Assembly: GCA_046563655.1 (NCBI GenBank)
Contig: CM102286.1
Coordinates: forward strand, 8,246,001-8,310,000
Direction of reading: 5' to 3'
Length of the DNA: 64,000 bases
Source of the DNA: Yuukianura sp. NJ FZ-2021
Taxonomy: Eukaryota
The notes under the pieces were generated by a model. The model saw only the letters and a list, made by a program, of their open reading frames with translations, made no database searches and was not told where the DNA came from. The first letter of the stretch is position 1; every line of letters begins with the position of its first letter. Positions 1 through 64,000 of the stretch are shown one piece after another. Position numbers and translations under genes: made by a program.

Positions 1-3000
1 CCCAAAGACGAAGTTATGACCACAGGATATCCCTATAACGCATTTATTTGTTACAAAAACAGCATGAAATTGTATTACTTTAATTTGTTGGTGGTATGTG
101 CAACGGTGGAAAACTTTTTGGTTTCAGCGAATGGAGATCCCTCATAGTGTCACTGAAGGTGCACAGGAATAAAAATGTGCTATAAAAGCTGTAGATATGT
201 TGAACACTATACGGCAAGATGAACCCAAAGACGAAGTCATGACCACAGGAAATCCCTATAACGCATTTATTTGTTCCAAAAACAGCATGAAATGGTAATA
301 CTTTAATTTGTTGTTCGTATGTGCAACGGCGGAACACTTTTTGGTTTCAGCGAATAGAAAACCCCCATAGTGTCACTCAAGGTGCACATGAATAACAATG
401 TGCTATAATAGCTGTACATATGTTGCACAATATTCGGCAAGATGAACCCGAACAAGAAGGTAAGACCACAGGAATTCCCTATAAAGCATTTGTTTATTCC
501 CCCCACAGCATGAAATTGTATTACTTTATTTGGTTGTTCGTATGTGCAACGACGGAACACTTTTTGGTTTCAGCGAATGGAGACCCCTCATAGTGTCACT
601 CAAGGTGCACAGGAATAAAAATGTGCTATAAAAGCTGTAGATATGTTGAACACTATACGGCAAGATGAACCCAAAGACGAAGTCATGACCACAGGAAATC
701 CCTATAACGCATTTATTTGTTCCAAAAACAGCATGAAATGGTAATACTTTAATTTGTTGTTCGTATGTGCAACGGCGGAAAACTTTTTGGTTTCAGCGAA
801 TAGAAAACCCCCATAGTGTCACTCAAGGTGCACATGAATAACAATGTGCTATAATAGCTGTGCATATGTTGCACAATATTCGGCAAGATGAACCCGAACA
901 AGAAGGTAAGACCACAGGAATTCCCTATAACGCATTTGTTTATTCCCCCCACAGCATGAAATTGTATTACTTTATTTGGTTGTTCGTATGTGCAACGACG
1001 GAACACTTTTTGGTTTCAGCGAATGGAGACCCCTCATAGTGTCACTCAAGGTGCACAGGAATAACACTATGCTATAAAAGCTGAACACAGGTTGCACACT
1101 ATACGGCAAGATGAACCCAAAGACGAAGTTATTACCACAGGACATCCCTATAACGCATTTATTTGTTCCAAAAACAGCATGAAATTGTATTACTTTATTT
1201 GGTTGTTCGTATGTGCAACGACGGAACACTTTTTGGTTTCAGCGAATGGAGACCCCTCATAGTGTCACTGAAGGTGCACAGGAATAAAAATGTGCTATAA
1301 AAGCTGTAGATATGTTGAACACTATACGGCAAGATGAACCCAAAGACGAAGTCATGACCACAGGAAATCCCTATAACGCATTTACTTGTTCCAAAAACAG
1401 CATGAAATGGTAATACTTTAATTTGTTGTTCGTATGTGCAACGGCGGAACACTTTTTGGTTTCAGCGAATGGAAAACCCCCATACTGTCACTCAAGGTGC
1501 ACAGGAATAAAAATGTGCTATAAAAGCTGTAGATATGTTGAACACTATACGGCAAGATGAACCCAAAGACGAAGTCATGACCACAGGAAATCCCTATAAC
1601 GCATTTATTTGTTCCAAAAACAGCATGAAATGGTAATACTTTAATTTGTTGTTCGTATGTGCAACGGCGGAACACTTTTTGGTTTCAGCGAATAGAAAAC
1701 CCCCATAGTGTCACTCAAGGTGCACATGAATAACAATGTGCTATAATAGCTGTACATATGTTGCACAATATTCGGCAAGATGAACCCGAACAAGAAGGTA
1801 AGACCACAGGAATTCCCTATAACGCATTTGTTTATTCCCCACAGCATGAAATTGTATTACTTTATTTGGTTGTTCGTATGTGCAACGACGGAACACTTTT
1901 TGGTTTCAGCGAATGGAGACCCCTCATAGTGTCACTCAAGGTGCACAGGAATAACAATATGCTATAAAAGCTGAACATAGGTTGCACACTATACGGCAAG
2001 ATGAACCCAAAGACGAAGTTATGACCACAGGACATCCCTATAACGCATTTATTTGTTCCAAAAACAGCATGAAATTGTATTACTTTATTTGGTTGTTCGT
2101 ATGTGCAACGACGGAACACTTTTTGGTTTCAGCGAATGGAGACCCCTCATAGTGTCACTCAAGGTGCACAGGAATAAAAATGTGCTATAAAAGCTGTAGA
2201 TATGTTGAACACTATACGGCAAGATGAACCCAAAGACGAAGTTATGACCACAGGATATCCCTATAACGCATTTATTTGTTACAAAAACAGCATGAAATTG
2301 TATTACTTTAATTTGTTGGTGGTATGTGCAACGGTGGAAAACTTTTTGGTTTCAGCGAATGGAGATCCCTCATAGTGTCACTGAAGGTGCACAGGAATAA
2401 AAATGTGCTATAAAAGCTGTAGATATGTTGAACACTATACGGCAAGATGAACCCAAAGACGAAGTCATGACCACAGGAAATCCCTATAACGCATTTATTT
2501 GTTCCAAAAACAGCATGAAATGGTAATACTTTAATTTGTTGTTCGTATGTGCAACGACGGAACACTTTTTGGTTTCAGCGAATGGAGACCCCTCATAGTG
2601 TCACTGAAGGTGCACAGGAATAAAAATGTGCTATAAAAGCTGTAGATATGTTGAACACTATACGGCAAGATGAACCCAAAGACGAAGTCATGACCACAGG
2701 AAATCCCTATAACGCATTTACTTGTTCCAAAAACAGCATGAAATGGTAATACTTTAATTTGTTGTTCGTATGTGCAACGGCGGAACACTTTTTGGTTTCA
2801 GCGAATGGAAAACCCCCATACTGTCACTCAAGGTGCACAGGAATAAAAATGTGCTATAAAAGCTGTAGATATGTTGAACACTATACGGCAAGATGAACCC
2901 AAAGACGAAGTCATGACCACAGGAAATCCCTATAACGCATTTATTTGTTCCAAAAACAGCATGAAATGGTAATACTTTAATTTGTTGTTCGTATGTGCAA

Positions 3001-6000
3001 CGGCGGAACACTTTTTGGTTTCAGCGAATAGAAAACCCCCATAGTGTCACTCAAGGTGCACATGAATAACAATGTGCTATAATAGCTGTACATATGTTGC
3101 ACAATATTCGGCAAGATGAACCCGAACAAGAAGGTAAGACCACAGGAATTCCCTATAACGCATTTGTTTATTCCCCCCACAGCATGAAATTGTATTACTT
3201 TATTTGGTTGTTCGTATGTGCAACGACGGAACACTTTTTGGTTTCAGCGAATGGAGACCCCTCATAGTGTCACTCAAGGTGCACAGGAATAACAATATGC
3301 TATAAAAGCTGAACATAGGTTGCACACTATACGGCAAGATGAACCCAAAGACGAAGTTATGACCACAGGACATCCCTATAACGCATTTATTTGTTCCAAA
3401 AACAGCATGAAATTGTATTACTTTATTTGGTTGTTCGTATGTGCAACGACGGAACACTTTTTGGTTTCAGCGAATGGAGACCCCTCATAGTGTCAGTCAA
3501 GGTGCACAGGAATAAAAATGTGCTATAAAAGCTGTAGATATGTTGAACACTATACGGCAAGATGAACCCAAAGACGAAGTTATGACCACAGGATATCCCT
3601 ATAACGCATTTATTTGTTACAAAAACAGCATGAAATTGTATTACTTTAATTTGTTGGTGGTATGTGCAACGGTGGAAAACTTTTTGGTTTCAGCGAATGG
3701 AGATCCCTCATAGTGTCACTGAAGGTGCACAGGAATAAAAATGTGCTATAAAAGCTGTAGATATGTTGAACACTATACGGCAAGATGAACCCAAAGACGA
3801 AGTCATGACCACAGGAAATCCCTATAACGCATTTATTTGTTCCAAAAACAGCATGAAATGGTAATACTTTAATTTGTTGTTCGTATGTGCAACGGCGGAA
3901 CACTTTTTGGTTTCAGCGAATAGAAAACCCCCATAGTGTCACTCAAGGTGCACATGAATAACAATGTGCTATAATAGCTGTACATATGTTGCACAATATT
4001 CGGCAAGATGAACCCGAACAAGAAGGTAAGACCACAGGAATTCCCTATAAAGCATTTGTCTATTCCCCCCACAGCATGAAATTGTATTACTTTATTTGTT
4101 TGTTCGTATGTGCAACGACGGAACACTTTTTGGTTTCAGCGAATGGAGACCCCTCATAGTGTCACTCAAGGTGCACATGAATAACAATATGCTAAAAAAG
4201 CTGAACATAGGTTGCACACTATACGGCAAGATGAACCCAAAGACGAAGTTATTACCACAGGACATCCCTATAACGCATTTATTTGTTCCAAAAACAGCAT
4301 GAAATTGTATTACTTTAATTTGTTGTTCGTATGTGCAACGGCGGAACACTTTTTGGTTTCAGCGAATGGAAAACCCCCATACTGTCACTCAAGGTGCACA
4401 GGAATAAAAATGTGCTATAAAAGCTGTAGATATGTTGAACACTATACGGCAAGATGAACCCAAAGACGAAGTCATGACCACAGGAAATCCCTATAACGCA
4501 TTTATTTGTTCCAAAAACAGCATGAAATGGTAATACTTTAATTTGTTGTTCGTATGTGCAACGGCGGAACACTTTTTGGTTTCAGCGAATAGAAAACCCC
4601 CATAGTGTCACTCAAGGTGCACATGAATAACAATGTGCTATAAAAGCTGTACATATGTTGCACAATATTCGGCAAGATGAACCCGAACAAGAAGGTAAGA
4701 CCACAGGAATTCCCTATAACGCATTTGTTTATTCCCCCGACAGCATGAAATTGTATTACTTTATTTGGTTGTTCGTATGTGCAACGACGGAACACTTTTT
4801 GGTTTCAGCGAATGGAGACCCCTCATAGTGTCACTCAAGGTGCACAGGAATAACAATATGCTATAAAAGCTGAACATAGGTTGCACACTATACGGCAAGA
4901 TGAACCCAAAGACGAAGTTATGACCACAGGACATCCCTATAACGCATTTATTTGTTCCAAAAACAGCATGAAATTGTATTACTTTATTTGGTTGTTCGTA
5001 TGTGCAACGACGGAACCCTTTTTGGTTTCAGCGAATGGAGACCCCTCATAGTGTCAGTCAAGGTGCACAGGAATAAAAATGTGCTATAAAAGCTGTAGAT
5101 ATGTTGAACACTATACGGCAAGATGAACCCAAAGACGAAGTTATGACCACAGGATATCCCTATAACGCATTTATTTGTTACAAAAACAGCATGAAATTGT
5201 ATTACTTTAATTTGTTGGTGGTATGTGCAACGGTGGAAAACTTTTTGGTTTCAGCGAATGGAGATCCCTCATAGTGTCACTGAAGGTGCACAGGAATAAA
5301 AATGTGCTATAAAAGCTGTAGATATGTTGAACACTATACGGCAAGATGAACCCAAAGACGAAGTCATGACCACAGGAAATCCCTATAACGCATTTATTTG
5401 TTCCAAAAACAGCATGAAATGGTAATACTTTAATTTGTTGTTCGTATGTGCAACGGCGGAACACTTTTTGGTTTCAGCGAATAGAAAACCCCCATAGTGT
5501 CACTCAAGGTGCACATGAATAACAATGTGCTATAATAGCTGTACATATGTTGCACAATATTCGGCAAGATGAACCCGAACAAGAAGGTAAGACCACAGGA
5601 ATTCCCTATAACGCATTTGTTTATTCCCCACAGCATGAAATTGTATTACTTTATTTGGTTGTTCGTATGTGCAACGACGGAACACTTTTTGGTTTCAGCG
5701 AATGGAGACCCCTCATAGTGTCACTCAAGGTGCACAGGAATAACAATATGCTATAAAAGCTGAACACAGGTTGCACACTATACGGCAAGATGAACCCAAA
5801 GACGAAGTTATTACCACAGGACATCCCTATAACGCATTTATTTGTTCCAAAAACAGCATGAAATTGTATTACTTTATTTGGTTGTTCGTATGTGCAACGA
5901 CGGAACACTTTTTGGTTTCAGCGAATGGAGACCCCTCATAGTGTCACTGAAGGTGCACAGGAATAAAAATGTGCTATAAAAGCTGTAGATATGTTGAACA

Positions 6001-9000
6001 CTATACGGCAAGATGAACCCAAAGACGAAGTCATGACCACAGGAAATCCCTATAACGCATTTACTTGTTCCAAAAACAGCATGAAATGGTAATACTTTAA
6101 TTTGTTGTTCGTATGTGCAACGGCGGAACACTTTTTGGTTTCAGCGAATGGAAAACCCCCATACTGTCACTCAAGGTGCACAGGAATAAAAATGTGCTAT
6201 AAAAGCTGTAGATATGTTGAACACTATACGGCAAGATGAACCCAAAGACGAAGTCATGACCACAGGAAATCCCTATAACGCATTGATTTGTTCCAAAAAC
6301 AGCATGAAATGGTAATACTTTAATTTGTTGTTCGTATGTGCAACGGCGGAACACTTTTTGGTTTCAGCGAATAGAAAACCCCCATAGTGTCACTCAAGGT
6401 GCACATGAATAACAATGTGCTATAATAGCTGTACATATGTTGCACAATATTCGGCAAGATGAACCCGAACAAGAAGGTAAGACCACAGGAATTCCCTATA
6501 ACGCATTTGTTTATTCCCCCGACAGCATGAAATTGTATTACTTTATTTGGTTGTTCGTATGTGCAACGACGGAACACTTTTTGGTTTCAGCGAATGGAGA
6601 CCCCTCATAGTGTCACTCAAGGTGCACAGGAATAACAATATGCTATAAAAGCTGAACATAGGTTGCACACTATACGGCAAGATGAACCCAAAGACGAAGT
6701 TATGACCACAGGACATCCCTATAACGCATTTATTTGTTCCAAAAACAGCATGAAATTGTATTACTTTATTTGGTTGTTCGTATGTGCAACGACGGAACAC
6801 TTTTTGGTTTCAGCGAATGGAGACCCTCATAGTGTCAGTCAAGGTGCACAGGAATAAAAATGTGCTATAAAAGCTGTAGATATGTTGAACACTATACGGC
6901 AAGATGAACCCAAAGACGAAGTTATGACCACAGGATATCCCTATAACGCATTTATTTGTTACAAAAACAGCATGAAATTGTATTACTTTAATTTGTTGGT
7001 GGTATGTGCAACGGTGGAAAACTTTTTGGTTTCAGCGAATGGAGATCCCTCATAGTGTCACTGAAGGTGCACAGGAATAAAAATGTGCTATAAAAGCTGT
7101 AGATATGTTGAACACTATACGGCAAGATGAACCCAAAGACGAAGTCATGACCACAGGAAATCCCTATAACGCATTTATTTGTTCCAAAAACAGCATGAAA
7201 TGGTAATACTTTAATTTGTTGTTCGTATGTGCAACGGCGGAACACTTTTTGGTTTCAGCGAATAGAAAACCCCCATAGTGTCACTCAAGGTGCACATGAA
7301 TAACAATGTGCTATAATAGCTGTACATATGTTGCACAATATTCGGCAAGATGAACCCGAACAAGAAGGTAAGACCACAGGAATTCCCTATAAAGCATTTG
7401 TCTATTCCCCCCACAGCATGAAATTGTATTACTTTATTTGTTTGTTCGTATGTGCAACGACGGAACACTTTTTGGTTTCAGCGAATGGAGACCCCTCATA
7501 GTGTCACTCAAGGTGCACATGAATAACAATATGCTAAAAAAGCTGAACATAGGTTGCACACTATACGGCAAGATGAACCCAAAGACGAAGTTATTACCAC
7601 AGGACATCCCTATAACGCATTTATTTGTTCCAAAAACAGCATGAAATTGTATTACTTTAATTTGTTGTTCGTATGTGCAACGGCGGAACACTTTTTGGTT
7701 TCAGCGAATGGAAAACCCCCATACTGTCACTCAAGGTGCACAGGAATAAAAATGTGCTATAAAAGCTGTAGATATGTTGAACACTATACGGCAAGATGAA
7801 CCCAAAGACGAAGTCATGACCACAGGAAATCCCTATAACGCATTTATTTGTTCCAAAAACAGCATGAAATGGTAATACTTTAATTTGTTGTTCGTATGTG
7901 CAACGGCGGAACACTTTTGGTTTCAGCGAATAGAAAACCCCCATAGTGTCACTCAAGGTGCACATGAATAACAATGTGCTATAAAAGCTGTACATATGTT
8001 GCACAATATTCGGCAAGATGAACCCGAACAAGAAGGTAAGACCACAGGAATTCCCTATAACGCATTTGTTTATTCCCCCGACAGCATGAAATTGTATTAC
8101 TTTATTTGGTTGTTCGTATGTGCAACGACGGAACACTTTTTGGTTTCAGCGAATGGAGACCCCTCATAGTGTCACTCAAGGTGCACAGGAATAACAATAT
8201 GCTATAAAAGCTGAACATAGGTTGCACACTATACGGCAAGATGAACCCAAAGACGAAGTTATGACCACAGGACATCCCTATAACGCATTTATTTGTTCCA
8301 AAAACAGCATGAAATTGTATTACTTTATTTGGTTGTTCGTATGTGCAACGACGGAACACTTTTTGGTTTCAGCGAATGGAGACCCCTCATAGTGTCAGTC
8401 AAGGTGCACAGGAATAAAAATGTGCTATAAAAGCTGTAGATATGTTGAACACTATACGGCAAGATGAACCCAAAGACGAAGTTATGACCACAGGATATCC
8501 CTATAACGCATTTATTTGTTACAAAAACAGCATGAAATTGTATTACTTTAATTTGTTGGTGGTATGTGCAACGGTGGAAAACTTTTTGGTTTCAGCGAAT
8601 GGAGATCCCTCATAGTGTCACTGAAGGTGCACAGGAATAAAAATGTGCTATAAAAGCTGTAGATATGTTGAACACTATACGGCAAGATGAACCCAAAGAC
8701 GAAGTCATGACCACAGGAAATCCCTATAACGCATTTATTTGTTCCAAAAACAGCATGAAATGGTAATACTTTAATTTGTTGTTCGTATGTGCAACGGCGG
8801 AACACTTTTTGGTTTCAGCGAATAGAAAACCCCCATAGTGTCACTCAAGGTGCACATGAATAACAATGTGCTATAATAGCTGTACATATGTTGCACAATA
8901 TTCGGCAAGATGAACCCGAACAAGAAGGTAAGACCACAGGAATTCCCTATAACGCATTTGTTTATTCCCCCCACAGCATGAAATTGTATTACTTTATTTG

Positions 9001-12000
9001 GTTGTTCGTATGTGCAACGACGGAACACTTTTTGGTTTCAGCGAATGGAGACCCCTCATAGTGTCACTCAAGGTGCACAGGAATAACAATATGCTATAAA
9101 AGCTGAACACAGGTTGCACACTATACGGCAAGATGAACCCAAAGACGAAGTTATTACCACAGGACATCCCTATAACGCATTTATTTGTTCCAAAAACAGC
9201 ATGAAATTGTATTACTTTATTTGGTTGTTCGTATGTGCAACGACGGAACACTTTTTGGTTTCAGCGAATGGAGACCCCTCATAGTGTCACTGAAGGTGCA
9301 CAGGAATAAAAATGTGCTATAAAAGCTGTAGATATGTTGAACACTATACGGCAAGATGAACCCAAAGACGAAGTCATGACCACAGGAAATCCCTATAACG
9401 CATTTACTTGTTCCAAAAACAGCATGAAATGGTAATACTTTAATTTGTTGTTCGTATGTGCAACGGCGGAACACTTTTTGGTTTCAGCGAATGGAAAACC
9501 CCCATACTGTCACTCAAGGTGCACAGGAATAAAAATGTGCTATAAAAGCTGTAGATATGTTGAACACTATACGGCAAGATGAACCCAAAGACGAAGTCAT
9601 GACCACAGGAAATCCCTATAACGCATTGATTTGTTCCAAAAACAGCATGAAATGGTAATACTTTAATTTGTTGTTCGTATGTGCAACGGCGGAACACTTT
9701 TTGGTTTCAGCGAATAGAAAACCCCCATAGTGTCACTCAAGGTGCACATGAATAACAATGTGCTATAAAAGCTGTACATATGTTGCACAATATTCGGCAA
9801 GATGAACCCGAACAAGAAGGTAAGACCACAGGAATTCCCTATAACGCATTTGTTTATTCCCCCGACAGCATGAAATTGTATTACTTTATTTGGTTGTTCG
9901 TATGTGCAACGACGGAACACTTTTTGGTTTCAGCGAATGGAGACCCCTCATAGTGTCACTCAAGGTGCACAGGAATAACAATATGCTATAAAAGCTGAAC
10001 ATAGGTTGCACACTATACGGCAAGATGAACCCAAAGACGAAGTTATGACCACAGGACATCCCTATAACGCATTTATTTGTTCCAAAAACAGCATGAAATT
10101 GTATTACTTTATTTGGTTGTTCGTATGTGCAACGACGGAACACTTTTTGGTTTCAGCGAATGGAGACCCCTCATAGTGTCACTGAAGGTGCACAGGAATA
10201 AAAATGTGCTATAAAAGCTGTAGATATGTTGAACACTATACGGCAAGATGAACCCAAAGACGAAGTCATGACCACAGGATATCCCTATAACGCATTTATT
10301 TGTTACAAAAACAGCATGAAATTGTATTACTTTAATTTGTTGGTGGTATGTGCAACGGTGGAAAACTTTTTGGTTTCAGCGAATGGAGATCCCTCATAGT
10401 GTCACTGAAGGTGCACAGGAATAAAAATGTGCTATAAAAGCTGTAGATATGTTGAACACTATACGGCAAGATGAACCCAAAGACGAAGTCATGACCACAG
10501 GAAATCCCTATAACGCATTTATTTGTTCCAAAAACAGCATGAAATGGTAATACTTTAATTTGTTGTTCGTATGTGCAACGGCGGAACACTTTTTGGTTTC
10601 AGCGAATAGAAAACCCCCATAGTGTCACTCAAGGTGCACATGAATAACAATGTGCTATAATAGCTGTACATATGTTGCACAATATTCGGCAAGATGAACC
10701 CGAACAAGAAGGTAAGACCACAGGAATTCCCTATAAAGCATTTGTCTATTCCCCCCACAGCATGAAATTGTATTACTTTATTTGTTTGTTCGTATGTGCA
10801 ACGACGGAACACTTTTTGGTTTCAGCGAATGGAGACCCCTCATAGTGTCACTCAAGGTGCACAGGAATAACAATATGCTAAAAAAGCTGAACATAGGTTG
10901 CACACTATACGGCAAGATGAACCCAAAGACGAAGTTATTACCACAGGACATCCCTATAACGCATTTATTTGTTCCAAAAACAGCATGAAATTGTATTACT
11001 TTAATTTGTTGTTCGTATGTGCAACGGCGGAACACTTTTTGGTTTCAGCGAATGGAAAACCCCCATACTGTCACTCAAGGTGCACAGGAATAAAAATGTG
11101 CTATAAAAGCTGTAGATATGTTGAACACTATACGGCAAGATGAACCCAAAGACGAAGTCATGACCACAGGAAATCCCTATAACGCATTTATTTGTTCCAA
11201 AAACAGCATGAAATGGTAATACTTTAATTTGTTGTTCGTATGTGCAACGGCGGAACACTTTTTGGTTTCAGCGAATAGAAAACCCCCATAGTGTCACTCA
11301 AGGTGCACATGAATAACAATGTGCTATAAAAGCTGTACATATGTTGCACAATATTCGGCAAGATGAACCCGAACAAGAAGGTAAGACCACAGGAATTCCC
11401 TATAACGCATTTGTTTATTCCCCCGACAGCATGAAATTGTATTACTTTATTTGGTTGTTCGTATGTGCAACGACGGAACACTTTTTGGTTTCAGCGAATG
11501 GAGACCCCTCATAGTGTCACTCAAGGTGCACAGGAATAACAATATGCTATAAAAGCTGAACATAGGTTGCACACTATACGGCAAGATGAACCCAAAGACG
11601 AAGTTATGACCACAGGACATCCCTATAACGCATTTATTTGTTCCAAAAACAGCATGAAATTGTATTACTTTATTTGGTTGTTCGTATGTGCAACGACGGA
11701 ACACTTTTTGGTTTCAGCGAATGGAGACCCCTCATAGTGTCAGTCAAGGTGCACAGGAATAAAAATGTGCTATAAAAGCTGTAGATATGTTGAACACTAT
11801 ACGGCAAGATGAACCCAAAGACGAAGTTATGACCACAGGATATCCCTATAACGCATTTATTTGTTACAAAAACAGCATGAAATTGTATTACTTTAATTTG
11901 TTGGTGGTATGTGCAACGGTGGAAAACTTTTTGGTTTCAGCGAATGGAGATCCCTCATAGTGTCACTGAAGGTGCACAGGAATAAAAATGTGCTATAAAA

Positions 12001-15000
12001 GCTGTAGATATGTTGAACACTATACGGCAAGATGAACCCAAAGACGAAGTCATGACCACAGGAAATCCCTATAACGCATTTATTTGTTCCAAAAACAGCA
12101 TGAAATGGTAATACTTTAATTTGTTGTTCGTATGTGCAACGGCGGAACACTTTTTGGTTTCAGCGAATAGAAAACCCCCATAGTGTCACTCAAGGTGCAC
12201 ATGAATAACAATGTGCTATAATAGCTGTACATATGTTGCACAATATTCGGCAAGATGAACCCGAACAAGAAGGTAAGACCACAGGAATTCCCTATAACGC
12301 ATTTGTTTATTCCCCCGACAGCATGAAATTGTATTACTTTATTTGGTTGTTCGTATGTGCAACGACGGAACACTTTTTGGTTTCAGCGAATGGAGACCCC
12401 TCATAGTGTCACTCAAGGTGCACAGGAATAACAATATGCTATAAAAGCTGAACACAGGTTGCACACTATACGGCAAGATGAACCCAAAGACGAAGTTATT
12501 ACCACAGGACATCCCTATAACGCATTTATTTGTTCCAAAAACAGCATGAAATTGTATTACTTTATTTGGTTGTTCGTATGTGCAACGACGGAACACTTTT
12601 TGGTTTCAGCGAATGGAGACCCCTCATAGTGTCACTGAAGGTGCACAGGAATAAAAATGTGCTATAAAAGCTGTAGATATGTTGAACACTATACGGCAAG
12701 ATGAACCCAAAGACGAAGTCATGACCACAGGAAATCCCTATAACGCATTTACTTGTTCCAAAAACAGCATGAAATGGTAATACTTTAATTTGTTGTTCGT
12801 ATGTGCAACGGCGGAACACTTTTTGGTTTCAGCGAATGGAAAACCCCCATACTGTCACTCAAGGTGCACAGGAATAAAAATGTGCTATAAAAGCTGTAGA
12901 TATGTTGAACACTATACGGCAAGATGAACCCAAAGACGAAGTCATGACCACAGGAAATCCCTATAACGCATTTATTTGTTCCAAAAACAGCATGAAATGG
13001 TAATACTTTAATTTGTTGTTCGTATGTGCAACGGCGGAACACTTTTTGTTTTCAGCGAATAGAAAACCCCCATAGTGTCACTCAAGGTGCACATGAATAA
13101 CAATGTGCTATAATAGCTGTACATATGTTGCACAATATTCGGCAAGATGAACCCGAACAAGAAGGTAAGACCACAGGAATTCCCTATAACGCATTTGTTT
13201 ATGCCCCCCACAGCATGAAATTGTATTACTTTATTTGGTTGTTCGTATGTGCAACGACGGAACACTTTTTGGTTTCAGCGAATGGAGACCCCTCATAGTG
13301 TCACTCAAGGTGCACAGGAATAACAATATGCTATAAAAGCTGAACATAGGTTGCACACTATACGGCAAGATGAACCCAAAGACGAAGTTATGACCACAGG
13401 ACATCCCTATAACGCATTTATTTGTTCCAAAAACAGCATGAAATTGTATTACTTTATTTGGTTGTTCGTATGTGCAACGACGGAACACTTTTTGGTTTCA
13501 GCGAATGGAGACCCCTCATAGTGTCACTGAAGGTGCACAGGAATAAAAATGTGCTATAAAAGCTGTAGATATGTTGAACACTATACGGCAAGATGAACCC
13601 AAAGACGAAGTCATGACCACAGGATATCCCTATAACGCATTTATTTGTTACAAAAACAGCATGAAATTGTATTACTTTAATTTGTTGGTGGTATGTGCAA
13701 CGGTGGAAAACTTTTTGGTTTCAGCGAATGGAGATCCCTCATAGTGTCACTGAAGGTGCACAGGAATAAAAATGTGCTATAAAAGCTGTAGATATGTTGA
13801 ACACTATACGGCAAGATGAACCCAAAGACGAAGTCATGACCACAGGAAATCCCTATAACGCATTTATTTGTTCCAAAAACAGCATGAAATGGTAATACTT
13901 TAATTTGTTGTTCGTATGTGCAACGGCGGAACACTTTTTGGTTTCAGCGAATAGAAAACCCCCATAGTGTCACTCAAGGTGCACATGAATAACAATGTGC
14001 TATAATAGCTGTACATATGTTGCACAATATTCGGCAAGATGAACCCGAACAAGAAGGTAAGACCACAGGAATTCCCTATAACGCATTTGTTTATTCCCCC
14101 CACAGCATGAAATTGTATTACTTTATTTGGTTGTTCGTATGTGCAACGACGGAACACTTTTTGGTTTCAGCGAATGGAGACCCCTCATAGTGTCACTCAA
14201 GGTGCACAGGAATAACAATATGCTATAAAAGCTGAACATAGGTTGCACACTATACGGCAAGATGAACCCAAAGACGAAGTTATGACCACAGGACATCCCT
14301 ATAACGCATTTATTTGTTCCAAAAACAGCATGAAATTGTATTACTTTATTTGGTTGTTCGTATGTGCAACGACGGAACACTTTTTGGTTTCAGCGAATGG
14401 AGACCCCTCATAGTGTCACTCAAGGTGCACAGGAATAAAAATGTGCTATAAAAGCTGTAGATATGTTGAACACTATACGGCAAGATGAACCCAAAGACGA
14501 AGTCATGACCACAGGAAATCCCTATAACGCATTTATTTGTTCCAAAAACAGCATGAAATGGTAATACTTTAATTTGTTGTTCGTATGTGCAACGGCGGAA
14601 CACTTTTTGTTTTCAGCGAATAGAAAACCCCCATAGTGTCACTCAAGGTGCACATGAATAACAATGTGCTATAATAGCTGTACATATGTTGCACAATATT
14701 CGGCAAGATGAACCCGAACAAGAAGGTAAGACCACAGGAATTCCCTATAACGCATTTGTTTATGCCCCCCACAGCATGAAATTGTATTACTTTATTTGGT
14801 TGTTCGTATGTGCAACGACGGAACACTTTTTGGTTTCAGCGAATGGAGACCCCTCATAGTGTCACTCAAGGTGCACAGGAATAACAATATGCTATAAAAG
14901 CTGAACACAGGTTGCACACTATACGGCAAGATGAACCCAAAGACGAAGTTATTACCACAGGACATCCCTATAACGCATTTATTTGTTCCAAAAACAGCAT

Positions 15001-18000
15001 GAAATTGTATTACTTTATTTGGTTGTTCGTATGTGCAACGACGGAACACTTTTTGGTTTCAGCGAATGGAGACCCCTCATAGTGTCACTGAAGGTGCACA
15101 GGAATAAAAATGTGCTATAAAAGCTGTAGATATGTTGAACACTATACGGCAAGATGAACCCAAAGACGAAGTCATGACCACAGGAAATCCCTATAACGCA
15201 TTTACTTGTTCCAAAAACAGCATGAAATGGTAATACTTTAATTTGTTGTTCGTATGTGCAACGGCGGAACACTTTTTGGTTTCAGCGAATGGAAAACCCC
15301 CATACTGTCTCTCAAGGTGCACAGGAATAAAAATGTGCTATAAAAGCTGTAGATATGTTGAACACTATACGGCAAGATGAACCCAAAGACGAAGTCATGA
15401 CCACAGGAAATCCCTATAACGCATTTATTTGTTCCAAAAACAGCATGAAATGGTAATACTTTAATTTGTTGTTCGTATGTGCAACGGCGGAACACTTTTT
15501 GGCTTCAGAGAATAGAAAACCCCCATAGTGTCACTCAAGGTGCACATGAATAACAATGTGCTATAATAGCTGTACATATGTTGCACAATATTCGGCAAGA
15601 TGAACCCGAACAAGAAGGTAAGACCACAGGAATTCCCTATAACGCATTTGTTTATTCCCCCCACAGCATGAAATTGTATTACTTTATTTGGTTGTTCGTA
15701 TGTGCAACGACGGAACACTTTTTGGTTTCAGCGAATGGAGACCCCTCATAGTGTCACTGAAGGTGCACAGGAATAAAAATGTGCTATAAAAGCTGTAGAT
15801 ATGTTGCACACTATACGGCAAGATGAACCCAATGACGAAGTTATTACCACAGGACATCCCTATAACGCATTTATTTGTTCCAAAAACAGCATGAAATTGT
15901 ATTACTTTATTTGGTTGTTCGTATGTGCAACGACGGAACACTTTTTGGTTTCAGCGAATGGAGACCCCTCATAGTGTCACTCAAGGTGCACAGGAATAAA
16001 AATGTGCTATAAAAGCTGTAGATATGTTGAACACTATACGGCAAGATGAACCCAAAGACGAAGTCATGACCACAGGAAATCCCTATAACGCATTTATTTG
16101 TTCCAAAAACAGCATGAAATGGTAATACTTTAATTTGTTGTTCGTATGTGCAACGGCGGAACACTTTTTGGTTTCAGCGAATAGAAAACCCCCATAGTGT
16201 CACTCAAGGTGCACATGAATAACAATGTGCTATAATAGCTGTACATATGTTGCACAATATTCGGCAAGATGAACCCGAACAAGAAGGTAAGACCACAGGA
16301 ATTCCCTATAACGCATTTGTTTATTCCCCCGACAGCATGAAATTGTATTACTTTATTTGGTTGTTCGTATGTGCAACGACGGAACACTTTTTGGTTTCAG
16401 CGAATGGAGACCCCTCATAGTGTCACTCAAGGTGCACAGGAATAACAATATGCTATAAAAGCTGAACATAGGTTGCACACTATACGGCAAGATGAACCCA
16501 AAGACGAAGTTATTACCACAGGACATCCCTATAACGCATTTATTTGTTCCAAAAACAGCATGAAATTGTATTACTTTATTTGGTTGTTCGTATGTGCAAC
16601 GACGGAACACTTTTTGGTTTCAGCGAATGGAGACCCCTCATAGTGTCACTGAAGGTGCACAGGAATAAAAATGTGCTATAAAAGCTGTAGATATGTTGCA
16701 CACTATACGGCAAGATGAACCAAATGACGAAGTTATTACCACAGGACATCCCTATAACGCATTTATTTGTTCCAAAAACAGCATGAAATTGTATTACTTT
16801 ATTTGGTTGTTCGTATGTGCAACGACGGACCACTTTTTGGTTTCAGCGAATGGAGACCCCTCATAGTGTCACTCAAGGTGCACAGGAATAACAATATGCT
16901 ATAAAAGCTGAACATAGGTTGCACACTATACGGCAAGATGAACCCAAAGACGAAGTTATGACCACAGGACATCCCTATAACGCATTTATTTGTTCCAAAA
17001 ACAGCAGGAAATTGTATTACTTTATTTGGTTGTTCGTATGTGCAACGACGGAACACTTTTTGGTTTCAGCGAATGGAGACCCCTCATAGTGTCACTCAAG
17101 GTGCACAGGAATAACAATATGCTATAAAAGCTGAACATAGGTTGCACACTATACGGCAAGATGAACCCAAAGACGAAGTTATGACCACAGGACATCCCTA
17201 TAACGCATTTATTTGTTCCAAAAACAGCATGAAATTGTATTACTTTATTTGGTTGTTCGTATGTGCAACGACGGAACACTTTTTGGTTTCAGCGAATGGA
17301 GACCCCTCATAGTGTCACTGAAGGTGCACAGGAATAAAAATGTGCTATAAAAGCTGTAGATATGTTGCACACTATACGGCAAGATGAACCCAATGACGAA
17401 GTTATTACCACAGGACATCCCTATAACGCATTTATTTGTTCCAAAAACAGCATGAAATTGTATTACTTTATTTGGTTGTTCGTATGTGCAACGACGGAAC
17501 ACTTTTTGGTTTCAGCGAATGGAGACCCCTCATAGTGTCACTGAAGGTGCACAGGAATAAAAATGTGCTATAAAAGCTGTAGATATGTTGCACACTATAC
17601 GGCAAGATGAACCAAATGACGAAGTTATTACCACAGGACATCCCTATAACGCATTTATTTGTTCCAAAAACAGCATGAAATTGTATTACTTTATTTGGTT
17701 GTTCGTATGTGCAACGACGGACCACTTTTTGGTTTCAGCGAATGGAGACCCCACATAGTGTCACTCAAGGTGCACAGGAATAACAATATGCTATAAAAGC
17801 TGAACATAGGTTGCACACTATACGGCAAGATGAACCCAAAGACGAAGTTATGACCACAGGACATCCCTATAACGCATTTATTTGTTCCAAAAACAGCATG
17901 AAATTGTATTACTTTATTTGGTTGTTCGTATGTGCAACGACGGAACACTTTTTGGTTTCAGCGAATGGAGACCCCTCATAGTGTCACTCAAGGTGCACAG

Positions 18001-19592
18001 GAATAACAATATGCTATAAAAGCTGAACATAGGTTGCACACTATACGGCAAGATGAACCCAAAGACGAAGTTATTACCACAGGACATCCCTATAACGCAT
18101 TTATTTGTTCCAAAAACAGCATGAAATTGTATTACTTTATTTGTTGTTCGTATGTGCAACGACGGAACACTTTTTGGTTTCAGCGAATGGAGACCCCTCA
18201 TAGTGTCACTGAAGGTGCACAGGAATAAAAATGTGCTATAAAAGCTGTAGATATGTTGCACACTATACGGCAAGATGAACCCAATGACGAAGTTATTACC
18301 ACAGGACATCCCTATAACGCATTTATTTGTTCCAAAAACAGCATGAAATTGTATTACTTTATTTGGTTGTTCGTATGTGCAACGACGGAACACTTTTTGG
18401 TTTCAGCGAATGGAGACCCCTCATAGTGTCACTCAAGGTGCACAGGAATAAAAATGTGCTATAAAAGCTGTAGATATGTTGCACACTATACGGCAAGATG
18501 AACCAAATGACGAAGTTATTACCACAGGACATCCCTATAACGCATTTATTTGTTCCAAAAACAGCATGAAATTGTATTACTTTATTTGGTTGTTCGTATG
18601 TGCAACGACGGAACACTTTTTGGTTTCAGCGAATGGAGACCCCTCATAGTGTCACTCAAGGTGCACAGGAATAAAAATGTGCTATAAAAGCTGTAGATAT
18701 GTTGAACACTATACGGCAAGATGAACCCAAAGACGAAGTCATGACCACAGGAAATCCCTATAACGCATTTATTTGTTCCAAAAACAGCATGAAATGGTAA
18801 TACTTTAATTTGTTGTTCGTATGTGCAACGGCGGAACACTTTTTGGTTTCAGCGAATAGAAAACCCCCATAGTGTCACTCAAGGTGCACATGAATAACAA
18901 TGTGCTATAATAGCTGTACATATGTTGCACAATATTCGGCAAGATGAACCCGAACAAGAAGGTAAGACCACAGGAATTCCCTATAACGCATTTGTTTATT
19001 CCCCCGACAGCATGAAATTGTATTACTTTATTTGGTTGTTCGTATGTGCAACGACGGAACACTTTTTGGTTTCAGCGAATGGAGACCCCTCATAGTGTCA
19101 CTCAAGGTGCACAGGAATAACAATATGCTATAAAAGCTGAACATAGGTTGCACACTATACGGCAAGATGAACCCAAAGACGAAGTTATTACCACAGGACA
19201 TCCCTATAACGCATTTATTTGTTCCAAAAACAGCATGAAATTGTATTACTTTATTTGGTTGTTCGTATGTGCAACGACGGAACACTTTTTGGTTTCAGCG
19301 AATGGAGACCCCTCATAGTGTCACTGAAGGTGCACAGGAATAAAAATGTGCTATAAAAGCTGTAGATATGTTGCACACTATACGGCAAGATGAACCAAAT
19401 GACGAAGTTATTACCACAGGACATCCCTATAACGCATTTATTTGTTCCAAAAACAGCATGAAATTGTATTACTTTATTTGGTTGTTCGTATGTGCAACGA
19501 CGGAACACTTTTTGGTTTCAGCGAATGGAGACCCCTCATAGTGTCACTGAAGGTGCACAGGAATAAAAATGTGCTATAAAAGCTGTAGATAT
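1..19592. repeat. 223-bp tandem satellite array, left block (~88 monomers), with higher-order structure
   Basis: The same unit (…TTGTTCGTATGTGCAACGACGGAACACTTTTTGGTTTCAGCGAATGG…) recurs head to tail every 223 bp, as shown by the 223-bp spacing of the ORF-track hits. There are three main monomer subtypes. The array runs off the left edge of the window. Confidence 0.99.
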
Positions 19593-20040
19593 TGTTATAG
19601 AGTGATTTTTAGTACCGTTAAAAGTTACATTTACAGAGTTTCTAAATGTACATGTTTGTCCCCCCAAGGTCAAATTGTTTGTGTTACTGTTTTTCTCCCC
19701 TAGTCGTAGGAATTAGGCTAATCCAATTAGCGGTTTACCGTTAGGTATTCGATTTGTGTTGGGTTGGAAGATGTGCTTCCACCCACACAAGGTAACTGTA
19801 AATTGTTTTGCTCCAGAGATGTTCTGGAATTCTGAATTCATTCAATTTCCAGCTCTCAGTGAGCTCAAAAGTCTTGTAAAAGCTTTCCTTTTACATTTAA
19901 TAAATATTTGACTCAATAGCCTCACGGAGGTCAAGGATCGAGGTCAAGAGGTCATTTATTTGGAGTCTTCTGGAGTTCTGGAAGGAGACTCGGGCATTTT
20001 TCCGGTGCGGTTATTGGCTGGAGAATAACGCACCGTAACA
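19593..20040 (+). repeat. 5' LTR of Gypsy A
   Basis: Direct repeat of 48296-48743 with 3 mismatches seen by eye; TG…CA ends. Followed by TTTGGTAGAACGAG, a putative PBS whose tRNA I could not assign. Confidence 0.97.
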
Positions 20041-20167
20041 TTTGGTAGAACGAGCAAACGGAACTAGTCTTCAAACTTCGTGATTGGTGGCATACGTTCT
20101 GGAACTCACGTAAGGTTATTGTGTTAAGATTTTTGTTTGAGTACCAAAAGGAGAGTTGTACTTTGTG

Positions 20168-20988
20168 ATGGCAACTGCTCCAAGTGCAAGTAAAGGCACT
20201 ACCGCTGCGACTGCGACGTGAAAAGTGTCATAAGGTCAATCCCAAAATTCGATGGGAAATCGAATGTTGATCTTTTCTGTGTGAGATGTGATGCTGCGCT
20301 GGAGACAAAGCAAGTTGACTCCAGGTTATTGCTCCTAAATTTTCATCTGCTTCTGGAAGGTGAAGCACAGGATTGGTGGAAATTTGCGCAGATCAAGTAC
20401 ATTAGCGATCTTAGTGACGCTAATAAGGATCAGAAGTGGGAATTGTTGAAACAACAATTAAAATCGTTTTACGAACCTGAGTCGGTTCGTAAAGAAGCGA
20501 AAAAGGCTGCCAGTGCCATTAAGTTTGTTGATTGTAGCTCCGCTGGGGAGTACGTCAGCAAAAAGTTGAGTATCTTTGTGATGCTGGATCCCAATATGTC
20601 GGATAAGAAGCAGGTCGAAAAGTTGACCAAAGGGCTTCCCGACACGCTGCGCAATATTATGTACTGCGCAGAACCGAAAAATCCGACTGAATTTTTGCAA
20701 AAGTTGCGAAAAATGGACAAGCCGGATAAGCCTGACAAACCTAAGTGGGTCAGTAACAAAAATCCCTCTGTGGGTAAGCCAAAGGAGGAATCGAGTTCCT
20801 CGAGGTCATCGAACCTTAGTGATTCGAGTGACACGGCGAAGAAGCCGGCTAAAAAGTTGTGTTATGGTTGTCGTAAAGATGATCATTTCATACGGGATTG
20901 CCCTGACAGAAAGCCGAAGCCGTCGTCTTCTGTCTATGGCGTTGCCGCTGAGACGGCAGAGGAAATCGTTAAGTCAAAAAACGATTGA
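20168..20988 (+). pseudogene. gag: Gypsy A gag (CCHC zinc knuckle), frameshifted near the 5' end
   Basis: ORF 20218-20988 has a retrotransposon-gag-like region (IPKFDG…LLEGEAQDWW) and CYGCRKDDHFIRDC. The upstream ATG at 20168 is in another frame that stops at 20219-20221, implying a frameshift. Confidence 0.85.
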
Positions 20989-21893
20989 GAAAGGTGAAAC
21001 GGGGTCACCTGAAAAACTCCGCAGTTAGTAAGAATCAGTTTCTTACAGAACTTAGTGTTGTAAATTCTTCTCCTGTGTCTTGCTTTGTGCTTGACAGTGC
21101 AGTGGAGAAGAAAGATAAGCAAATTAGGTTAATTAGAACTACGTGTTCTAAGCAAGGGCAAGGGAGGTCATTACCAGCCTCGTGCGTGGTATCAACCTCT
21201 AAGCTTGAAGGTCAAGCCAAGGTGAAGTCAACATCCTCTGTGGATGTTAATGAGATGACTTGTGTTGAAGGTCATTCACTGCCAGCAACCTTCCGCCATA
21301 AACGAATAGGGCCCCGGATTACTACAGAATTTGTTATCTGTAGCAAAGCCTATTCTGTGAGGGTGGATGAGGGTCCAAACTGTGGTACTTACACCGAGGG
21401 AAGCACACAGGGTAACAGTTCATTGCCCTGACATAGTTTCTGGTTCAGTGATCCCGTCACCGAACAGAAGTTTACAGTTTGAACATAACGTAATCCAGCC
21501 CTTTGTGTATGCTGTGATTAGAGATGGTAAGACGGATATTTGGATTACTAATCTGAATAAAGGGAAGGTGAGACTGCCCAGGAATAGTACAATTGCATTT
21601 GGTTCACCTTGTGCTAAAGGTGCCAGTGTCATGCTTCTTAGTGATCATGATGGTACTATGGGAAAGAGTCAGCCTCAGCAGCAAAGTCAGGATGACTTTA
21701 AAATTAATTTGGGGGAGGATCTTACTCTAAGTGAGAAGACGGAAGTCATCAAATTAGTGAAAGAATTTTCTGATGTCTTTGTGACTGACGAATCAAAAGT
21801 GGGGAAGACGAATTTGTTTCGTCATAAGATCGAGACGGGAGATCATCCTCCAATTAGATCTCACCCCTACCGCGCATCATTTGTTGAGCGCAG
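20976..21893 (+). pseudogene. pol: Gypsy A pol, 5' part (protease region disrupted; pre-RT region)
   Basis: The -1 frame is entered at A_AAA_AAC (20976-20982). ORFs 20985-21431 and 21367-21954 end in the typical pre-RT motif HKIETGDHPPIRSHPYR. No intact D-[ST]-G protease motif. Interrupted at 21894 by Gypsy B. Confidence 0.8.
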
Positions 21894-22333
21894 TGAAGCA
21901 GCCGCTCCCTTAGTTCAGGGTCATCCCCAGGTCAGGTCAGGGTGTGTCCCATAGTTAGTGTATATAGTATTCGTATTTAGTATTTTGTTTCGGGTGAGAC
22001 GAGTTGCGAGCTCGGAGGGAGATTCGAGCAGAGGCATGTTTTGTGTGAGTTTAGTGTTAGTATAGAGCTTAGAGCTCAGTCTGGTTTTCGGTTTCGCTCA
22101 GAGAGCATATTAGAGTTATGTGTGCGCTGCTACGAGCAGTTTATTTTGTATATATTCTTTATTGATCAGCTCAATAAATATATGTTTTATATTTATCTTC
22201 GCTGATCTTGTCGTCCGAGTTCCAGGGAGTTATTGTGTCGTTTGCTGGGCATGAGTCTGCGGACTCAGAGAGGAGTCTGATTTGGTGGTGGCCGTGGCCA
22301 TTTTAGTGTTTCCGTAGCGCTGAGGGCGTTACA
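21894..22333 (+). repeat. 5' LTR of Gypsy B
   Basis: Direct repeat of 29364-29803 with one mismatch seen (CAGTTTATTT vs CAGTATATTT). Confidence 0.98.
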
Positions 22334-22335
22334 GA

Positions 22336-22345
22336 TGGCGACCGT
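22336..22345 (+). promoter_or_regulatory. Primer-binding site of Gypsy B, tRNA-Arg-like
   Basis: TGGCGACCGT, 2 nt after the LTR, resembles the tRNA-Arg PBS of mdg1/412-type elements (from recall; not checked against host tRNAs). Confidence 0.7.
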
Positions 22346-22510
22346 TAGTGAGTGTCTCCAGCGACGACAGTGAGGTCAAGAGGTCAAGAGCGAAATTCAG
22401 AAGTTACTGTGGTAACTTTCCCTGTACATATAGCATTAGAGCCGTTTCAAACAGCTCTCTAATTGTCCATAAGCCACTGTCGTGGCTCCATTCTGTTCAT
22501 TCGGACATAA

Positions 22511-23995
22511 ATGACGGAAAAGAAACTCCCAAGTGAGTTACAGAAACTACAGATTGATCCATCCGTGAAATTTCCATTACCAACGGAGGGTCTTTCTCCA
22601 GACCTAGAGGGTCATAACCTACGAAGTAGACACACATCCGGTGTCTCTCCAACTGCTGTTTCATCAGCACAAGCATCTGCCAGTGCCAGCGCCATGGCAA
22701 CATATACAAAAGAAGACATTGACAAAATAGTAGCTGCTGCGGTAGCTAAAGCCGTGCGCGGCGTGGAACAGAGGTTAGTTCCGAAAACTGAAGAAGGAGT
22801 CGCTGCGGTGTCTCCAGGAGGAGGGGTGGACCAGACTCAGGCGCTGATCAATGCCTTAAAGAACGTGAAATTCACGTCCCTCTCATCCAAACTACCACCT
22901 CCCAAGTTTGATACGAAGAAGATGTCAGCAGCAGGCTACCTCGTGGAGGTAGAAAGATATTTTTCGGCTCAAGGACATGCTGAGACGCAGTATCTCTATT
23001 TGATAAAGACGGTCTTACCGTCTGATGTGCATCCTTGGTTGGATCATATTCTCCTGACTGTTACTGATTGGGATGAATTCAAAACTCATTTTACCAACAG
23101 ATATGACAATTGGATAGACGTTGCAGAGCGAACACGTCTTTTACATACGAGAGTTCAACAAGTAAACGAACCAGTTGAACATTTCATTTATGACATGGTA
23201 CGCTGCTCAAGGTTAGTGTATCCAAATGAGTCAGTTGCTGACTCGGTGATGAGGGCTAAGCTTGCCTTATACCCTCGCCTACGTACAGCACTTGGAACTA
23301 ACAGTTATCAAACTGTTGAAACCTTATTTGAAGCTTGTCGTGTGGCTCATGCTAATTTGTCTGCTGAAGATAAACTTAATAAAGACAAAAACATGAAATT
23401 GCCGCCGATTGTCAAAGTTGACTCCAAAAATTCAGAAACTGAAAAAACTGAAACTGACAATTCGGGGTCAAATGGGAATTCAAAAAATCATGGAAATTCA
23501 GGAAATCATTACAAAAAAGGAGGAGCCAATCATTTTGGCTATCGGGGAAATCACTTCAGAGGTAGAGGTGGTTATTCCAGAAATGAGCAAAGCCAGGCTC
23601 ACACCGGAAATGAGGGTCAGTTTACTAGCCCCAATCAAGAGACTGGCAATGGACCAGCTCAAGGTCAAACGTCCAGGCCGTCATCTCAAGATGCCACTAG
23701 CAGCAACAATTCGCCAAATCGCGGCAGAGGAGGTTTCCGTGGAAACCGAGGAGGTAACCCAAGAGGCCGTGGGAATGGTAGAGGAAGTGGTGGAGGTCAT
23801 CCACCTGACCCAGGCGACGTTATGTGTTTCCGTTGCGGTGGATATGGACACAAACAGTTTCAGTGTCCTACTAATATGGGTGCGGCCCTAGGAGCATTTA
23901 GTGAAGCCACGAAGGATGTAGTGGCTCAAGTGGAAGGTGGGAATCAGGCTCAAGGGCCTTCAACGTCATCCAACGCTAAGGAGAAGTTAAACTAA
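22511..23995 (+). CDS. gag: Gypsy B Gag (494 aa; RGG-rich region and CCHC knuckle)
   Basis: Uninterrupted ORF with a capsid-like region (PPKFD…WDEFKTHFTNRY…EPVEHFI), RGG repeats and CFRCGGYGHKQFQC. Confidence 0.93.
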   Translation: MTEKKLPSELQKLQIDPSVKFPLPTEGLSPDLEGHNLRSRHTSGVSPTAVSSAQASASASAMATYTKEDIDKIVAAAVAKAVRGVEQRLVPKTEEGVAAVSPGGGVDQTQALINALKNVKFTSLSSKLPPPKFDTKKMSAAGYLVEVERYFSAQGHAETQYLYLIKTVLPSDVHPWLDHILLTVTDWDEFKTHFTNRYDNWIDVAERTRLLHTRVQQVNEPVEHFIYDMVRCSRLVYPNESVADSVMRAKLALYPRLRTALGTNSYQTVETLFEACRVAHANLSAEDKLNKDKNMKLPPIVKVDSKNSETEKTETDNSGSNGNSKNHGNSGNHYKKGGANHFGYRGNHFRGRGGYSRNEQSQAHTGNEGQFTSPNQETGNGPAQGQTSRPSSQDATSSNNSPNRGRGGFRGNRGGNPRGRGNGRGSGGGHPPDPGDVMCFRCGGYGHKQFQCPTNMGAALGAFSEATKDVVAQVEGGNQAQGPSTSSNAKEKLN

Positions 23996-26900
23996 TGGAG
24001 GGGAATGACGTGTCGTCCATCATTCACCCAACTTTAATCCAAATTTCGGACGAATCTATTCCATTTGTGAGTGTGACTGCCTATGAGTCAAGATTTTTGG
24101 CTATTTTTGATACGGGGTGTTCGCAGTCACTCATTGTAAAAAGTTTATGTAAAAAATTAAATTCAGTTGTTGTTCCTTTAGAAAACAAAACAACAACAAC
24201 AATGAATAATGAAGAGCTGCGTTTAAGCGGCTATGCCTTTGTATATATTAAAATTGGGGGGAGGACTGTTCGATTTAAATTTTACGTAGCAGACACTCTT
24301 CCAGTTCCGTGTGTCTTGGGTTCTGATTTCATTGCTCAGAACGACATTGTGCTTAGGCTGCGGTCTAAAGAGTTTTGGTTTGGTGGAGAAGAGAGCCATA
24401 AATTCAAATTGGCTTTTGCGGCTGGTACTACCGGTTCCGCATATTTCGCAATTGCTTTACCAGAAAGCAAACAAGATGATGAAATTAAAGAAAAAGTACA
24501 TCAAGTACTTTCGCAATTTCCGACTGTGGTCAGAGACGATGGAAAATTAGGAAGGACGGATTGGACTCATCACATTATAGAAGACGAAGGTTACCCGCCT
24601 GCGAGGAATCCTTACAAAAAATCACCAGCTATCCAAGCCGTGATTAATCAACAAATTGACCAATTACTCAAGGAGGGTATAGTGAGACATTCCAGATCAC
24701 CTTATGCTGCACCAGTAGTGATGGTTCCGAAGAAAGATGGCAGTTTAAGACTCTGTGTTGATTATACATGTCTCAACCAACAAACTAAAACGAATGCTAC
24801 GCCTATGGAAAGTGCACATTCAATTTTACATTCCATTCCGTCAGATCATTGGTACACAGTGGTCGATTTGGATCGTGGTTATTGGCAAGTTCTTTTACAT
24901 CCAGACAGTGTCGAGAAATCGGCATTTGTGACTCAGGACGGGCACTACGAATTTTTAGTGATGCCATTTGGACTAAAGAATAGTCCTAAGACTTGCCAAC
25001 AACTGATCAGGAAAGTTATCCGAGGATATTCCAATTTTGCGAAGGGTTATATGGATGATATTATCATCTTCAGTAAGACAGTGGAAGAGCACATGGTGCA
25101 TCTGTCTAAAATTTTAACTAGGCTTAAGTTGGCTGGCCTAACCCTTACTCGCAAAAAGTTACAGTTATGTCAAAGGGAAATTGATGTATTAGGACACAAG
25201 CTTTCAGCTAATGGGTTAAAAAAGTGTCCTCAGAAAGTTCAGGCGATTGTAGATTTTCCTACTCCTAGAAATGTAAAGGAAGTTCAACGTTTCCATGGAA
25301 TGGCTCAGTGGTATGCCAGTTTTATTGAACATTTTGCAGAGAAAGCAGAGCCGATGTATCGGCTATTAAGGAAAAGTCAACCATGGGTCTGGGGAGTTGA
25401 ACAGCAGAAGTCATTCGAAGCTATCAAAGAAGCCATGTGCAACGATGTTATGCTTCATGCAGTGGACTACAATCATCCGATTTTACTAAAATGTGATGCT
25501 TCAATGTTGGGGTTGGGAGCAGCCTTAACACAAGTTATCAATGGAGTGGAGCGACCAGTCATGTTCATTAGTAAGACTTTGCGAAAGTCTGAGTTACGCT
25601 ACCACATTTATGAAAAGGAGCTCTTTGCAATCATTTGGGCGTACAGGAAGCTCCGTGAGTACATTGAAGGTCAGCAATTTACCATAATTACTGACAACAA
25701 GGCTCTATCGTTTCTCCATAAGATGAAAGAACGAAAAGCAAAATTGGGTGCTTGGGATGTGGAGATTAAATCATGGGGAGTGCCGATCAAACATCGTGCG
25801 GGGAAGGAGAATGTGGAAGCGGACGCGCTTTCTCGTGCTCCAGTGCCAGTGCAAGATGATGATTTGGATTTTGACGACGACTCTCCGGAATACATGTATG
25901 CGCCAACGGCCGTGGCCTTACTGTCATTCGATGCTCCATCATTCCAGAAGATGCAAGAGGAACAAGAGAAGGATGACGCACTCAAGAAGATAATCCAAGA
26001 TGTAAAAAGTGGCAAAAAAGTAGAGAAATACGCCATGCGGAATGGCTTACTCAAGCGAAAAGTCAAAGGTTTTGACTCAAAATCCAATGAGGAGAGCTGC
26101 GGTGAACTCATTGAGGAGCAATGTGCGGAAAAGAGGCCTCATTCTTCCGACATTACTCAAAAAGACGTCATTCGGACTGCCCAGCAGGCTCGAAATCAAG
26201 AAGAAACTCAAGAGAAAGAGTTATGGGTGACAGTGGTACCGAAACTACTCGTCCCTGAAATTTTGAAAATCTTCCATGATGTCCCAGAAGCGGCACATCT
26301 CGGAATCAGAGCCACTAAGATGAAGATTAAAAGAAGATTTTATTGGGATCATATGAATAAGGACATTCATGATTATGTCAGATCAAGTCCCTGGTGTCAA
26401 GCCGTGAAATCCGCAAATCACAAACCGTTTGGACTACTGCATGCTGCGGCACCGTCGAGTCAAGTGTTTGAAAAAATTTTCGTGGACTTTCTAGGCCCCC
26501 TACCAAGAAGTAAAAACGGTAATCAGTACTTGTTCGTTGTGGAAGATGATCTGTCAAAATGGGTGGAGCTGTTCCCAATGCGGAAAGCAACCGCTCAGAA
26601 AGTTGTCAAAGTTCTTGTGGATGAAATTTTTTGCAGATATGGGACTGTTAAAACGATTATATCAGACAATGCTAGTCAGTTTTTGTCTAAAGTCATGGAG
26701 AAAATGACTAAAGAGTGGAACATTAATCATGTTCCAATCAGTCCATATCATGCTCAAGCAAATTCCGTTGAACGAGTCAATAGAAACTTAAAGCCAATGT
26801 TACAGGCTTATGTAGGCTCTAATCATAAAAGTTGGGATGAGCACCTACAAAAGTTCGCTTTGGCGATGAGAACTTCAGTACATGAGACAACTAAAGTTAC

Positions 26901-27498
26901 TCCATCTTTATTGAATTTAGGAAGAGAGATTCCGTTGCCAATTGATAGAAGACTGCAAGGAGATGCGTCTCAAGGTCATTCAAAAGATGTGGATTTATCA
27001 ATGGTTCCAGAGCAGTTACAAGAAATTATTCAATTTGTGCGGAAAAATATAGCACAGGCTCAGGAGCATAACAAAAAGTACTATGATCAAAGACACATTG
27101 AGCCAAAGTTCAAGGTTGGAGACTTAGTGCTAATTAAAAGTCATAAATTGTCTAATAAAAGTAAAGGAGTCATGCAAAAATTGACTTTACGGTATGTTGG
27201 ACCGTATCAGATAAGTGAGGTATTAACTCCAGTTACATTTCAGTTGGTGACATTGCCAGACAAGGAGAAGTTTGGTAAGCGACACGTCGCAGAGTTAAAA
27301 CCGTACACTGTCAGAAGATCGCAATTTCGCGTTCCAGTTGTATCTGCTGTGTCAGAGGATTCGTCTGACTCTGAGGAAGACACTCTGCCGGTGAGGAGAT
27401 CAACTCGCGTGAAGCAGCGTGTTAACTACAGGACTCTCGCTGGATACAGGAGCAAGAAGAAGCAGTCCGTTCCAGCTCAAAGTAGTGCCAATACTTAA
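23995..27498 (+). CDS. pol: Gypsy B Pol (PR-RT-RH-IN, 1167 aa)
   Basis: Protease FDTG; RT (LCVDY, MPFGL, YMDD); RNase H (CDAS, EKEL, TDN); integrase (VDF, SDN, VER) and GPY motif. Uninterrupted. Confidence 0.98.
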   Translation: MEGNDVSSIIHPTLIQISDESIPFVSVTAYESRFLAIFDTGCSQSLIVKSLCKKLNSVVVPLENKTTTTMNNEELRLSGYAFVYIKIGGRTVRFKFYVADTLPVPCVLGSDFIAQNDIVLRLRSKEFWFGGEESHKFKLAFAAGTTGSAYFAIALPESKQDDEIKEKVHQVLSQFPTVVRDDGKLGRTDWTHHIIEDEGYPPARNPYKKSPAIQAVINQQIDQLLKEGIVRHSRSPYAAPVVMVPKKDGSLRLCVDYTCLNQQTKTNATPMESAHSILHSIPSDHWYTVVDLDRGYWQVLLHPDSVEKSAFVTQDGHYEFLVMPFGLKNSPKTCQQLIRKVIRGYSNFAKGYMDDIIIFSKTVEEHMVHLSKILTRLKLAGLTLTRKKLQLCQREIDVLGHKLSANGLKKCPQKVQAIVDFPTPRNVKEVQRFHGMAQWYASFIEHFAEKAEPMYRLLRKSQPWVWGVEQQKSFEAIKEAMCNDVMLHAVDYNHPILLKCDASMLGLGAALTQVINGVERPVMFISKTLRKSELRYHIYEKELFAIIWAYRKLREYIEGQQFTIITDNKALSFLHKMKERKAKLGAWDVEIKSWGVPIKHRAGKENVEADALSRAPVPVQDDDLDFDDDSPEYMYAPTAVALLSFDAPSFQKMQEEQEKDDALKKIIQDVKSGKKVEKYAMRNGLLKRKVKGFDSKSNEESCGELIEEQCAEKRPHSSDITQKDVIRTAQQARNQEETQEKELWVTVVPKLLVPEILKIFHDVPEAAHLGIRATKMKIKRRFYWDHMNKDIHDYVRSSPWCQAVKSANHKPFGLLHAAAPSSQVFEKIFVDFLGPLPRSKNGNQYLFVVEDDLSKWVELFPMRKATAQKVVKVLVDEIFCRYGTVKTIISDNASQFLSKVMEKMTKEWNINHVPISPYHAQANSVERVNRNLKPMLQAYVGSNHKSWDEHLQKFALAMRTSVHETTKVTPSLLNLGREIPLPIDRRLQGDASQGHSKDVDLSMVPEQLQEIIQFVRKNIAQAQEHNKKYYDQRHIEPKFKVGDLVLIKSHKLSNKSKGVMQKLTLRYVGPYQISEVLTPVTFQLVTLPDKEKFGKRHVAELKPYTVRRSQFRVPVVSAVSEDSSDSEEDTLPVRRSTRVKQRVNYRTLAGYRSKKKQSVPAQSSANT

Positions 27499-27548
27499 TT
27501 TACTGTGTCCTAAAAAGTCAAATTGTTGACTACAATCTCCATTTCATC

Positions 27549-29297
27549 ATGTCAGGACGGTTAGTGGAATTGTCCAGTGCGAAGAAGAATTCGTTGGATT
27601 TTTGGCAAAGAAGACGTGACTGTTTAAGGAAGTATGGTAAAGCCAAGGAGAGGCCACAGGATATTCACTCATTGTACTTGAACGATGCCAAAGTACGAAA
27701 CACGTTGCGTGTTTTTCCTTACTCTGTTCATCCACTCAAGTGTGACGTTGATACTTGGCAGTTAGACAAGTATTTGTCTGAAAAAACTCAAAGTGTCAAA
27801 GTGTACAGTGATACTCGGAAGGATACTCCACTCGTCATAGTGGATACGGACAGTCAGTTCCGTAAGATGGTAAAGGAAATTAGGAAACATAAGGTAATTG
27901 CGATTGATCTTGAAATGAGTCTTGAAAGTGCCTATTTAGACAGATTTATCTGTCTCCTCCAGTTGTCAGTACGAGGTACTGATTATCTTATTGATCCGTT
28001 TGCCATGGTACTTCAATGTCAACTTTTGAAAGAATTCTTCCAGGACTCAAGTTATTTGAAGCTGTTCCATGGTGGGATGAACGATTTACTGGCCCTTCAA
28101 CTGCACTTACAAATCTTCATGGTTGGCGTCGTCGATGTGCAAATTGTACATAGTGTGTTCCGACATAGCCAACAAGTTGGCTTTGAGACTGTGGTTGCAG
28201 ACTATTTGGGCTCAGAGGTCATGGTAACCAAGGATTGTCAATTGGCTGATTGGTCAATTCGTCCCATAAGTCACATGCATAAATCCATGCTGGAATATGC
28301 ACGTAGTGACTCACATTTGCTGTTAAAAGTTTGGGTTGCCATGCGAAGTTTACACGGGTTGGATACCTGTTGTACCCAATGGAAGGAAGTGCTCCGTAGG
28401 TGCAACCAAATGTGCCTAAAAATGTATATAATTCGTCAGAAACCTACTCCCAATGAGTTGTGTTTTAAGTTGGGTGTGGCTGCGGTCAACTCATCATTGT
28501 TACGCCAAGTTTTTGAGTGGCGAGAACAAGTGTCGCGTGAACGTGACATGCAACCAGTCGATTTCTTACAAGACACTATTTGTCTTCAATTGGCTAAGTT
28601 TAAGCCTTGTACAGAGTATGAAGTCAACACGTTGACTGGACATAAGGAAATTTGGTTTAATCATCTAAATCAACTGATTGATCTTTTCAGTTCGAGTAAA
28701 CCCATGGTTGGACTAGGAGTTGGAGCGTCAACTTCTAATCAGTCTTCTGTTCGCCAGTGGTCTTCTGCAGATGTGGATTGGGAAGTCCCCATAATGGATC
28801 CGAAGTTGCTCGGAAGCAGTCGAAGCTGCACTGTCACGTCCGGAAGTTTGACTGCAAAGAAGACAGGCACAGCGCGAGAAGTGGAATTGGTAGACATTTC
28901 GGAAGAGGAATTGGACGATGTCATGGATGTGGACCCAGTCGAGGCTCAAGATGACGTTTTGGTCTTGTCTGTTTCTCAAAAGGAGCTGGATTCGTTATCT
29001 CCTCCGATGGCAGTTGACTCAGACCCGGTTCGTGTTGTCACTCTCATCCAGAAACAGAAGCCTCAGCCTGTCAGAAAAGAAAAAGATCCACGCTGTAAGC
29101 AGTGTGGAAACCCGAATCACCACGAAGACGATTGCTGGTTCAAGGAGTTGCCAATGGAGTGGCGAAGCATATCTTCCAAAACGCCCGGAGGCGTAGAAAC
29201 TACTTCGGGAACGTGGCAAATCATGCCAAAGGAGCTGCACTCCGGAAGAAAGTGGATCAGCGTCGGAAGGGGAAGATGGTCGATGCGGCCGCTTTAG
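27549..29297 (+). CDS. Gypsy B ORF3: Rrp6/EXOSC10 (RNase D family) DEDDy 3'-5' exonuclease + HRDC + CCHC knuckle
   Basis: ExoI IAIDLE; ICLLQLS…DYLID; ExoII KLFHGGMND; QLADWSIRP; ExoIII MLEYARSDSHLLL. HRDC-like VFEWREQVSRERD…LQLAKFKP; knuckle CKQCGNPNHHEDDC. No introns; lies between pol and the PPT. Confidence 0.92.
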   Translation: MSGRLVELSSAKKNSLDFWQRRRDCLRKYGKAKERPQDIHSLYLNDAKVRNTLRVFPYSVHPLKCDVDTWQLDKYLSEKTQSVKVYSDTRKDTPLVIVDTDSQFRKMVKEIRKHKVIAIDLEMSLESAYLDRFICLLQLSVRGTDYLIDPFAMVLQCQLLKEFFQDSSYLKLFHGGMNDLLALQLHLQIFMVGVVDVQIVHSVFRHSQQVGFETVVADYLGSEVMVTKDCQLADWSIRPISHMHKSMLEYARSDSHLLLKVWVAMRSLHGLDTCCTQWKEVLRRCNQMCLKMYIIRQKPTPNELCFKLGVAAVNSSLLRQVFEWREQVSRERDMQPVDFLQDTICLQLAKFKPCTEYEVNTLTGHKEIWFNHLNQLIDLFSSSKPMVGLGVGASTSNQSSVRQWSSADVDWEVPIMDPKLLGSSRSCTVTSGSLTAKKTGTAREVELVDISEEELDDVMDVDPVEAQDDVLVLSVSQKELDSLSPPMAVDSDPVRVVTLIQKQKPQPVRKEKDPRCKQCGNPNHHEDDCWFKELPMEWRSISSKTPGGVETTSGTWQIMPKELHSGRKWISVGRGRWSMRPL

Positions 29298-29352
29298 CAG
29301 CTCGTCGTCAAGAGATTGCTCGCCGTACTGCTGTTCGTCGGAGCAACTCTTT

Positions 29353-29363
29353 GGAGGGGAAGG
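29353..29363 (+). promoter_or_regulatory. Polypurine tract of Gypsy B
   Basis: GGAGGGGAAGG immediately before the 3' LTR. Confidence 0.85.
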
Positions 29364-29803
29364 TGAAGCAGCCGCTCCCTTAGTTCAGGGTCATCCCCAG
29401 GTCAGGTCAGGGTGTGTCCCATAGTTAGTGTATATAGTATTCGTATTTAGTATTTTGTTTCGGGTGAGACGAGTTGCGAGCTCGGAGGGAGATTCGAGCA
29501 GAGGCATGTTTTGTGTGAGTTTAGTGTTAGTATAGAGCTTAGAGCTCAGTCTGGTTTTCGGTTTCGCTCAGAGAGCATATTAGAGTTATGTGTGCGCTGC
29601 TACGAGCAGTATATTTTGTATATATTCTTTATTGATCAGCTCAATAAATATATGTTTTATATTTATCTTCGCTGATCTTGTCGTCCGAGTTCCAGGGAGT
29701 TATTGTGTCGTTTGCTGGGCATGAGTCTGCGGACTCAGAGAGGAGTCTGATTTGGTGGTGGCCGTGGCCATTTTAGTGTTTCCGTAGCGCTGAGGGCGTT
29801 ACA
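29364..29803 (+). repeat. 3' LTR of Gypsy B
   Basis: Direct repeat of 21894-22333, followed by TSD GCAG. Confidence 0.98.
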
Positions 29804-29807
29804 GCAG

Positions 29808-31409
29808 GAAGATCAAGGAAAAGGTCCAAGCTTTGTGCGATGCGGGAATTGTGGAAGAATCAATTTCCCCGTGGGCCGCGCCTGTTGTGCTAGTCCCAAA
29901 GAAGGATGGCTCATCAAGGTTGTGCATTGACTTCCGGAAGATTAACGCAATTACGAAGAAGAATGCGTACCCGTTACCGAGAATGGAAGACGCTCTAGAC
30001 CGCCTTGGTGGCGCTAGGTACTTCACTGTACTCGATTTGGTATCTGGGTTTTACCAAATCGAAGTGGATGAAAAAGACCAAGAGAAAACGGCCTTTGTGA
30101 CGCCGGACGGTCTGTACCAATTTAGACGTCTACCCATGGGACTCTGTAACACTCCTTCTAGTTTTCAATACCTAATGGACGTTGTGCTATCAAACCTTAA
30201 GTGGGAGAGCACCTTAGTGTATTTGGATGACGTAATTGTGTGGGGAAAGACATTTGAGGAACATCAGTTGCGCCTCAGGACAGTGTTAAGTCGTTTTCGT
30301 GACGCTAACTTGACATTGAAAATTTCTAAGTGTAAATTTGGATTGACAAAAATTTTGTATCTTGGACATGTCATTTCCAGTGAGGGAGTCGAGGTAGATC
30401 AGGATAATTGTCTGCAGTGACTAAGTTTCCTGTACCTAAAACTCCAACACACATTCGTTCTTTTGTGAACATGTGTGGGTACTACCGAAGATTCATAAAA
30501 GGTTTTGGGAAAATTGCTGCTCCATTGAATTTTCTTTTAAGAAAAGATCAAGACTTTGTGTGGGGAGCTGAGCAAAATGAAGCCTTTGAGAAGTTGAAAC
30601 TAGCCTTAGTGACTAGCCCAATTTTGGCATTCCCTATGGAAGGAATTCCATTTGAGATCCATTGTGATGGAAGTGGCTTTGGACTTGGAGCAAGCTTAGT
30701 GCAAATCCAGGAAGGTCAACCACGAGTCATTGCCTATGCCAGCAGAGCAATGACGGACATTGAAAAGAGGTACACTTCCAGCGAGTTGGAATGGTTGGCT
30801 GTCGTGTACGCTGTACAGAAGTTCCGACCCTATGTGTACGGTACTCATTTTACCGTAGTGACAGACCACAGTGCGTTAAAGTGGCTCTTCTCTGTGAAGG
30901 ACCCCAATGGTCGTCTTGCGAGATGGTCCTTTGTGTTGCAGGCACAGGACATGACCATCGTACACAGGGCTGGAAAGGTCGCGAATGACGTTGACCCCTT
31001 GTCAAGGTTTCCAGTAGATCCACCAGAGGCAATGCATTCCTCTGAATGCTTAGTGCTGGACGGAGTGGACTGGAAAGAGAGTCAAGCTCAAGACCCATGG
31101 ATAAGGAAGGTCATTGACTCCATTGAGCAAGCTGAGTGCGCCTCTGGATCAGGCAAGAAAAATCCATCCATAAGACATATGGAGGATTACACATTGAAAG
31201 ACGGAATTTTGTATTCCGCTAATTTAGAGCCTGAAGGTCGCTCTTGGAGGCTAGTAGTGCCTAAAGGACTGAGAAAGCGAGTTCTCGAGACGGTACACGC
31301 AGGTGACCTAAGTGGACATTTTGGCGTGACGAGAACATGGAGCTGTGTGAAATCCCGCTTTTTCTGGAAGGGAATGTATCGTGACGTGCGTAGATTTGTT
31401 CTAGGATGC
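29808..31409 (+). pseudogene. pol: Gypsy A pol, RT-RNase H-integrase Zn-finger segment
   Basis: RT (LCIDFR, LPMGL, YLDD); 1-bp frameshift near 30405; RNase H (HCDGS, VTDH); HHCC start VHAGDLSGHFG…GC, which is cut by the BEL insertion. Confidence 0.95.
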
Positions 31410-31990
31410 TGTTGAGAATTACTCAGCATATCCCAAATGGGAATAGAAATAATTTTAATATCAATTTGAAATGGGTTTAGGTTTAACGGAAATTGAAAGT
31501 AGAATTAAGTTTTAACTTAGAAGTTAATTTGACCTCAGAAGAGAGGAGAAGAGAATTTAATGTAAGATGAGATGAGAAGTGTTCAAAGGGTTAATTTAAT
31601 CCACTTGTGTGGAATCAAAGGGAAAGGGTTAGCATCTACTATTAATGTGAAAATACTATTAGTGTACTACTGACATGCGCATTAGAGTTGGGATAGTATG
31701 TGTATGTAAAAGTCAACACTCTCTCAATCTTTTCTCAAGTTAAAATCAACGCTTTTCTCTCCCTCTTTTTTACACACACAAAAAGTACAAGAAAAGAAGA
31801 GAGTCTCCTACTAGCCTTTGCAGAGGCAGCAACTAACACATAGATTCTCACCTGTCACTTCTCGTTTTAGTCACTTTTCAATTAGAAATTTTAGAGAGTA
31901 ATGTTAGTTTTCAAGTTCTATTATTAAATAAATCAATCAATACGAAATCGTTCAGTGTTCAGAATCTGGCATTCCATCCAACAATCTTCA
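31410..31990 (+). repeat. 5' LTR of BEL/Pao element
   Basis: Direct repeat of 45772-46352 with 2 mismatches seen. Confidence 0.97.
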
Positions 31991-32001
31991 TGGTGCCGAA
32001 A
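31991..32001 (+). promoter_or_regulatory. Primer-binding site of BEL element, tRNA-Phe-like
   Basis: TGGTGCCGAAA directly after the LTR is complementary to the 3' end of eukaryotic tRNA-Phe. Confidence 0.7.
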
Positions 32002-32163
32002 GACGGTTACAGTGAGTCATAATCAATTCGACTGCCTGTTACACAAAGGATGACGAACCGATTTGGACATTGAACTGTAAGTGATTTGAACTTGAGTGCC
32101 TATAGTACCGTCACCACGGCGTCAGGAACGAGGTCACGAGTCAAGGCAGCAAGTATATCCAAC

Positions 32164-35100
32164 ATGGCGGACAAGAGCGATGATACTGGGACACCTAAGG
32201 CTGTTGCAGGAGTTGGAGCAGCAGGGACCAGCATTAGCGTAGTTCCGTCCACGGAAACCGAAACAATGAAGAAACTGGGAAGGTCACTCAAAGGATTTGG
32301 TCTTGACCTCCAGTATTTCCACATGAAAATAGAGGAACTTTCGACTTCCTCAACTGCAGTCACAGGGGCTGTCATTGCCATCGAACGTAAGAAACTTGAG
32401 AACTTTGAGTCTAAGTTGGGTTTGATTAGGCATGAAATTTACATGAATTGCGAAGACGACGACGAACTTCGTAAACAGGCAAAGGAAATTAACATTTGTG
32501 ACAAGTTCATTGAGAGAATTAGCACAAGGCTAATTTCCATTGAGTCAAAGGCTGGAGTCTGCACCACAGGGGGACAGAGCCAAACCAGTCAGATGAAGGT
32601 GAACATGCCCAAGTTGGAGTTACCTACATTCAACGGAAAATACGAGGAATGGTTAAGTTATAGGGACTTAATGCTAACCTACGTTGTGAATAATGCTTCT
32701 CTTTCAGGAAGCCAGAAATTAGGTTATCTACAACCAACCCTAAAGGGAGAGGCAGAGGAAACATTGAAGTACTTTGACCTCAGCAATGGATCCTTCGAGG
32801 AGGCTTGGGAGACGCTGAAGGAGCGTTACGAGAACCCTCGTCAAATTACATTTGCATTTTTGCAGAAAATGTTTAATTTCAAACCAATTGCGCAGGAGAC
32901 TCCTCAGTCTTTGCGTAAATTATTGGATGTCTTTAACATGTCCATTAGACAATTGCAGGTTCTGAAGGAGCCCGTGGATCAATGGGATTCCATACTAATT
33001 TTTTTGATTTTAGAAAAACTTTCGCCAGAGACGAAAAAAGAATGGACAAAGAATTTCAAAGGGACGAGCATGCCCGCATTTTCGGAGGTCAAGGACTTCC
33101 TGGAGGATTATTTAAGATCACTCACTGTCACTTCTGGTGATAAGCCGCGTGCTGACAGTCAGAAGGCGATTGACAAAAATAAGGAAAGGAAGGTTCACAC
33201 AGGGTCAAGCAGTCACCCGAAACCATGTCCTAAGTGTTCTGGAGAGCATGGATTGTTCAAATGTCCAGAATTTGGAGCCATGCCTCAGGATCAAAGGGAA
33301 AAATACGTAAGAACTAACAAACTTTGTTTGAACTGTTTAAGGCCTGCGCACACTGCAGAAAATTGTCGTGCTCCTTTCACTTGCGGAAAGTGTAAGAAGA
33401 AGCACAATACACTACTCCATCGTGAGAAACAACCACCAAGGTCAGAAAGTCAACAGGGAACTTCCACTGCAGCCAATCATTCCGCAGGCGCACGGGTTGT
33501 TTTAGCCACAGCCATTGTCAATGTGCAAAATTCCCTTGGAGATCTTCAAAGTTGTCGAGTGCTACTCGACCAAGGTTCGGAATCTAATTTCATTTCAGAA
33601 CGATGTGTCAAATTTTTAGGTTTGAATCGTCGTGGAACTGACGTCAGAATCACAGGGATTTCTGGAGCCATGGTGCAGAGGGCACTTGGAGAAACGTCAT
33701 TCCAAATTGAGTCAATGGCAAAAAATTACAAGTTCACTGTAAATGCTTTGATTTTACCCAAAGTAACAGGTACATTGCCATCATTTCAAATTAATCCGAG
33801 TGATTGGACATTTTTGGACGAATTGGAGTTGGCCGATCCGGAATTCTACAAACCAAATGATATTGACATTCTGATTGGAGGAGAATTCGTGGCTCGTCTC
33901 AAAACTGGTAAAAAGGTTCAAGGAGACCTTAATCATCCAGTAGCAGAAGAAACAGAACTCGGTTGGGTAATTTCCGGTCCAGTCAAACCAAGCCGTGTGG
34001 TGAGTGTGAACCACGCTTTAGTGGAAACTAATCAGATTTTGCAGAAATTTTGGGAATTGGAGAATGTCCCACACCACCAGCCACTGACAGTAGAGGAGAA
34101 AGCCGCCGAGGCACATTTTGTAACCACTCACTCCAGAAATGACGACGGAAGGTATGTTGTCAAGTTGCCATTTAAACCAAATTGTCAAAATTTAGGTTCA
34201 TCCAGAGACATAGCCCTGCGACGGCTATACGGAATTGAACGAAGATTGGAAAAGCATCCAGAACATAAGGTCGAGTACCGTAAGTTCATGAACAATTACG
34301 TCGAACTTGGTCACATGGTCCAGGTTCCCAAGTTGGGGGCAGGTGAGGTGATGGGAGTAACCAATTATCTTCCACATCACTTTGTGCTCAAGGACACCAG
34401 CTCCACTACGAAATTGAGAGTCGTGTTTGATGGCTCTGCAGAAACGAGCAATGGAATTTCGCTCAACAAATGTCTAATGGTTGGTCCAACCGTACAAAAG
34501 GACATATTTTCCCATTTGCTCAATTTCAGGTCAAAGGCCATTGCTCTAAAGGCGGACATAGTCAAAATGTATCGTCAGTTTCTGGTTCACCCATTGGATC
34601 AAGATAAACAACGGATTCTCTGGAGAGACAGTCCGAAAGATGAAATCGAAGAATTTAAATTGACTACAGTCACCTACGGCACAAGTTCAGCGCCATTCCA
34701 TGCTGTCAGATGCTTAAATCAACTTGCCAATGATGAGCGACTTAAATTCCCAAGAGCAGCAGAGGTAATCAAAAATGATTTCTATGTTGACGATTTACTG
34801 ACAGCACTAGATACATCAACGGAGGCCAGTCAGATAATTGCTGACTTGACCAGTCTTCTGAGCCTTGGACGCTTAGAAATTTCAAAATTCGATTCTAATT
34901 CGAAAGAGGCGCTTAAAGATGTTCCTGAGGACAGGAGAGGCAAAAATGATCAATTCAGTGACCTTGATGTGGACAGGGTCTTAGGAGTATGCTGGGATTC
35001 AAATCTTGATGAATTCCACTTCCTTGGATTCACATCTCAGCCCATTGGAATTTTAACCAAGAGAATCATTTTGTCTAACATTTCTCGTGTCTTTGATCCT

Positions 35101-37386
35101 CTAGGTTTTTTAAGTCCTCTAACTGTTTGTATCAAGATTTATTTTCAGGATCTATGGGAGCATGACCACAGGGGTCAGAAGCTCAAATGGGATGACGAAA
35201 TCCCAACTGAATTACAACAGCCGTGGAGAGAGTACATTGACGGGTTAAGTAAAATTAAATTGATTAAAATCCCCAGATTCTTAGGATTAGGTGGGGCCAG
35301 CCAAGTAGAAGTACATGGATTTTCTGATTCATCGGAACATGCCTACTGTGCTGCTGTTTACATCAGATGTACTTTCCCAGACGGATCAATTACGACAAAT
35401 TTAGCAGCAGCGAAAACGAAAGTGGCTCCTGCCAAGCAAGTCAGTCTCCCAAGATTGGAACTGTGTGGGGCACTTCTGCTGTCAAGGTTGATTCCCAAGG
35501 TAATGGAATCACTTAATTTAAAATGTTCTATTTCAGCTTGGTCAGACAGTGAGACTGTTCTGAAATGGATTCGGAATTCATCTCGTCGTTTCGTCACGTT
35601 CGTTGCGAACAGAGTAGCTGAAATACAGGAAGTTCTACCAGTTGCATCCTGGAACTTCGTACCAGGAATCGAAAATCCGGCTGATCTTGGCACTAGAGGA
35701 ATCTGTGCAGAGGATTTAGCAAATTCATCGTTTTGGTGGAAGGGACCACTATGGTTAAGTGACCCATTGATACCTAATTTTGAGCCAGGGGGCAAGGTGA
35801 GTGAGCCTCCTGACTTAGAATTACGAAAGGTAAAGGTTAATTTGTCAATTGTGGAGTTAAATTTCATGTTGAGGTTCTCAATCCTCATGAGGCTTAATCG
35901 TGCAGTGGCATATGCCACAAGATTTATATTCAATTGCAGGAACAAGAAGTTAGGTCGAAGTCACAATGGAGACTTAACGGTAGCAGAAACTCACTCTGCA
36001 TTCATGGTTTGTGTCAGATCTGCCCAATGGGATGACTTTTGGGAAGAGATCACTTTACTTCAAAACGGGAAACAAATTGGTAAGAGTAGTTCCATCAGTT
36101 CACTTAATCCGTTTTTAGACAATGAAGGTGTACTGAGAGTCGGAGGCAGACTCCAGAATTCAGATGCTCCAGATGAGCAGAAACACCAAATCATCATCAG
36201 TGGACATCATTATTTGACACAACTAATCATTATGGACTACCACCGTAAGTTTCATCATGCCAATTACCAATTGCTCTGGTCCAATCTGTCGAGAAGGTTT
36301 TGGATCATTCGGGCCCGAGTAGCCATTCGGAACATCATTCGGAACTGCCTTCGTTGCAAGAGAATGAAGGCTAAAGTCACAGAACAACTGATGGGCAGCC
36401 TGCCCAAGGCCAGAGTCACTCCGTCATCACCATTCAGTCACTGTGGAGTTGACTATGCTGGACCGACTAAGCTCCAAGAAAAATATGGACGTGGGAAACG
36501 GCAGTTCAATGCCTATTTTTGCATCTTTGTATGCTTTACCACGAAAGCAGTTCACCTCGAGCCGGTGACTGATCTTACTACGGAGGCTTTCATAGCCACT
36601 TTGAAAAGATTCATTTCCAGGAGGGGCTTGAGTACTAATATTTATTCAGATTGTGGATCTAATTTTGTTGGTGCTGCTAATGAGTTGAAAGAGTGGCACT
36701 CAATTATTTCAAATTCTAAAATATTTGATTTCTTATCTTTTCAGGGTATTCAGTGGCATCTGAATCCACCTGATGCACCTCACATGGGAGGAATCTGGGA
36801 AGCAGGCGTGAAGTCTGCCAAATACCACATTAAGAGGGTCGTGGGAACTACTACATTGACCCTAGAGGAATACTACACACTGCTGACCAATGTGGAAGCT
36901 GTTCTCAATTCTCGTCCGATTTGTGCTAAGAGCCAGGATCCAGGAGACTACGAGGCACTGACTCCAGGCCATTTTCTAATTGGGAAGCCTCTGATGTCAA
37001 TTCCAGAACTGGATCTACGCGAAATCAAGGAGAATCGGCTTTCCCGTTGGCAGAGAGTTCAGCAGATGACTCAACATTTTTGGAAGCGCTGGAGCGCAGA
37101 ATACGTCAATACACTCCAACAGAGGAACAAATGGAAAACTACAGATGACAATTTGAAAGTTGGAGATCTCGTCCTGATCAAAGATGAAGATACTCCGCCT
37201 CTGAATTGGAAATTAGCAAGGATCTCAGCTGTATTCCCCGGAGAAGATGGGTTAGTCAGAACAGTGGAAGTATTTTGGAAGTCAGCTGAACTAAATCACA
37301 AGGGTGAAGTCATCAAACAGAAGGAACATGTCTACAAACGTCCAGTTGTAAGAATCTGCAAATTATTAGACAAAGAGGATTTGTAA
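32164..37386 (+). CDS. BEL/Pao gag-pol polyprotein (intact single ORF)
   Basis: DUF1759-like gag (MPKLELPTFNGKYEEW), three Cys/His knuckles, protease LLDQGS, RT FYVDD, Pao RNase H HGFSDSS, integrase (GVDYAGP, YSDCG, GGIWEAGV) and C-terminal WKRWSAEY. ORF open from 32086; first ATG at 32164. Confidence 0.97.
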   Translation: MADKSDDTGTPKAVAGVGAAGTSISVVPSTETETMKKLGRSLKGFGLDLQYFHMKIEELSTSSTAVTGAVIAIERKKLENFESKLGLIRHEIYMNCEDDDELRKQAKEINICDKFIERISTRLISIESKAGVCTTGGQSQTSQMKVNMPKLELPTFNGKYEEWLSYRDLMLTYVVNNASLSGSQKLGYLQPTLKGEAEETLKYFDLSNGSFEEAWETLKERYENPRQITFAFLQKMFNFKPIAQETPQSLRKLLDVFNMSIRQLQVLKEPVDQWDSILIFLILEKLSPETKKEWTKNFKGTSMPAFSEVKDFLEDYLRSLTVTSGDKPRADSQKAIDKNKERKVHTGSSSHPKPCPKCSGEHGLFKCPEFGAMPQDQREKYVRTNKLCLNCLRPAHTAENCRAPFTCGKCKKKHNTLLHREKQPPRSESQQGTSTAANHSAGARVVLATAIVNVQNSLGDLQSCRVLLDQGSESNFISERCVKFLGLNRRGTDVRITGISGAMVQRALGETSFQIESMAKNYKFTVNALILPKVTGTLPSFQINPSDWTFLDELELADPEFYKPNDIDILIGGEFVARLKTGKKVQGDLNHPVAEETELGWVISGPVKPSRVVSVNHALVETNQILQKFWELENVPHHQPLTVEEKAAEAHFVTTHSRNDDGRYVVKLPFKPNCQNLGSSRDIALRRLYGIERRLEKHPEHKVEYRKFMNNYVELGHMVQVPKLGAGEVMGVTNYLPHHFVLKDTSSTTKLRVVFDGSAETSNGISLNKCLMVGPTVQKDIFSHLLNFRSKAIALKADIVKMYRQFLVHPLDQDKQRILWRDSPKDEIEEFKLTTVTYGTSSAPFHAVRCLNQLANDERLKFPRAAEVIKNDFYVDDLLTALDTSTEASQIIADLTSLLSLGRLEISKFDSNSKEALKDVPEDRRGKNDQFSDLDVDRVLGVCWDSNLDEFHFLGFTSQPIGILTKRIILSNISRVFDPLGFLSPLTVCIKIYFQDLWEHDHRGQKLKWDDEIPTELQQPWREYIDGLSKIKLIKIPRFLGLGGASQVEVHGFSDSSEHAYCAAVYIRCTFPDGSITTNLAAAKTKVAPAKQVSLPRLELCGALLLSRLIPKVMESLNLKCSISAWSDSETVLKWIRNSSRRFVTFVANRVAEIQEVLPVASWNFVPGIENPADLGTRGICAEDLANSSFWWKGPLWLSDPLIPNFEPGGKVSEPPDLELRKVKVNLSIVELNFMLRFSILMRLNRAVAYATRFIFNCRNKKLGRSHNGDLTVAETHSAFMVCVRSAQWDDFWEEITLLQNGKQIGKSSSISSLNPFLDNEGVLRVGGRLQNSDAPDEQKHQIIISGHHYLTQLIIMDYHRKFHHANYQLLWSNLSRRFWIIRARVAIRNIIRNCLRCKRMKAKVTEQLMGSLPKARVTPSSPFSHCGVDYAGPTKLQEKYGRGKRQFNAYFCIFVCFTTKAVHLEPVTDLTTEAFIATLKRFISRRGLSTNIYSDCGSNFVGAANELKEWHSIISNSKIFDFLSFQGIQWHLNPPDAPHMGGIWEAGVKSAKYHIKRVVGTTTLTLEEYYTLLTNVEAVLNSRPICAKSQDPGDYEALTPGHFLIGKPLMSIPELDLREIKENRLSRWQRVQQMTQHFWKRWSAEYVNTLQQRNKWKTTDDNLKVGDLVLIKDEDTPPLNWKLARISAVFPGEDGLVRTVEVFWKSAELNHKGEVIKQKEHVYKRPVVRICKLLDKEDL

Positions 37387-37870
37387 GGAAACCATTTTAC
37401 TTAATTAATACTTAATTGTAAGTTAGGATTCGATTTAAGATTTAGGTTTCAATTTTTAATCAATTTTAAACGTAATTTTCAATTTTAAATCAAATTTAAC
37501 GTAAGTAGTTAGTTTGGTACTAGATTAAGGAAACTGAGAATTTTTAACTTGGCCGTTCGAGTAATTTTTAATTTAATTCTTATAATGCAAATCAGAAGTG
37601 ATCGTGAGTGTATGTGACCTGTGATTCCCAAGTGAATTGGATGCTGGCCAGAGTAGAATGCTTGTGTATCAAACCGCCTCATTTATTTATAGCACACGTA
37701 TGACTGAGAACCTATGCGCCACTCTACTACTGTAAGGTTAGGTTATGGAGGGGAAATAGCAAAAATGATAAAATATCACAAACAAAAATGTCGACAAAAA
37801 ATATCAAAAAACAAAAAAAAAGTCGAAAAGTCGAAAAAACAAGTAATGAAATTTTTTCATAGAAATTTCG

Positions 37871-38013
37871 AACATTGACTCTAGCCTAGTGTATAAGTGC
37901 TTGTACCTACTTCTCTACGGTCGCTGGTTCGAATACTACACGGGTCAACGCTTGTGGTTAATACGTGACAAGTACTTAGATACAAAACTGGGGTCAATGT
38001 TATTACTATTTTT
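37871..38013 (+). ncRNA. Putative Pol III-type structured RNA (tRNA-like A/B boxes); mirrored at ~45207-45349 on the minus strand
   Basis: A-box-like TAGCCTAGTGT (37882), B-box-like GGTTCGAATAC (37926), long terminal stem 37871-37884 / 37988-38001, and a T5 run at 38009-38013. Confidence 0.4.
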
Positions 38014-38299
38014 GGATTTTTGCTAAAGGATTAAAAAAAAAGTTCTTAATACTTTTCTTTAGAGAAACGTTTTTTGAAATTTTTTAAAATAGTTTTTTAG
38101 ACGTTGAAATTCTTGGAAGCGTCTTTTCTATAGAAAAACGTTTTTACTTAAAAGTTTCTTTTCAAAACACCGGTTCTCAAGAAAAACGTTTTTGAAAATT
38201 TTTAAATATAATTTTTCAAGCATTGTTTTGTGTGCTACTTAAACAGCGAGTTTTGAGACTAGCAATCATCAGTTCTGAAACCATTCTCAATCCGCAATC

Positions 38300-39178
38300 A
38301 TGACCATGGAGGGGTTTAGACCGTATATGGAAGTTTTAACACCATTTAGTGACATGGAAGATGTCATCGGCATCAAGATTGCTGGACACTCAATTCTGCT
38401 AGCAGCAGAGGAGCTGCCGATCGTCGTTGAAAAGCTAGTTAAAGCGTACATCGAAGCTGGGAGAATGATGAAGGATCTTCCACACTTTGAAAGAATCATG
38501 GCAAGGAACCGCAAGAATGGATTTCTCAAGTTATTCCGTGTTCTAGAACAACCACCAGCCTCGGAAATTCAAATAATGAAAGAAAAGCTTGATACACCTC
38601 TTCTTCCAATCCACTGCATTAAAAACGAGTCGGAACAAGTGTTTCTTATTCGAAGCGGTGGTCCTCTCACAGTGAACATTAGTGACATTCCTCTTCTGGT
38701 GGAGTCGCTTCTAAAGTGTGGCTGCTTTCCAACTTCTTATCCGGAACGGAATCTGGACGAGCTTATTCATGAAACAAAACGCGAATTCCTGGAAAAGCTA
38801 CGCAAGGAAGGTCTCAACACTTGTGTCAACAAAATTAAGAAAATGATTGGAAAGCTCGCAGGAACAAAACCAGAAGACAAGAAAATGCCTCCATACAAAA
38901 GCGAAAATCGTTTCAAAAGCATGTTTCGACAACGCAACTGCTGCTGTCCAACAATCGATGATACAATAATGCCGCGTTATAGAAAGCACATAGCGGACGT
39001 TACAAAAGACCAACAGGAGAGAATTAACAAACCAAGGATTGTATCAGAAGGAGATTTTGGGGACAGACAGCTTCAAAACCTCGAAACTTATCGATTAGCG
39101 CCATATTCTGCTAAAGTCAAGAGCATGATTATTCACCATGGTGTACATGATCGTTCTGCTTATGATACTTTCTGTTAA
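38300..39178 (+). CDS. Hypothetical protein (292 aa), left arm of Polinton-like element
   Basis: Long ATG-initiated ORF followed by AATAAA (~39219); mirrored at 44045-44921. No family recognised. Confidence 0.75.
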   Translation: MTMEGFRPYMEVLTPFSDMEDVIGIKIAGHSILLAAEELPIVVEKLVKAYIEAGRMMKDLPHFERIMARNRKNGFLKLFRVLEQPPASEIQIMKEKLDTPLLPIHCIKNESEQVFLIRSGGPLTVNISDIPLLVESLLKCGCFPTSYPERNLDELIHETKREFLEKLRKEGLNTCVNKIKKMIGKLAGTKPEDKKMPPYKSENRFKSMFRQRNCCCPTIDDTIMPRYRKHIADVTKDQQERINKPRIVSEGDFGDRQLQNLETYRLAPYSAKVKSMIIHHGVHDRSAYDTFC

Positions 39179-39356
39179 CTGAATTTCTGTATAGTTTAGT
39201 ATTACACCTTTACATGTGAATAAAATCCAAGATTTTAAATTTTTTGTTACATTGGGAAATTATTTATTGAACTCAAATTGTAAATTTAAACAAAACTTAA
39301 ACACAAATTAATAAATCAATGTTGTATAAAACTGTAAATTATTGTTGTGCTCAAAC

Positions 39357-41012
39357 TTATTTCCAATTGGCCGGAGGCTTCCACTCTTCCAGAAAAGTGT
39401 TATCCACACTAGACTCGCTCTCATTTTCATCTTCTTCTTCGCCATAACTCACACTGGGAGTTTCTTCGTCTTCACTCGTGTTGGAATCCTCTACATAACG
39501 CCTTTTCTTTCTAGGATTCACTCCTCGAAACGGCTGAAATAGGTACTGTCTTGCTTCAGGTAATTCATCTGTTGGAAATTTACGGGATTTCATAAACTGA
39601 ATCATTCCCGAAATCAATGCACCCTTTAGCCTGCGTCTGCCATCACTGATAACACGAATACCGTCTTCAAAGTCACATCGCTGCATTTGTTCACTGCCAA
39701 AAACAACAGTGTCCCCTTGAAGAATGGCTCCATTATTCACAAAAAACTGAAGCAGGTTTTGTCCTGGTTTTGGAAAGTTTGAAAAATTGAAGTCTTTTTG
39801 CTCCAGAATCGGGTTTGGCAACTCCGTTGTCTTGTGTTCTTCCATACCTTTCGCCTCAACTTCCAATGCGTTTGTGTCTTTCGAATGAACAGGCTTTTGT
39901 TGTTCCACGTTCCGTCTATTCTGGAATTGACGAAGAAGAGCATGGAGCATGTGGTTTTGAAGTTCAACTGATGTCTTTCCGTTGTCGAACTCGTCGTTCA
40001 GCTGAGTTACTTTTCTTTTCAGAAAATTTCTTTTTGCGTCACTCGCAAATGTTTCAAAGGGAATGGCTTCCTTTTTCTGTTCCATTGGCGACATCCACAC
40101 AGATTCATTCTGTGACGTATTCAAAGTCAATTTGTCATATTCTGCTTCCTCCAGCACCGTGTATGGGCATGTTTTGTCTTTAACATAAACGTTACACTTT
40201 TCAGGAAAAATATTGTCTCTAATGCGAAACAAATCATTCTGACGTTGTGTGAAATCTATAAAGAGGTATCCATAGTCTTTGGACATGCAACTTTTGTACG
40301 CGGTCTCCATCGTTGTATTTTTCTTTCCGCCATTCATTTGTCGCCCCAAGCAAGCAACAAACTGAGAGTCTCTAGGGTTCTTCATTAGAACCAAGTAATG
40401 ACAGTTTGCAGTAATTTCTTTTAAGTTCTTATGAAAAAAGTTTTGCACAAGAATAATGAGCGATACATTGCGGTGGTGAGATGTTCTAGTGAACGCAGTG
40501 CCAACTTCAGATTTCTTTCCAACTTCATGCATTAAATCATCCAGCACCACAAGGGACGGTTTATCAGATCCATCATGCCATTTATCCAGCAGCCCTTGGT
40601 GAAACTTTATTTGAGGCATGGCACATTTTAGTTGTGTAAACAAATCTGGCTGTAACTCTGTATAGCAGTATGTAACACGATTGAACTTTTCCCCAGTAGA
40701 CGTCACAATGATCTCATTCCGACGAAGGATGATTTCCTTAACCAGAGTACTTTTTCCGCTCTGAGTCATCCCGCTGATGCACATCGTAAAAGGAGCGCGT
40801 AAATGAGGATCAAATGTTGTCCCGGATAATTCGTCCATAAACAGCGATCCTTTGGCAGGCTCATCCGATACATATGTGGCAGGAGTCAAGTGATAAGCAA
40901 TGTTGTCGTTAATAGGAATGGGGACTTGCATAGTCCTGCATGTCGATTTGTGACGTTTAAAGTTATCCGACCGTCCAAACTTTTTTGAACAACCTGAACA
41001 ACTGTATTCCAT
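39357..41012 (-). CDS. C2H2-like zinc finger + A32/FtsK-family DNA packaging ATPase + C-terminal extension (left arm, intact)
   Basis: CSGCSKKFGRSDNFKRHKSTC; Walker A GMTQSGKS; Walker B LVVLDD; FTRTSHHRNVSLIILVQN; KNPRD…LGRQ; YGYLFIDF, as in Polinton/adintovirus ATPases. ORF open from 41072; ATG at 41012. Confidence 0.9.
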   Translation of the reverse strand: MEYSCSGCSKKFGRSDNFKRHKSTCRTMQVPIPINDNIAYHLTPATYVSDEPAKGSLFMDELSGTTFDPHLRAPFTMCISGMTQSGKSTLVKEIILRRNEIIVTSTGEKFNRVTYCYTELQPDLFTQLKCAMPQIKFHQGLLDKWHDGSDKPSLVVLDDLMHEVGKKSEVGTAFTRTSHHRNVSLIILVQNFFHKNLKEITANCHYLVLMKNPRDSQFVACLGRQMNGGKKNTTMETAYKSCMSKDYGYLFIDFTQRQNDLFRIRDNIFPEKCNVYVKDKTCPYTVLEEAEYDKLTLNTSQNESVWMSPMEQKKEAIPFETFASDAKRNFLKRKVTQLNDEFDNGKTSVELQNHMLHALLRQFQNRRNVEQQKPVHSKDTNALEVEAKGMEEHKTTELPNPILEQKDFNFSNFPKPGQNLLQFFVNNGAILQGDTVVFGSEQMQRCDFEDGIRVISDGRRRLKGALISGMIQFMKSRKFPTDELPEARQYLFQPFRGVNPRKKRRYVEDSNTSEDEETPSVSYGEEEDENESESSVDNTFLEEWKPPANWK

Positions 41013-41494
41013 TTTTATATTCACTACGACAAGGTGTTTACGCTCTATGAATCCTTTGTATCTGATTTCCACTCAGCGAGAAGAAAAGAGATAAAGAAAG
41101 AATATATCTTGTCCGCTTATGATCTGTGACTGAATGAATTCTCCATCAGCGTGTAGGACTTATACTCCTCCTCATCCTCCACACCCGGCTTCTCAGACAA
41201 CCCAAAACCACGCTTTTACTACTCCTCTTCCTCCTCCTCAGATAACTGAAGAGCATGCCTATACTCCTCCTCCTCCCCTCCTCTTCAAACAACTGAAGAG
41301 CAGGCCTATACTCCTCCTCCTCCCCTCCTGCTCAGATGACTGAAGAGCATGCCTATACTCCTCCTCGGCGGAAGAGCTTAGCGATACTCCTACTCCTCCT
41401 CCTCAGTCCAACACAGACCGGTCCATAACATCGCTCATCCTACACCCAACCTAACCTAACTTCATGGCATCATACTCGAATCATTTTATCTTAT

Positions 41495-41722
41495 TACACC
41501 GGACTTTTGTCAAACTGTGTTGTAATTTCAATAAACTACACTGGACTTTCGTCAAACTGTTTTGTAATTTCAATAAACTACATCGGACTTTTGTCAAACT
41601 GTTTTGTAATTTCAATAAACTACACTGGACTTTCGTCAAACTGTTTTGTAATTTCAATAAACTACACCGGAGTTTTCTCAAGATGTTTTGTAATTTCAAC
41701 CAATTACACTAGACTTTTCTCA
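41495..41722. repeat. 42-bp minisatellite (~5.4 copies) in the palindrome spacer
   Basis: Unit TACACYGGACTTTYGTCAAACTGTTTTGTAATTTCAATAAAC. Confidence 0.95.
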
Positions 41723-42211
41723 GTTGCCGGGGTATTTCCACCCCCAATACGTCGCTCTTGTGTAATGCTATGCATTGGGTGTAGGATGAGCGATGTTATG
41801 GACCGGTCTGTGTTGGACTGAGGAGGAGGAGTAGGAGTATCGCTAAGCTCTTCCGCCGAGGAGGAGTATAGGCATGCTCTTCAGTCATCTGAGCAGGAGG
41901 GGAGGAGGAGGAGTATAGGCCTGCTCTTCAGTTGTTTGAAGAGGAGGGGAGGAGGAGGAGTATAGGCATGCTCTTCAGTTATCTGAGGAGGAGGAAGAGG
42001 AGTAGTAAAAGCGTGGTTTTGGGTTGTCTGAGAAGCCGGGTGTGGAGGATGAGGAGGAGTATAAGTCCTACACGCTGATGGAGAATTCATTCAGTCACAG
42101 ATCATAAGCGGACAAGATATATTCTTTCTTTATCTCTTTTCTTCTCGCTGAGTGGAAATCAGATACAAAGGATTCATAGAGCGTAAACACCTTGTCGTAG
42201 TGAATATAAAA

Positions 42212-43866
42212 ATGGAATACAGTTGTTCAGGTTGTTCAAAAAAGTTTGGACGGTCGGATAACTTTAAACGTCACAAATCGACATGCAGGACTATGCAAGT
42301 CCCCATTCCTATTAACGACAACATTGCTTATCACTTGACTCCTGCCACATATGTATCGGATGAGCCTGCCAAAGGATCGCTGTTTATGGACGAATTATCC
42401 GGGACAACATTTGATCCTCATTTACGCGCTCCTTTTACGATGTGCATCAGCGGGATGACTCAGAGCGGAAAAAGTACTCTGGTTAAGGAAATCATCCTTC
42501 GTCGGAATGAGATCATTGTGACGTCTACTGGGGAAAAGTTCAATCGTGTTACATACTGCTATACAGAGTTACAGCCAGATTTGTTTACACAACTAAAATG
42601 TGCCATGCCTCAAATAAAGTTTCACCAAGGGCTGCTGGATAAATGGCATGATGGATCTGATAAACCGTCCCTTGTGGTGCTGGATGATTTAATGCATGAA
42701 GTTGGAAAGAAATCTGAAGTTGGCACTGCGTTCACTAGAACATCTCACCACCGCAATGTATCGCTCATTATTCTTGTACAAAACTTTTTTCACAAGAACT
42801 TAAAAGAAATTACTGCAAACTGTCATTACTTGGTTCTAATGAAGAACCCTAGAGACTCTCAGTTTGTTGCTTGCTTGGGGCGACAAATGAATGGCGGAAA
42901 GAAAAATACAACGATGGAGACCGCGTACAAAAGTTGCATGTCCAAAGACTATGGATACCTCTTTATAGATTTCACACAACGTCAGAATGATTTGTTTCGC
43001 ATTAGAGACAATATTTTTCCTGAAAAGTGTAACGTTTATGTTAAAGACAAAACATGCCCATACACGGTGCTGGAGGAAGCAGAATATGACAAATTGACTT
43101 TGAATACGTCACAGAATGAATCTGTGTGGATGTCGCCAATGGAACAGAAAAAGGAAGCCATTCCCTTTGAAACATTTGCGAGTGACGCAAAAAGAAATTT
43201 TCTGAAAAGAAAAGTAACTCAGCTGAACGACGAGTTCGACAACGGAAAGACATCAGTTGAACTTCAAAACCACATGCTCCATGCTCTTCTTCGTCAATTC
43301 CAGAATAGACGGAACGTGGAACAACAAAAGCCTGTTCATTCGAAAGACACAAACGCATTGGAAGTTGAGGCGAAAGGTATGGAAGAACACAAGACAACGG
43401 AGTTGCCAAACCCGATTCTGGAGCAAAAAGACTTCAATTTTTCAAACTTTCCAAAACCAGGACAAAACCTGCTTCAGTTTTTTGTGAATAATGGAGCCAT
43501 TCTTCAAGGGGACACTGTTGTTTTTGGCAGTGAACAAATGCAGCGATGTGACTTTGAAGACGGTATTCGTGTTATCAGTGATGGCAGACGCAGGCTAAAG
43601 GGTGCATTGATTTCGGGAATGATTCAGTTTATGAAATCCCGTAAATTTCCAACAGATGAATTACCTGAAGCAAGACAGTACCTATTTCAGCCGTTTCGAG
43701 GAGTGAATCCTAGAAAGAAAAGGCGTTATGTAGAGGATTCCAACAGAGTGAAGACGAAGAAACTCCCAGTGTGAGTTATGGCGAAGAAGAAGATGAAAAT
43801 GAGAGCGAGTCTAGTGTGGATAACACTTTTCTGGAAGAGTGGAAGCCTCCGGCCAATTGGAAATAA
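42212..43866 (+). CDS. Zinc finger + packaging ATPase, right-arm copy (1-bp deletion near 43746 shifts the acidic tail; stop at 43774)
   Basis: Reverse-complement copy of 39357-41012; CAACAGAGTG here versus CAACACGAGTG in the left arm. Confidence 0.88.
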
Positions 43867-44044
43867 GTTTGAGCACAACAATAATTTACAGTTTTATACA
43901 ACATTGATTTATTAATTTGTGTTTAAGTTTTGTTTAAATTTACAATTTGAGTTCAATAAATAATTTCCCAATGTAACAAAAAATTTAAAATCTTGGATTT
44001 TATTCACATGTAAAGGTGTAATACTAAACTATACAGAAATTCAG

Positions 44045-44921
44045 TTAACAGAAAGTATCATAAGCAGAACGATCATGTACACCATGGTGAATAATCATGC
44101 TCTTGACTTTAGCAGAATATGGCGCTAATCGATAAGTTTCGAGGTTTTGAAGCTGTCTGTCCCCAAAATCTCCTTCTGATACAATCCTTGGTTTGTTAAT
44201 TCTCTCCTGTTGGTCTTTTGTAACGTCCGCTATGTGCTTTCTATAACGCGGCATTATTGTATCATCGATTGTTGGACAGCAGCAGTTGCGTTGTCGAAAC
44301 ATGCTTTTGAAACGATTTTCGCTTTTGTATGGATGCATTTTCTTGTCTTCTGGTTTTGTTCCTGCGAGCTTTCCAATCATTTTCTTAATTTTGTTGACAC
44401 AAGTGTTGAGACCTTCCTTGCGTAGCTTTTCCAGGAATTCGCGTTTTGTTTCATGAATAAGCTCGTCCAGATTCCGTTCCGGATAAGAAGTTGGAAAGCA
44501 GCCACACTTTAGAAGCGACTCCACCAGAAGAGGAATGTCACTAATGTTCACTGTGAGAGGACCACCGCTTCGAATAAGAAACACTTGTTCCGACTCGTTT
44601 TTAATGCAGTGGATTGGAAGAAGAGGTGTATCAAGCTTTTCTTTCATTATTTGAATTTCCGAGGCTGGTGGTTGTTCTAGAACACGGAATAACTTGAGAA
44701 ATCCATTCTTGCGGTTCCTTGCCATGATTCTTTCAAAGTGTGGAAGATCCTTCATCATTCTCCCAGCTTCGATGTACGCTTTAACTAGCTTTTCAACGAC
44801 GATCGGCAGCTCCTCTGCTGCTAGCAGAATTGAGTGTCCAGCAATCTTGATGCCGATGACATCTTCCATGTCACTAAATGGTGTTAAAACTTCCATATAC
44901 GGTCTAAACCCTCCATGGTCA
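44045..44921 (-). CDS. Hypothetical protein, right-arm copy (1-bp deletion near 44910; ORF from second Met at 44896)
   Basis: Reverse-complement copy of 38300-39178 with one P>H change. Confidence 0.72.
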
Positions 44922-45771
44922 TGATTGCGGATTGAGAATGGTTTCAGAACTGATGATTGCTAGTCTCAAAACTCGCTGTTTAAGTAGCACACAAAACAAT
45001 GCTTGAAAAATTATATTTAAAAATTTTCAAAAACGTTTTTCTTGAGAACCGGTGTTTTGAAAAGAAACTTTTAAGTAAAAACGTTTTTCTATAGAAAAGA
45101 CGCTTCCAAGAATTTCAACGTCTAAAAAACTATTTTAAAAAATTTCAAAAAACGTTTCTCTAAAGAAAAGTATTAAGAACTTTTTTTAATCCTTTAGCAA
45201 AAATCCAAAAATAGTAATAACATTGACCCCAGTTTTGTATCTAAGTACTTGTCACGTATTAACCACAAGCGTTGACCCGTGTAGTATTCGAACCAGCGAC
45301 CGTAGAGAAGTAGGTACAAGCACTTATACACTAGGCTAGAGTCAATGTTCGAAATTTCTATGAAAAAATTTCATTACTTGTTTTTTCGACTTTTCGACTT
45401 TTTTTTTTGTTTTTTGATATTTTTTGTCGACATTTTTGTTTGTGATATTTTATCATTTTTGCTATTTCCTCTCCATAACCTAACCTTACAGTAGTAGAGT
45501 GGCGCATAGGTTCTCAGTCATACGTGTGCTATAAATAAATGAGGCGGTTTGATACACAAGCATTCTACTGCCAGGTCTAGCAAAGACTAGCCTGCCCGCT
45601 CCCAGGCGAGGGACTTAGTCCACCCCTCAGGTCACCGAGGTCAGTTGATGGTTCACTTCCCTACGTCTGTCCTTGTATGAGTGAAGTAACAATCATTTTT
45701 GATTTCATTTTTGCACTTGTGCATTTTATTTTGATTTTTGGATTTGAACTGAGATTCAAATCGGAGGCCAG

Positions 45772-46352
45772 TGTTGAGAATTACTCAGCATATCCCAAAT
45801 GGGAATAGAAATAATTTTAATATCAATTTGAAATGGGTTTAGGTTTAACGGAAATTGAAAGTAGAATTAAGTTTTAACTTAGAAGTTAATTTGACCTCAG
45901 AAGAGAGGAGAAGAGAATTTAATGTAAGATGAGATGAGAAGTGTTCAAAGGGTTAATTTAATCCACTTGTGTGGAATCAAAGGGAAAGGGTTAGCATCTA
46001 CTATTAATGTGAAAATACTATTAGTGTACTACTGACATGCGCATTAGAGTTGGGATAGTATGTGTATGTAAAAGTCAACACTCTCTCAATCTTTTCTCAA
46101 GTTAAAATCAACGCTTTTCTCTCCCTCTTTTTTACACACACAAAAAGTACAAGAAAAGAAGAGAGTCTCCTACTAGCCTTTGCAGAGGCAGCAACTAACA
46201 CATAGATTCTCACCTGTCACTTCTCATTTTAGTCACTTTTCAATTAGCAATTTTAGAGAGTAATGTTAGTTTTCAAGTTCTATTATTAAATAAATCAATC
46301 AATACGAAATCGTTCAGTGTTCAGAATCTGGCATTCCATCCAACAATCTTCA
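45772..46352 (+). repeat. 3' LTR of BEL/Pao element
   Basis: Direct repeat of 31410-31990, followed by TSD GATGC. Confidence 0.97.
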
Positions 46353-46357
46353 GATGC

Positions 46358-47647
46358 AAAGTTTGTCAGATACATAGAGTGCGCAGAGGGCGTGAGCAAG
46401 GTCACATGCAAGACTTTGACGAGGTCACGACCCCATTTGAGAGGGTGGGCGTTGACTTCATTAGCCCTATGGTGAAGTCCAGGGGTAGGGAGAATAAATA
46501 TGCGCTCATATTTATTGATCACTTCTCCCGCTACGTTGAGTCCGTAGCAGTCACCCACGCTACCGCTGAGCGCGTTGTAGCTAATATAAAAGATAAGATA
46601 ATTCTTAGGCATTCGTTGCCTAAAGAATTTGTTTGTGACCAAGGTCGTCAGTTCATTGCCGACTTAGTGAAACAGGCAAAAGAGGAGCTGAAGTTCAAGG
46701 TCAACTTCACGTCTCCCTTCCATCCTCAGTCAAACGGAATGACTGAGCGATGTAATCAGACCTTGAAGAAAATAATTGCCAAATATGCTAATCCTAGTCA
46801 GGACAACTGGGATGAATGTTTAGCATCGGCAACATTTGCCTATAATGTGAGTAGGCAAGAGACTACAGAGTATTCGCCATTTTACTTAGTGCATGGGCGA
46901 GAGGCTAGGCTTCCATTTGACATGGATTTACCTAGTTGCTCTGAAAATGATCGTAGGGATGAGTTCCCTAGAGACCTGGAAGCTGCTCGCTTCCGTGCTG
47001 CCTTGAACTCTAGGAGAGTTCATGAAAAGTCAAAAGTTCGTTTTGACAGAAGTAAAGAAAATGTTAATTTTAACATTGGCGATAAGGTACTGCGCTCAGT
47101 GCCAGTACGTAAGAAAGGTTTGTCGCAATGATTACTTGCACAAACTAAAGGTCCCTATGTGGTGACTAAGAAGACATCGGCAGTTAACTACCAAATCAAA
47201 TTGATTGGTAGTAGTAGGAAGCCGATTATTGTGCATGTTAGGGAATTGTTTAACTTTCGTAGTGAATTCAATTCCAGTTCAGATGAAGAATTTGTTTCTT
47301 CAAAAATTAAGAAAAAGAAGCGTACTAGAAAGATTAGTTCTTCTAGTTCTTCTCTATCGGAATTAGAAATTCCAATTAAGACTCAGACTGAAAGGAAGAG
47401 GAATGCTAATTCCTCAGAATCAATGAAAAGTCCCGTTAGACTTAGTGTCAACGTGGACTCGGACTCTGCCACTGACGAAGGGGACATTAGTAAAATGGTC
47501 CATGTCCAGCAGCCAACTCCGTCAGTTGTGGTCAAGAAGGACAAGAAGAAGGAAGCCAAGAAATCTCCAGTACAACTGAGAAGGTCAACCAGGGTCATCC
47601 GAAAACCAGCAAGGAAACATGGATCGAGAGAGGGAGTTACTTGGTGA
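46358..47647 (+). pseudogene. pol: Gypsy A pol, integrase core and C-terminus (in-frame TGA at 47129-47131)
   Basis: GVDF, CDQG and GMTER integrase motifs. The same frame continues past the stop as LLAQTKGPYVV and a Ser/Lys-rich tail to 47647. Confidence 0.93.
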
Positions 47648-48257
47648 AGATGATGTGGAGATGCCGGAGCAACCAGCAGAGGGAATCGCTGAAATTAATC
47701 TTGCTGACGATAGTGATGATGACGAAGCTGCCGTAGTGCCTGCAGGAGCAGTCCCCGCTCCCGTGATTCCAGCTCCCGTGATTCAAGCTCCCGTGATTCA
47801 AGCTCCCGTGATTCAAGCTCCCGTGATTCAAGCTCCCGTGACTCAAGCTCCGATCGTCGCTCCAGCCGTCAGAAATCGACGAGGTCACGCTGGAGGTCAG
47901 CGACAAGTTGCGCTCATGCGTGTGAGGCCTCCGCCAGTACGAGGAATGCCGAGATGGCAAGAGTACCGAAACGGGAGGCAGATCGTCATCATCATCAACG
48001 ACGGTCGAGGAGCTCGTACAGCTCGTCGAGGAAGACGAGGAGTTCGTCGTGGTGGTGGGAACGGACGGGGACAAGGACGAGAAAACGAACGTCGTCGGCT
48101 CTGCTACATTTGTCGGGCTCAAGGCCATTTAGCAGCAGACTGTTTGGTTCAACGACCACCTCGACTTCTGCCCCCACCCGGAGCCCCACCGAATCCAAAT
48201 TACATTCCCAATCCCCGTGTCAACGTCGTTGCTGCCGTCCACAACAACAACAATTAA
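47619..48257 (+). CDS. Gypsy A ORF3 (212 aa): acidic N-terminus, APVIQ repeats, Arg/Gly-rich region, CCHC knuckle
   Basis: ATG-initiated ORF overlapping the pol stop, with CYICRAQGHLAADC; ends just before the PPT. Confidence 0.75.
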   Translation: MDRERELLGEDDVEMPEQPAEGIAEINLADDSDDDEAAVVPAGAVPAPVIPAPVIQAPVIQAPVIQAPVIQAPVTQAPIVAPAVRNRRGHAGGQRQVALMRVRPPPVRGMPRWQEYRNGRQIVIIINDGRGARTARRGRRGVRRGGGNGRGQGRENERRRLCYICRAQGHLAADCLVQRPPRLLPPPGAPPNPNYIPNPRVNVVAAVHNNNN

Positions 48258-48295
48258 CAGTCACGAGGTCGTGACTAAAAGAAGCCCGGGAGTAT

Positions 48296-48743
48296 TGTTA
48301 TAGAGTGATTTTTAGTACCGTTAAAAGTTACATTTACAGAGTTTCTAAATGTACATGTTTGTCCCCCCAAGGTCAAATTGTTTGTGTTACTGTTTTTCTC
48401 CCCTAGTCGTAGGAATTAGGCTAATCCAATTAGCGGTTTACCGTTAGGTATTCGATTTGTGTTGGGTTGGAAGATGTGCTTCCACCTACACAAGGTAACT
48501 GTAAATTGTTTTGCTCCAGAGATGTTCTGGAATTCTGAATTCATTCAATTTCCAGCTCTCAGTGAGCTCAAAAGTCTTGTAAAACCTTTCCTTTTACATT
48601 TAATAAATATTTGACTCAATAGCCTCACGGAGGTCAAGGATCGAGGTCAAGAGGTCATTTATTTGGAGTCTTCTGGAGTTCTGGATGGAGACTCGGGCAT
48701 TTTTCCGGTGCGGTTATTGGCTGGAGAATAACGCACCGTAACA
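48296..48743 (+). repeat. 3' LTR of Gypsy A
   Basis: Direct repeat of 19593-20040; preceded by purine-rich AAAAGAAGCCCGGGAG and followed by TSD ATAT. Confidence 0.97.
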
Positions 48744-51700
48744 ATATGTTGAACACTATACGGCAAGATGAACCCAAAGACGAAGTCATGACCACAGGAA
48801 ATCCCTATAACGCATTTATTTGTTCCAAAAACAGCATGAAATGGTAATACTTTAATTTGTTGTTCGTATGTGCAACGGCGGAACACTTTTTGGCTTCAGA
48901 GAATAGAAAACCCCCATAGTGTCACTCAAGGTGCACATGAATAACAATGTGCTATAATAGCTGTACATATGTTGCACAATATTCGGCAAGATGAACCCGA
49001 ACAAGAAGGTAAGACCACAGGAATTCCCTATAACGCATTTGTTTATTCCCCCCACAGCATGAAATTGTATTACTTTATTTGGTTGTTCGTATGTGCAACG
49101 ACGGAACACTTTTTGGTTTCAGCGAATGGAGACCCCTCATAGTGTCACTCAAGGTGCACAGGAATAACAATATGCTATAAAAGCTGAACATAGGTTGCAC
49201 ACTATACGGCAAGATGAACCCAAAGACGAAGTTATTACCACAGGACATCCCTATAACGCATTTATTTGTTCCAAAAACAGCATGAAATTGTATTACTTTA
49301 TTTGGTTGTTCGTATGTGCAACGACGGAACACTTTTTGGTTTCAGCGAATGGAGACCCATCATAGTGTCACTGAAGGTGCACAGGAATAAAAATGTGCTA
49401 TAAAAGATGTAGATATGTTGAATACTATACGGCAAGATGAACCCAAAGACGAAGTCATGACCACAGGAAATCCCTATAACGCATTTATTTGTTCCAAAAA
49501 CAGCATGAAATGGTAATACTTTGATTTGTTGTTCGTATGTGCAACGGCGGAACACTTTTTGGTTTCAGCGAATGGAAAACCCCCATAGTGTCACTCAAGG
49601 TGCACATGAATAACAATGTGCTATAATAGCTGTACATATGTTGCACAATATTCGGCAAGATGAACCCGAACAAGAAGGTAAGACCACAAGAATTCCCTAT
49701 AACGCATTTGTTTATTCCCCCCACAGCATGAAATTGTATTACTTTATTTGGTTGTTCGTATGTGCAACGACGGAACACTTTTTGGTTTCAGCGAATGGAG
49801 ACCCCTCATAGTGTCACTCAAGGTGCACAGGAATAACAATATGCTATAAAAGCTGAACATAGGTTGCACACTATACGGCAAGATGAACCCAAAGACGAAG
49901 TTATTACCACAGGACATCCCTATAACGCATTTATTTGTTCCAAAAACAGCATGAAATTGTATTACTTTATTTGGTTGTTCGTATGTGCAACGACGGAACA
50001 CTTTTTGGTTTCAGCGAATGGAGACCCCTCATAGTGTCACTCAAGGTGCACAGGAATAACAATATGCTATAAAAGCTGAACATAGGTTGCACACTATACG
50101 GCAAGATGAACCCAAAGGCGAAGTTATTACCACAGGACATCCCTATAACGCATTTATTTGTTCCAAAAACAGCATGAAATGGTAATACTTTGATTTGTTG
50201 TTCGTATGTGCAACGGCGGAACACTTTTTGGTTTCAGCGAATGGAAAACCCCCATAGTGTCACTCAAGGTGCACATGAATAACAATGTGCTATAATAGCT
50301 GTACATATGTTGCACAATATTCGGCAAGATGAACCCGAACAAGAAGGTAAGACCACAAGAATTCCCTATAACGCATTTGTTTATTCCCCCGACAGCATGA
50401 AATTGTATTACTTTATTTGGTTGTTCGTATGTGCAACGACGGAACACTTTTTGGTTTCAGCGAATGGAGACCCCTCATAGTGTCACTCAAGGTGCACAGG
50501 AATAACAATATGCTATAAAAGCTGAACATAGGTTGCACACTATACGGCAAGATGAACCCAAAGGCGAAGTTATTACCACAGGACATCCCTATAACGCATT
50601 TATTTGTTCCAAAAACAGCATGAAATTGTATTACTTTATTTGGTTGTTCGTATGTGCAACGACGGAACACTTTTTGGTTTCAGCGAATGGAGACCCCTCA
50701 TAGTGTCACTGAAGGTGCACAGGAATAAAAATGTGCTATAAAAGCTGTAGATATGTTGAACACTATACGGCAAGATGAACCCGAACAAGAAGGTAAGACC
50801 ACAAGAATTCCCTATAACGCATTTGTTTATTCCCCCCACAGCATGAAATTGTATTACTTTATTTGGTTGTTCGTATGTGCAACGACGGAACACTTTTTGG
50901 TTTCAGCGAATGGAGACCCCTCATAGTGTCACTCAAGGTGCACAGGAATAACAATATGCTATAAAAGCTGAACATAGGTTGCACACTATACGGCAAGATG
51001 AACCCAAAGGCGAAGTTATTACCACAGGACATCCCTATAACGCATTTATTTGTTCCAAAAACAGCATGAAATTGTATTACTTTATTTGGTTGTTCGTATG
51101 TGCAACGACGGAACACTTTTTGGTTTCAGCGAATGGAGACCCCTCATAGTGTCACTGAAGGTGCACAGGAATAAAAATGTGCTATAAAAGCTGTAGATAT
51201 GTTGAACACTATACGGCAAGATGAACCCAAAGACGAAGTCATGACCACAGGAAATCCCTATAACGCATTTATTTGTTCCAAAAACAGCATGAAATGGTAA
51301 TACTTTAATTTGTTGTTCGTATGTGCAACGGCGGAACACTTTTGGGTTTCAGCGAATGGAAAACCCCCATAGTGTCACTCAAGGTGCACATGAATAACAA
51401 TGTGCTATAATAGCTGTACATATGTTGCACAATATTCGGCAAGATGAACCCGAACAAGAAGGTAAGACCACAGGAATTCCCTATAACGCATTTGTTTATT
51501 CCCCCCACAGCATGAAATTGTATTACTTTATTTGGTTGTTCGTATGTGCAACGACGGAACACTTTTTGGTTTCAGCGAATGGAGACCCCTCATAGTGTCA
51601 CTCAAGGTGCACAGGAATAACAATATGCTATAAAAGCTGAACATAGGTTGCACACTATACGGCAAGATGAACCCAAAGACGAAGTTATGACCACAGGACA

Positions 51701-53360
51701 TCCCTATAACGCATTTATTTGTTCCAGAAACAGCATGAAATTGTATTACTTTATTTGGTTGTTCGTATGTGCAACGACGGAACACTTTTTGGTTTCAGCG
51801 AATGGAGACCCCTCATAGTGTCACTCAAGGTGCACAGGAATAACAATATGCTATAAAAGCTGAACATAGGTTGCACACTATACGGCAAGATGAACCCAAA
51901 GACGAAGTTATTACCACAGGACATCCCTATAACGCATTTATTTGTTCCAAAAACAGCATGAAATTGTATTACTTTATTTGGTTGTTCGTATGTGCAACGA
52001 CGGAACACTTTTTGGTTTCAGCGAATGGAGACCCCTCATAGTGTCACTGAAGGTGCACAGGAATAAAAATGTGCTATAAAAGCTGTAGATATGTTGAACA
52101 CTATACGGCAAGATGAACCCGAACAAGAAGGTAAGACCACAAGAATTCCCTATAACGCATTTGTTTATTCCCCCCACAGCATGAAATTGTATTACTTTAT
52201 TTGGTTGTTCGTATGTGCAACGACGGAACACTTTTTGGTTTCAGCGAATGGAGACCCCTCATAGTGTCACTCAAGGTGCACAGGAATAACAATATGCTAT
52301 AAAAGCTGAACATAGGTTGCACACTATACGGCAAGATGAACCCAAAGGCGAAGTTATTACCACAGGACATCCCTATAACGCATTTATTTGTTCCAAAAAC
52401 AGCATGAAATTGTATTACTTTATTTGGTTGTTCGTATGTGCAACGACGGAACACTTTTTGGTTTCAGCGAATGGAGACCCCTCATAGTGTCACTGAAGGT
52501 GCACAGGAATAAAAATGTGCTATAAAAGCTGTAGATATGTTGAACACTATACGGCAAGATGAACCCAAAGACGAAGTCATGACCACAGGAAATCCCTATA
52601 ACGCATTTATTTGTTCCAAAAACAGCATGAAATGGTAATACTTTAATTTGTTGTTCGTATGTGCAACGGCGGAACACTTTTGGGTTTCAGCGAATGGAAA
52701 ACCCCCATAGTGTCACTCAAGGTGCACATGAATAACAATGTGCTATAATAGCTGTACATATGTTGCACAATATTCGGCAAGATGAACCCGAACAAGAAGG
52801 TAAGACCACAGGAATTCCCTATAACGCATTTGTTTATTCCCCCCACAGCATGAAATTGTATTACTTTATTTTGTTGTTCGTATGTGCAACGACGGAACAC
52901 TTTTTGGTTTCAGCGAATGGAGACCCCTCATAGTGTCACTCAAGGTGCACAGGAATAACAATATGCTATAAAAGCTGAACATAGGTTGCACACTATACGG
53001 CAAGATGAACCCAAAGACGAAGTTATGACCACAGGACATCCCTATAACGCATTTATTTGTTCCAGAAACAGCATGAAATTGTATTACTTTATTTGGTTGT
53101 TCGTATGTGCAACGACGGAACACTTTTTGGTTTCAGCGAATGGAGACCCCTCATAGTGTCACTCAAGGTGCACAGGAATAACAATATGCTATAAAAGCTG
53201 AACATAGGTTGCACACTATACGGCAAGATGAACCCAAAGACGAAGTTATGACCACAGGAAATCCCTATAACGCATTTATTTGTTCCAAAAACAGCATGAA
53301 ATGGTAATATTTTATTTGGTTGTTCGTATGGGCAACGACGGAACACTTTGATTTCAGTGA
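48744..53360. repeat. 223-bp satellite, right block (~21 monomers), ending in a diverged monomer
   Basis: Resumes in register with the monomer interrupted at 19592 and decays at ~53310-53360. Confidence 0.98.
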
Positions 53361-53362
53361 AT

Positions 53363-53973
53363 TGAAACAAATATTACACCGCTACAAAGTATAAATTTTT
53401 CAGCCTTCCCATGAGCTTCCAGGGATGTTTAATGAAATGAAATTTTTTGGCTGAAAGTTTTAACCGAAACCGTGACCACTTACTTGTCAAGCGTTGCGTG
53501 CAGTCAAGTTACAGTATCGTAAATGCCTAACCAAGCAATGTGGATTTGCATATTAAGGTTAGGGCCAAGTTACCGTAGCAGGTGAAATGACCAAAAAAAT
53601 TTGGCCAAAAGTGAAATGATCAGAAGTGAAAAGGCCAGAATTTAAAAGACCTTAGGTTAGGTTACCTGATTTTTTTTTCCTTTTTGGCCTTTTTTCTGGC
53701 CTTTTCCTTTTTGGTCATTTCACTTTTTGACCAAATCACATGGAACCCAAGTTACAATGATAAATACATTGATGTGAAACAAATATTACACCGCTGCAAA
53801 GTATAAATTTTTGAGCCTTCCCATGAGCTTCCACGGATGTTTAATGAAATCAAATTTTTTGGCTGAAAGTTTTGACCGAAACCGTGAGCACTTACATGTC
53901 AAGCGTTGCGTTCAGTCAAGTTACAGTATCGTCAATGCCTAGCTAAGCAACGTACATTTGCATATTAAGGTTA
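53363..53973. repeat. Diverged ~200-bp direct duplication (53363-53561 / 53775-53973)
   Basis: TGAAACAAATATTACACCGCT…TTTGCATATTAAGGTTA occurs twice, with scattered mismatches. Confidence 0.9.
53574..53746. mobile_element. Small fold-back insertion, possibly a Mutator-like MITE
   Basis: Flanked by the 9-bp direct repeat CCAAGTTAC (53565-53573 and 53747-53755); internal inverted motifs GTGAAATGACCAAAAA / TTTTTGGTCATTTCAC. Confidence 0.55.
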
Positions 53974-54383
53974 TGATTCAATGTTGCCGTAACCTATCAC
54001 TAATTCCAATGTTGCCATAACCTGCCACTAATTCTGTGTCAAAGGTCAACTGGAAAAGGCGGGAAGCACAAGCCCCTTGTTCAGCTATCTTGTTTTCTGA
54101 AATAATTTTTCGTTTTCGGACTCAACATAATTGGTGTAGTCATTCACACAGTAAAATGAAAAATAGTTTTGACAAAAAATAATGTTTGGTTAATTTTGCG
54201 TTGAATACTCTCATTGCTTGCAGTGTCGGAAGGTACAAATGTATTCATCCGATGGGTATAATAGGTCAACTAAGACAAGAGCTTAGATTCTGTAAAATAC
54301 TAGCACTTACTAAATATTTAAAAGCCTATCCTTTAAAAAATCTGGAGTTAGATATTTTCAAGGTGATTTGATTTAAACAACTA

Positions 54384-54564
54384 AAGTCGGGCCGCTCTAA
54401 ATAGACGCTGTGTGTATTGCTGTGTGTATTGCTGTGTGTATTTTTTTTTGCCACGTTTCTTTTGAAACTGCTGAGCGAGGTCCCTGCTGTTTGGCTGCGA
54501 AGGGGTCACAAAAGAAAGGTGGCAAAAAAAATACACAGAGCGTCTATTTAGAGCGGCCCGACTT
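54384..54564. mobile_element. MITE with long terminal inverted repeats
   Basis: AAGTCGGGCCGCTCTAAATAGACGCT…AGCGTCTATTTAGAGCGGCCCGACTT, flanked by TA on both sides; exact ends are ambiguous. Confidence 0.8.
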
Positions 54565-55212
54565 TAGGCACATGTACGCTATGTATAATAAAAAGAAAAT
54601 GTATTGTGTTGTCATAAACACTCAAGAACACAAATTAATTATGTCAGTATCCAATTTAGTACATTACTATGAAATAAAATTGATTCCTTGTCAAACTTTC
54701 CTGCGAGTATCATATATTTATTTTGATACATTGCCCAAAACATAAAATTTGATGGACCACATTCAGAAATATTAAGGGGCCTGAGTCCGGACGAATTTTT
54801 TTTTTCAATATTTGGTCCTCATCTCAAGTCCGGATAAGCGCCAGAGATGAGTTTTGAAGTATGGCACTGTACAGGGCCAACTTCACACATTGTTGGGAGA
54901 AGTGTTGGAAGTCCTACTTGGGCGGCACTTGGGATTGAAAACAAAATGCTTTAATTCCCAGACATCTAAAATTTTATTTGGCCCAACAAACTCCCAAAGG
55001 TGGGTGGGTTCAGTCGGGGTGCCCAAGTTTAATTCGACCAAAGGTGGCGAAGTGTCGAATTTATTGTGTTCAGACTATCAACTAAAACCGAACATTTTCA
55101 GTGACGATTGCAATGTAAGAAATAGCTTTGATGATATTTTCACTGTCACTGCAAAAAGCATTTAAATAACTAAAGAATCTTGCTACAATATATTTTCTTA
55201 GATGTTAATATG

Positions 55213-55704
55213 TCAACGCTTTCCTTCAGCTGCCTTTTTCTCGATCCAGGCTTGCATTTCGGAAATTTGGACAATTCCGTCGCGATTTGTGTCTGCTTCT
55301 TGAGCGAAGTCTTCGTAATTTTTTCCTGCAATGGCTGGCCATTGAACAGACATAAGTTCGTATATTTGTTCAAATTCATTTTTACTGATCGCGCCATCTT
55401 TATTAAGGTCGCACATGTCGGCGTACCATCCAGCTTGAAGGGCAACTGTATGGAGTGACCGCATAAGTCGTTCGTAGTCAGTCAGATTACAGCGCCCCCC
55501 GTGATTCCTGTCAAAGTAGCTTGCGTAAGCTCGATTTTGCTCATCCGTGTTTCCAATTCCTAGAGCCAAGCCAGAGTTGACAGTGTCGTCTGTTCCGATG
55601 GAGTCCGTCACGGGGTCATAGGTTCTGAAAGTCCGTAATTTTGCCAAAACTTTCTGAATTTCGTCTTCAGTATAAGGAATAGACATGTCACGAACCCCTT
55701 CCAT
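55213..55704 (-). CDS. EF-hand calcium-binding protein (163 aa, single coding exon)
   Basis: Two canonical loops, DLNKDGAISKNE and DTNRDGIVQISE, plus degenerate N-terminal loops (YDPVTDSIGTDD, FDRNHGGRCNLTDY). ATG at 55704. Confidence 0.8.
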   Translation of the reverse strand: MEGVRDMSIPYTEDEIQKVLAKLRTFRTYDPVTDSIGTDDTVNSGLALGIGNTDEQNRAYASYFDRNHGGRCNLTDYERLMRSLHTVALQAGWYADMCDLNKDGAISKNEFEQIYELMSVQWPAIAGKNYEDFAQEADTNRDGIVQISEMQAWIEKKAAEGKR

Positions 55705-57519
55705 TGCTGCCAACTTCGAATTCACATATAAAAAACAACATATTTTTAAGTAAAAATTTCCAAGCAAACGGAAAATTATCTGCAAAATAAGTTAACTTGA
55801 AGAGAACAAAATTACTTTCTGAAAATGAACAAAAATTTTCGGTATCAGGCTTTGGTTATCTGCATTGTTAGAAAGAACTCGTTTCAACTTTCAAAAAAAA
55901 TGTCTTTTGGCACGTTCTGGCGTTTATCAATCAAGTAGCAGTTTTAAATACTTCCACCGATAAGAAATTATCCTCAGGGTACCTTTCGTGCGTCCTTGAA
56001 AAAACGAACCTTAAAAAATTATTCTTGCTCTTAAACTTTTTTTTTAAACTTTTCAACATCATGGATCACCCGCTTTTTAAGTGTTTAAGTGCTTAGGAGG
56101 CGTCCTGTGTAGAAAATGTTCATTCATTTTTCATACTACAAACAAAATCTATTGGTATTTAGTTCAAGTAACTTAGTTTGCCTTGGAGAAGACAAATGCC
56201 TCCTAAAGGTATTTGTCATGTAATCATGTTTCAATTCTATAATTGAGAGCGATGAATAAACTTTTAGTTAGTCTGTTAGTAAAAAGATTGAGAACTGAAA
56301 AGTTCATTTCTGAACATCCTGTAATAGTTTTGGTTAGCTTATTTATTAGTTAATTTATTAAAATTTTGTCTTTTCAATAAACTCTAAGTTTTACAATCTT
56401 TACGGAGTGATTACTTATTAGTTAAAAAATTCAACAAAGAAACAGCTACAATGGCGTTTTCTGCAATATCTGTTGCTTTGAAAGTTATAGTTTGTCTCTT
56501 CTTAAAAGGCACTTTTTGTTTTGGTCATTTTTTCTCTTCCATTGCGACGCTTGTGGAAAAACTCGGTTTTTCAAAAATACCTTCTCCAATTAGTTTGTAC
56601 ACAAAATTTCAAAAAATTAAAAATTTCTGTTAACGGTCCATAAGGCGACTGGAATTGTTTTAATATGTGAAAAGTGCCTTCTAAAAAGAGAGTATAATAA
56701 CCATAGGCCGGAAAATTAAGATAAATCTTTTTTAGGACTTTAAAATCTTTAAATTCTTTAAAAACTTTAAAAAATTATAAATTCTTTTTCGAGGATAAAA
56801 TCTTTTAAAAATTAAGATCCATCTTTTTCGGCCAATTTTCTTAAATTTTGTAAGATTTCGACCAAATCCAGTCCAAAACCAATTGTTCTGCAAAAATTTT
56901 TCCACGGTTTTTCATTGATCTTATGAAAACTCAGCCCACGCAAGTTTTTCATGCGTGAAATTGCGTGTTCTGAAGGTTTTTTGCCATCAACACTTCATTT
57001 CTTGCCAATTCTTTTTTCAAATTGCAAAGTTTGACTAAGGAAAACGCATTTTTACCTTGTGATATCAAATGATATTCTATAAATTTCTAGATTTTTGTAA
57101 TTTTCAGAACTTTTTAGGGACTTTTTTGACTAATTTTTAAGAGATTTTAAAGTTCTTAAAGCGGCTTTTTTTGGAACTTTCTTTTCCGGCCTTTGATAAT
57201 AACCAGTGTTGGTGGATGGATAAAATATTTCTTCCACTCCCCTCGAAAGTGGTGAATATATCCGGACTTTTTTTTTTGGTCTCTTCCGGACGAAACTCAA
57301 TTTCATCCATCGGAAACTGGATTTCATCCGGATTTATCCCTTTATCCAGTGGATATATCCTTGACGAAATGCTAAGAAAGTGGATATCCACCAGCACTGA
57401 TAATAACTTTTGCAGGTAGCCCCATATTGCGTCGAATGAATTGCCACGGAACCACTCTGCTACAAACGGTAAATGCCGAAGCAAAAACTGCGCTGAAATG
57501 ATGCAACCGTCTTTCGTTA

Positions 57520-57622
57520 GTCATTTCCCCGGTTTAATATTTAAATGATAGATGACCTTAATTGACCTTTGTCATTTCCCCGGTTTAATATTTAAATGAT
57601 AGATGACCTTAATTGACCTTTG
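57520..57622. repeat. 51-bp tandem duplication
   Basis: GTCATTTCCCCGGTTTAATATTTAAATGATAGATGACCTTAATTGACCTTT x2. Confidence 0.92.
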
Positions 57623-58953
57623 ACCCGAAAGGACAGACTCGCGGTGTTCACAAGTGAAAATAGATCATGCAAATGTTATTCCATTTGAAAAATAATTGCC
57701 TCCATCGGCCAGCCAGATAGACAGACTAACAATATTGATGCATAAATTAGCTTCCGGTAATTAATAGAGAGTGACGTTACTACAAAATTGGACGTTGCTT
57801 TTGCAATAAGAAATGAACTTTTATTTCAAAGTTTAATGAAAGCGATTTGACTGCGCAGGGTCCCAAACAGAGTTTTCTTCAAAGTTGGGTAGTAGATTAA
57901 ATGATGATTGCTTACGGGCTGGCGATCGGCCAAAGCACACTAAACTAGTTTTGTCCGATTGGGTACATTATTGGCTCAAACGTACATAATTTAAACAAAT
58001 AATAGCAACGAAAGAGTCACGAATTGTACTCACATCATATACTGTAAGTCAACAGAAAGCTTATGGGTTAAAAAACTAGTTAGCAAAGTAAATTTAAATA
58101 TTTCATCCTTTGATAGAGTATTCGGAACAAATGATAATATAGCAAATTTTTTTAATTTTTTGTTGCTCAAATATATTATATAATAGATTTATTTATAATA
58201 TAAATTCTGGGAAAACAAATTATGAATTGTTAGTTAAGTATAAGCAGTTCTTGTATCAAACAATTTATATAAACTACATAAGTACTAAAAGCAATAACCA
58301 AGTCGAAGAGTTTGAAAACACTTGGTGCAAAAATAACCTTATCTCTGCATCACCAATTTTGAAAATTAGTTTATAAGTACATTTGTACATTCCTAATTAT
58401 TTTGACAAATAAATAAACCAATTCTTTGGAAAAAAAAGAACAATGAATAAGAATTTCGATATGCAAGTTTGCAGAAAACGAAAAACCTAAATTATGAAAT
58501 TGTAAACACTCAACTGCATTTTCATACCTCATGGCATTTACTAGCCCAACTAAATTTATCACAACAATCACACCTGAAAACCAACAATTTTTAAACTAGT
58601 AGTCAGTATTTTCATACCCATCACCGATAACAGTTAGTTCTGCGGCATAATAATATTATTGTTTTCAAAAGCGTTTATTCCGAAAAACCTGCGCACTTAG
58701 TAGGAGAGTAAATTGAATTGAATTTAAAAATTACTTTGCATGTTGTAGAAAACGAATGAACTTCATTGCAATATATAAAAATATTTCTGGAGCAATCCGC
58801 TTTTGAGTAAATCAATCATTTGAAGCAATTTGTTTCAAAGCAAAGCTAATCATTCGCAGCGTTTCATTCGGAGCAATGTCAATGTACCACGTTTAATTAA
58901 GCACAGTTGTGAATGGTGTCAAAAATATCGGTTGAAACAGTGGGAATGATTTA

Positions 58954-59607
58954 TCGTCTGTTCCAGAATTAACTACGACGCCTCTCTCATTTCGTGTGGA
59001 TAAGAGTGGAGACGCTTCGGATGGAATTTGAGCGGGAGAGGAAGTCATGGAGGGAAAATTTTGGCGGTCGGTTGAACCTGGCAAGTCATTCATTCTTGTT
59101 ACTTGGATTTCAGTTTTAATTGTGACTAGTTTTGATTGTTTTAAAGTTAATTACTGTTAATTATGGTTAGACTTAATACTGAAACAAGAGTATTTGTGGT
59201 CGAAACGTTCATAGAATATCGTGCTAAAGTGAAAACCAAAAATGAGGCTGCCAGGATAGTGGAGGCAGCCTTTTCTAATAAGTTTGGACATGAAGCGAGT
59301 ATTTCTGGAATCCTGAATTTAATTAACTAGTTTAAGGTCACCGGGTCAGTTCATGATAAACCAAGAAGCGGCTAACCTAACCTAAAACTGATCAGGGCAT
59401 GTAAAAATTTGAGTAATAAATAATGGCATAAGAACGTTTTGAAAATTAATCTAATTTAATCGGTTTTAAAGCGAATATTAGACGATAACCATAATGTGGC
59501 GGGCTTTAACGAATTTCCCTCCATGGTGTACCTCTCGAACTCTTCGCCCCGCCCACTTTACTTTCACCTTTCACTTGAGGCGTCGTAGTTAATTCTGGAA
59601 CACACGA
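58954..59607 (+). mobile_element. Internally deleted Tc1/mariner-like transposon
   Basis: 31-bp TIRs (TCGTSTGTTCCAGAATTAACTACGACGCCTC, one mismatch) and TA TSD. 59163-59375 translates as MVRLNTETRVFVVETF…LIN*FKVTGSVHDKPRSG*, a transposase N-terminal HTH remnant. Confidence 0.85.
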
Positions 59608-60053
59608 TAGTTGTTATTTAGTACATACACTTCTGTTTTACATAAGATTGAAGTAAATAAAATAAATTAGAATTACAACTATACTAACTTGTTTAATTGA
59701 AACTGCTCCTACGGTCACCGCTTTCTCCAGGAGATCGTCAAGTACTGTCGTCGGATTCGCTGGTACTCAGGGATTAATAGCGAGTGTTGGCATACAACCC
59801 AACACTATTTTTAGTATCTGTACTAAGAATAGAAATTATAAGTGGCAATATAATCGTTGGACCCCAAATGTGAGGCGGAGGCCTAATAAAAAATTGTATA
59901 AAAATACAAGGAATACATTCACTCTCATATTATAGCACTGCGCCATTTTTCAATACATAAACCACAAAATACTTTTTAATATCGAACTACCTACTAAGCG
60001 TGACACTCAAATTCTCTTAAAGGGCAACGAAAATGTCACATACAAATTGTATA

Positions 60054-60139
60054 CAGAAAATTTAGCAGTGCGGATTTTGTCAGGCGAATTGTATGATACA
60101 CAATTCGCTTGTCAAAATCCCTGCTCTTAAATTTTCTGT
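60054..60139. repeat. Imperfect inverted repeat (hairpin)
   Basis: ACAGAAAATTTA…GGATTTTGTCAGGCGAATTGT / ACAATTCGCTTGTCAAAATCC…TAAATTTTCTGT. Confidence 0.6.
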
Positions 60140-60924
60140 CAAAACAGGTTCCAGAATGGGACTGCGGATTCATTTATTTAAGAGTAGTTAACTTAAGTTT
60201 CCAAAAAAATGTGCAAACCCCATGGGTTTTGCAGACGACGTTTTCTTTCACTCAAAGTGAAACTGGTGTTTACGAATTTCGTATTTTCTTTTTCCTTGAA
60301 CCTGTGCAAGCTTTTATGTGACATATTTTTGTCGAGTTTTAAATTTTAAATCGGATGACTAGATTGAAGCAGAAATTCCAATATTTCTGAAACTTCTTCC
60401 AGAAAGCCTCTGATTACTGGACAAAAGGGTACTATTTTTTAGAGCTGTCTACAGCAATATGTAGCAGCGTCTGTGAGAAGTGTGAGTATTGAACTAATCA
60501 CTCACGAAATATCCCCGAAAACTTCGGGCCGAAGATAGTGACCGAGTGGCCTAAAGGTCATCATCGACTGGTTATGTTCCTGATAACATGGAATGTTTAC
60601 AACCATGTGAATTCGATCCACAATGATAGTAGAACGTTCGACAATGTTGCCCTTTCAGGTCAATTGCCTAATTCATCTTGCACTACTTATGTACATCCCG
60701 ATTACAACCACTTCTTTATTTCTAAACATTGAATTATCAAATCAACAGTGTGTTAAAGTGTGACTGCTGACGCTTAACCCAAACCTTGGCATCGGCTAAG
60801 TCTTCTTCTTCTTCCCCCCCCCCTCTTCCCAAAACACGTTAGGCACCGACTGCCAAACGGGCTGTGGCTGATTTGGGAAGTGGGGCATATACCGTATGCC
60901 CCAACCTTCGTCAAACTGCTGCTA

Positions 60925-61095
60925 AGCCCAATTTATACTTTTCGTTTCCCTGACGTTGCCCAGGAAAAAGTTTGTCGTAGGGCACGATTTTATTAAAATT
61001 TCATTACATTTTTATTTAAAATTTCGTTGTTATTGACGTCTACGACAAACTTTTTCCTGGGCAACGTCAGGGAAACGAAAAGTATAAATTGGGCT
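60925..61095. mobile_element. MITE, PIF/Harbinger-like
   Basis: ~56-bp perfect TIRs (AGCCCAATTTATACTTTTCG…) and 3-bp TSD CTA. Confidence 0.82.
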
Positions 61096-64000
61096 CTAAA
61101 GCGTCACCTATATCTCAATACGTCGAACTTCGCACAATATGGCGTAGAATCGCGTAAAATGACGCTTGTGTCGGGAATCTCAGGAGGGAAAGTTTCGCTG
61201 AGCGAAAAGACTGTGCAAAACGCTGATCCAGACGATCGTCCGGTTCTCAGACCGCAAAGCCATCGTTATCTCCAGACGACAGTCGGGTTCTCAGTTCGCA
61301 AGCCGTCTAAAAACGACGGGTCCTCTCGAGAGGTTTTATTTTTTCAAAAAGAGGTTTGAATAACTGTTTACAGCAAATGTCGAATTATTCATCTGAGGAA
61401 ATAACTAAAGGATTAGCCTGATGCTTATAAAGTTAAAGCTTTTTAAACTGCTTTGTTCTCACAAACCGCACAATATTATTTCTTTTGTATTTGGCATTTG
61501 CTTGTTGAAGGTGGATTAAACGATGAAGGTGATGGCGAGTACCAAGTTTATCACCACTGAAAAGACGTTGAGCATAGTACTGTCCACAGGAAGCCATGAC
61601 CACCACTTGTCCAACAGCCAAATAGTACTCGCAATACCACCACCATGCTTTGTGCTTTCTCGAAATCATGAGTTTACATAACAATATTTTCACCATTTAC
61701 ATATTTACATGGTTAGGCTCATATGTTAGAAATGTCATCACATAAAATCTACGGGCAAATTTCACCTCATCGGTTTACCACTCTCAAAACTTGAAGTGTT
61801 CAAAACCAGTTTTTTCCGTATATTAATTTGTAATTAAATCCAAACAAAGATTAAGAAAACTTCTCCGCTATTTTAAAATTGTTAAATGTTGTAAATTCTA
61901 GCAACCGATGAAAAACTGTTAACTGAAAATGTCAAAATTCAAAATTTGGCACAAGAGAATTACAAACATTGAAAATTATTACGTGTCCAACAGTTTATAA
62001 ATCTCCATCAGCGAATATGAAAAACCGTGAAGAATTTGTTTACGAAATAAGTGCTTGACTAAAAACTTGAAAACCCGTTAAACTGCTCGTCTGGTGGGTT
62101 GGTTTTCAATGGAACAAAAGAATGACGAAGGATGAGGTCGAGAGTCAATAAGTCCATTGTTATGAGATGCAAGTTCAAAATAGGATTTAGAAATACCAAG
62201 GTTTGACTGCACTGTTTACGACTTTGCCGGTTAAACGTTAGTTCTGCCTTACAGAATTCCCAGATTTTTCATTAGTTTTGTTCATTAAGGAACAATGGAT
62301 CTTCAAGATGACATGGAACGAGAGAGGGAAAGAATAACAAAGGGAAGGCGTTACTTTTATGTACACATGTTTTACATCCCTTGACACAAGGACCAACACA
62401 GAGTCAGTCTAAGGACGCAGCAGAAACACTAACCAACAGACGAACTTTCCGTTTTAAAAGGCCCTAAAAAACAAACCTTGGCTTAAACTTTGAACTGTTT
62501 TAGAAAGTATACAGGGAAGTTCATCAGAGGGAAGTCTTAAAAGGGAAGTTGGAAATGAACCGGACGTACAAAGTCCCTATGTTGAAGATGTGCGGAAGTA
62601 GAGATGCGGGTTATACTATTGAAACTGACGGTCCCAAGGCTGGGAGCCATGTGGACGCCTTTGCTTTTCAAATTTTCCCTCTGAATGTGTCTATCATTAT
62701 TAGTTAGGTTTTTGAAAACCAGCTGAACGCGCCTTGATAAACATCAATAAGATACTTGTGGCACGCGTCCCTTCAATAACTCTCTAAAGCCGTTTCGACA
62801 GCGACTACAACTCAGCAGCCGTTGAGACGTTTCAGCTGCCCCGTTGCGTAGCGACTGATCAGTCATCAGCAGTATGCGATCAGAGATTAACAAAACGTAT
62901 TAATTGCTATTAAACGAGCGGTTGTGACGCTTCTAAACGTTAATCTTTCAATGTTTTAACACAAGGTCATTTGAAAGAAAAAATGAGCAATTTTGGAGAA
63001 CATTTTGCATCAGCCAGAGATAAGTACAAATGTCGTTGACTTTGCAAATGTGAAAAACATGCTTTGTTCCAAAAACATAAATCGTAACTAATTACAAAAT
63101 CAAAATCTCCGATAACTACAAATGAACGCTTACAATTTTTGGAAATTGTTTTGACAACCTCGGCAGCGGTTTAGGTTAGTCACCTAATCAGAATCGACCC
63201 AATTTCAATTTGAACAAGAATTCATACAAACCTGAGAACTCAAGGCCGCGTAGGTCAACAATGTTACAACTACTTGGGATTTTTACAACTGAAGTCTCCT
63301 GTATATGTTCCAAAGGGTCCATATCCTTATACATTTGAACAAAGAAGCAAGGGGTCCTAGAAAGTACAGCAAGCCTTAACTCCCGTATTCTGTTTGGGAG
63401 GGAAACTTCAAAATTGAATTCATGGATCTTTTTGGCTTTGCAGGTCCTAAAGACGGTTCCTATTGTACTTGATGCTTGCAGTAAGTCAAACAATCTTCCA
63501 AAGTGTAGACCCGTAAGAAACAGGGAAAAGCTGTTAGTGAAACAATACTCACGTTTTCCTATTTCACATTAGTTTATAATCGAACTTCATCTTCGTGCCA
63601 AAGACGCTTAGGCTCGTTTAGTTACTCCTCCAAATTTAAGTGGCGGTTATTAATGCTTCTTTAACAACCCAATAATTAACTACCAAGTTTCACTCATTCA
63701 TTATCCAAAATTGATAATTTTGGACAAAAAACGTCAAGTTTTTAACACTTAAAAGCGTCGTGCGATACGAAAAGTTTTGTGCAGTTTTGGTTTATTGCAA
63801 AACGATTCTACGAATTTTTTTTTCCGTGTAGTGCACAATTGTTTTGTTGATGCAAAAAGTCACAAGTATGCGTATAACGAAAATGTTGTTTTTCAGTTTC
63901 AAATTTTATGGCCAAAATGGAACTCCATTGTGTTAAGGTCACAGGGGCTATTAAACCGACACGACGGAGTCAAGGCTATTGTCTTGGTGCAAATTGAAAG

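Follow-up and report, generated by a model that had tools for sequence, protein, structure and literature searches.

Retrotransposons rarely carry accessory enzymes, and where one occurs it points to a step in the element's life cycle or in host defence that lies beyond the core genes. A close described case is that of the bdelloid rotifer LTR elements Juno and Vesta, in which ORF3 encodes a DEDDy exonuclease; such ORFs also occur in Athena/Terminon (Rodriguez, Kenefick and Arkhipova 2017, PMC5408684). According to that paper the rotifer ORF is RNase D-like, lies 3′ of pol as the third ORF of an LTR retrotransposon and has no transmembrane or coiled-coil features of an env; HHpred was needed for its recognition, it has DEED for DEDD, and a Cys-His motif was noted in Vesta2 and Vesta5. 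The errantivirus-like env is likewise a third ORF, in the interval between pol and the polypurine tract. Among cellular enzymes, bacterial RNase D joins the exonuclease domain (EXO) to HRDC without exosome-docking parts and acts alone on structured RNA 3′ ends; it carries a pair of HRDC-like domains and lacks a knuckle. Rrp6/EXOSC10, the catalytic subunit of the nuclear exosome, has EXO followed by HRDC and in addition PMC2NT, which binds Rrp47. Nibbler/Mut-7 and EXD1 are stand-alone proteins of the same fold that act on or bind transposon-targeting small RNAs, EXD1 being inactive.

We analysed a stretch of 64,000 nucleotides (the window) in which a Ty3/Gypsy element carries an Rrp6-like ORF3. 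It shares with Juno and Vesta the position of the gene, the class of element and the lack of env features, and differs in that Pfam recognises it directly (E 1e-28) with DEDD intact, in its EXO-HRDC order (the text of the rotifer paper makes no mention of HRDC) and in its host phylum. A dUTPase is found in pol of three of the four rotifer lineages, and no dUTPase family is among the Pfam matches of the window's pol. The two sets of ORF3 were compared by their descriptions (PMC5408684). The earlier note on this DNA, made from its letters, knew of no such system. That claim has to be narrowed, DEDDy ORF3s being known from rotifer LTR elements, and it may still hold for the Rrp6-like EXO-HRDC-knuckle form: in our literature search, with Repbase/Dfam and subscription journals outside it, no Gypsy element of springtails or other arthropods was described as having an Rrp6/HRDC-type ORF3.

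The Gypsy element and its third ORF

The features of the element and of its insertion site are as follows.

20218..21893, + strand: older unrelated Gypsy copy, left part (gag, RT start), from ORFs
21890..21893, + strand: target-site duplication GCAG, 5′ copy, read from the letters and from empty-site contigs
21894..22333, + strand: 5′ LTR, 440 nt, TG...CA, single mismatch to the 3′ LTR at 22141
22336..22352, + strand: putative primer-binding site TGGCGACCG..., 2 nt past the LTR, read from the letters
22511..23995, + strand: gag (494 aa); its CCHC knuckle is weak, Pfam zf-CCHC E 0.0095, under cut-off
23995..27498, + strand: pol, 1167 aa, with protease, RT, RNase H, integrase and Tf2-type SH3 (ORF and Pfam)
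27549..29297, + strand: ORF3, 582 aa, Rrp6-like exonuclease gene with ATG start (ORF, Pfam, phmmer)
29353..29363, + strand: polypurine tract GGAGGGGAAGG, abutting the 3′ LTR, read from the letters
29364..29803, + strand: 3′ LTR, 440 nt, paired with the 5′ LTR
29804..29807, + strand: target-site duplication GCAG, 3′ copy, read from the letters and from empty-site contigs
29808..31415, + strand: interrupted older Gypsy copy, right part (RT, RNase H, integrase start), from ORFs

The segment 21894-29803 (7,910 bp) is a young, structurally intact Ty3/Gypsy element, inserted in one piece into an older Gypsy copy that lies in satellite-rich DNA. It has TG..CA LTRs of 440 bp with 1 mismatch, a 4-bp target duplication, a primer-binding site, a polypurine tract and an empty site, and its pol is ordered PR-RT-RH-IN (aa 30-112, 244-403, 466-591 and 748-919 by Pfam). 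The empty-site contigs, present in three of four sequencing runs (X1, X2, X4), read straight from 21889 to 29804, the two sides sharing 4 letters. RT of the older Gypsy resumes at 29812-31400, with 29-41% identity to the pol of the inserted element. No tRNA gene was found in the window.

ORF3 begins 50 nt past the pol stop (27496-27498) in a different frame, and ends 5′ of the polypurine tract. The place is that of an errantivirus-like env, but ORF3 has no Pfam match to an env-like family and no hydrophobic segment outside the exonuclease fold that could serve as a signal peptide; since its most hydrophobic 20-aa stretch is a strand within that fold, a membrane anchor is lacking as well, and we reject an env-like ORF3. 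Its parts are listed below.

27549..27830, + strand: aa 1-94, family-specific N-terminal helical module (F..G..RPQD..N..FP..HP..W), from family alignment and HMM
27834..28346, + strand: aa 96-266, DEDDy 3′-5′ exonuclease domain, Pfam PF01612 (DNA_pol_A_exo1) E 1.5e-28
28494..28640, + strand: aa 316-364, HRDC, Pfam E 1.5e-3 and 18.9 bits, under the 23.8 cut-off
28710..29081, + strand: aa 388-511, acidic linker, predicted disordered (pLDDT <50)
29094..29135, + strand: aa 516-529, CCHC zinc knuckle CX2CX4HX4C, CKQCGNPNHHEDDC, from the letters and a family tail HMM (E 2.6e-4)

The exonuclease match reaches 100.2 bits against a cut-off of 23.6, and all of the catalytic residues (D120, E122, D179, Y250, D254) are present and align to the Rrp6 motifs: DLE at aa 120-122 (27906-27914), HGGMND at aa 174-179 (28068-28085) and YARSD at aa 250-254 (28296-28310). 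Further motifs are CLLQLS (27951-27968), DYLID (27981-27995) and QLADWSIRP (28239-28265). The AF2 model has pLDDT >90 across most of aa 10-385, with 92-98 at aa 10-70 in the N-terminal module, and its helical bundle at HRDC extends to about aa 385. Given the HRDC matches of the family, the confidence of the model to aa 385 and the Foldseek alignments described below, HRDC is placed directly C-terminal of the exonuclease domain. Past the knuckle, alignment and tail HMM did not reveal the basic tail of the knuckle-bearing relatives. A basic tail reached by frameshift was also considered; a candidate Arg-rich stretch, in a frame other than that of ORF3, scored no better than E 0.23 with the tail HMM, and we make no claim for it.

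Cellular relatives of the ORF3 protein

Rrp6 is the best match of ORF3 by both sequence and structure. With phmmer against solved structures, yeast Rrp6 scored E 7.3e-27 over ORF3 aa 60-363, well past anything due to chance, followed by human EXOSC10 (E 1.4e-17) and E. coli RNase D (E 1.1e-10); Foldseek with the AF2 model gave human, yeast and T. brucei Rrp6 catalytic cores first (E about 1e-19, 328-363 columns), then RNase D (2e-13), Nibbler (2e-9), EXD1 (3e-7) and Egalitarian (about 3e-7). The order EXO then HRDC, the DEDDy residues and an 'HP' segment before EXO are likewise shared with Rrp6. RNase D is much more distant and served as the outgroup of the tree below. Nibbler and EXD1 were absent from the phmmer matches at E up to 1e-3, and the aligned part of Nibbler/Mut-7 and EXD1 has no HRDC of the Rrp6 kind. 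ORF3 encodes a stand-alone protein of the RNase D/Rrp6 family. The earlier note had read from the letters an element-borne EXO-HRDC enzyme of this type in which no DEDDy residue is missing and a CCHC knuckle follows, and here Pfam, phmmer and Foldseek agree with it; its bounds for ORF3, its motif and knuckle coordinates and its single LTR difference (located here at 22141) were all reproduced, and the profile searches that it proposed returned DNA_pol_A_exo1 firmly and HRDC under the cut-off.

The differences from Rrp6 lie at both ends of the protein. PMC2NT (PF08066) has no Pfam match in ORF3, as the earlier note had held, and the N-terminal module that ORF3 does have is specific to its family. 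Of the roles that note had offered, an exosome decoy is unlikely, since the docking module is absent. Past HRDC, ORF3 has its acidic linker and CCHC knuckle, and no similarity to the C-terminal part of Rrp6 was detectable; the alignment to full-length yeast Rrp6 stops at HRDC (aa 363), and the region beyond is poorly conserved generally. Finally, ORF3 is retrotransposon-encoded and falls in a separate sister clade.

When ORF3 was run through a word-indexed protein search, the 31 proteins returned were all canonical Rrp6 or RNase D, with identity no higher than 36% over short stretches, and ESM Atlas gave only canonical Rrp6 clusters with every score <0.9. The relatives of ORF3 proper surfaced only in an exhaustive HMMER search (4543 matches, E up to 1e-3), headed by the protein P0032 (37% identity, E 1e-75). 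At least 36 protein clusters (<50% mutual identity) have the N-terminal module without PMC2NT. The HMM of the module matches 39 of 181 proteins, none of which matches a PMC2NT-like HMM that 80 others do match. The exonuclease domain is present in 27 of 27 family proteins and HRDC in 21 of the 27 (best E 6.5e-11), and 13 of the 36 clusters have a CCHC knuckle. The catalytic residues persist although identity has fallen to 20-37%: 33 of 36 clusters retain the full D-E-D-Y-D set, and three have lost residues of it. All of the named members are from springtails (Orchesella).

We built a tree of core-domain rows with IQ-TREE (single-matrix LG+G4, 76 rows x 257 columns, rooted on bacterial RNase D and without Mut-7/Nibbler, EXD1/2 or WRN rows). 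The family clade received 100/96 and the canonical Rrp6 clade 98/97, with the bootstrap not fully settled; FastTree and a quick IQ-TREE run agree in placing the ORF3 family apart from canonical Rrp6. Judging from this tree, the family is an old, diverse clade, sister to canonical eukaryotic Rrp6. The earlier note's picture of an old and maintained gene fits the sister clade, the 28-30% identity of ORF3 to canonical Rrp6 and the 33 of 36 clusters with catalytic residues kept. Its proposed origin, capture of a host Rrp6 mRNA, finds no support in the tree, where the family nests inside no sampled host Rrp6 group.

The depth of the family bears on two further readings. In one, the fold is kept in a catalytically dead RNA-binding adaptor, as in EXD1, Maelstrom or Egalitarian, for RNA packaging or localisation, for example. 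Foldseek does match EXD1 and Egalitarian, and the knuckle and basic tail are RNA-binding features, but inactive DEDD derivatives normally lose their catalytic residues, whereas ORF3 has all five DEDDy residues, as do 33 of its 36 relatives, themselves <50% mutually identical; we consider this reading very improbable. In the other, a single copy of the element recently took up a host Rrp6 transcript and carries it as neutral cargo. The single ORF3 copy in the window would suit such a passenger. It would not explain an ORF3 only 28-30% identical to any canonical Rrp6 found and placed in a separate clade, the same gene in elements at 42-50% pol identity, or the diverged copies that cover ORF3 in sequencing runs. 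The chance of a recent capture is negligible, and we reject it on the low Rrp6 identity, the separate clade and the presence of the gene in related elements.

Linkage to Gypsy pol

We searched for related loci with a five-sequence family alignment and read the genomic flanks of 10 contigs with a family member, eight of these loci having at least 1.5 kb of upstream flank. In four of the 10 contigs the member lies 3′ of a related Gypsy gag/pol. L003 is complete (LTR-gag-pol-ORF3-LTR), L004 and L006 have pol and then ORF3, and in L009 an ORF3 fragment comes after gag-PR-RT-RH. Compared with the window's element, identity is 42/50/45% in pol, 30/34/35% in ORF3 and 29% in gag (L003). Where flanks are readable, then, family members stand repeatedly just 3′ of a related Gypsy pol, and gag, pol and ORF3 diverge together. 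This bears on the earlier note's question whether ORF3 travels with the same pol, and an ORF3 unique to one element gives way to a large family tied to related Gypsy pols. An Orchesella cincta gene model, P0213, reads RH-IN and then an exonuclease fragment. This short model is the only fusion seen; a search of longer proteins for pol-ORF3 fusions with the family profile returned three matches, all of them canonical Rrp6 in long gene models.

Of the eight loci with that much upstream flank, four (L001, L002, L005, L007) showed no Gypsy pol. L007 is decayed. At L001 and L002 a 363-aa family member has no pol within 6-9 kb upstream, and at both a C2H2 zinc-finger ORF comes before it; dN/dS between the two members is 0.12, a sign of constraint that also speaks for the reading favoured below. 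These two loci suit a reading in which the family consists of cellular genes of springtail-like arthropods, captured several times by Gypsy and other elements, as do several family members of Orchesella dallaii that are annotated as separate genes on large contigs. Automatic gene models are often built on transposable element copies, so such annotation is weak evidence. Against repeated capture, the pol-linked members (the window, P0032 at L004, P0035 at L003, and L006) are spread across the knuckle-bearing subclade, P0072/P0200 would tentatively add one in the other subclade, and the identities of gag, pol and ORF3 drop together. A family of host paralogues is thus quite improbable, and those members of the ORF3 family that public gene models call 'ribonuclease D' or 'HRDC domain-containing protein' probably represent transposon genes.

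Function of the exonuclease

We favour, as probable taken whole, a long-standing Gypsy ORF3 that encodes an active, exosome-independent 3′-5′ exoribonuclease serving the element. ORF3 would be an accessory gene in a lineage of Gypsy elements whose hosts are probably springtails or other arthropods of the soil, and its product would be a metal-dependent enzyme acting outside the exosome. The knuckle or the basic tail may recruit the protein to RNA, most likely that of the element's own ribonucleoprotein. There its targets would be the single-stranded 3′ ends, to be trimmed or removed, of RNAs that serve or hinder reverse transcription. Candidate substrates are the primer tRNA, the 3′ end of the genomic RNA and cDNA overhangs. 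That the substrates are the element's own replication RNAs and ends is the weakest step and somewhat doubtful; degradation of host small silencing RNAs by ORF3 is nearly as likely.

In a fuller form of the latter, the active enzyme degrades or over-trims host piRNA/siRNA, their precursors or surveillance-marked transcripts, and not replication intermediates. Enzyme identity and long maintenance are equally consistent with this, and the structural relatives include the small-RNA trimmer Nibbler and EXD1; Rrp6 and RNase D are, however, far closer by sequence, and the Gag-like knuckle points equally to the element's own RNP. At L005 the family member adjoins a PolB/integrase set and appears to be part of a DNA element of Maverick/Polinton-like type, which has no reverse transcription; this fits a role not bound to one replication mechanism, but the assignment of L005 is based on a PolB match under the Pfam cut-off. 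According to the rotifer paper, the rotifer ORF type is also common to a second class of mobile element, to which L005 is a possible parallel, and a silencing-related role was raised for it (PMC5408684). We regard an attack on host silencing as rather unlikely overall. Still less probable is its broadest version: an Rrp6-like clade specific to transposable elements, at least as old as the carrier arthropod lineages and common to Gypsy and Maverick/Polinton-like elements, that destroys small RNAs or their precursors and so suppresses silencing or surveillance. If true, it would be an animal counterpart, among transposable elements, of the viral silencing suppressors.

In the favoured reading, as in the others in which the enzyme is active, a catalytic core of the exosome kind travels with Gypsy elements without its PMC2NT docking module. 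It offers a handle on whether LTR elements process their own RNA 3′ ends or directly counter small-RNA silencing or the surveillance of nuclear RNA. With it, what was seen in rotifers in 2017 now reaches another animal phylum, in a far more recognisable form of the enzyme; with rotifer and arthropod-like cases, such exonucleases may be a recurrent retroelement module and not a rotifer oddity.

Signals for ORF3 expression were sought around its start. A scan for a splice acceptor upstream of ORF3 gave nothing convincing. Read-through or frameshifting from pol was set aside, as the frame of ORF3 differs and is open only from 27486, and the relatives are inconsistent: pol and ORF3 of L004 share one frame across one stop, and L003 and L006 differ. 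ORF3 exists in more than one copy: parts of it are matched, at about 91-95% likeness, by contigs from the source organism and from a second organism label, and in the sequencing runs some copies are shorter by 66 nt (28343-28410) or 303 nt (29032-29336).

The Gypsy element and its third gene

ORF3 is enclosed by a Ty3/Gypsy element of 7,910 bp, whose features follow in window coordinates.

21894-22333, + strand, 5′ LTR (440 nt, TG...CA)
22511-23995, + strand, gag
23995-27498, + strand, pol (protease, RT, RNase H, integrase and Tf2-type SH3, by Pfam)
27549-29297, + strand, ORF3 (ATG start, 582 aa)
27906-27914, + strand, ORF3 motif DLE
28068-28085, + strand, ORF3 motif HGGMND
28296-28310, + strand, ORF3 motif YARSD
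29094-29135, + strand, ORF3 knuckle, CX2CX4HX4C
29364-29803, + strand, 3′ LTR (440 nt, TG...CA)

The LTRs differ at one position, as had been noted, with the single mismatch at 22141. A 4-bp duplication (GCAG) flanks the element, a putative primer-binding site opening with TGG lies 2 nt past the 5′ LTR, and the 3′ LTR is directly preceded by a polypurine tract. The ORF3 start codon follows the pol stop at a distance of 50 nt, and the two ORFs are in different frames. The insertion split the RT of another Gypsy copy, which is older and unrelated. Contigs from three of four public runs join 21889 straight to 29804, with four letters shared; this is the empty site, and the whole LTR-gag-pol-ORF3-LTR structure was therefore inserted as one unit. 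Around the element is a 223-bp satellite (1-19592 and 48744-53349; ~88 and 21 copies, 90-91% matches), whose framing of the window's transposon-rich middle suggests heterochromatin. Two 47-bp arrays (41222-41366 and 41858-42002) are mutual reverse complements on either side of a 42-bp tandem array (41495-41722), and the pair may mark the termini of a further mobile element. An integrase-like fragment at 46436-47269, 29% identical to aa 825-1111 of the element's pol, is part of a third Gypsy-like remnant.

A direct sequence check reproduced every motif of the earlier note exactly, including CLLQLS, DYLID and QLADWSIRP, and its domain call was right: Pfam DNA_pol_A_exo1 matches ORF3 aa 96-266 (E 1.5e-28). 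HRDC matches aa 316-364 at E 1.5e-3, under Pfam's own cut-off. Phmmer matched 18 distinct sequences of solved structures, the top one yeast Rrp6 (E 7.3e-27, aa 60-363), with T. brucei Rrp6 (1e-20), human EXOSC10 (1.4e-17) and E. coli RNase D (1.1e-10) also found. An AlphaFold2 model (mean pLDDT 75.4), built on an alignment of 27 related proteins, has pLDDT >90 over most of aa 10-385, family-specific N-terminal helices included, 70-81 in the knuckle region, and <50 in the linker (aa 388-511) and tail. The best Foldseek matches of this model in PDB are the human, yeast and T. brucei Rrp6 catalytic cores (E 1.3e-19 to 4e-17, 328-375 aligned columns); ranking lower are E. coli RNase D (2e-13), T. 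brucei RNase D (~1e-9), Nibbler (2e-9), and EXD1, Egalitarian and WRN (~1e-7 to 1e-6).

ORF3 comprises a complete Rrp6-type catalytic core, HRDC and a Gag-type knuckle. Neither PMC2NT nor similarity to Rrp6 after HRDC was found in it. PMC2NT is the domain that binds Rrp47, and the exosome core is the docking site of the Rrp6 C-terminus. A role as exosome decoy is unlikely because PMC2NT is absent. An env-like role was excluded, there being no membrane segment anywhere in ORF3. The tail past the knuckle (29136-29297) is unlike the basic tail of knuckle-bearing relatives, and an Arg-rich stretch in another frame of this region matches the family tail profile only at E 0.23.

The exonuclease family and its phylogeny

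A word-indexed protein search with ORF3 returned only canonical Rrp6, at 28-30% identity. Exhaustive HMMER search gave 4543 matches, topped by proteins of ~500-600 aa that align to ORF3 from their own N-termini; the best family match is P0032 (37% identity, E 1e-75). The 27 aligned members share a plan of N-terminal module (signature F..G..RPQD..N..FP..HP..W), EXO, HRDC and acidic linker, ending in a CCHC knuckle and basic tail in one subclade and the basic tail alone in the other. Pfam finds the exonuclease domain in all 27 and HRDC in 21. Among 181 proteins examined, an HMM of the N-terminal module matches 39; a PMC2NT-like HMM matches 80 canonical proteins and none of these 39, and 62 match neither.

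Taking N-module E <1e-6, dropping a cluster duplicate (P0180) and excluding weak matches (P0150, P0171) left 36 family members, each representing one cluster at 50% identity. The knuckle is present in 13 of them. The catalytic D-E-D-Y-D set is intact in 33 (the exceptions are P0035, P0042 and P0089), which makes it unlikely that the ORF3 protein serves as a catalytically dead RNA-binding adaptor. A kinetoplastid cluster (ESM Atlas, rank 18) has DNA_pol_A_exo1 with zf-CCHC in 61% of its members, so the exonuclease-plus-knuckle combination also exists in an unrelated cellular setting.

The EXO+HRDC cores of the 36 family members were placed in a tree with 24 of the 80 canonical proteins (every third by HMM rank), seven source-named or look-alike bacterial RNase D and nine of the 62 unclassified proteins, with no Mut-7/Nibbler, EXD or WRN rows. 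FastTree, quick IQ-TREE and careful IQ-TREE gave the same topology. In the careful run (LG+G4 single-matrix model, 76 rows x 257 columns, bootstrap not fully settled) the family forms a single clade (100/96) together with P0144, an N-terminally incomplete "unclassified" protein, and ORF3 is sister to P0032 (100/95). The canonical eukaryotic proteins form a separate clade (98/97), into which presumed bacterial P0025 falls; the remaining six bacterial rows are the outgroup. The family is thus Rrp6-like in origin and not nested in any sampled host Rrp6. Of the proposed capture of a host Rrp6 mRNA, the Rrp6-like origin stands, but the tree places the family outside the sampled host proteins and names neither donor nor date.

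Linkage to pol, hosts and copies

Scanning metagenomes with an alignment of five family sequences gave 10 loci (L001-L010), four of which have same-strand Gypsy genes upstream of the family member. L003 is a full element with gag, pol (PR-RT-RH-IN-SH3), ORF3 and LTR pieces (1-162 and 7996-8157, 99% identity); L004 has integrase-SH3 then ORF3 (EXO 1.6e-32, HRDC 2.8e-9); L006 has RH-IN-SH3 then ORF3, truncated where the contig ends; in L009, gag, PR and RT-RH precede an ORF3 fragment. Compared with the window element, L003, L004 and L006 are respectively 42%, 50% and 45% identical in pol and 30%, 34% and 35% in ORF3, and the gag of L003 is 29% identical. The three genes diverge together, the nearest pol (L004) going with the nearest ORF3 (P0032). 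The module HMM matches all six readable ORFs (L001-L006). Rather than the single capture previously envisaged, ORF3 is a family trait of a Gypsy lineage, with pol-linked relatives, and the gene has been long maintained in this transposon-linked clade. In the closest relative (L004:1-3288) a single stop codon separates pol and ORF3 in one frame, unlike the window element, L003 and L006; this could reflect coincidence or a layout for read-through in that element.

L001, L002, L005 and L007 speak against the linkage. L001 (8385-10637) and L002 (5023-7547) hold a knuckle-less 363-aa member and a preceding C2H2 zinc-finger ORF, and the upstream sequence lacks pol for 9.5 kb in L001 and 6.4 kb in L002. 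The two are 80% identical with dN/dS of 0.12 over 362 codons, and L002 has one stop; this member is possibly a domesticated copy, or carried by another kind of element. L005 (1433-8226) has a family member (N-module HMM E 7e-18) and three other ORFs on one strand: PolB-like (PF03175 E 2.4e-5, just under cut-off), weakly ATPase-like, and rve integrase (E 8.5e-9). By these ORFs it looks like a Maverick/Polinton-type DNA element, and such sharing of the exonuclease between element classes would parallel the ORF sharing reported for rotifers. L007 is decayed, and L008 and L010 are too short for judging pol linkage.

Organism names were available for four of the 30 family clusters checked, in each case the springtail Orchesella dallaii; some others are labelled "ribonuclease D" by JGI pipelines. 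The window's pol has protein matches at 53-55% identity, the nearest named being O. dallaii (49%) and O. cincta (39%). In an O. cincta gene model (P0213), RNase H and integrase are followed by an exonuclease fragment. Pol match P0197 and family member P0035 come from same-sized contigs (8283), which are L003; for P0196/P0043 (7614) and P0200/P0072 (7558) we infer a shared contig likewise.

The runs provide only contigs, which can reveal that a sequence is present but neither its copy number nor its expression. Source-sample contigs (X1 records 6 and 7) cover ORF3 without differences. Diverged contigs cover part of ORF3 at 27398-27719 (X2 record 13; 29 differences, 3 gaps) and a piece of its 3′ part, 28731-29208 (X3 record 21; 26 differences, 3 gaps), the latter from a run of another organism label and study. 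Variants in the runs lack 66 nt (28343-28410) or 303 nt (29032-29336), and the second of these, seen in part of the run copies, takes in the tail.

Candidate function and precedents

As 3′-5′ exoribonucleases, Rrp6 and RNase D work distributively, depend on metal, and attack structured RNAs at their single-stranded 3′ ends, and nucleocapsid CCHC knuckles bind element RNA. The ORF3 protein would be an exosome-independent RNA 3′-end trimmer whose knuckle or tail recruits it to RNA. As its substrate we tentatively put first the element's replication complex (primer tRNA, cDNA overhangs or the 3′ end of the genomic RNA). Only slightly less likely, as a close second, are small silencing RNAs of the host or targets of surveillance.

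The earlier note knew of no description of such a system. Rodriguez, Kenefick and Arkhipova (2017; PMC5408684) had in fact used HHpred to detect DEDDy exonuclease ORF3s resembling RNase D, with DEED replacing DEDD, in the LTR families Juno and Vesta of bdelloid rotifers and also in Athena/Terminon elements; these ORFs are nearer one another than to cellular homologues, and the authors describe DEDDy exonucleases in retrotransposons as previously unreported. Their text makes no mention of HRDC. Two reviews (PMC6431247, PMC5718144) restate these ORF3s for rotifers only, and the DnaQ-like exonuclease appears in an opinion paper's list of known accessory domains (PMC6338049). In the open literature outside Repbase/Dfam, searches for HRDC or Rrp6-like proteins in Gypsy or other retrotransposons, for RNase D in LTR retrotransposons, and for exonuclease with Collembola or Orchesella (PMC3985635 included) gave nothing relevant. 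What appears new is the clearly Rrp6-type form, in which a knuckle and a distinctive N-terminal module accompany the EXO-HRDC core, along with the breadth of the family (36 or more clusters, at under 50% identity), its arthropod link and its possible presence in a Maverick/Polinton-like element.

Follow-up and report, generated by a model that had tools for sequence, protein, structure and literature searches.

The window (the whole 64-kb stretch of DNA that was analysed) contains a 7.9-kb element that is almost entirely palindromic, and the most probable reading of this element is a non-autonomous derivative of a Polinton/Maverick-type element of the adintovirus lineage, in which one genome end is present twice, as inverted copies on either side of a turn-around of 325 bp. 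Each arm carries a gene pair, the element is flanked by a target-site duplication, and its host is a BEL/Pao retrotransposon of which empty copies occur in two organisms.

Structure of the palindrome

The features of the element and its host are listed in Table 1. The palindromic structure is confirmed as first described: global alignment reproduced the lengths of the two reverse-complementary arms and of the spacer, together with the four substitutions and four indels that had been counted between the arms. A repeat search tiles 37652-41449 against 41775-45569 with five abutting inverted blocks, and 3790 of the 3799 columns of the global alignment are identical. The substitutions lie at 37751, 38889, 40431 and 40446, and the four indel events amount to five bases in total; three of the four fall in mononucleotide runs, where they may stem from errors of the consensus. 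With 7593 of its 7918 bases (96%) within the arms, the element is a near-complete palindrome with a short unpaired turn-around.

Read from end to end, the element runs GCCAG, AGTAGAATG ... CATTCTACT, GCCAG, so that the AG...CT ends and the 5-bp duplication given in the preliminary description can be read directly from the sequence. The 27-base terminus is found in the 64-kb window solely at both outer ends of the element (0 expected by chance). The arms consist of unique coding sequence, in which repeats are short and local. The spacer is likewise unique, is asymmetric, is not an adapter and holds 5.4 copies of a 42-bp tandem repeat (41495-41722); no microhomology is seen at the turn-around (41774/41775). 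The terminal region of the left arm includes, besides an A-rich tract and a stretch whose box-B-like motif lies at 37926-37936, a repeat of about 20 bp around AAAAACGTTTTT in three copies (38055, 38126 and 38174), and neither ARAGORN nor Rfam finds a tRNA there.

Table 1. Features of the palindromic element and its host retrotransposon (positions in the window).
Feature	Position	Strand	Basis or remark
Host BEL/Pao LTR retrotransposon	31410..46352	+	TG...CA ends, 5-bp duplication GATGC
Target-site duplication GCCAG, left copy	37647..37651		direct reading and empty-site contigs
Left arm, 3798 bp	37652..41449	+	terminus 5'-AGTAGAATG
Non-coding terminal region, left arm	37652..38299		mirrored at 44912-45569
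ORF-U, left copy, 292 aa, orphan, inward	38300..39178	+	ORF list
Intergenic stretch between convergent genes	39179..39356		AATAAA at 39219 (+) and 39263-39268 (-)
ATPase, left copy, 551 aa, outward	39357..41012	-	ORF list, Pfam
47-bp repeats, 3-4 copies, upstream of ATPase start	41185..41370		mirrored at 41858-42043
Spacer (turn-around), unique, 325 bp	41450..41774		carries 42-bp tandem array
Right arm, 3795 bp, reverse complement of left arm	41775..45569	-	repeat search and global alignment
ATPase, right copy, 520 aa	42212..43774	+	ORF list, Pfam, arm alignment
ORF-U, right copy, 283 aa from first ATG	44045..44896	-	ORF list, arm alignment
Target-site duplication GCCAG, right copy	45570..45574		direct reading and empty-site contigs

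Insertion into a BEL/Pao retrotransposon

The palindrome sits in the 3' untranslated part of the BEL element, downstream of the pol stop (37386) and ahead of the 3' LTR, and the insertions are nested, with the palindrome in a young BEL/Pao, the BEL/Pao in a Gypsy element and the Gypsy within a 223-bp satellite. The element is young: there are 4 differences in 3790 aligned bases between its arms, and 2 in 581 positions between the two 581-bp LTRs of its host (31410-31990 and 45772-46352). The arms are at least as alike as the LTRs of the older host BEL, which is compatible with formation of the palindrome before integration as well as in place.

The boundary of the element is fixed because the inverted repeat ends there, and five flanking bases would match by chance in about 1 of 1024 cases. 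Reads were available as short contigs from four runs, three of which probably come from the sample behind the assembly. Empty-site contigs from runs X3 (organism B) and X4 (organism A) reach 37651, carry a single GCCAG and continue with the sequence of the window from 45575 onward (28 of 30 letters identical). Since empty sites with a single GCCAG occur in two organisms, the 7.9 kb represents one insertion, and these empty BEL copies in the reads uphold the earlier proposal that the element integrated as one unit.

The duplication and the empty site show only that both outer ends arrived together, and they would therefore also fit a palindrome formed in place, in which an ordinary element with short terminal inverted repeats (TIRs) was inserted and produced the GCCAG duplication, and host repair (fold-back, or gene conversion of one inverted end by the other following a break) later replaced one side with an inverted copy of its counterpart. 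A role of inverted repeats in causing rearrangements of this kind is reported, according to the available text of two reports (PMC10164571, PMC6103520). This route needs capture of a second end without visible homology, however, and there is no microhomology at 41774/41775; we regard it as improbable.

That the palindrome is an artefact of assembly or of the reads, through a fold-back chimera or a mis-join of family copies, is very unlikely. The family is repeated, the region is rich in satellite, the arm indels are concentrated in mononucleotide runs as noted above, and the short contigs provide no independent confirmation of the arm-spacer-arm junctions or of the centre of the palindrome. 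A fold-back chimera would nevertheless have given an inverted left flank on the right, where instead the BEL sequence continues into its 3' LTR; both flanks form one continuous BEL 3' region, which makes a fold-back unlikely. At the empty site the two flanks meet precisely, and the spacer is asymmetric and is not an adapter. Moreover, both states of two arm differences (the substitution at 40431 and a length difference at 39478) are present in contigs, and inverted repeats produce mis-assembled inversions rather than a lost middle.

Gene content

Each arm contains one inward ORF without a family match (ORF-U) and one outward ORF for a Pox_A32-type ATPase, the gene pair that the preliminary description had reported. 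The Pfam scan of the element covered these two long ORFs of each arm and an 82-codon ORF of the spacer, and gave no match to polymerase (DNA_pol_B_2), rve integrase, protease or capsid families. The remaining 25 of the 27 stop-to-stop frames of at least 50 codons that overlap 37652-41774 are all 130 codons or shorter. The absence of pPolB, integrase, protease and capsid genes noted earlier thus holds for the scanned ORFs.

The ATPase comprises a C2H2 zinc finger (residues 3-23, with a zf-C2H2 Pfam match below the cut-off), an A32/FtsK-type ATPase domain (about residues 70-280) and a tail of about 270 aa. Its match to PF04665 (Pox_A32) scores 23.9 bits against a cut-off of 22.8. In an alignment of 25 sequences the window ATPase (P0001) keeps 22 of 22 invariant columns, including Walker A G81, G86 and K87 and Walker B D158 and D159. 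In the right copy, the reading frame shifts near codon 512, where the two arms differ in length by one base, and the tail is shorter as a result. The long zinc-finger form of the ATPase is found in other loci too.

The two copies of ORF-U differ by one P/H replacement at codon 197, and the right copy lacks the upstream start of the left copy because a G run differs in length by one base. ORF-U has no Pfam or PHROG family, no match among 668 word-sharing candidates from a collection of 5.8 billion proteins, and none across all 1.84 billion representatives. Nor is a counterpart present in any of the 81 related loci; close relatives (L002-L004, L007 and L008) have a conserved protein of about 420-480 aa next to the ATPase, but it does not match ORF-U.

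Relatives among Polintons and adintoviruses

Of 508 candidates in a search with the ATPase, 227 shorter relatives reached E<=1e-3. The window protein shares 46% identity (E about 1e-54) with the FtsK of an Orchesella springtail adintovirus, the one virus-named match among the ATPase matches listed. In a tree of 49 rows, rooted on a giant-virus MAG ATPase, a 22-row clade (SH-aLRT 98) unites the window ATPase, the adintovirus FtsK and locus L004. The L004 ATPase is 61% identical to that of the window and is preceded by rve and a 166-aa ORF. An rve integrase adjoins the ATPase in eight of the ten longer related loci that were scanned, and three of them (L014, L044 and L050) also bear DNA_pol_B_2. 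Locus L017 is a full-length relative of 15.3 kb with TIRs of about 0.65 kb and AGTAGTGG at both ends, and it has the terminus AGTAG in common with the element (AGTAGAATG). Neither viral nor metagenome contigs yielded a close full-length relative, and the terminal 19-mer had 0 matches in viral_contigs. The Polinton affinity put forward earlier is therefore borne out by the ATPase clade with adintovirus FtsK, by relatives beside pPolB and rve and by the common terminus: as judged by sequence comparison, the ATPase and the terminus are kin to those of the adintovirus/Polinton group.

These relationships bear on whether the element is a Polinton derivative at all. It lacks pPolB and integrase, ORF-U is an orphan and a 5-bp duplication is not specific to Polintons, all of which would suit another long-TIR or foldback-type DNA transposon that had captured a viral ATPase gene. 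We consider this highly improbable: the AGTAG terminus is common to a 15-kb relative bearing rve, the element has no transposase-like ORF, and its arms are unique sequence, unlike the subrepeat arrays of Foldback elements.

Variation among family copies

Arm sequence is multi-copy in the reads, with summed contig depth peaking at 37756-38059 in all four runs. The variant analysis rests on 40 listed sites out of 398. Synonymous changes account for 10 of the 11 that fall in ORF-U (binomial p 1.3e-4, third positions) and for both of those in the ATPase core. All four runs also contain an in-frame length variant, with a net difference of 51 bases or 17 codons. These patterns show that both genes are under purifying selection across the copies of the family. 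One contig of organism B departs from the window at 41743, inside the spacer, and proceeds with 87 unlike letters, so the spacer has another continuation elsewhere.

Origin of the palindrome

We infer a copy-back origin and a helper for the element; that a strand-displacing polymerase made it, as the preliminary description proposed, and that it interferes with its helper are conjectures. Each 3.8-kb arm would retain a terminal non-coding region, presumably with the origin of replication and the end that the integrase recognises, and a convergent pair of genes for ORF-U and the zinc-finger packaging ATPase. With no polymerase, integrase, protease or capsid gene of its own, the element must have relied on a full-length relative for replication, integration and any packaging. 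The palindrome may have formed before integration as a snap-back genome, either through a template switch or because a truncated linear replication intermediate folded back. Its insertion would then be the work of an rve integrase supplied in trans. The 7.9-kb unit entered the BEL 3' part and made the 5-bp duplication. As described in the available text of the respective sources, snap-back defective genomes are defined as near-complete palindromes (PMC13506859), and subgenomic molecules of phi29, 1-8 kb long and derived from one genome end, are ascribed to template switching by the polymerase (PMC4974454). It should be noted that the ATPase is mid-genome in the full-length relatives seen, between polymerase and integrase, and 1.7-3.4 kb from an end in the window element; a snap-back parent would thus have to differ from them in gene order. 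The lack of microhomology at the turn-around, the missing counterpart of ORF-U in the 81 related loci and a duplication of 5 bp instead of the typical 6 bp also speak against this origin.

Alternatively, the parent may already have had TIRs of about 3.8 kb with ORF-U and ATPase, and an internal deletion may have removed its unique middle except for 325 bp. Such a history has a small but appreciable chance. It is in keeping with the multi-copy arm sequence and with the different continuation of the spacer in the organism B contig that leaves at 41743. In addition, butterfly Polintons carry genes (hexon and adenain, each present twice) within TIRs of about 2 kb and have derivatives that lack polB but are still mobile, as far as the preprint is available (10.1101/2025.02.07.637071). 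However, two events would be needed, and both deletion end-points would have to lie no more than 325 bp from the inner borders of the TIRs, whereas a single turn-around yields the structure directly. Furthermore, no long-TIR parent was found among the 81 related loci, of which one has inverted repeats of at least 150 bp (about 0.65 kb long).

The copy-back reading can be extended to a propagating satellite lineage of adintoviruses, in which a snap-back genome is replicated, packaged and integrated by a helper and keeps two copies of the ATPase and the orphan gene to compete with that helper for capsids. We view this extension as rather unlikely.

Significance

Polintons and adintoviruses are thought to replicate as linear, protein-primed genomes. 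To our knowledge, direct traces of this replication in animals are scarce, and few non-autonomous Polinton derivatives with intact genes are on record; our literature searches turned up TIRs of 2 kb with genes in them and remnants reduced to TIRs, but no element that is palindromic throughout. A chromosomal insertion that consists of one genome end folded back on itself, with a clean duplication at its borders, would show that replication makes snap-back genomes and that the integrase inserts them in trans. If the satellite reading is true, endogenous copies would be a fossil record of the defective-interfering genomes of a DNA virus in the animal germ line. The purifying selection on ORF-U and the recurrence of the long zinc-finger ATPase make both candidates for new accessory functions. 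Finally, a near-perfect palindrome of 7.9 kb is likely to be a fragile site and to mislead assemblers and annotators.

Comparison with known systems

The element resembles Polintons/Mavericks, i.e. adintoviruses, in its A32/FtsK-type packaging ATPase, which belongs to their clade within the FtsK-HerA/A32 family, in having TIRs and in a terminus that starts with AG (AGTAG, as in L017), and its short target duplication fits an rve integrase. AG...CT ends are the rule in the Polinton family, and target duplications of 5-6 bp are given in some accounts. Unlike autonomous Polintons, it lacks pPolB, integrase, protease and capsid genes and measures 7.9 kb as against 15-20 kb, and its TIRs make up 96% of its length. 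Polintons by definition encode pPolB and integrase in the available text of one account (PMC5499653), and the duplication of exactly 5 bp (GCCAG) in the window compares with the 6 bp that the accessible part of another calls typical for Polintons (PMC3014272).

In Drosophila Foldback (FB) elements, as here, long inverted arms form most of the element. FB arms are arrays of short subrepeats, and FB duplications are 9 bp long; the window arms differ in being unique coding sequence flanked by a 5-bp duplication. Among viruses, adenovirus has defective genomes with long inverted repeats. The element is also similar to snap-back or copy-back genomes and to the subgenomic DNA of phi29, as these are presented in the available portions of their descriptions (PMC13506859, PMC4974454), in being a near-palindrome of one end that would depend on a helper. 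Those molecules are free replication products in infections, whereas the window element is integrated in a chromosome and has a target duplication.

Two further comparisons involve Polinton derivatives, in each case as far as the preprint is available. Like Polinton_CE_TIR of C. elegans (10.1101/2024.01.15.575659), which represents Polinton-derived insertions, the element keeps ends without core genes; Polinton_CE_TIR consists of 744-bp non-coding TIR pieces, whereas the window element is two-ended, with intact-looking genes in each arm and a duplication. Like the butterfly Polintons of the Pannagram preprint (10.1101/2025.02.07.637071), whose polB-less derivatives still show insertion polymorphism, it has whole genes duplicated inside long TIRs. 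The butterfly TIRs carry hexon and adenain around a large unique middle, whereas the window arms carry an ATPase and an orphan gene around a middle of 325 bp.

Structure of the palindrome and its ends

The inverted-repeat search recovered five abutting inverted blocks that together span both arms, and when the left arm (3798 bases) was globally aligned to the reverse-complemented right arm (3795 bases), 3790 of the 3799 columns agreed. The arms differ by substitutions at four positions (37751, 38889, 40431 and 40446) and by four indel events, of which three fall within mononucleotide runs. Between them lies a unique, asymmetric spacer of 325 bp that contains a 42-bp tandem array (5.4 copies). 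The element starts with AGTAGAATG and ends with CATTCTACT, and GCCAG adjoins both ends on direct reading. The preliminary description gave correct figures for the arms, spacer, ends and GCCAG, and its account of an unassigned inward ORF and an outward packaging ATPase in each arm is borne out by ORF and Pfam scans. The palindrome is not a pair of 4-kb units inserted head to head, since within the 64-kb window the 27-base terminus is confined to the element's two outer ends.

Features of the palindromic element and its surroundings (window positions)
Feature	Position	Strand	Description
Satellite, first block	1-19592		223-bp unit, 87.9 copies
Satellite, second block	48744-53349		223-bp unit, 20.7 copies
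Nest of young elements	19590-48743		three deep, in satellite
Outer Gypsy-type element			451-bp LTRs, 99.3% identical; contains second Gypsy-type element and BEL/Pao
Second (inner) Gypsy-type element	21893-29804		442-bp LTRs, 99.8% identical
BEL/Pao element	31410-46352		581-bp LTRs (31410-31990 and 45772-46352), 99.66% identical; TG...CA ends; GATGC duplication
Palindrome, left arm	37652-41449		3798 bp
Palindrome, spacer	41450-41774		325 bp
Palindrome, right arm	41775-45569		3795 bp
ORF-U, left copy	38300-39178	+ (inward)	292 aa, orphan
ATPase, left copy	41012-39357	- (outward)	551 aa

Insertion into nested retroelements

A satellite fills the window and is broken by the nested retroelements. 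The BEL element splits the integrase gene of the outer Gypsy-type element, and the palindrome lies after the BEL pol stop (37386) and before the 3' LTR. Past pol, the inner Gypsy-type element has an additional 603-aa ORF (27486-29294, + strand). It encodes a 3'-5' exonuclease domain (PF01612, E 1.6e-28), which LTR retrotransposons do not usually carry. Beyond the satellite, a 192-codon open frame with EF-hand domains (55216-55791, - strand) is possibly a host gene fragment.

Contigs of four public sequencing runs were aligned to window 37300-41840; X1, X2 and X4 derive from a single organism A sample, which is probably the source of the assembly, and X3 comes from organism B in a separate study. 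In X3 and X4, a contig matches the left flank to 37651 and then window 45575-45604 (28 of 30 positions), which is the right flank directly past the second GCCAG. Other BEL copies therefore have the site unoccupied, with GCCAG present once, and the 7.9 kb entered as one insertion that made a 5-bp duplication; integration as a unit with a clean target-site duplication had been proposed earlier, along with a search for just such empty copies. A fold-back chimera is disfavoured because it would put an inverted left flank on the right, yet the empty site joins both flanks. As the contigs are short, no listed contig piece from the four runs spans the arm-spacer-arm junctions; with the empty site taken into account, we regard an artefact as very unlikely. 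The arms differ at 4 of 3790 aligned bases, compared with 2 of 581 between the LTRs of the older host BEL, and this smaller divergence is compatible with the two arms having been identical when the element integrated. Formation of the palindrome by later rearrangement at the site would equally allow arms this similar, and is considered improbable.

Of the 31-letter words sampled from the stretch, X3, labelled organism B, contains a fraction of 0.19; it has arm-like contigs in addition to the BEL empty site. These families are therefore common to the two organism labels and nearly identical.

Genes of the arms

Each arm encodes two long ORFs, with all other frames reaching at most 130 codons. 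Polymerase, integrase, protease and capsid genes are missing from these long ORFs and from the spacer ORF, and the element would therefore rely on a full-length relative. The genes are convergent and meet at a 178-bp stretch with AATAAA on each strand (putative signals).

The ATPase gene is predicted to encode a C2H2 zinc finger, an A32/FtsK-type ATPase and a tail of ~270 residues. It scores 23.9 bits against PF04665 (cut-off 22.8), the zinc finger falling under the Pfam cut-off, and retains all 22 invariant columns of a 25-sequence alignment, including Walker A and B. The right-arm copy is 520 aa long, its tail shortened by a one-base length difference near codon 512. A PDB sequence search returned just weak zinc-finger matches (E 0.11 and above). 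The tail (residues 285-551) has no Atlas match and finds counterparts only in the database proteins P0003 and P0004. The arrangement of zinc finger, ATPase and long tail also occurs in two related loci, L020 and L038.

Neither Pfam nor PHROG offers ORF-U a family match with a useful E-value. It likewise has no match among 668 word-sharing candidates from a 5.8-billion-protein collection, none when all 1.84 billion representatives were searched with HMMER, no usable match in the Atlas, and no tblastn match in the 81 ATPase-related loci (best E 0.48). Its single-sequence AlphaFold2 model (mean pLDDT 33) is unfit for a fold search. ORF-U holds 11 of the 40 variant sites listed from 398 in all; at 10 of them the change is in the third position and synonymous (p = 1.3e-4, with linked sites on one contig being non-independent). 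This substitution pattern is that of a genuine gene under purifying selection.

Kinship of the ATPase and termini

Of 508 candidate proteins below 303 aa in length, 227 match the first 300 residues of the ATPase at E<=1e-3, and the top match is 72% identical. Among 120 listed matches, the sole virus-named one is the FtsK of an Orchesella springtail adintovirus (46% identity, E ~1e-54). A profile scan of metagenome contigs yielded 507 relatives, of which 80 were kept. The neighbour scan covered 50 ORFs of at least 200 aa in 10 longer loci, out of 101 such ORFs listed for 19 loci. Eight of the 10 have an rve integrase next to the ATPase, usually one with a chromodomain, and three also have a DNA_pol_B_2 polymerase there. 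L004, among nine shorter, closer loci (ATPase 61% identical), has the order rve, 166-aa ORF, ATPase. A 49-row tree was built from the query, 34 of 129 database proteins chosen across the identity range, 13 ORFs from the loci and, as outgroup, a giant-virus MAG ATPase. In it the query forms a four-row clade with P0003, P0004 and P0012 (SH-aLRT 99), nested in a 22-row clade (SH-aLRT 98) with the adintovirus FtsK and L004. IMG/VR contains no close relative by protein search, one distant giant-virus MAG locus by profile search, and no match to the element's terminal 19-mer.

Polintons have AG...CT ends and 5-6-bp duplications. The 15.3-kb relative L017 has AGTAGTGG at both ends and shares AGTAG with the window element. 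Reiterated ends serve jumping-back in protein-primed replication, and the repeated AGT in the terminus may recall such ends. The element carries Polinton-type ends and a Polinton-type ATPase, and the proposed Polinton/adintovirus affinity holds on three counts: the clade with adintovirus FtsK, the relatives adjoining rve and pPolB, and the AGTAG terminus. PMC3014272 calls a 6-bp duplication typical of Polintons, and that of the element is 5 bp. We consider a non-Polinton identity highly improbable.

Several related loci merit separate mention. L017 apparently holds a complete Polinton of ~15 kb (1-15051), with ~0.65-kb TIRs, a 1170-aa ORF, the ATPase, an rve-chromo integrase and ORFs of 269 and 441 aa. 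The closest ATPase relatives (L002, L003, L004, L007 and L008) have in common a neighbour protein of ~420-480 aa (30-68% identity, no Pfam family), possibly a capsid protein, which is missing from the window element. Cargo-like ORFs beside related ATPases include a TATA-binding-protein domain in L040 (1707-2294, - strand; PF00352, E 3.6e-33) and a PI-PLC X domain in L007 (758-1546, + strand).

Family copies in the sequencing runs

The arm sequence is repeated and diverse. X1 has 336 contigs on it, with 98 at >=99% identity, 102 at 95-99% and 136 at 90-95%, and X2, X3 and X4 have similar spreads. The ATPase holds 17 of the 40 listed variant sites, six of them synonymous, including both in the ATPase core; the 11 replacements are concentrated in two parts, the linker (residues 46-65) and residues 302-407. 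Within the ATPase gene, all four runs share a length variant at 40000-40053 (52 bases skipped, one added; net 51 bases, or 17 codons in frame), and X1 and X2 have another in the tail at 39389-39738 (348 bases skipped, 16 other letters between). Loose ends at 39348 in three runs were rejected as a different neighbour gene, as they read in frame into a diverged ATPase C-terminus (...PPNWK stop); other copies therefore retain the same gene pair. In one X1 contig, position 41322 is followed, after 29 other letters, by 39275: in some copy the ATPase cassette is rearranged or in tandem.

In all four runs, summed contig depth peaks at 37756-38059, a stretch with a mirror copy in the right arm, when compared with the adjoining bins on both sides. 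This stretch includes loose ends or skips at 37802, 37968, 38012 and 38047 and a box-B-like motif at 37926-37936. It may represent a SINE-like repeat that lies within the terminal region or is shared with it. A tRNA identity was rejected (ARAGORN, 0 genes; Rfam, 0 matches at E<=1).

Origin and comparison with known elements

The simplest route to the arm-loop-arm structure would be for a truncated linear replication intermediate to turn around once, by polymerase template switch or fold-back priming, giving an arm, a short loop and an arm. Such a product, having two identical ends, could be inserted by an rve integrase. Several points count against this account or leave it less certain: the ATPase is mid-genome in the full-length relatives seen, ORF-U is missing from all 81 loci, microhomology is absent at the turn-around point, the duplication has 5 bp where 6 bp is called typical, and no parent was found in the viral and metagenome contigs searched. 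A parent whose long TIRs carried genes could reach a similar layout by internal deletion. Inverted repeats of at least 150 bp occur in one of the 81 loci (L017, ~0.65 kb), and we view this origin as unlikely.

The turn-around model has parallels elsewhere. Adenovirus defective genomes can have long inverted repeats. Subgenomic phi29 molecules from one genome end are ascribed to template switching in PMC4974454, and PMC13506859 defines snap-back defective genomes, which we take as precedent. A full-text literature search, which did not extend to most subscription journals or to Repbase and so leaves absence unproven, returned no Polinton derivative that is palindromic throughout. Among known Polintons, TIRs of ~2 kb bearing genes, together with polB-less mobile derivatives, are reported in butterflies (10.1101/2025.02.07.637071), and TIR-only insertions in C. 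elegans (10.1101/2024.01.15.575659).
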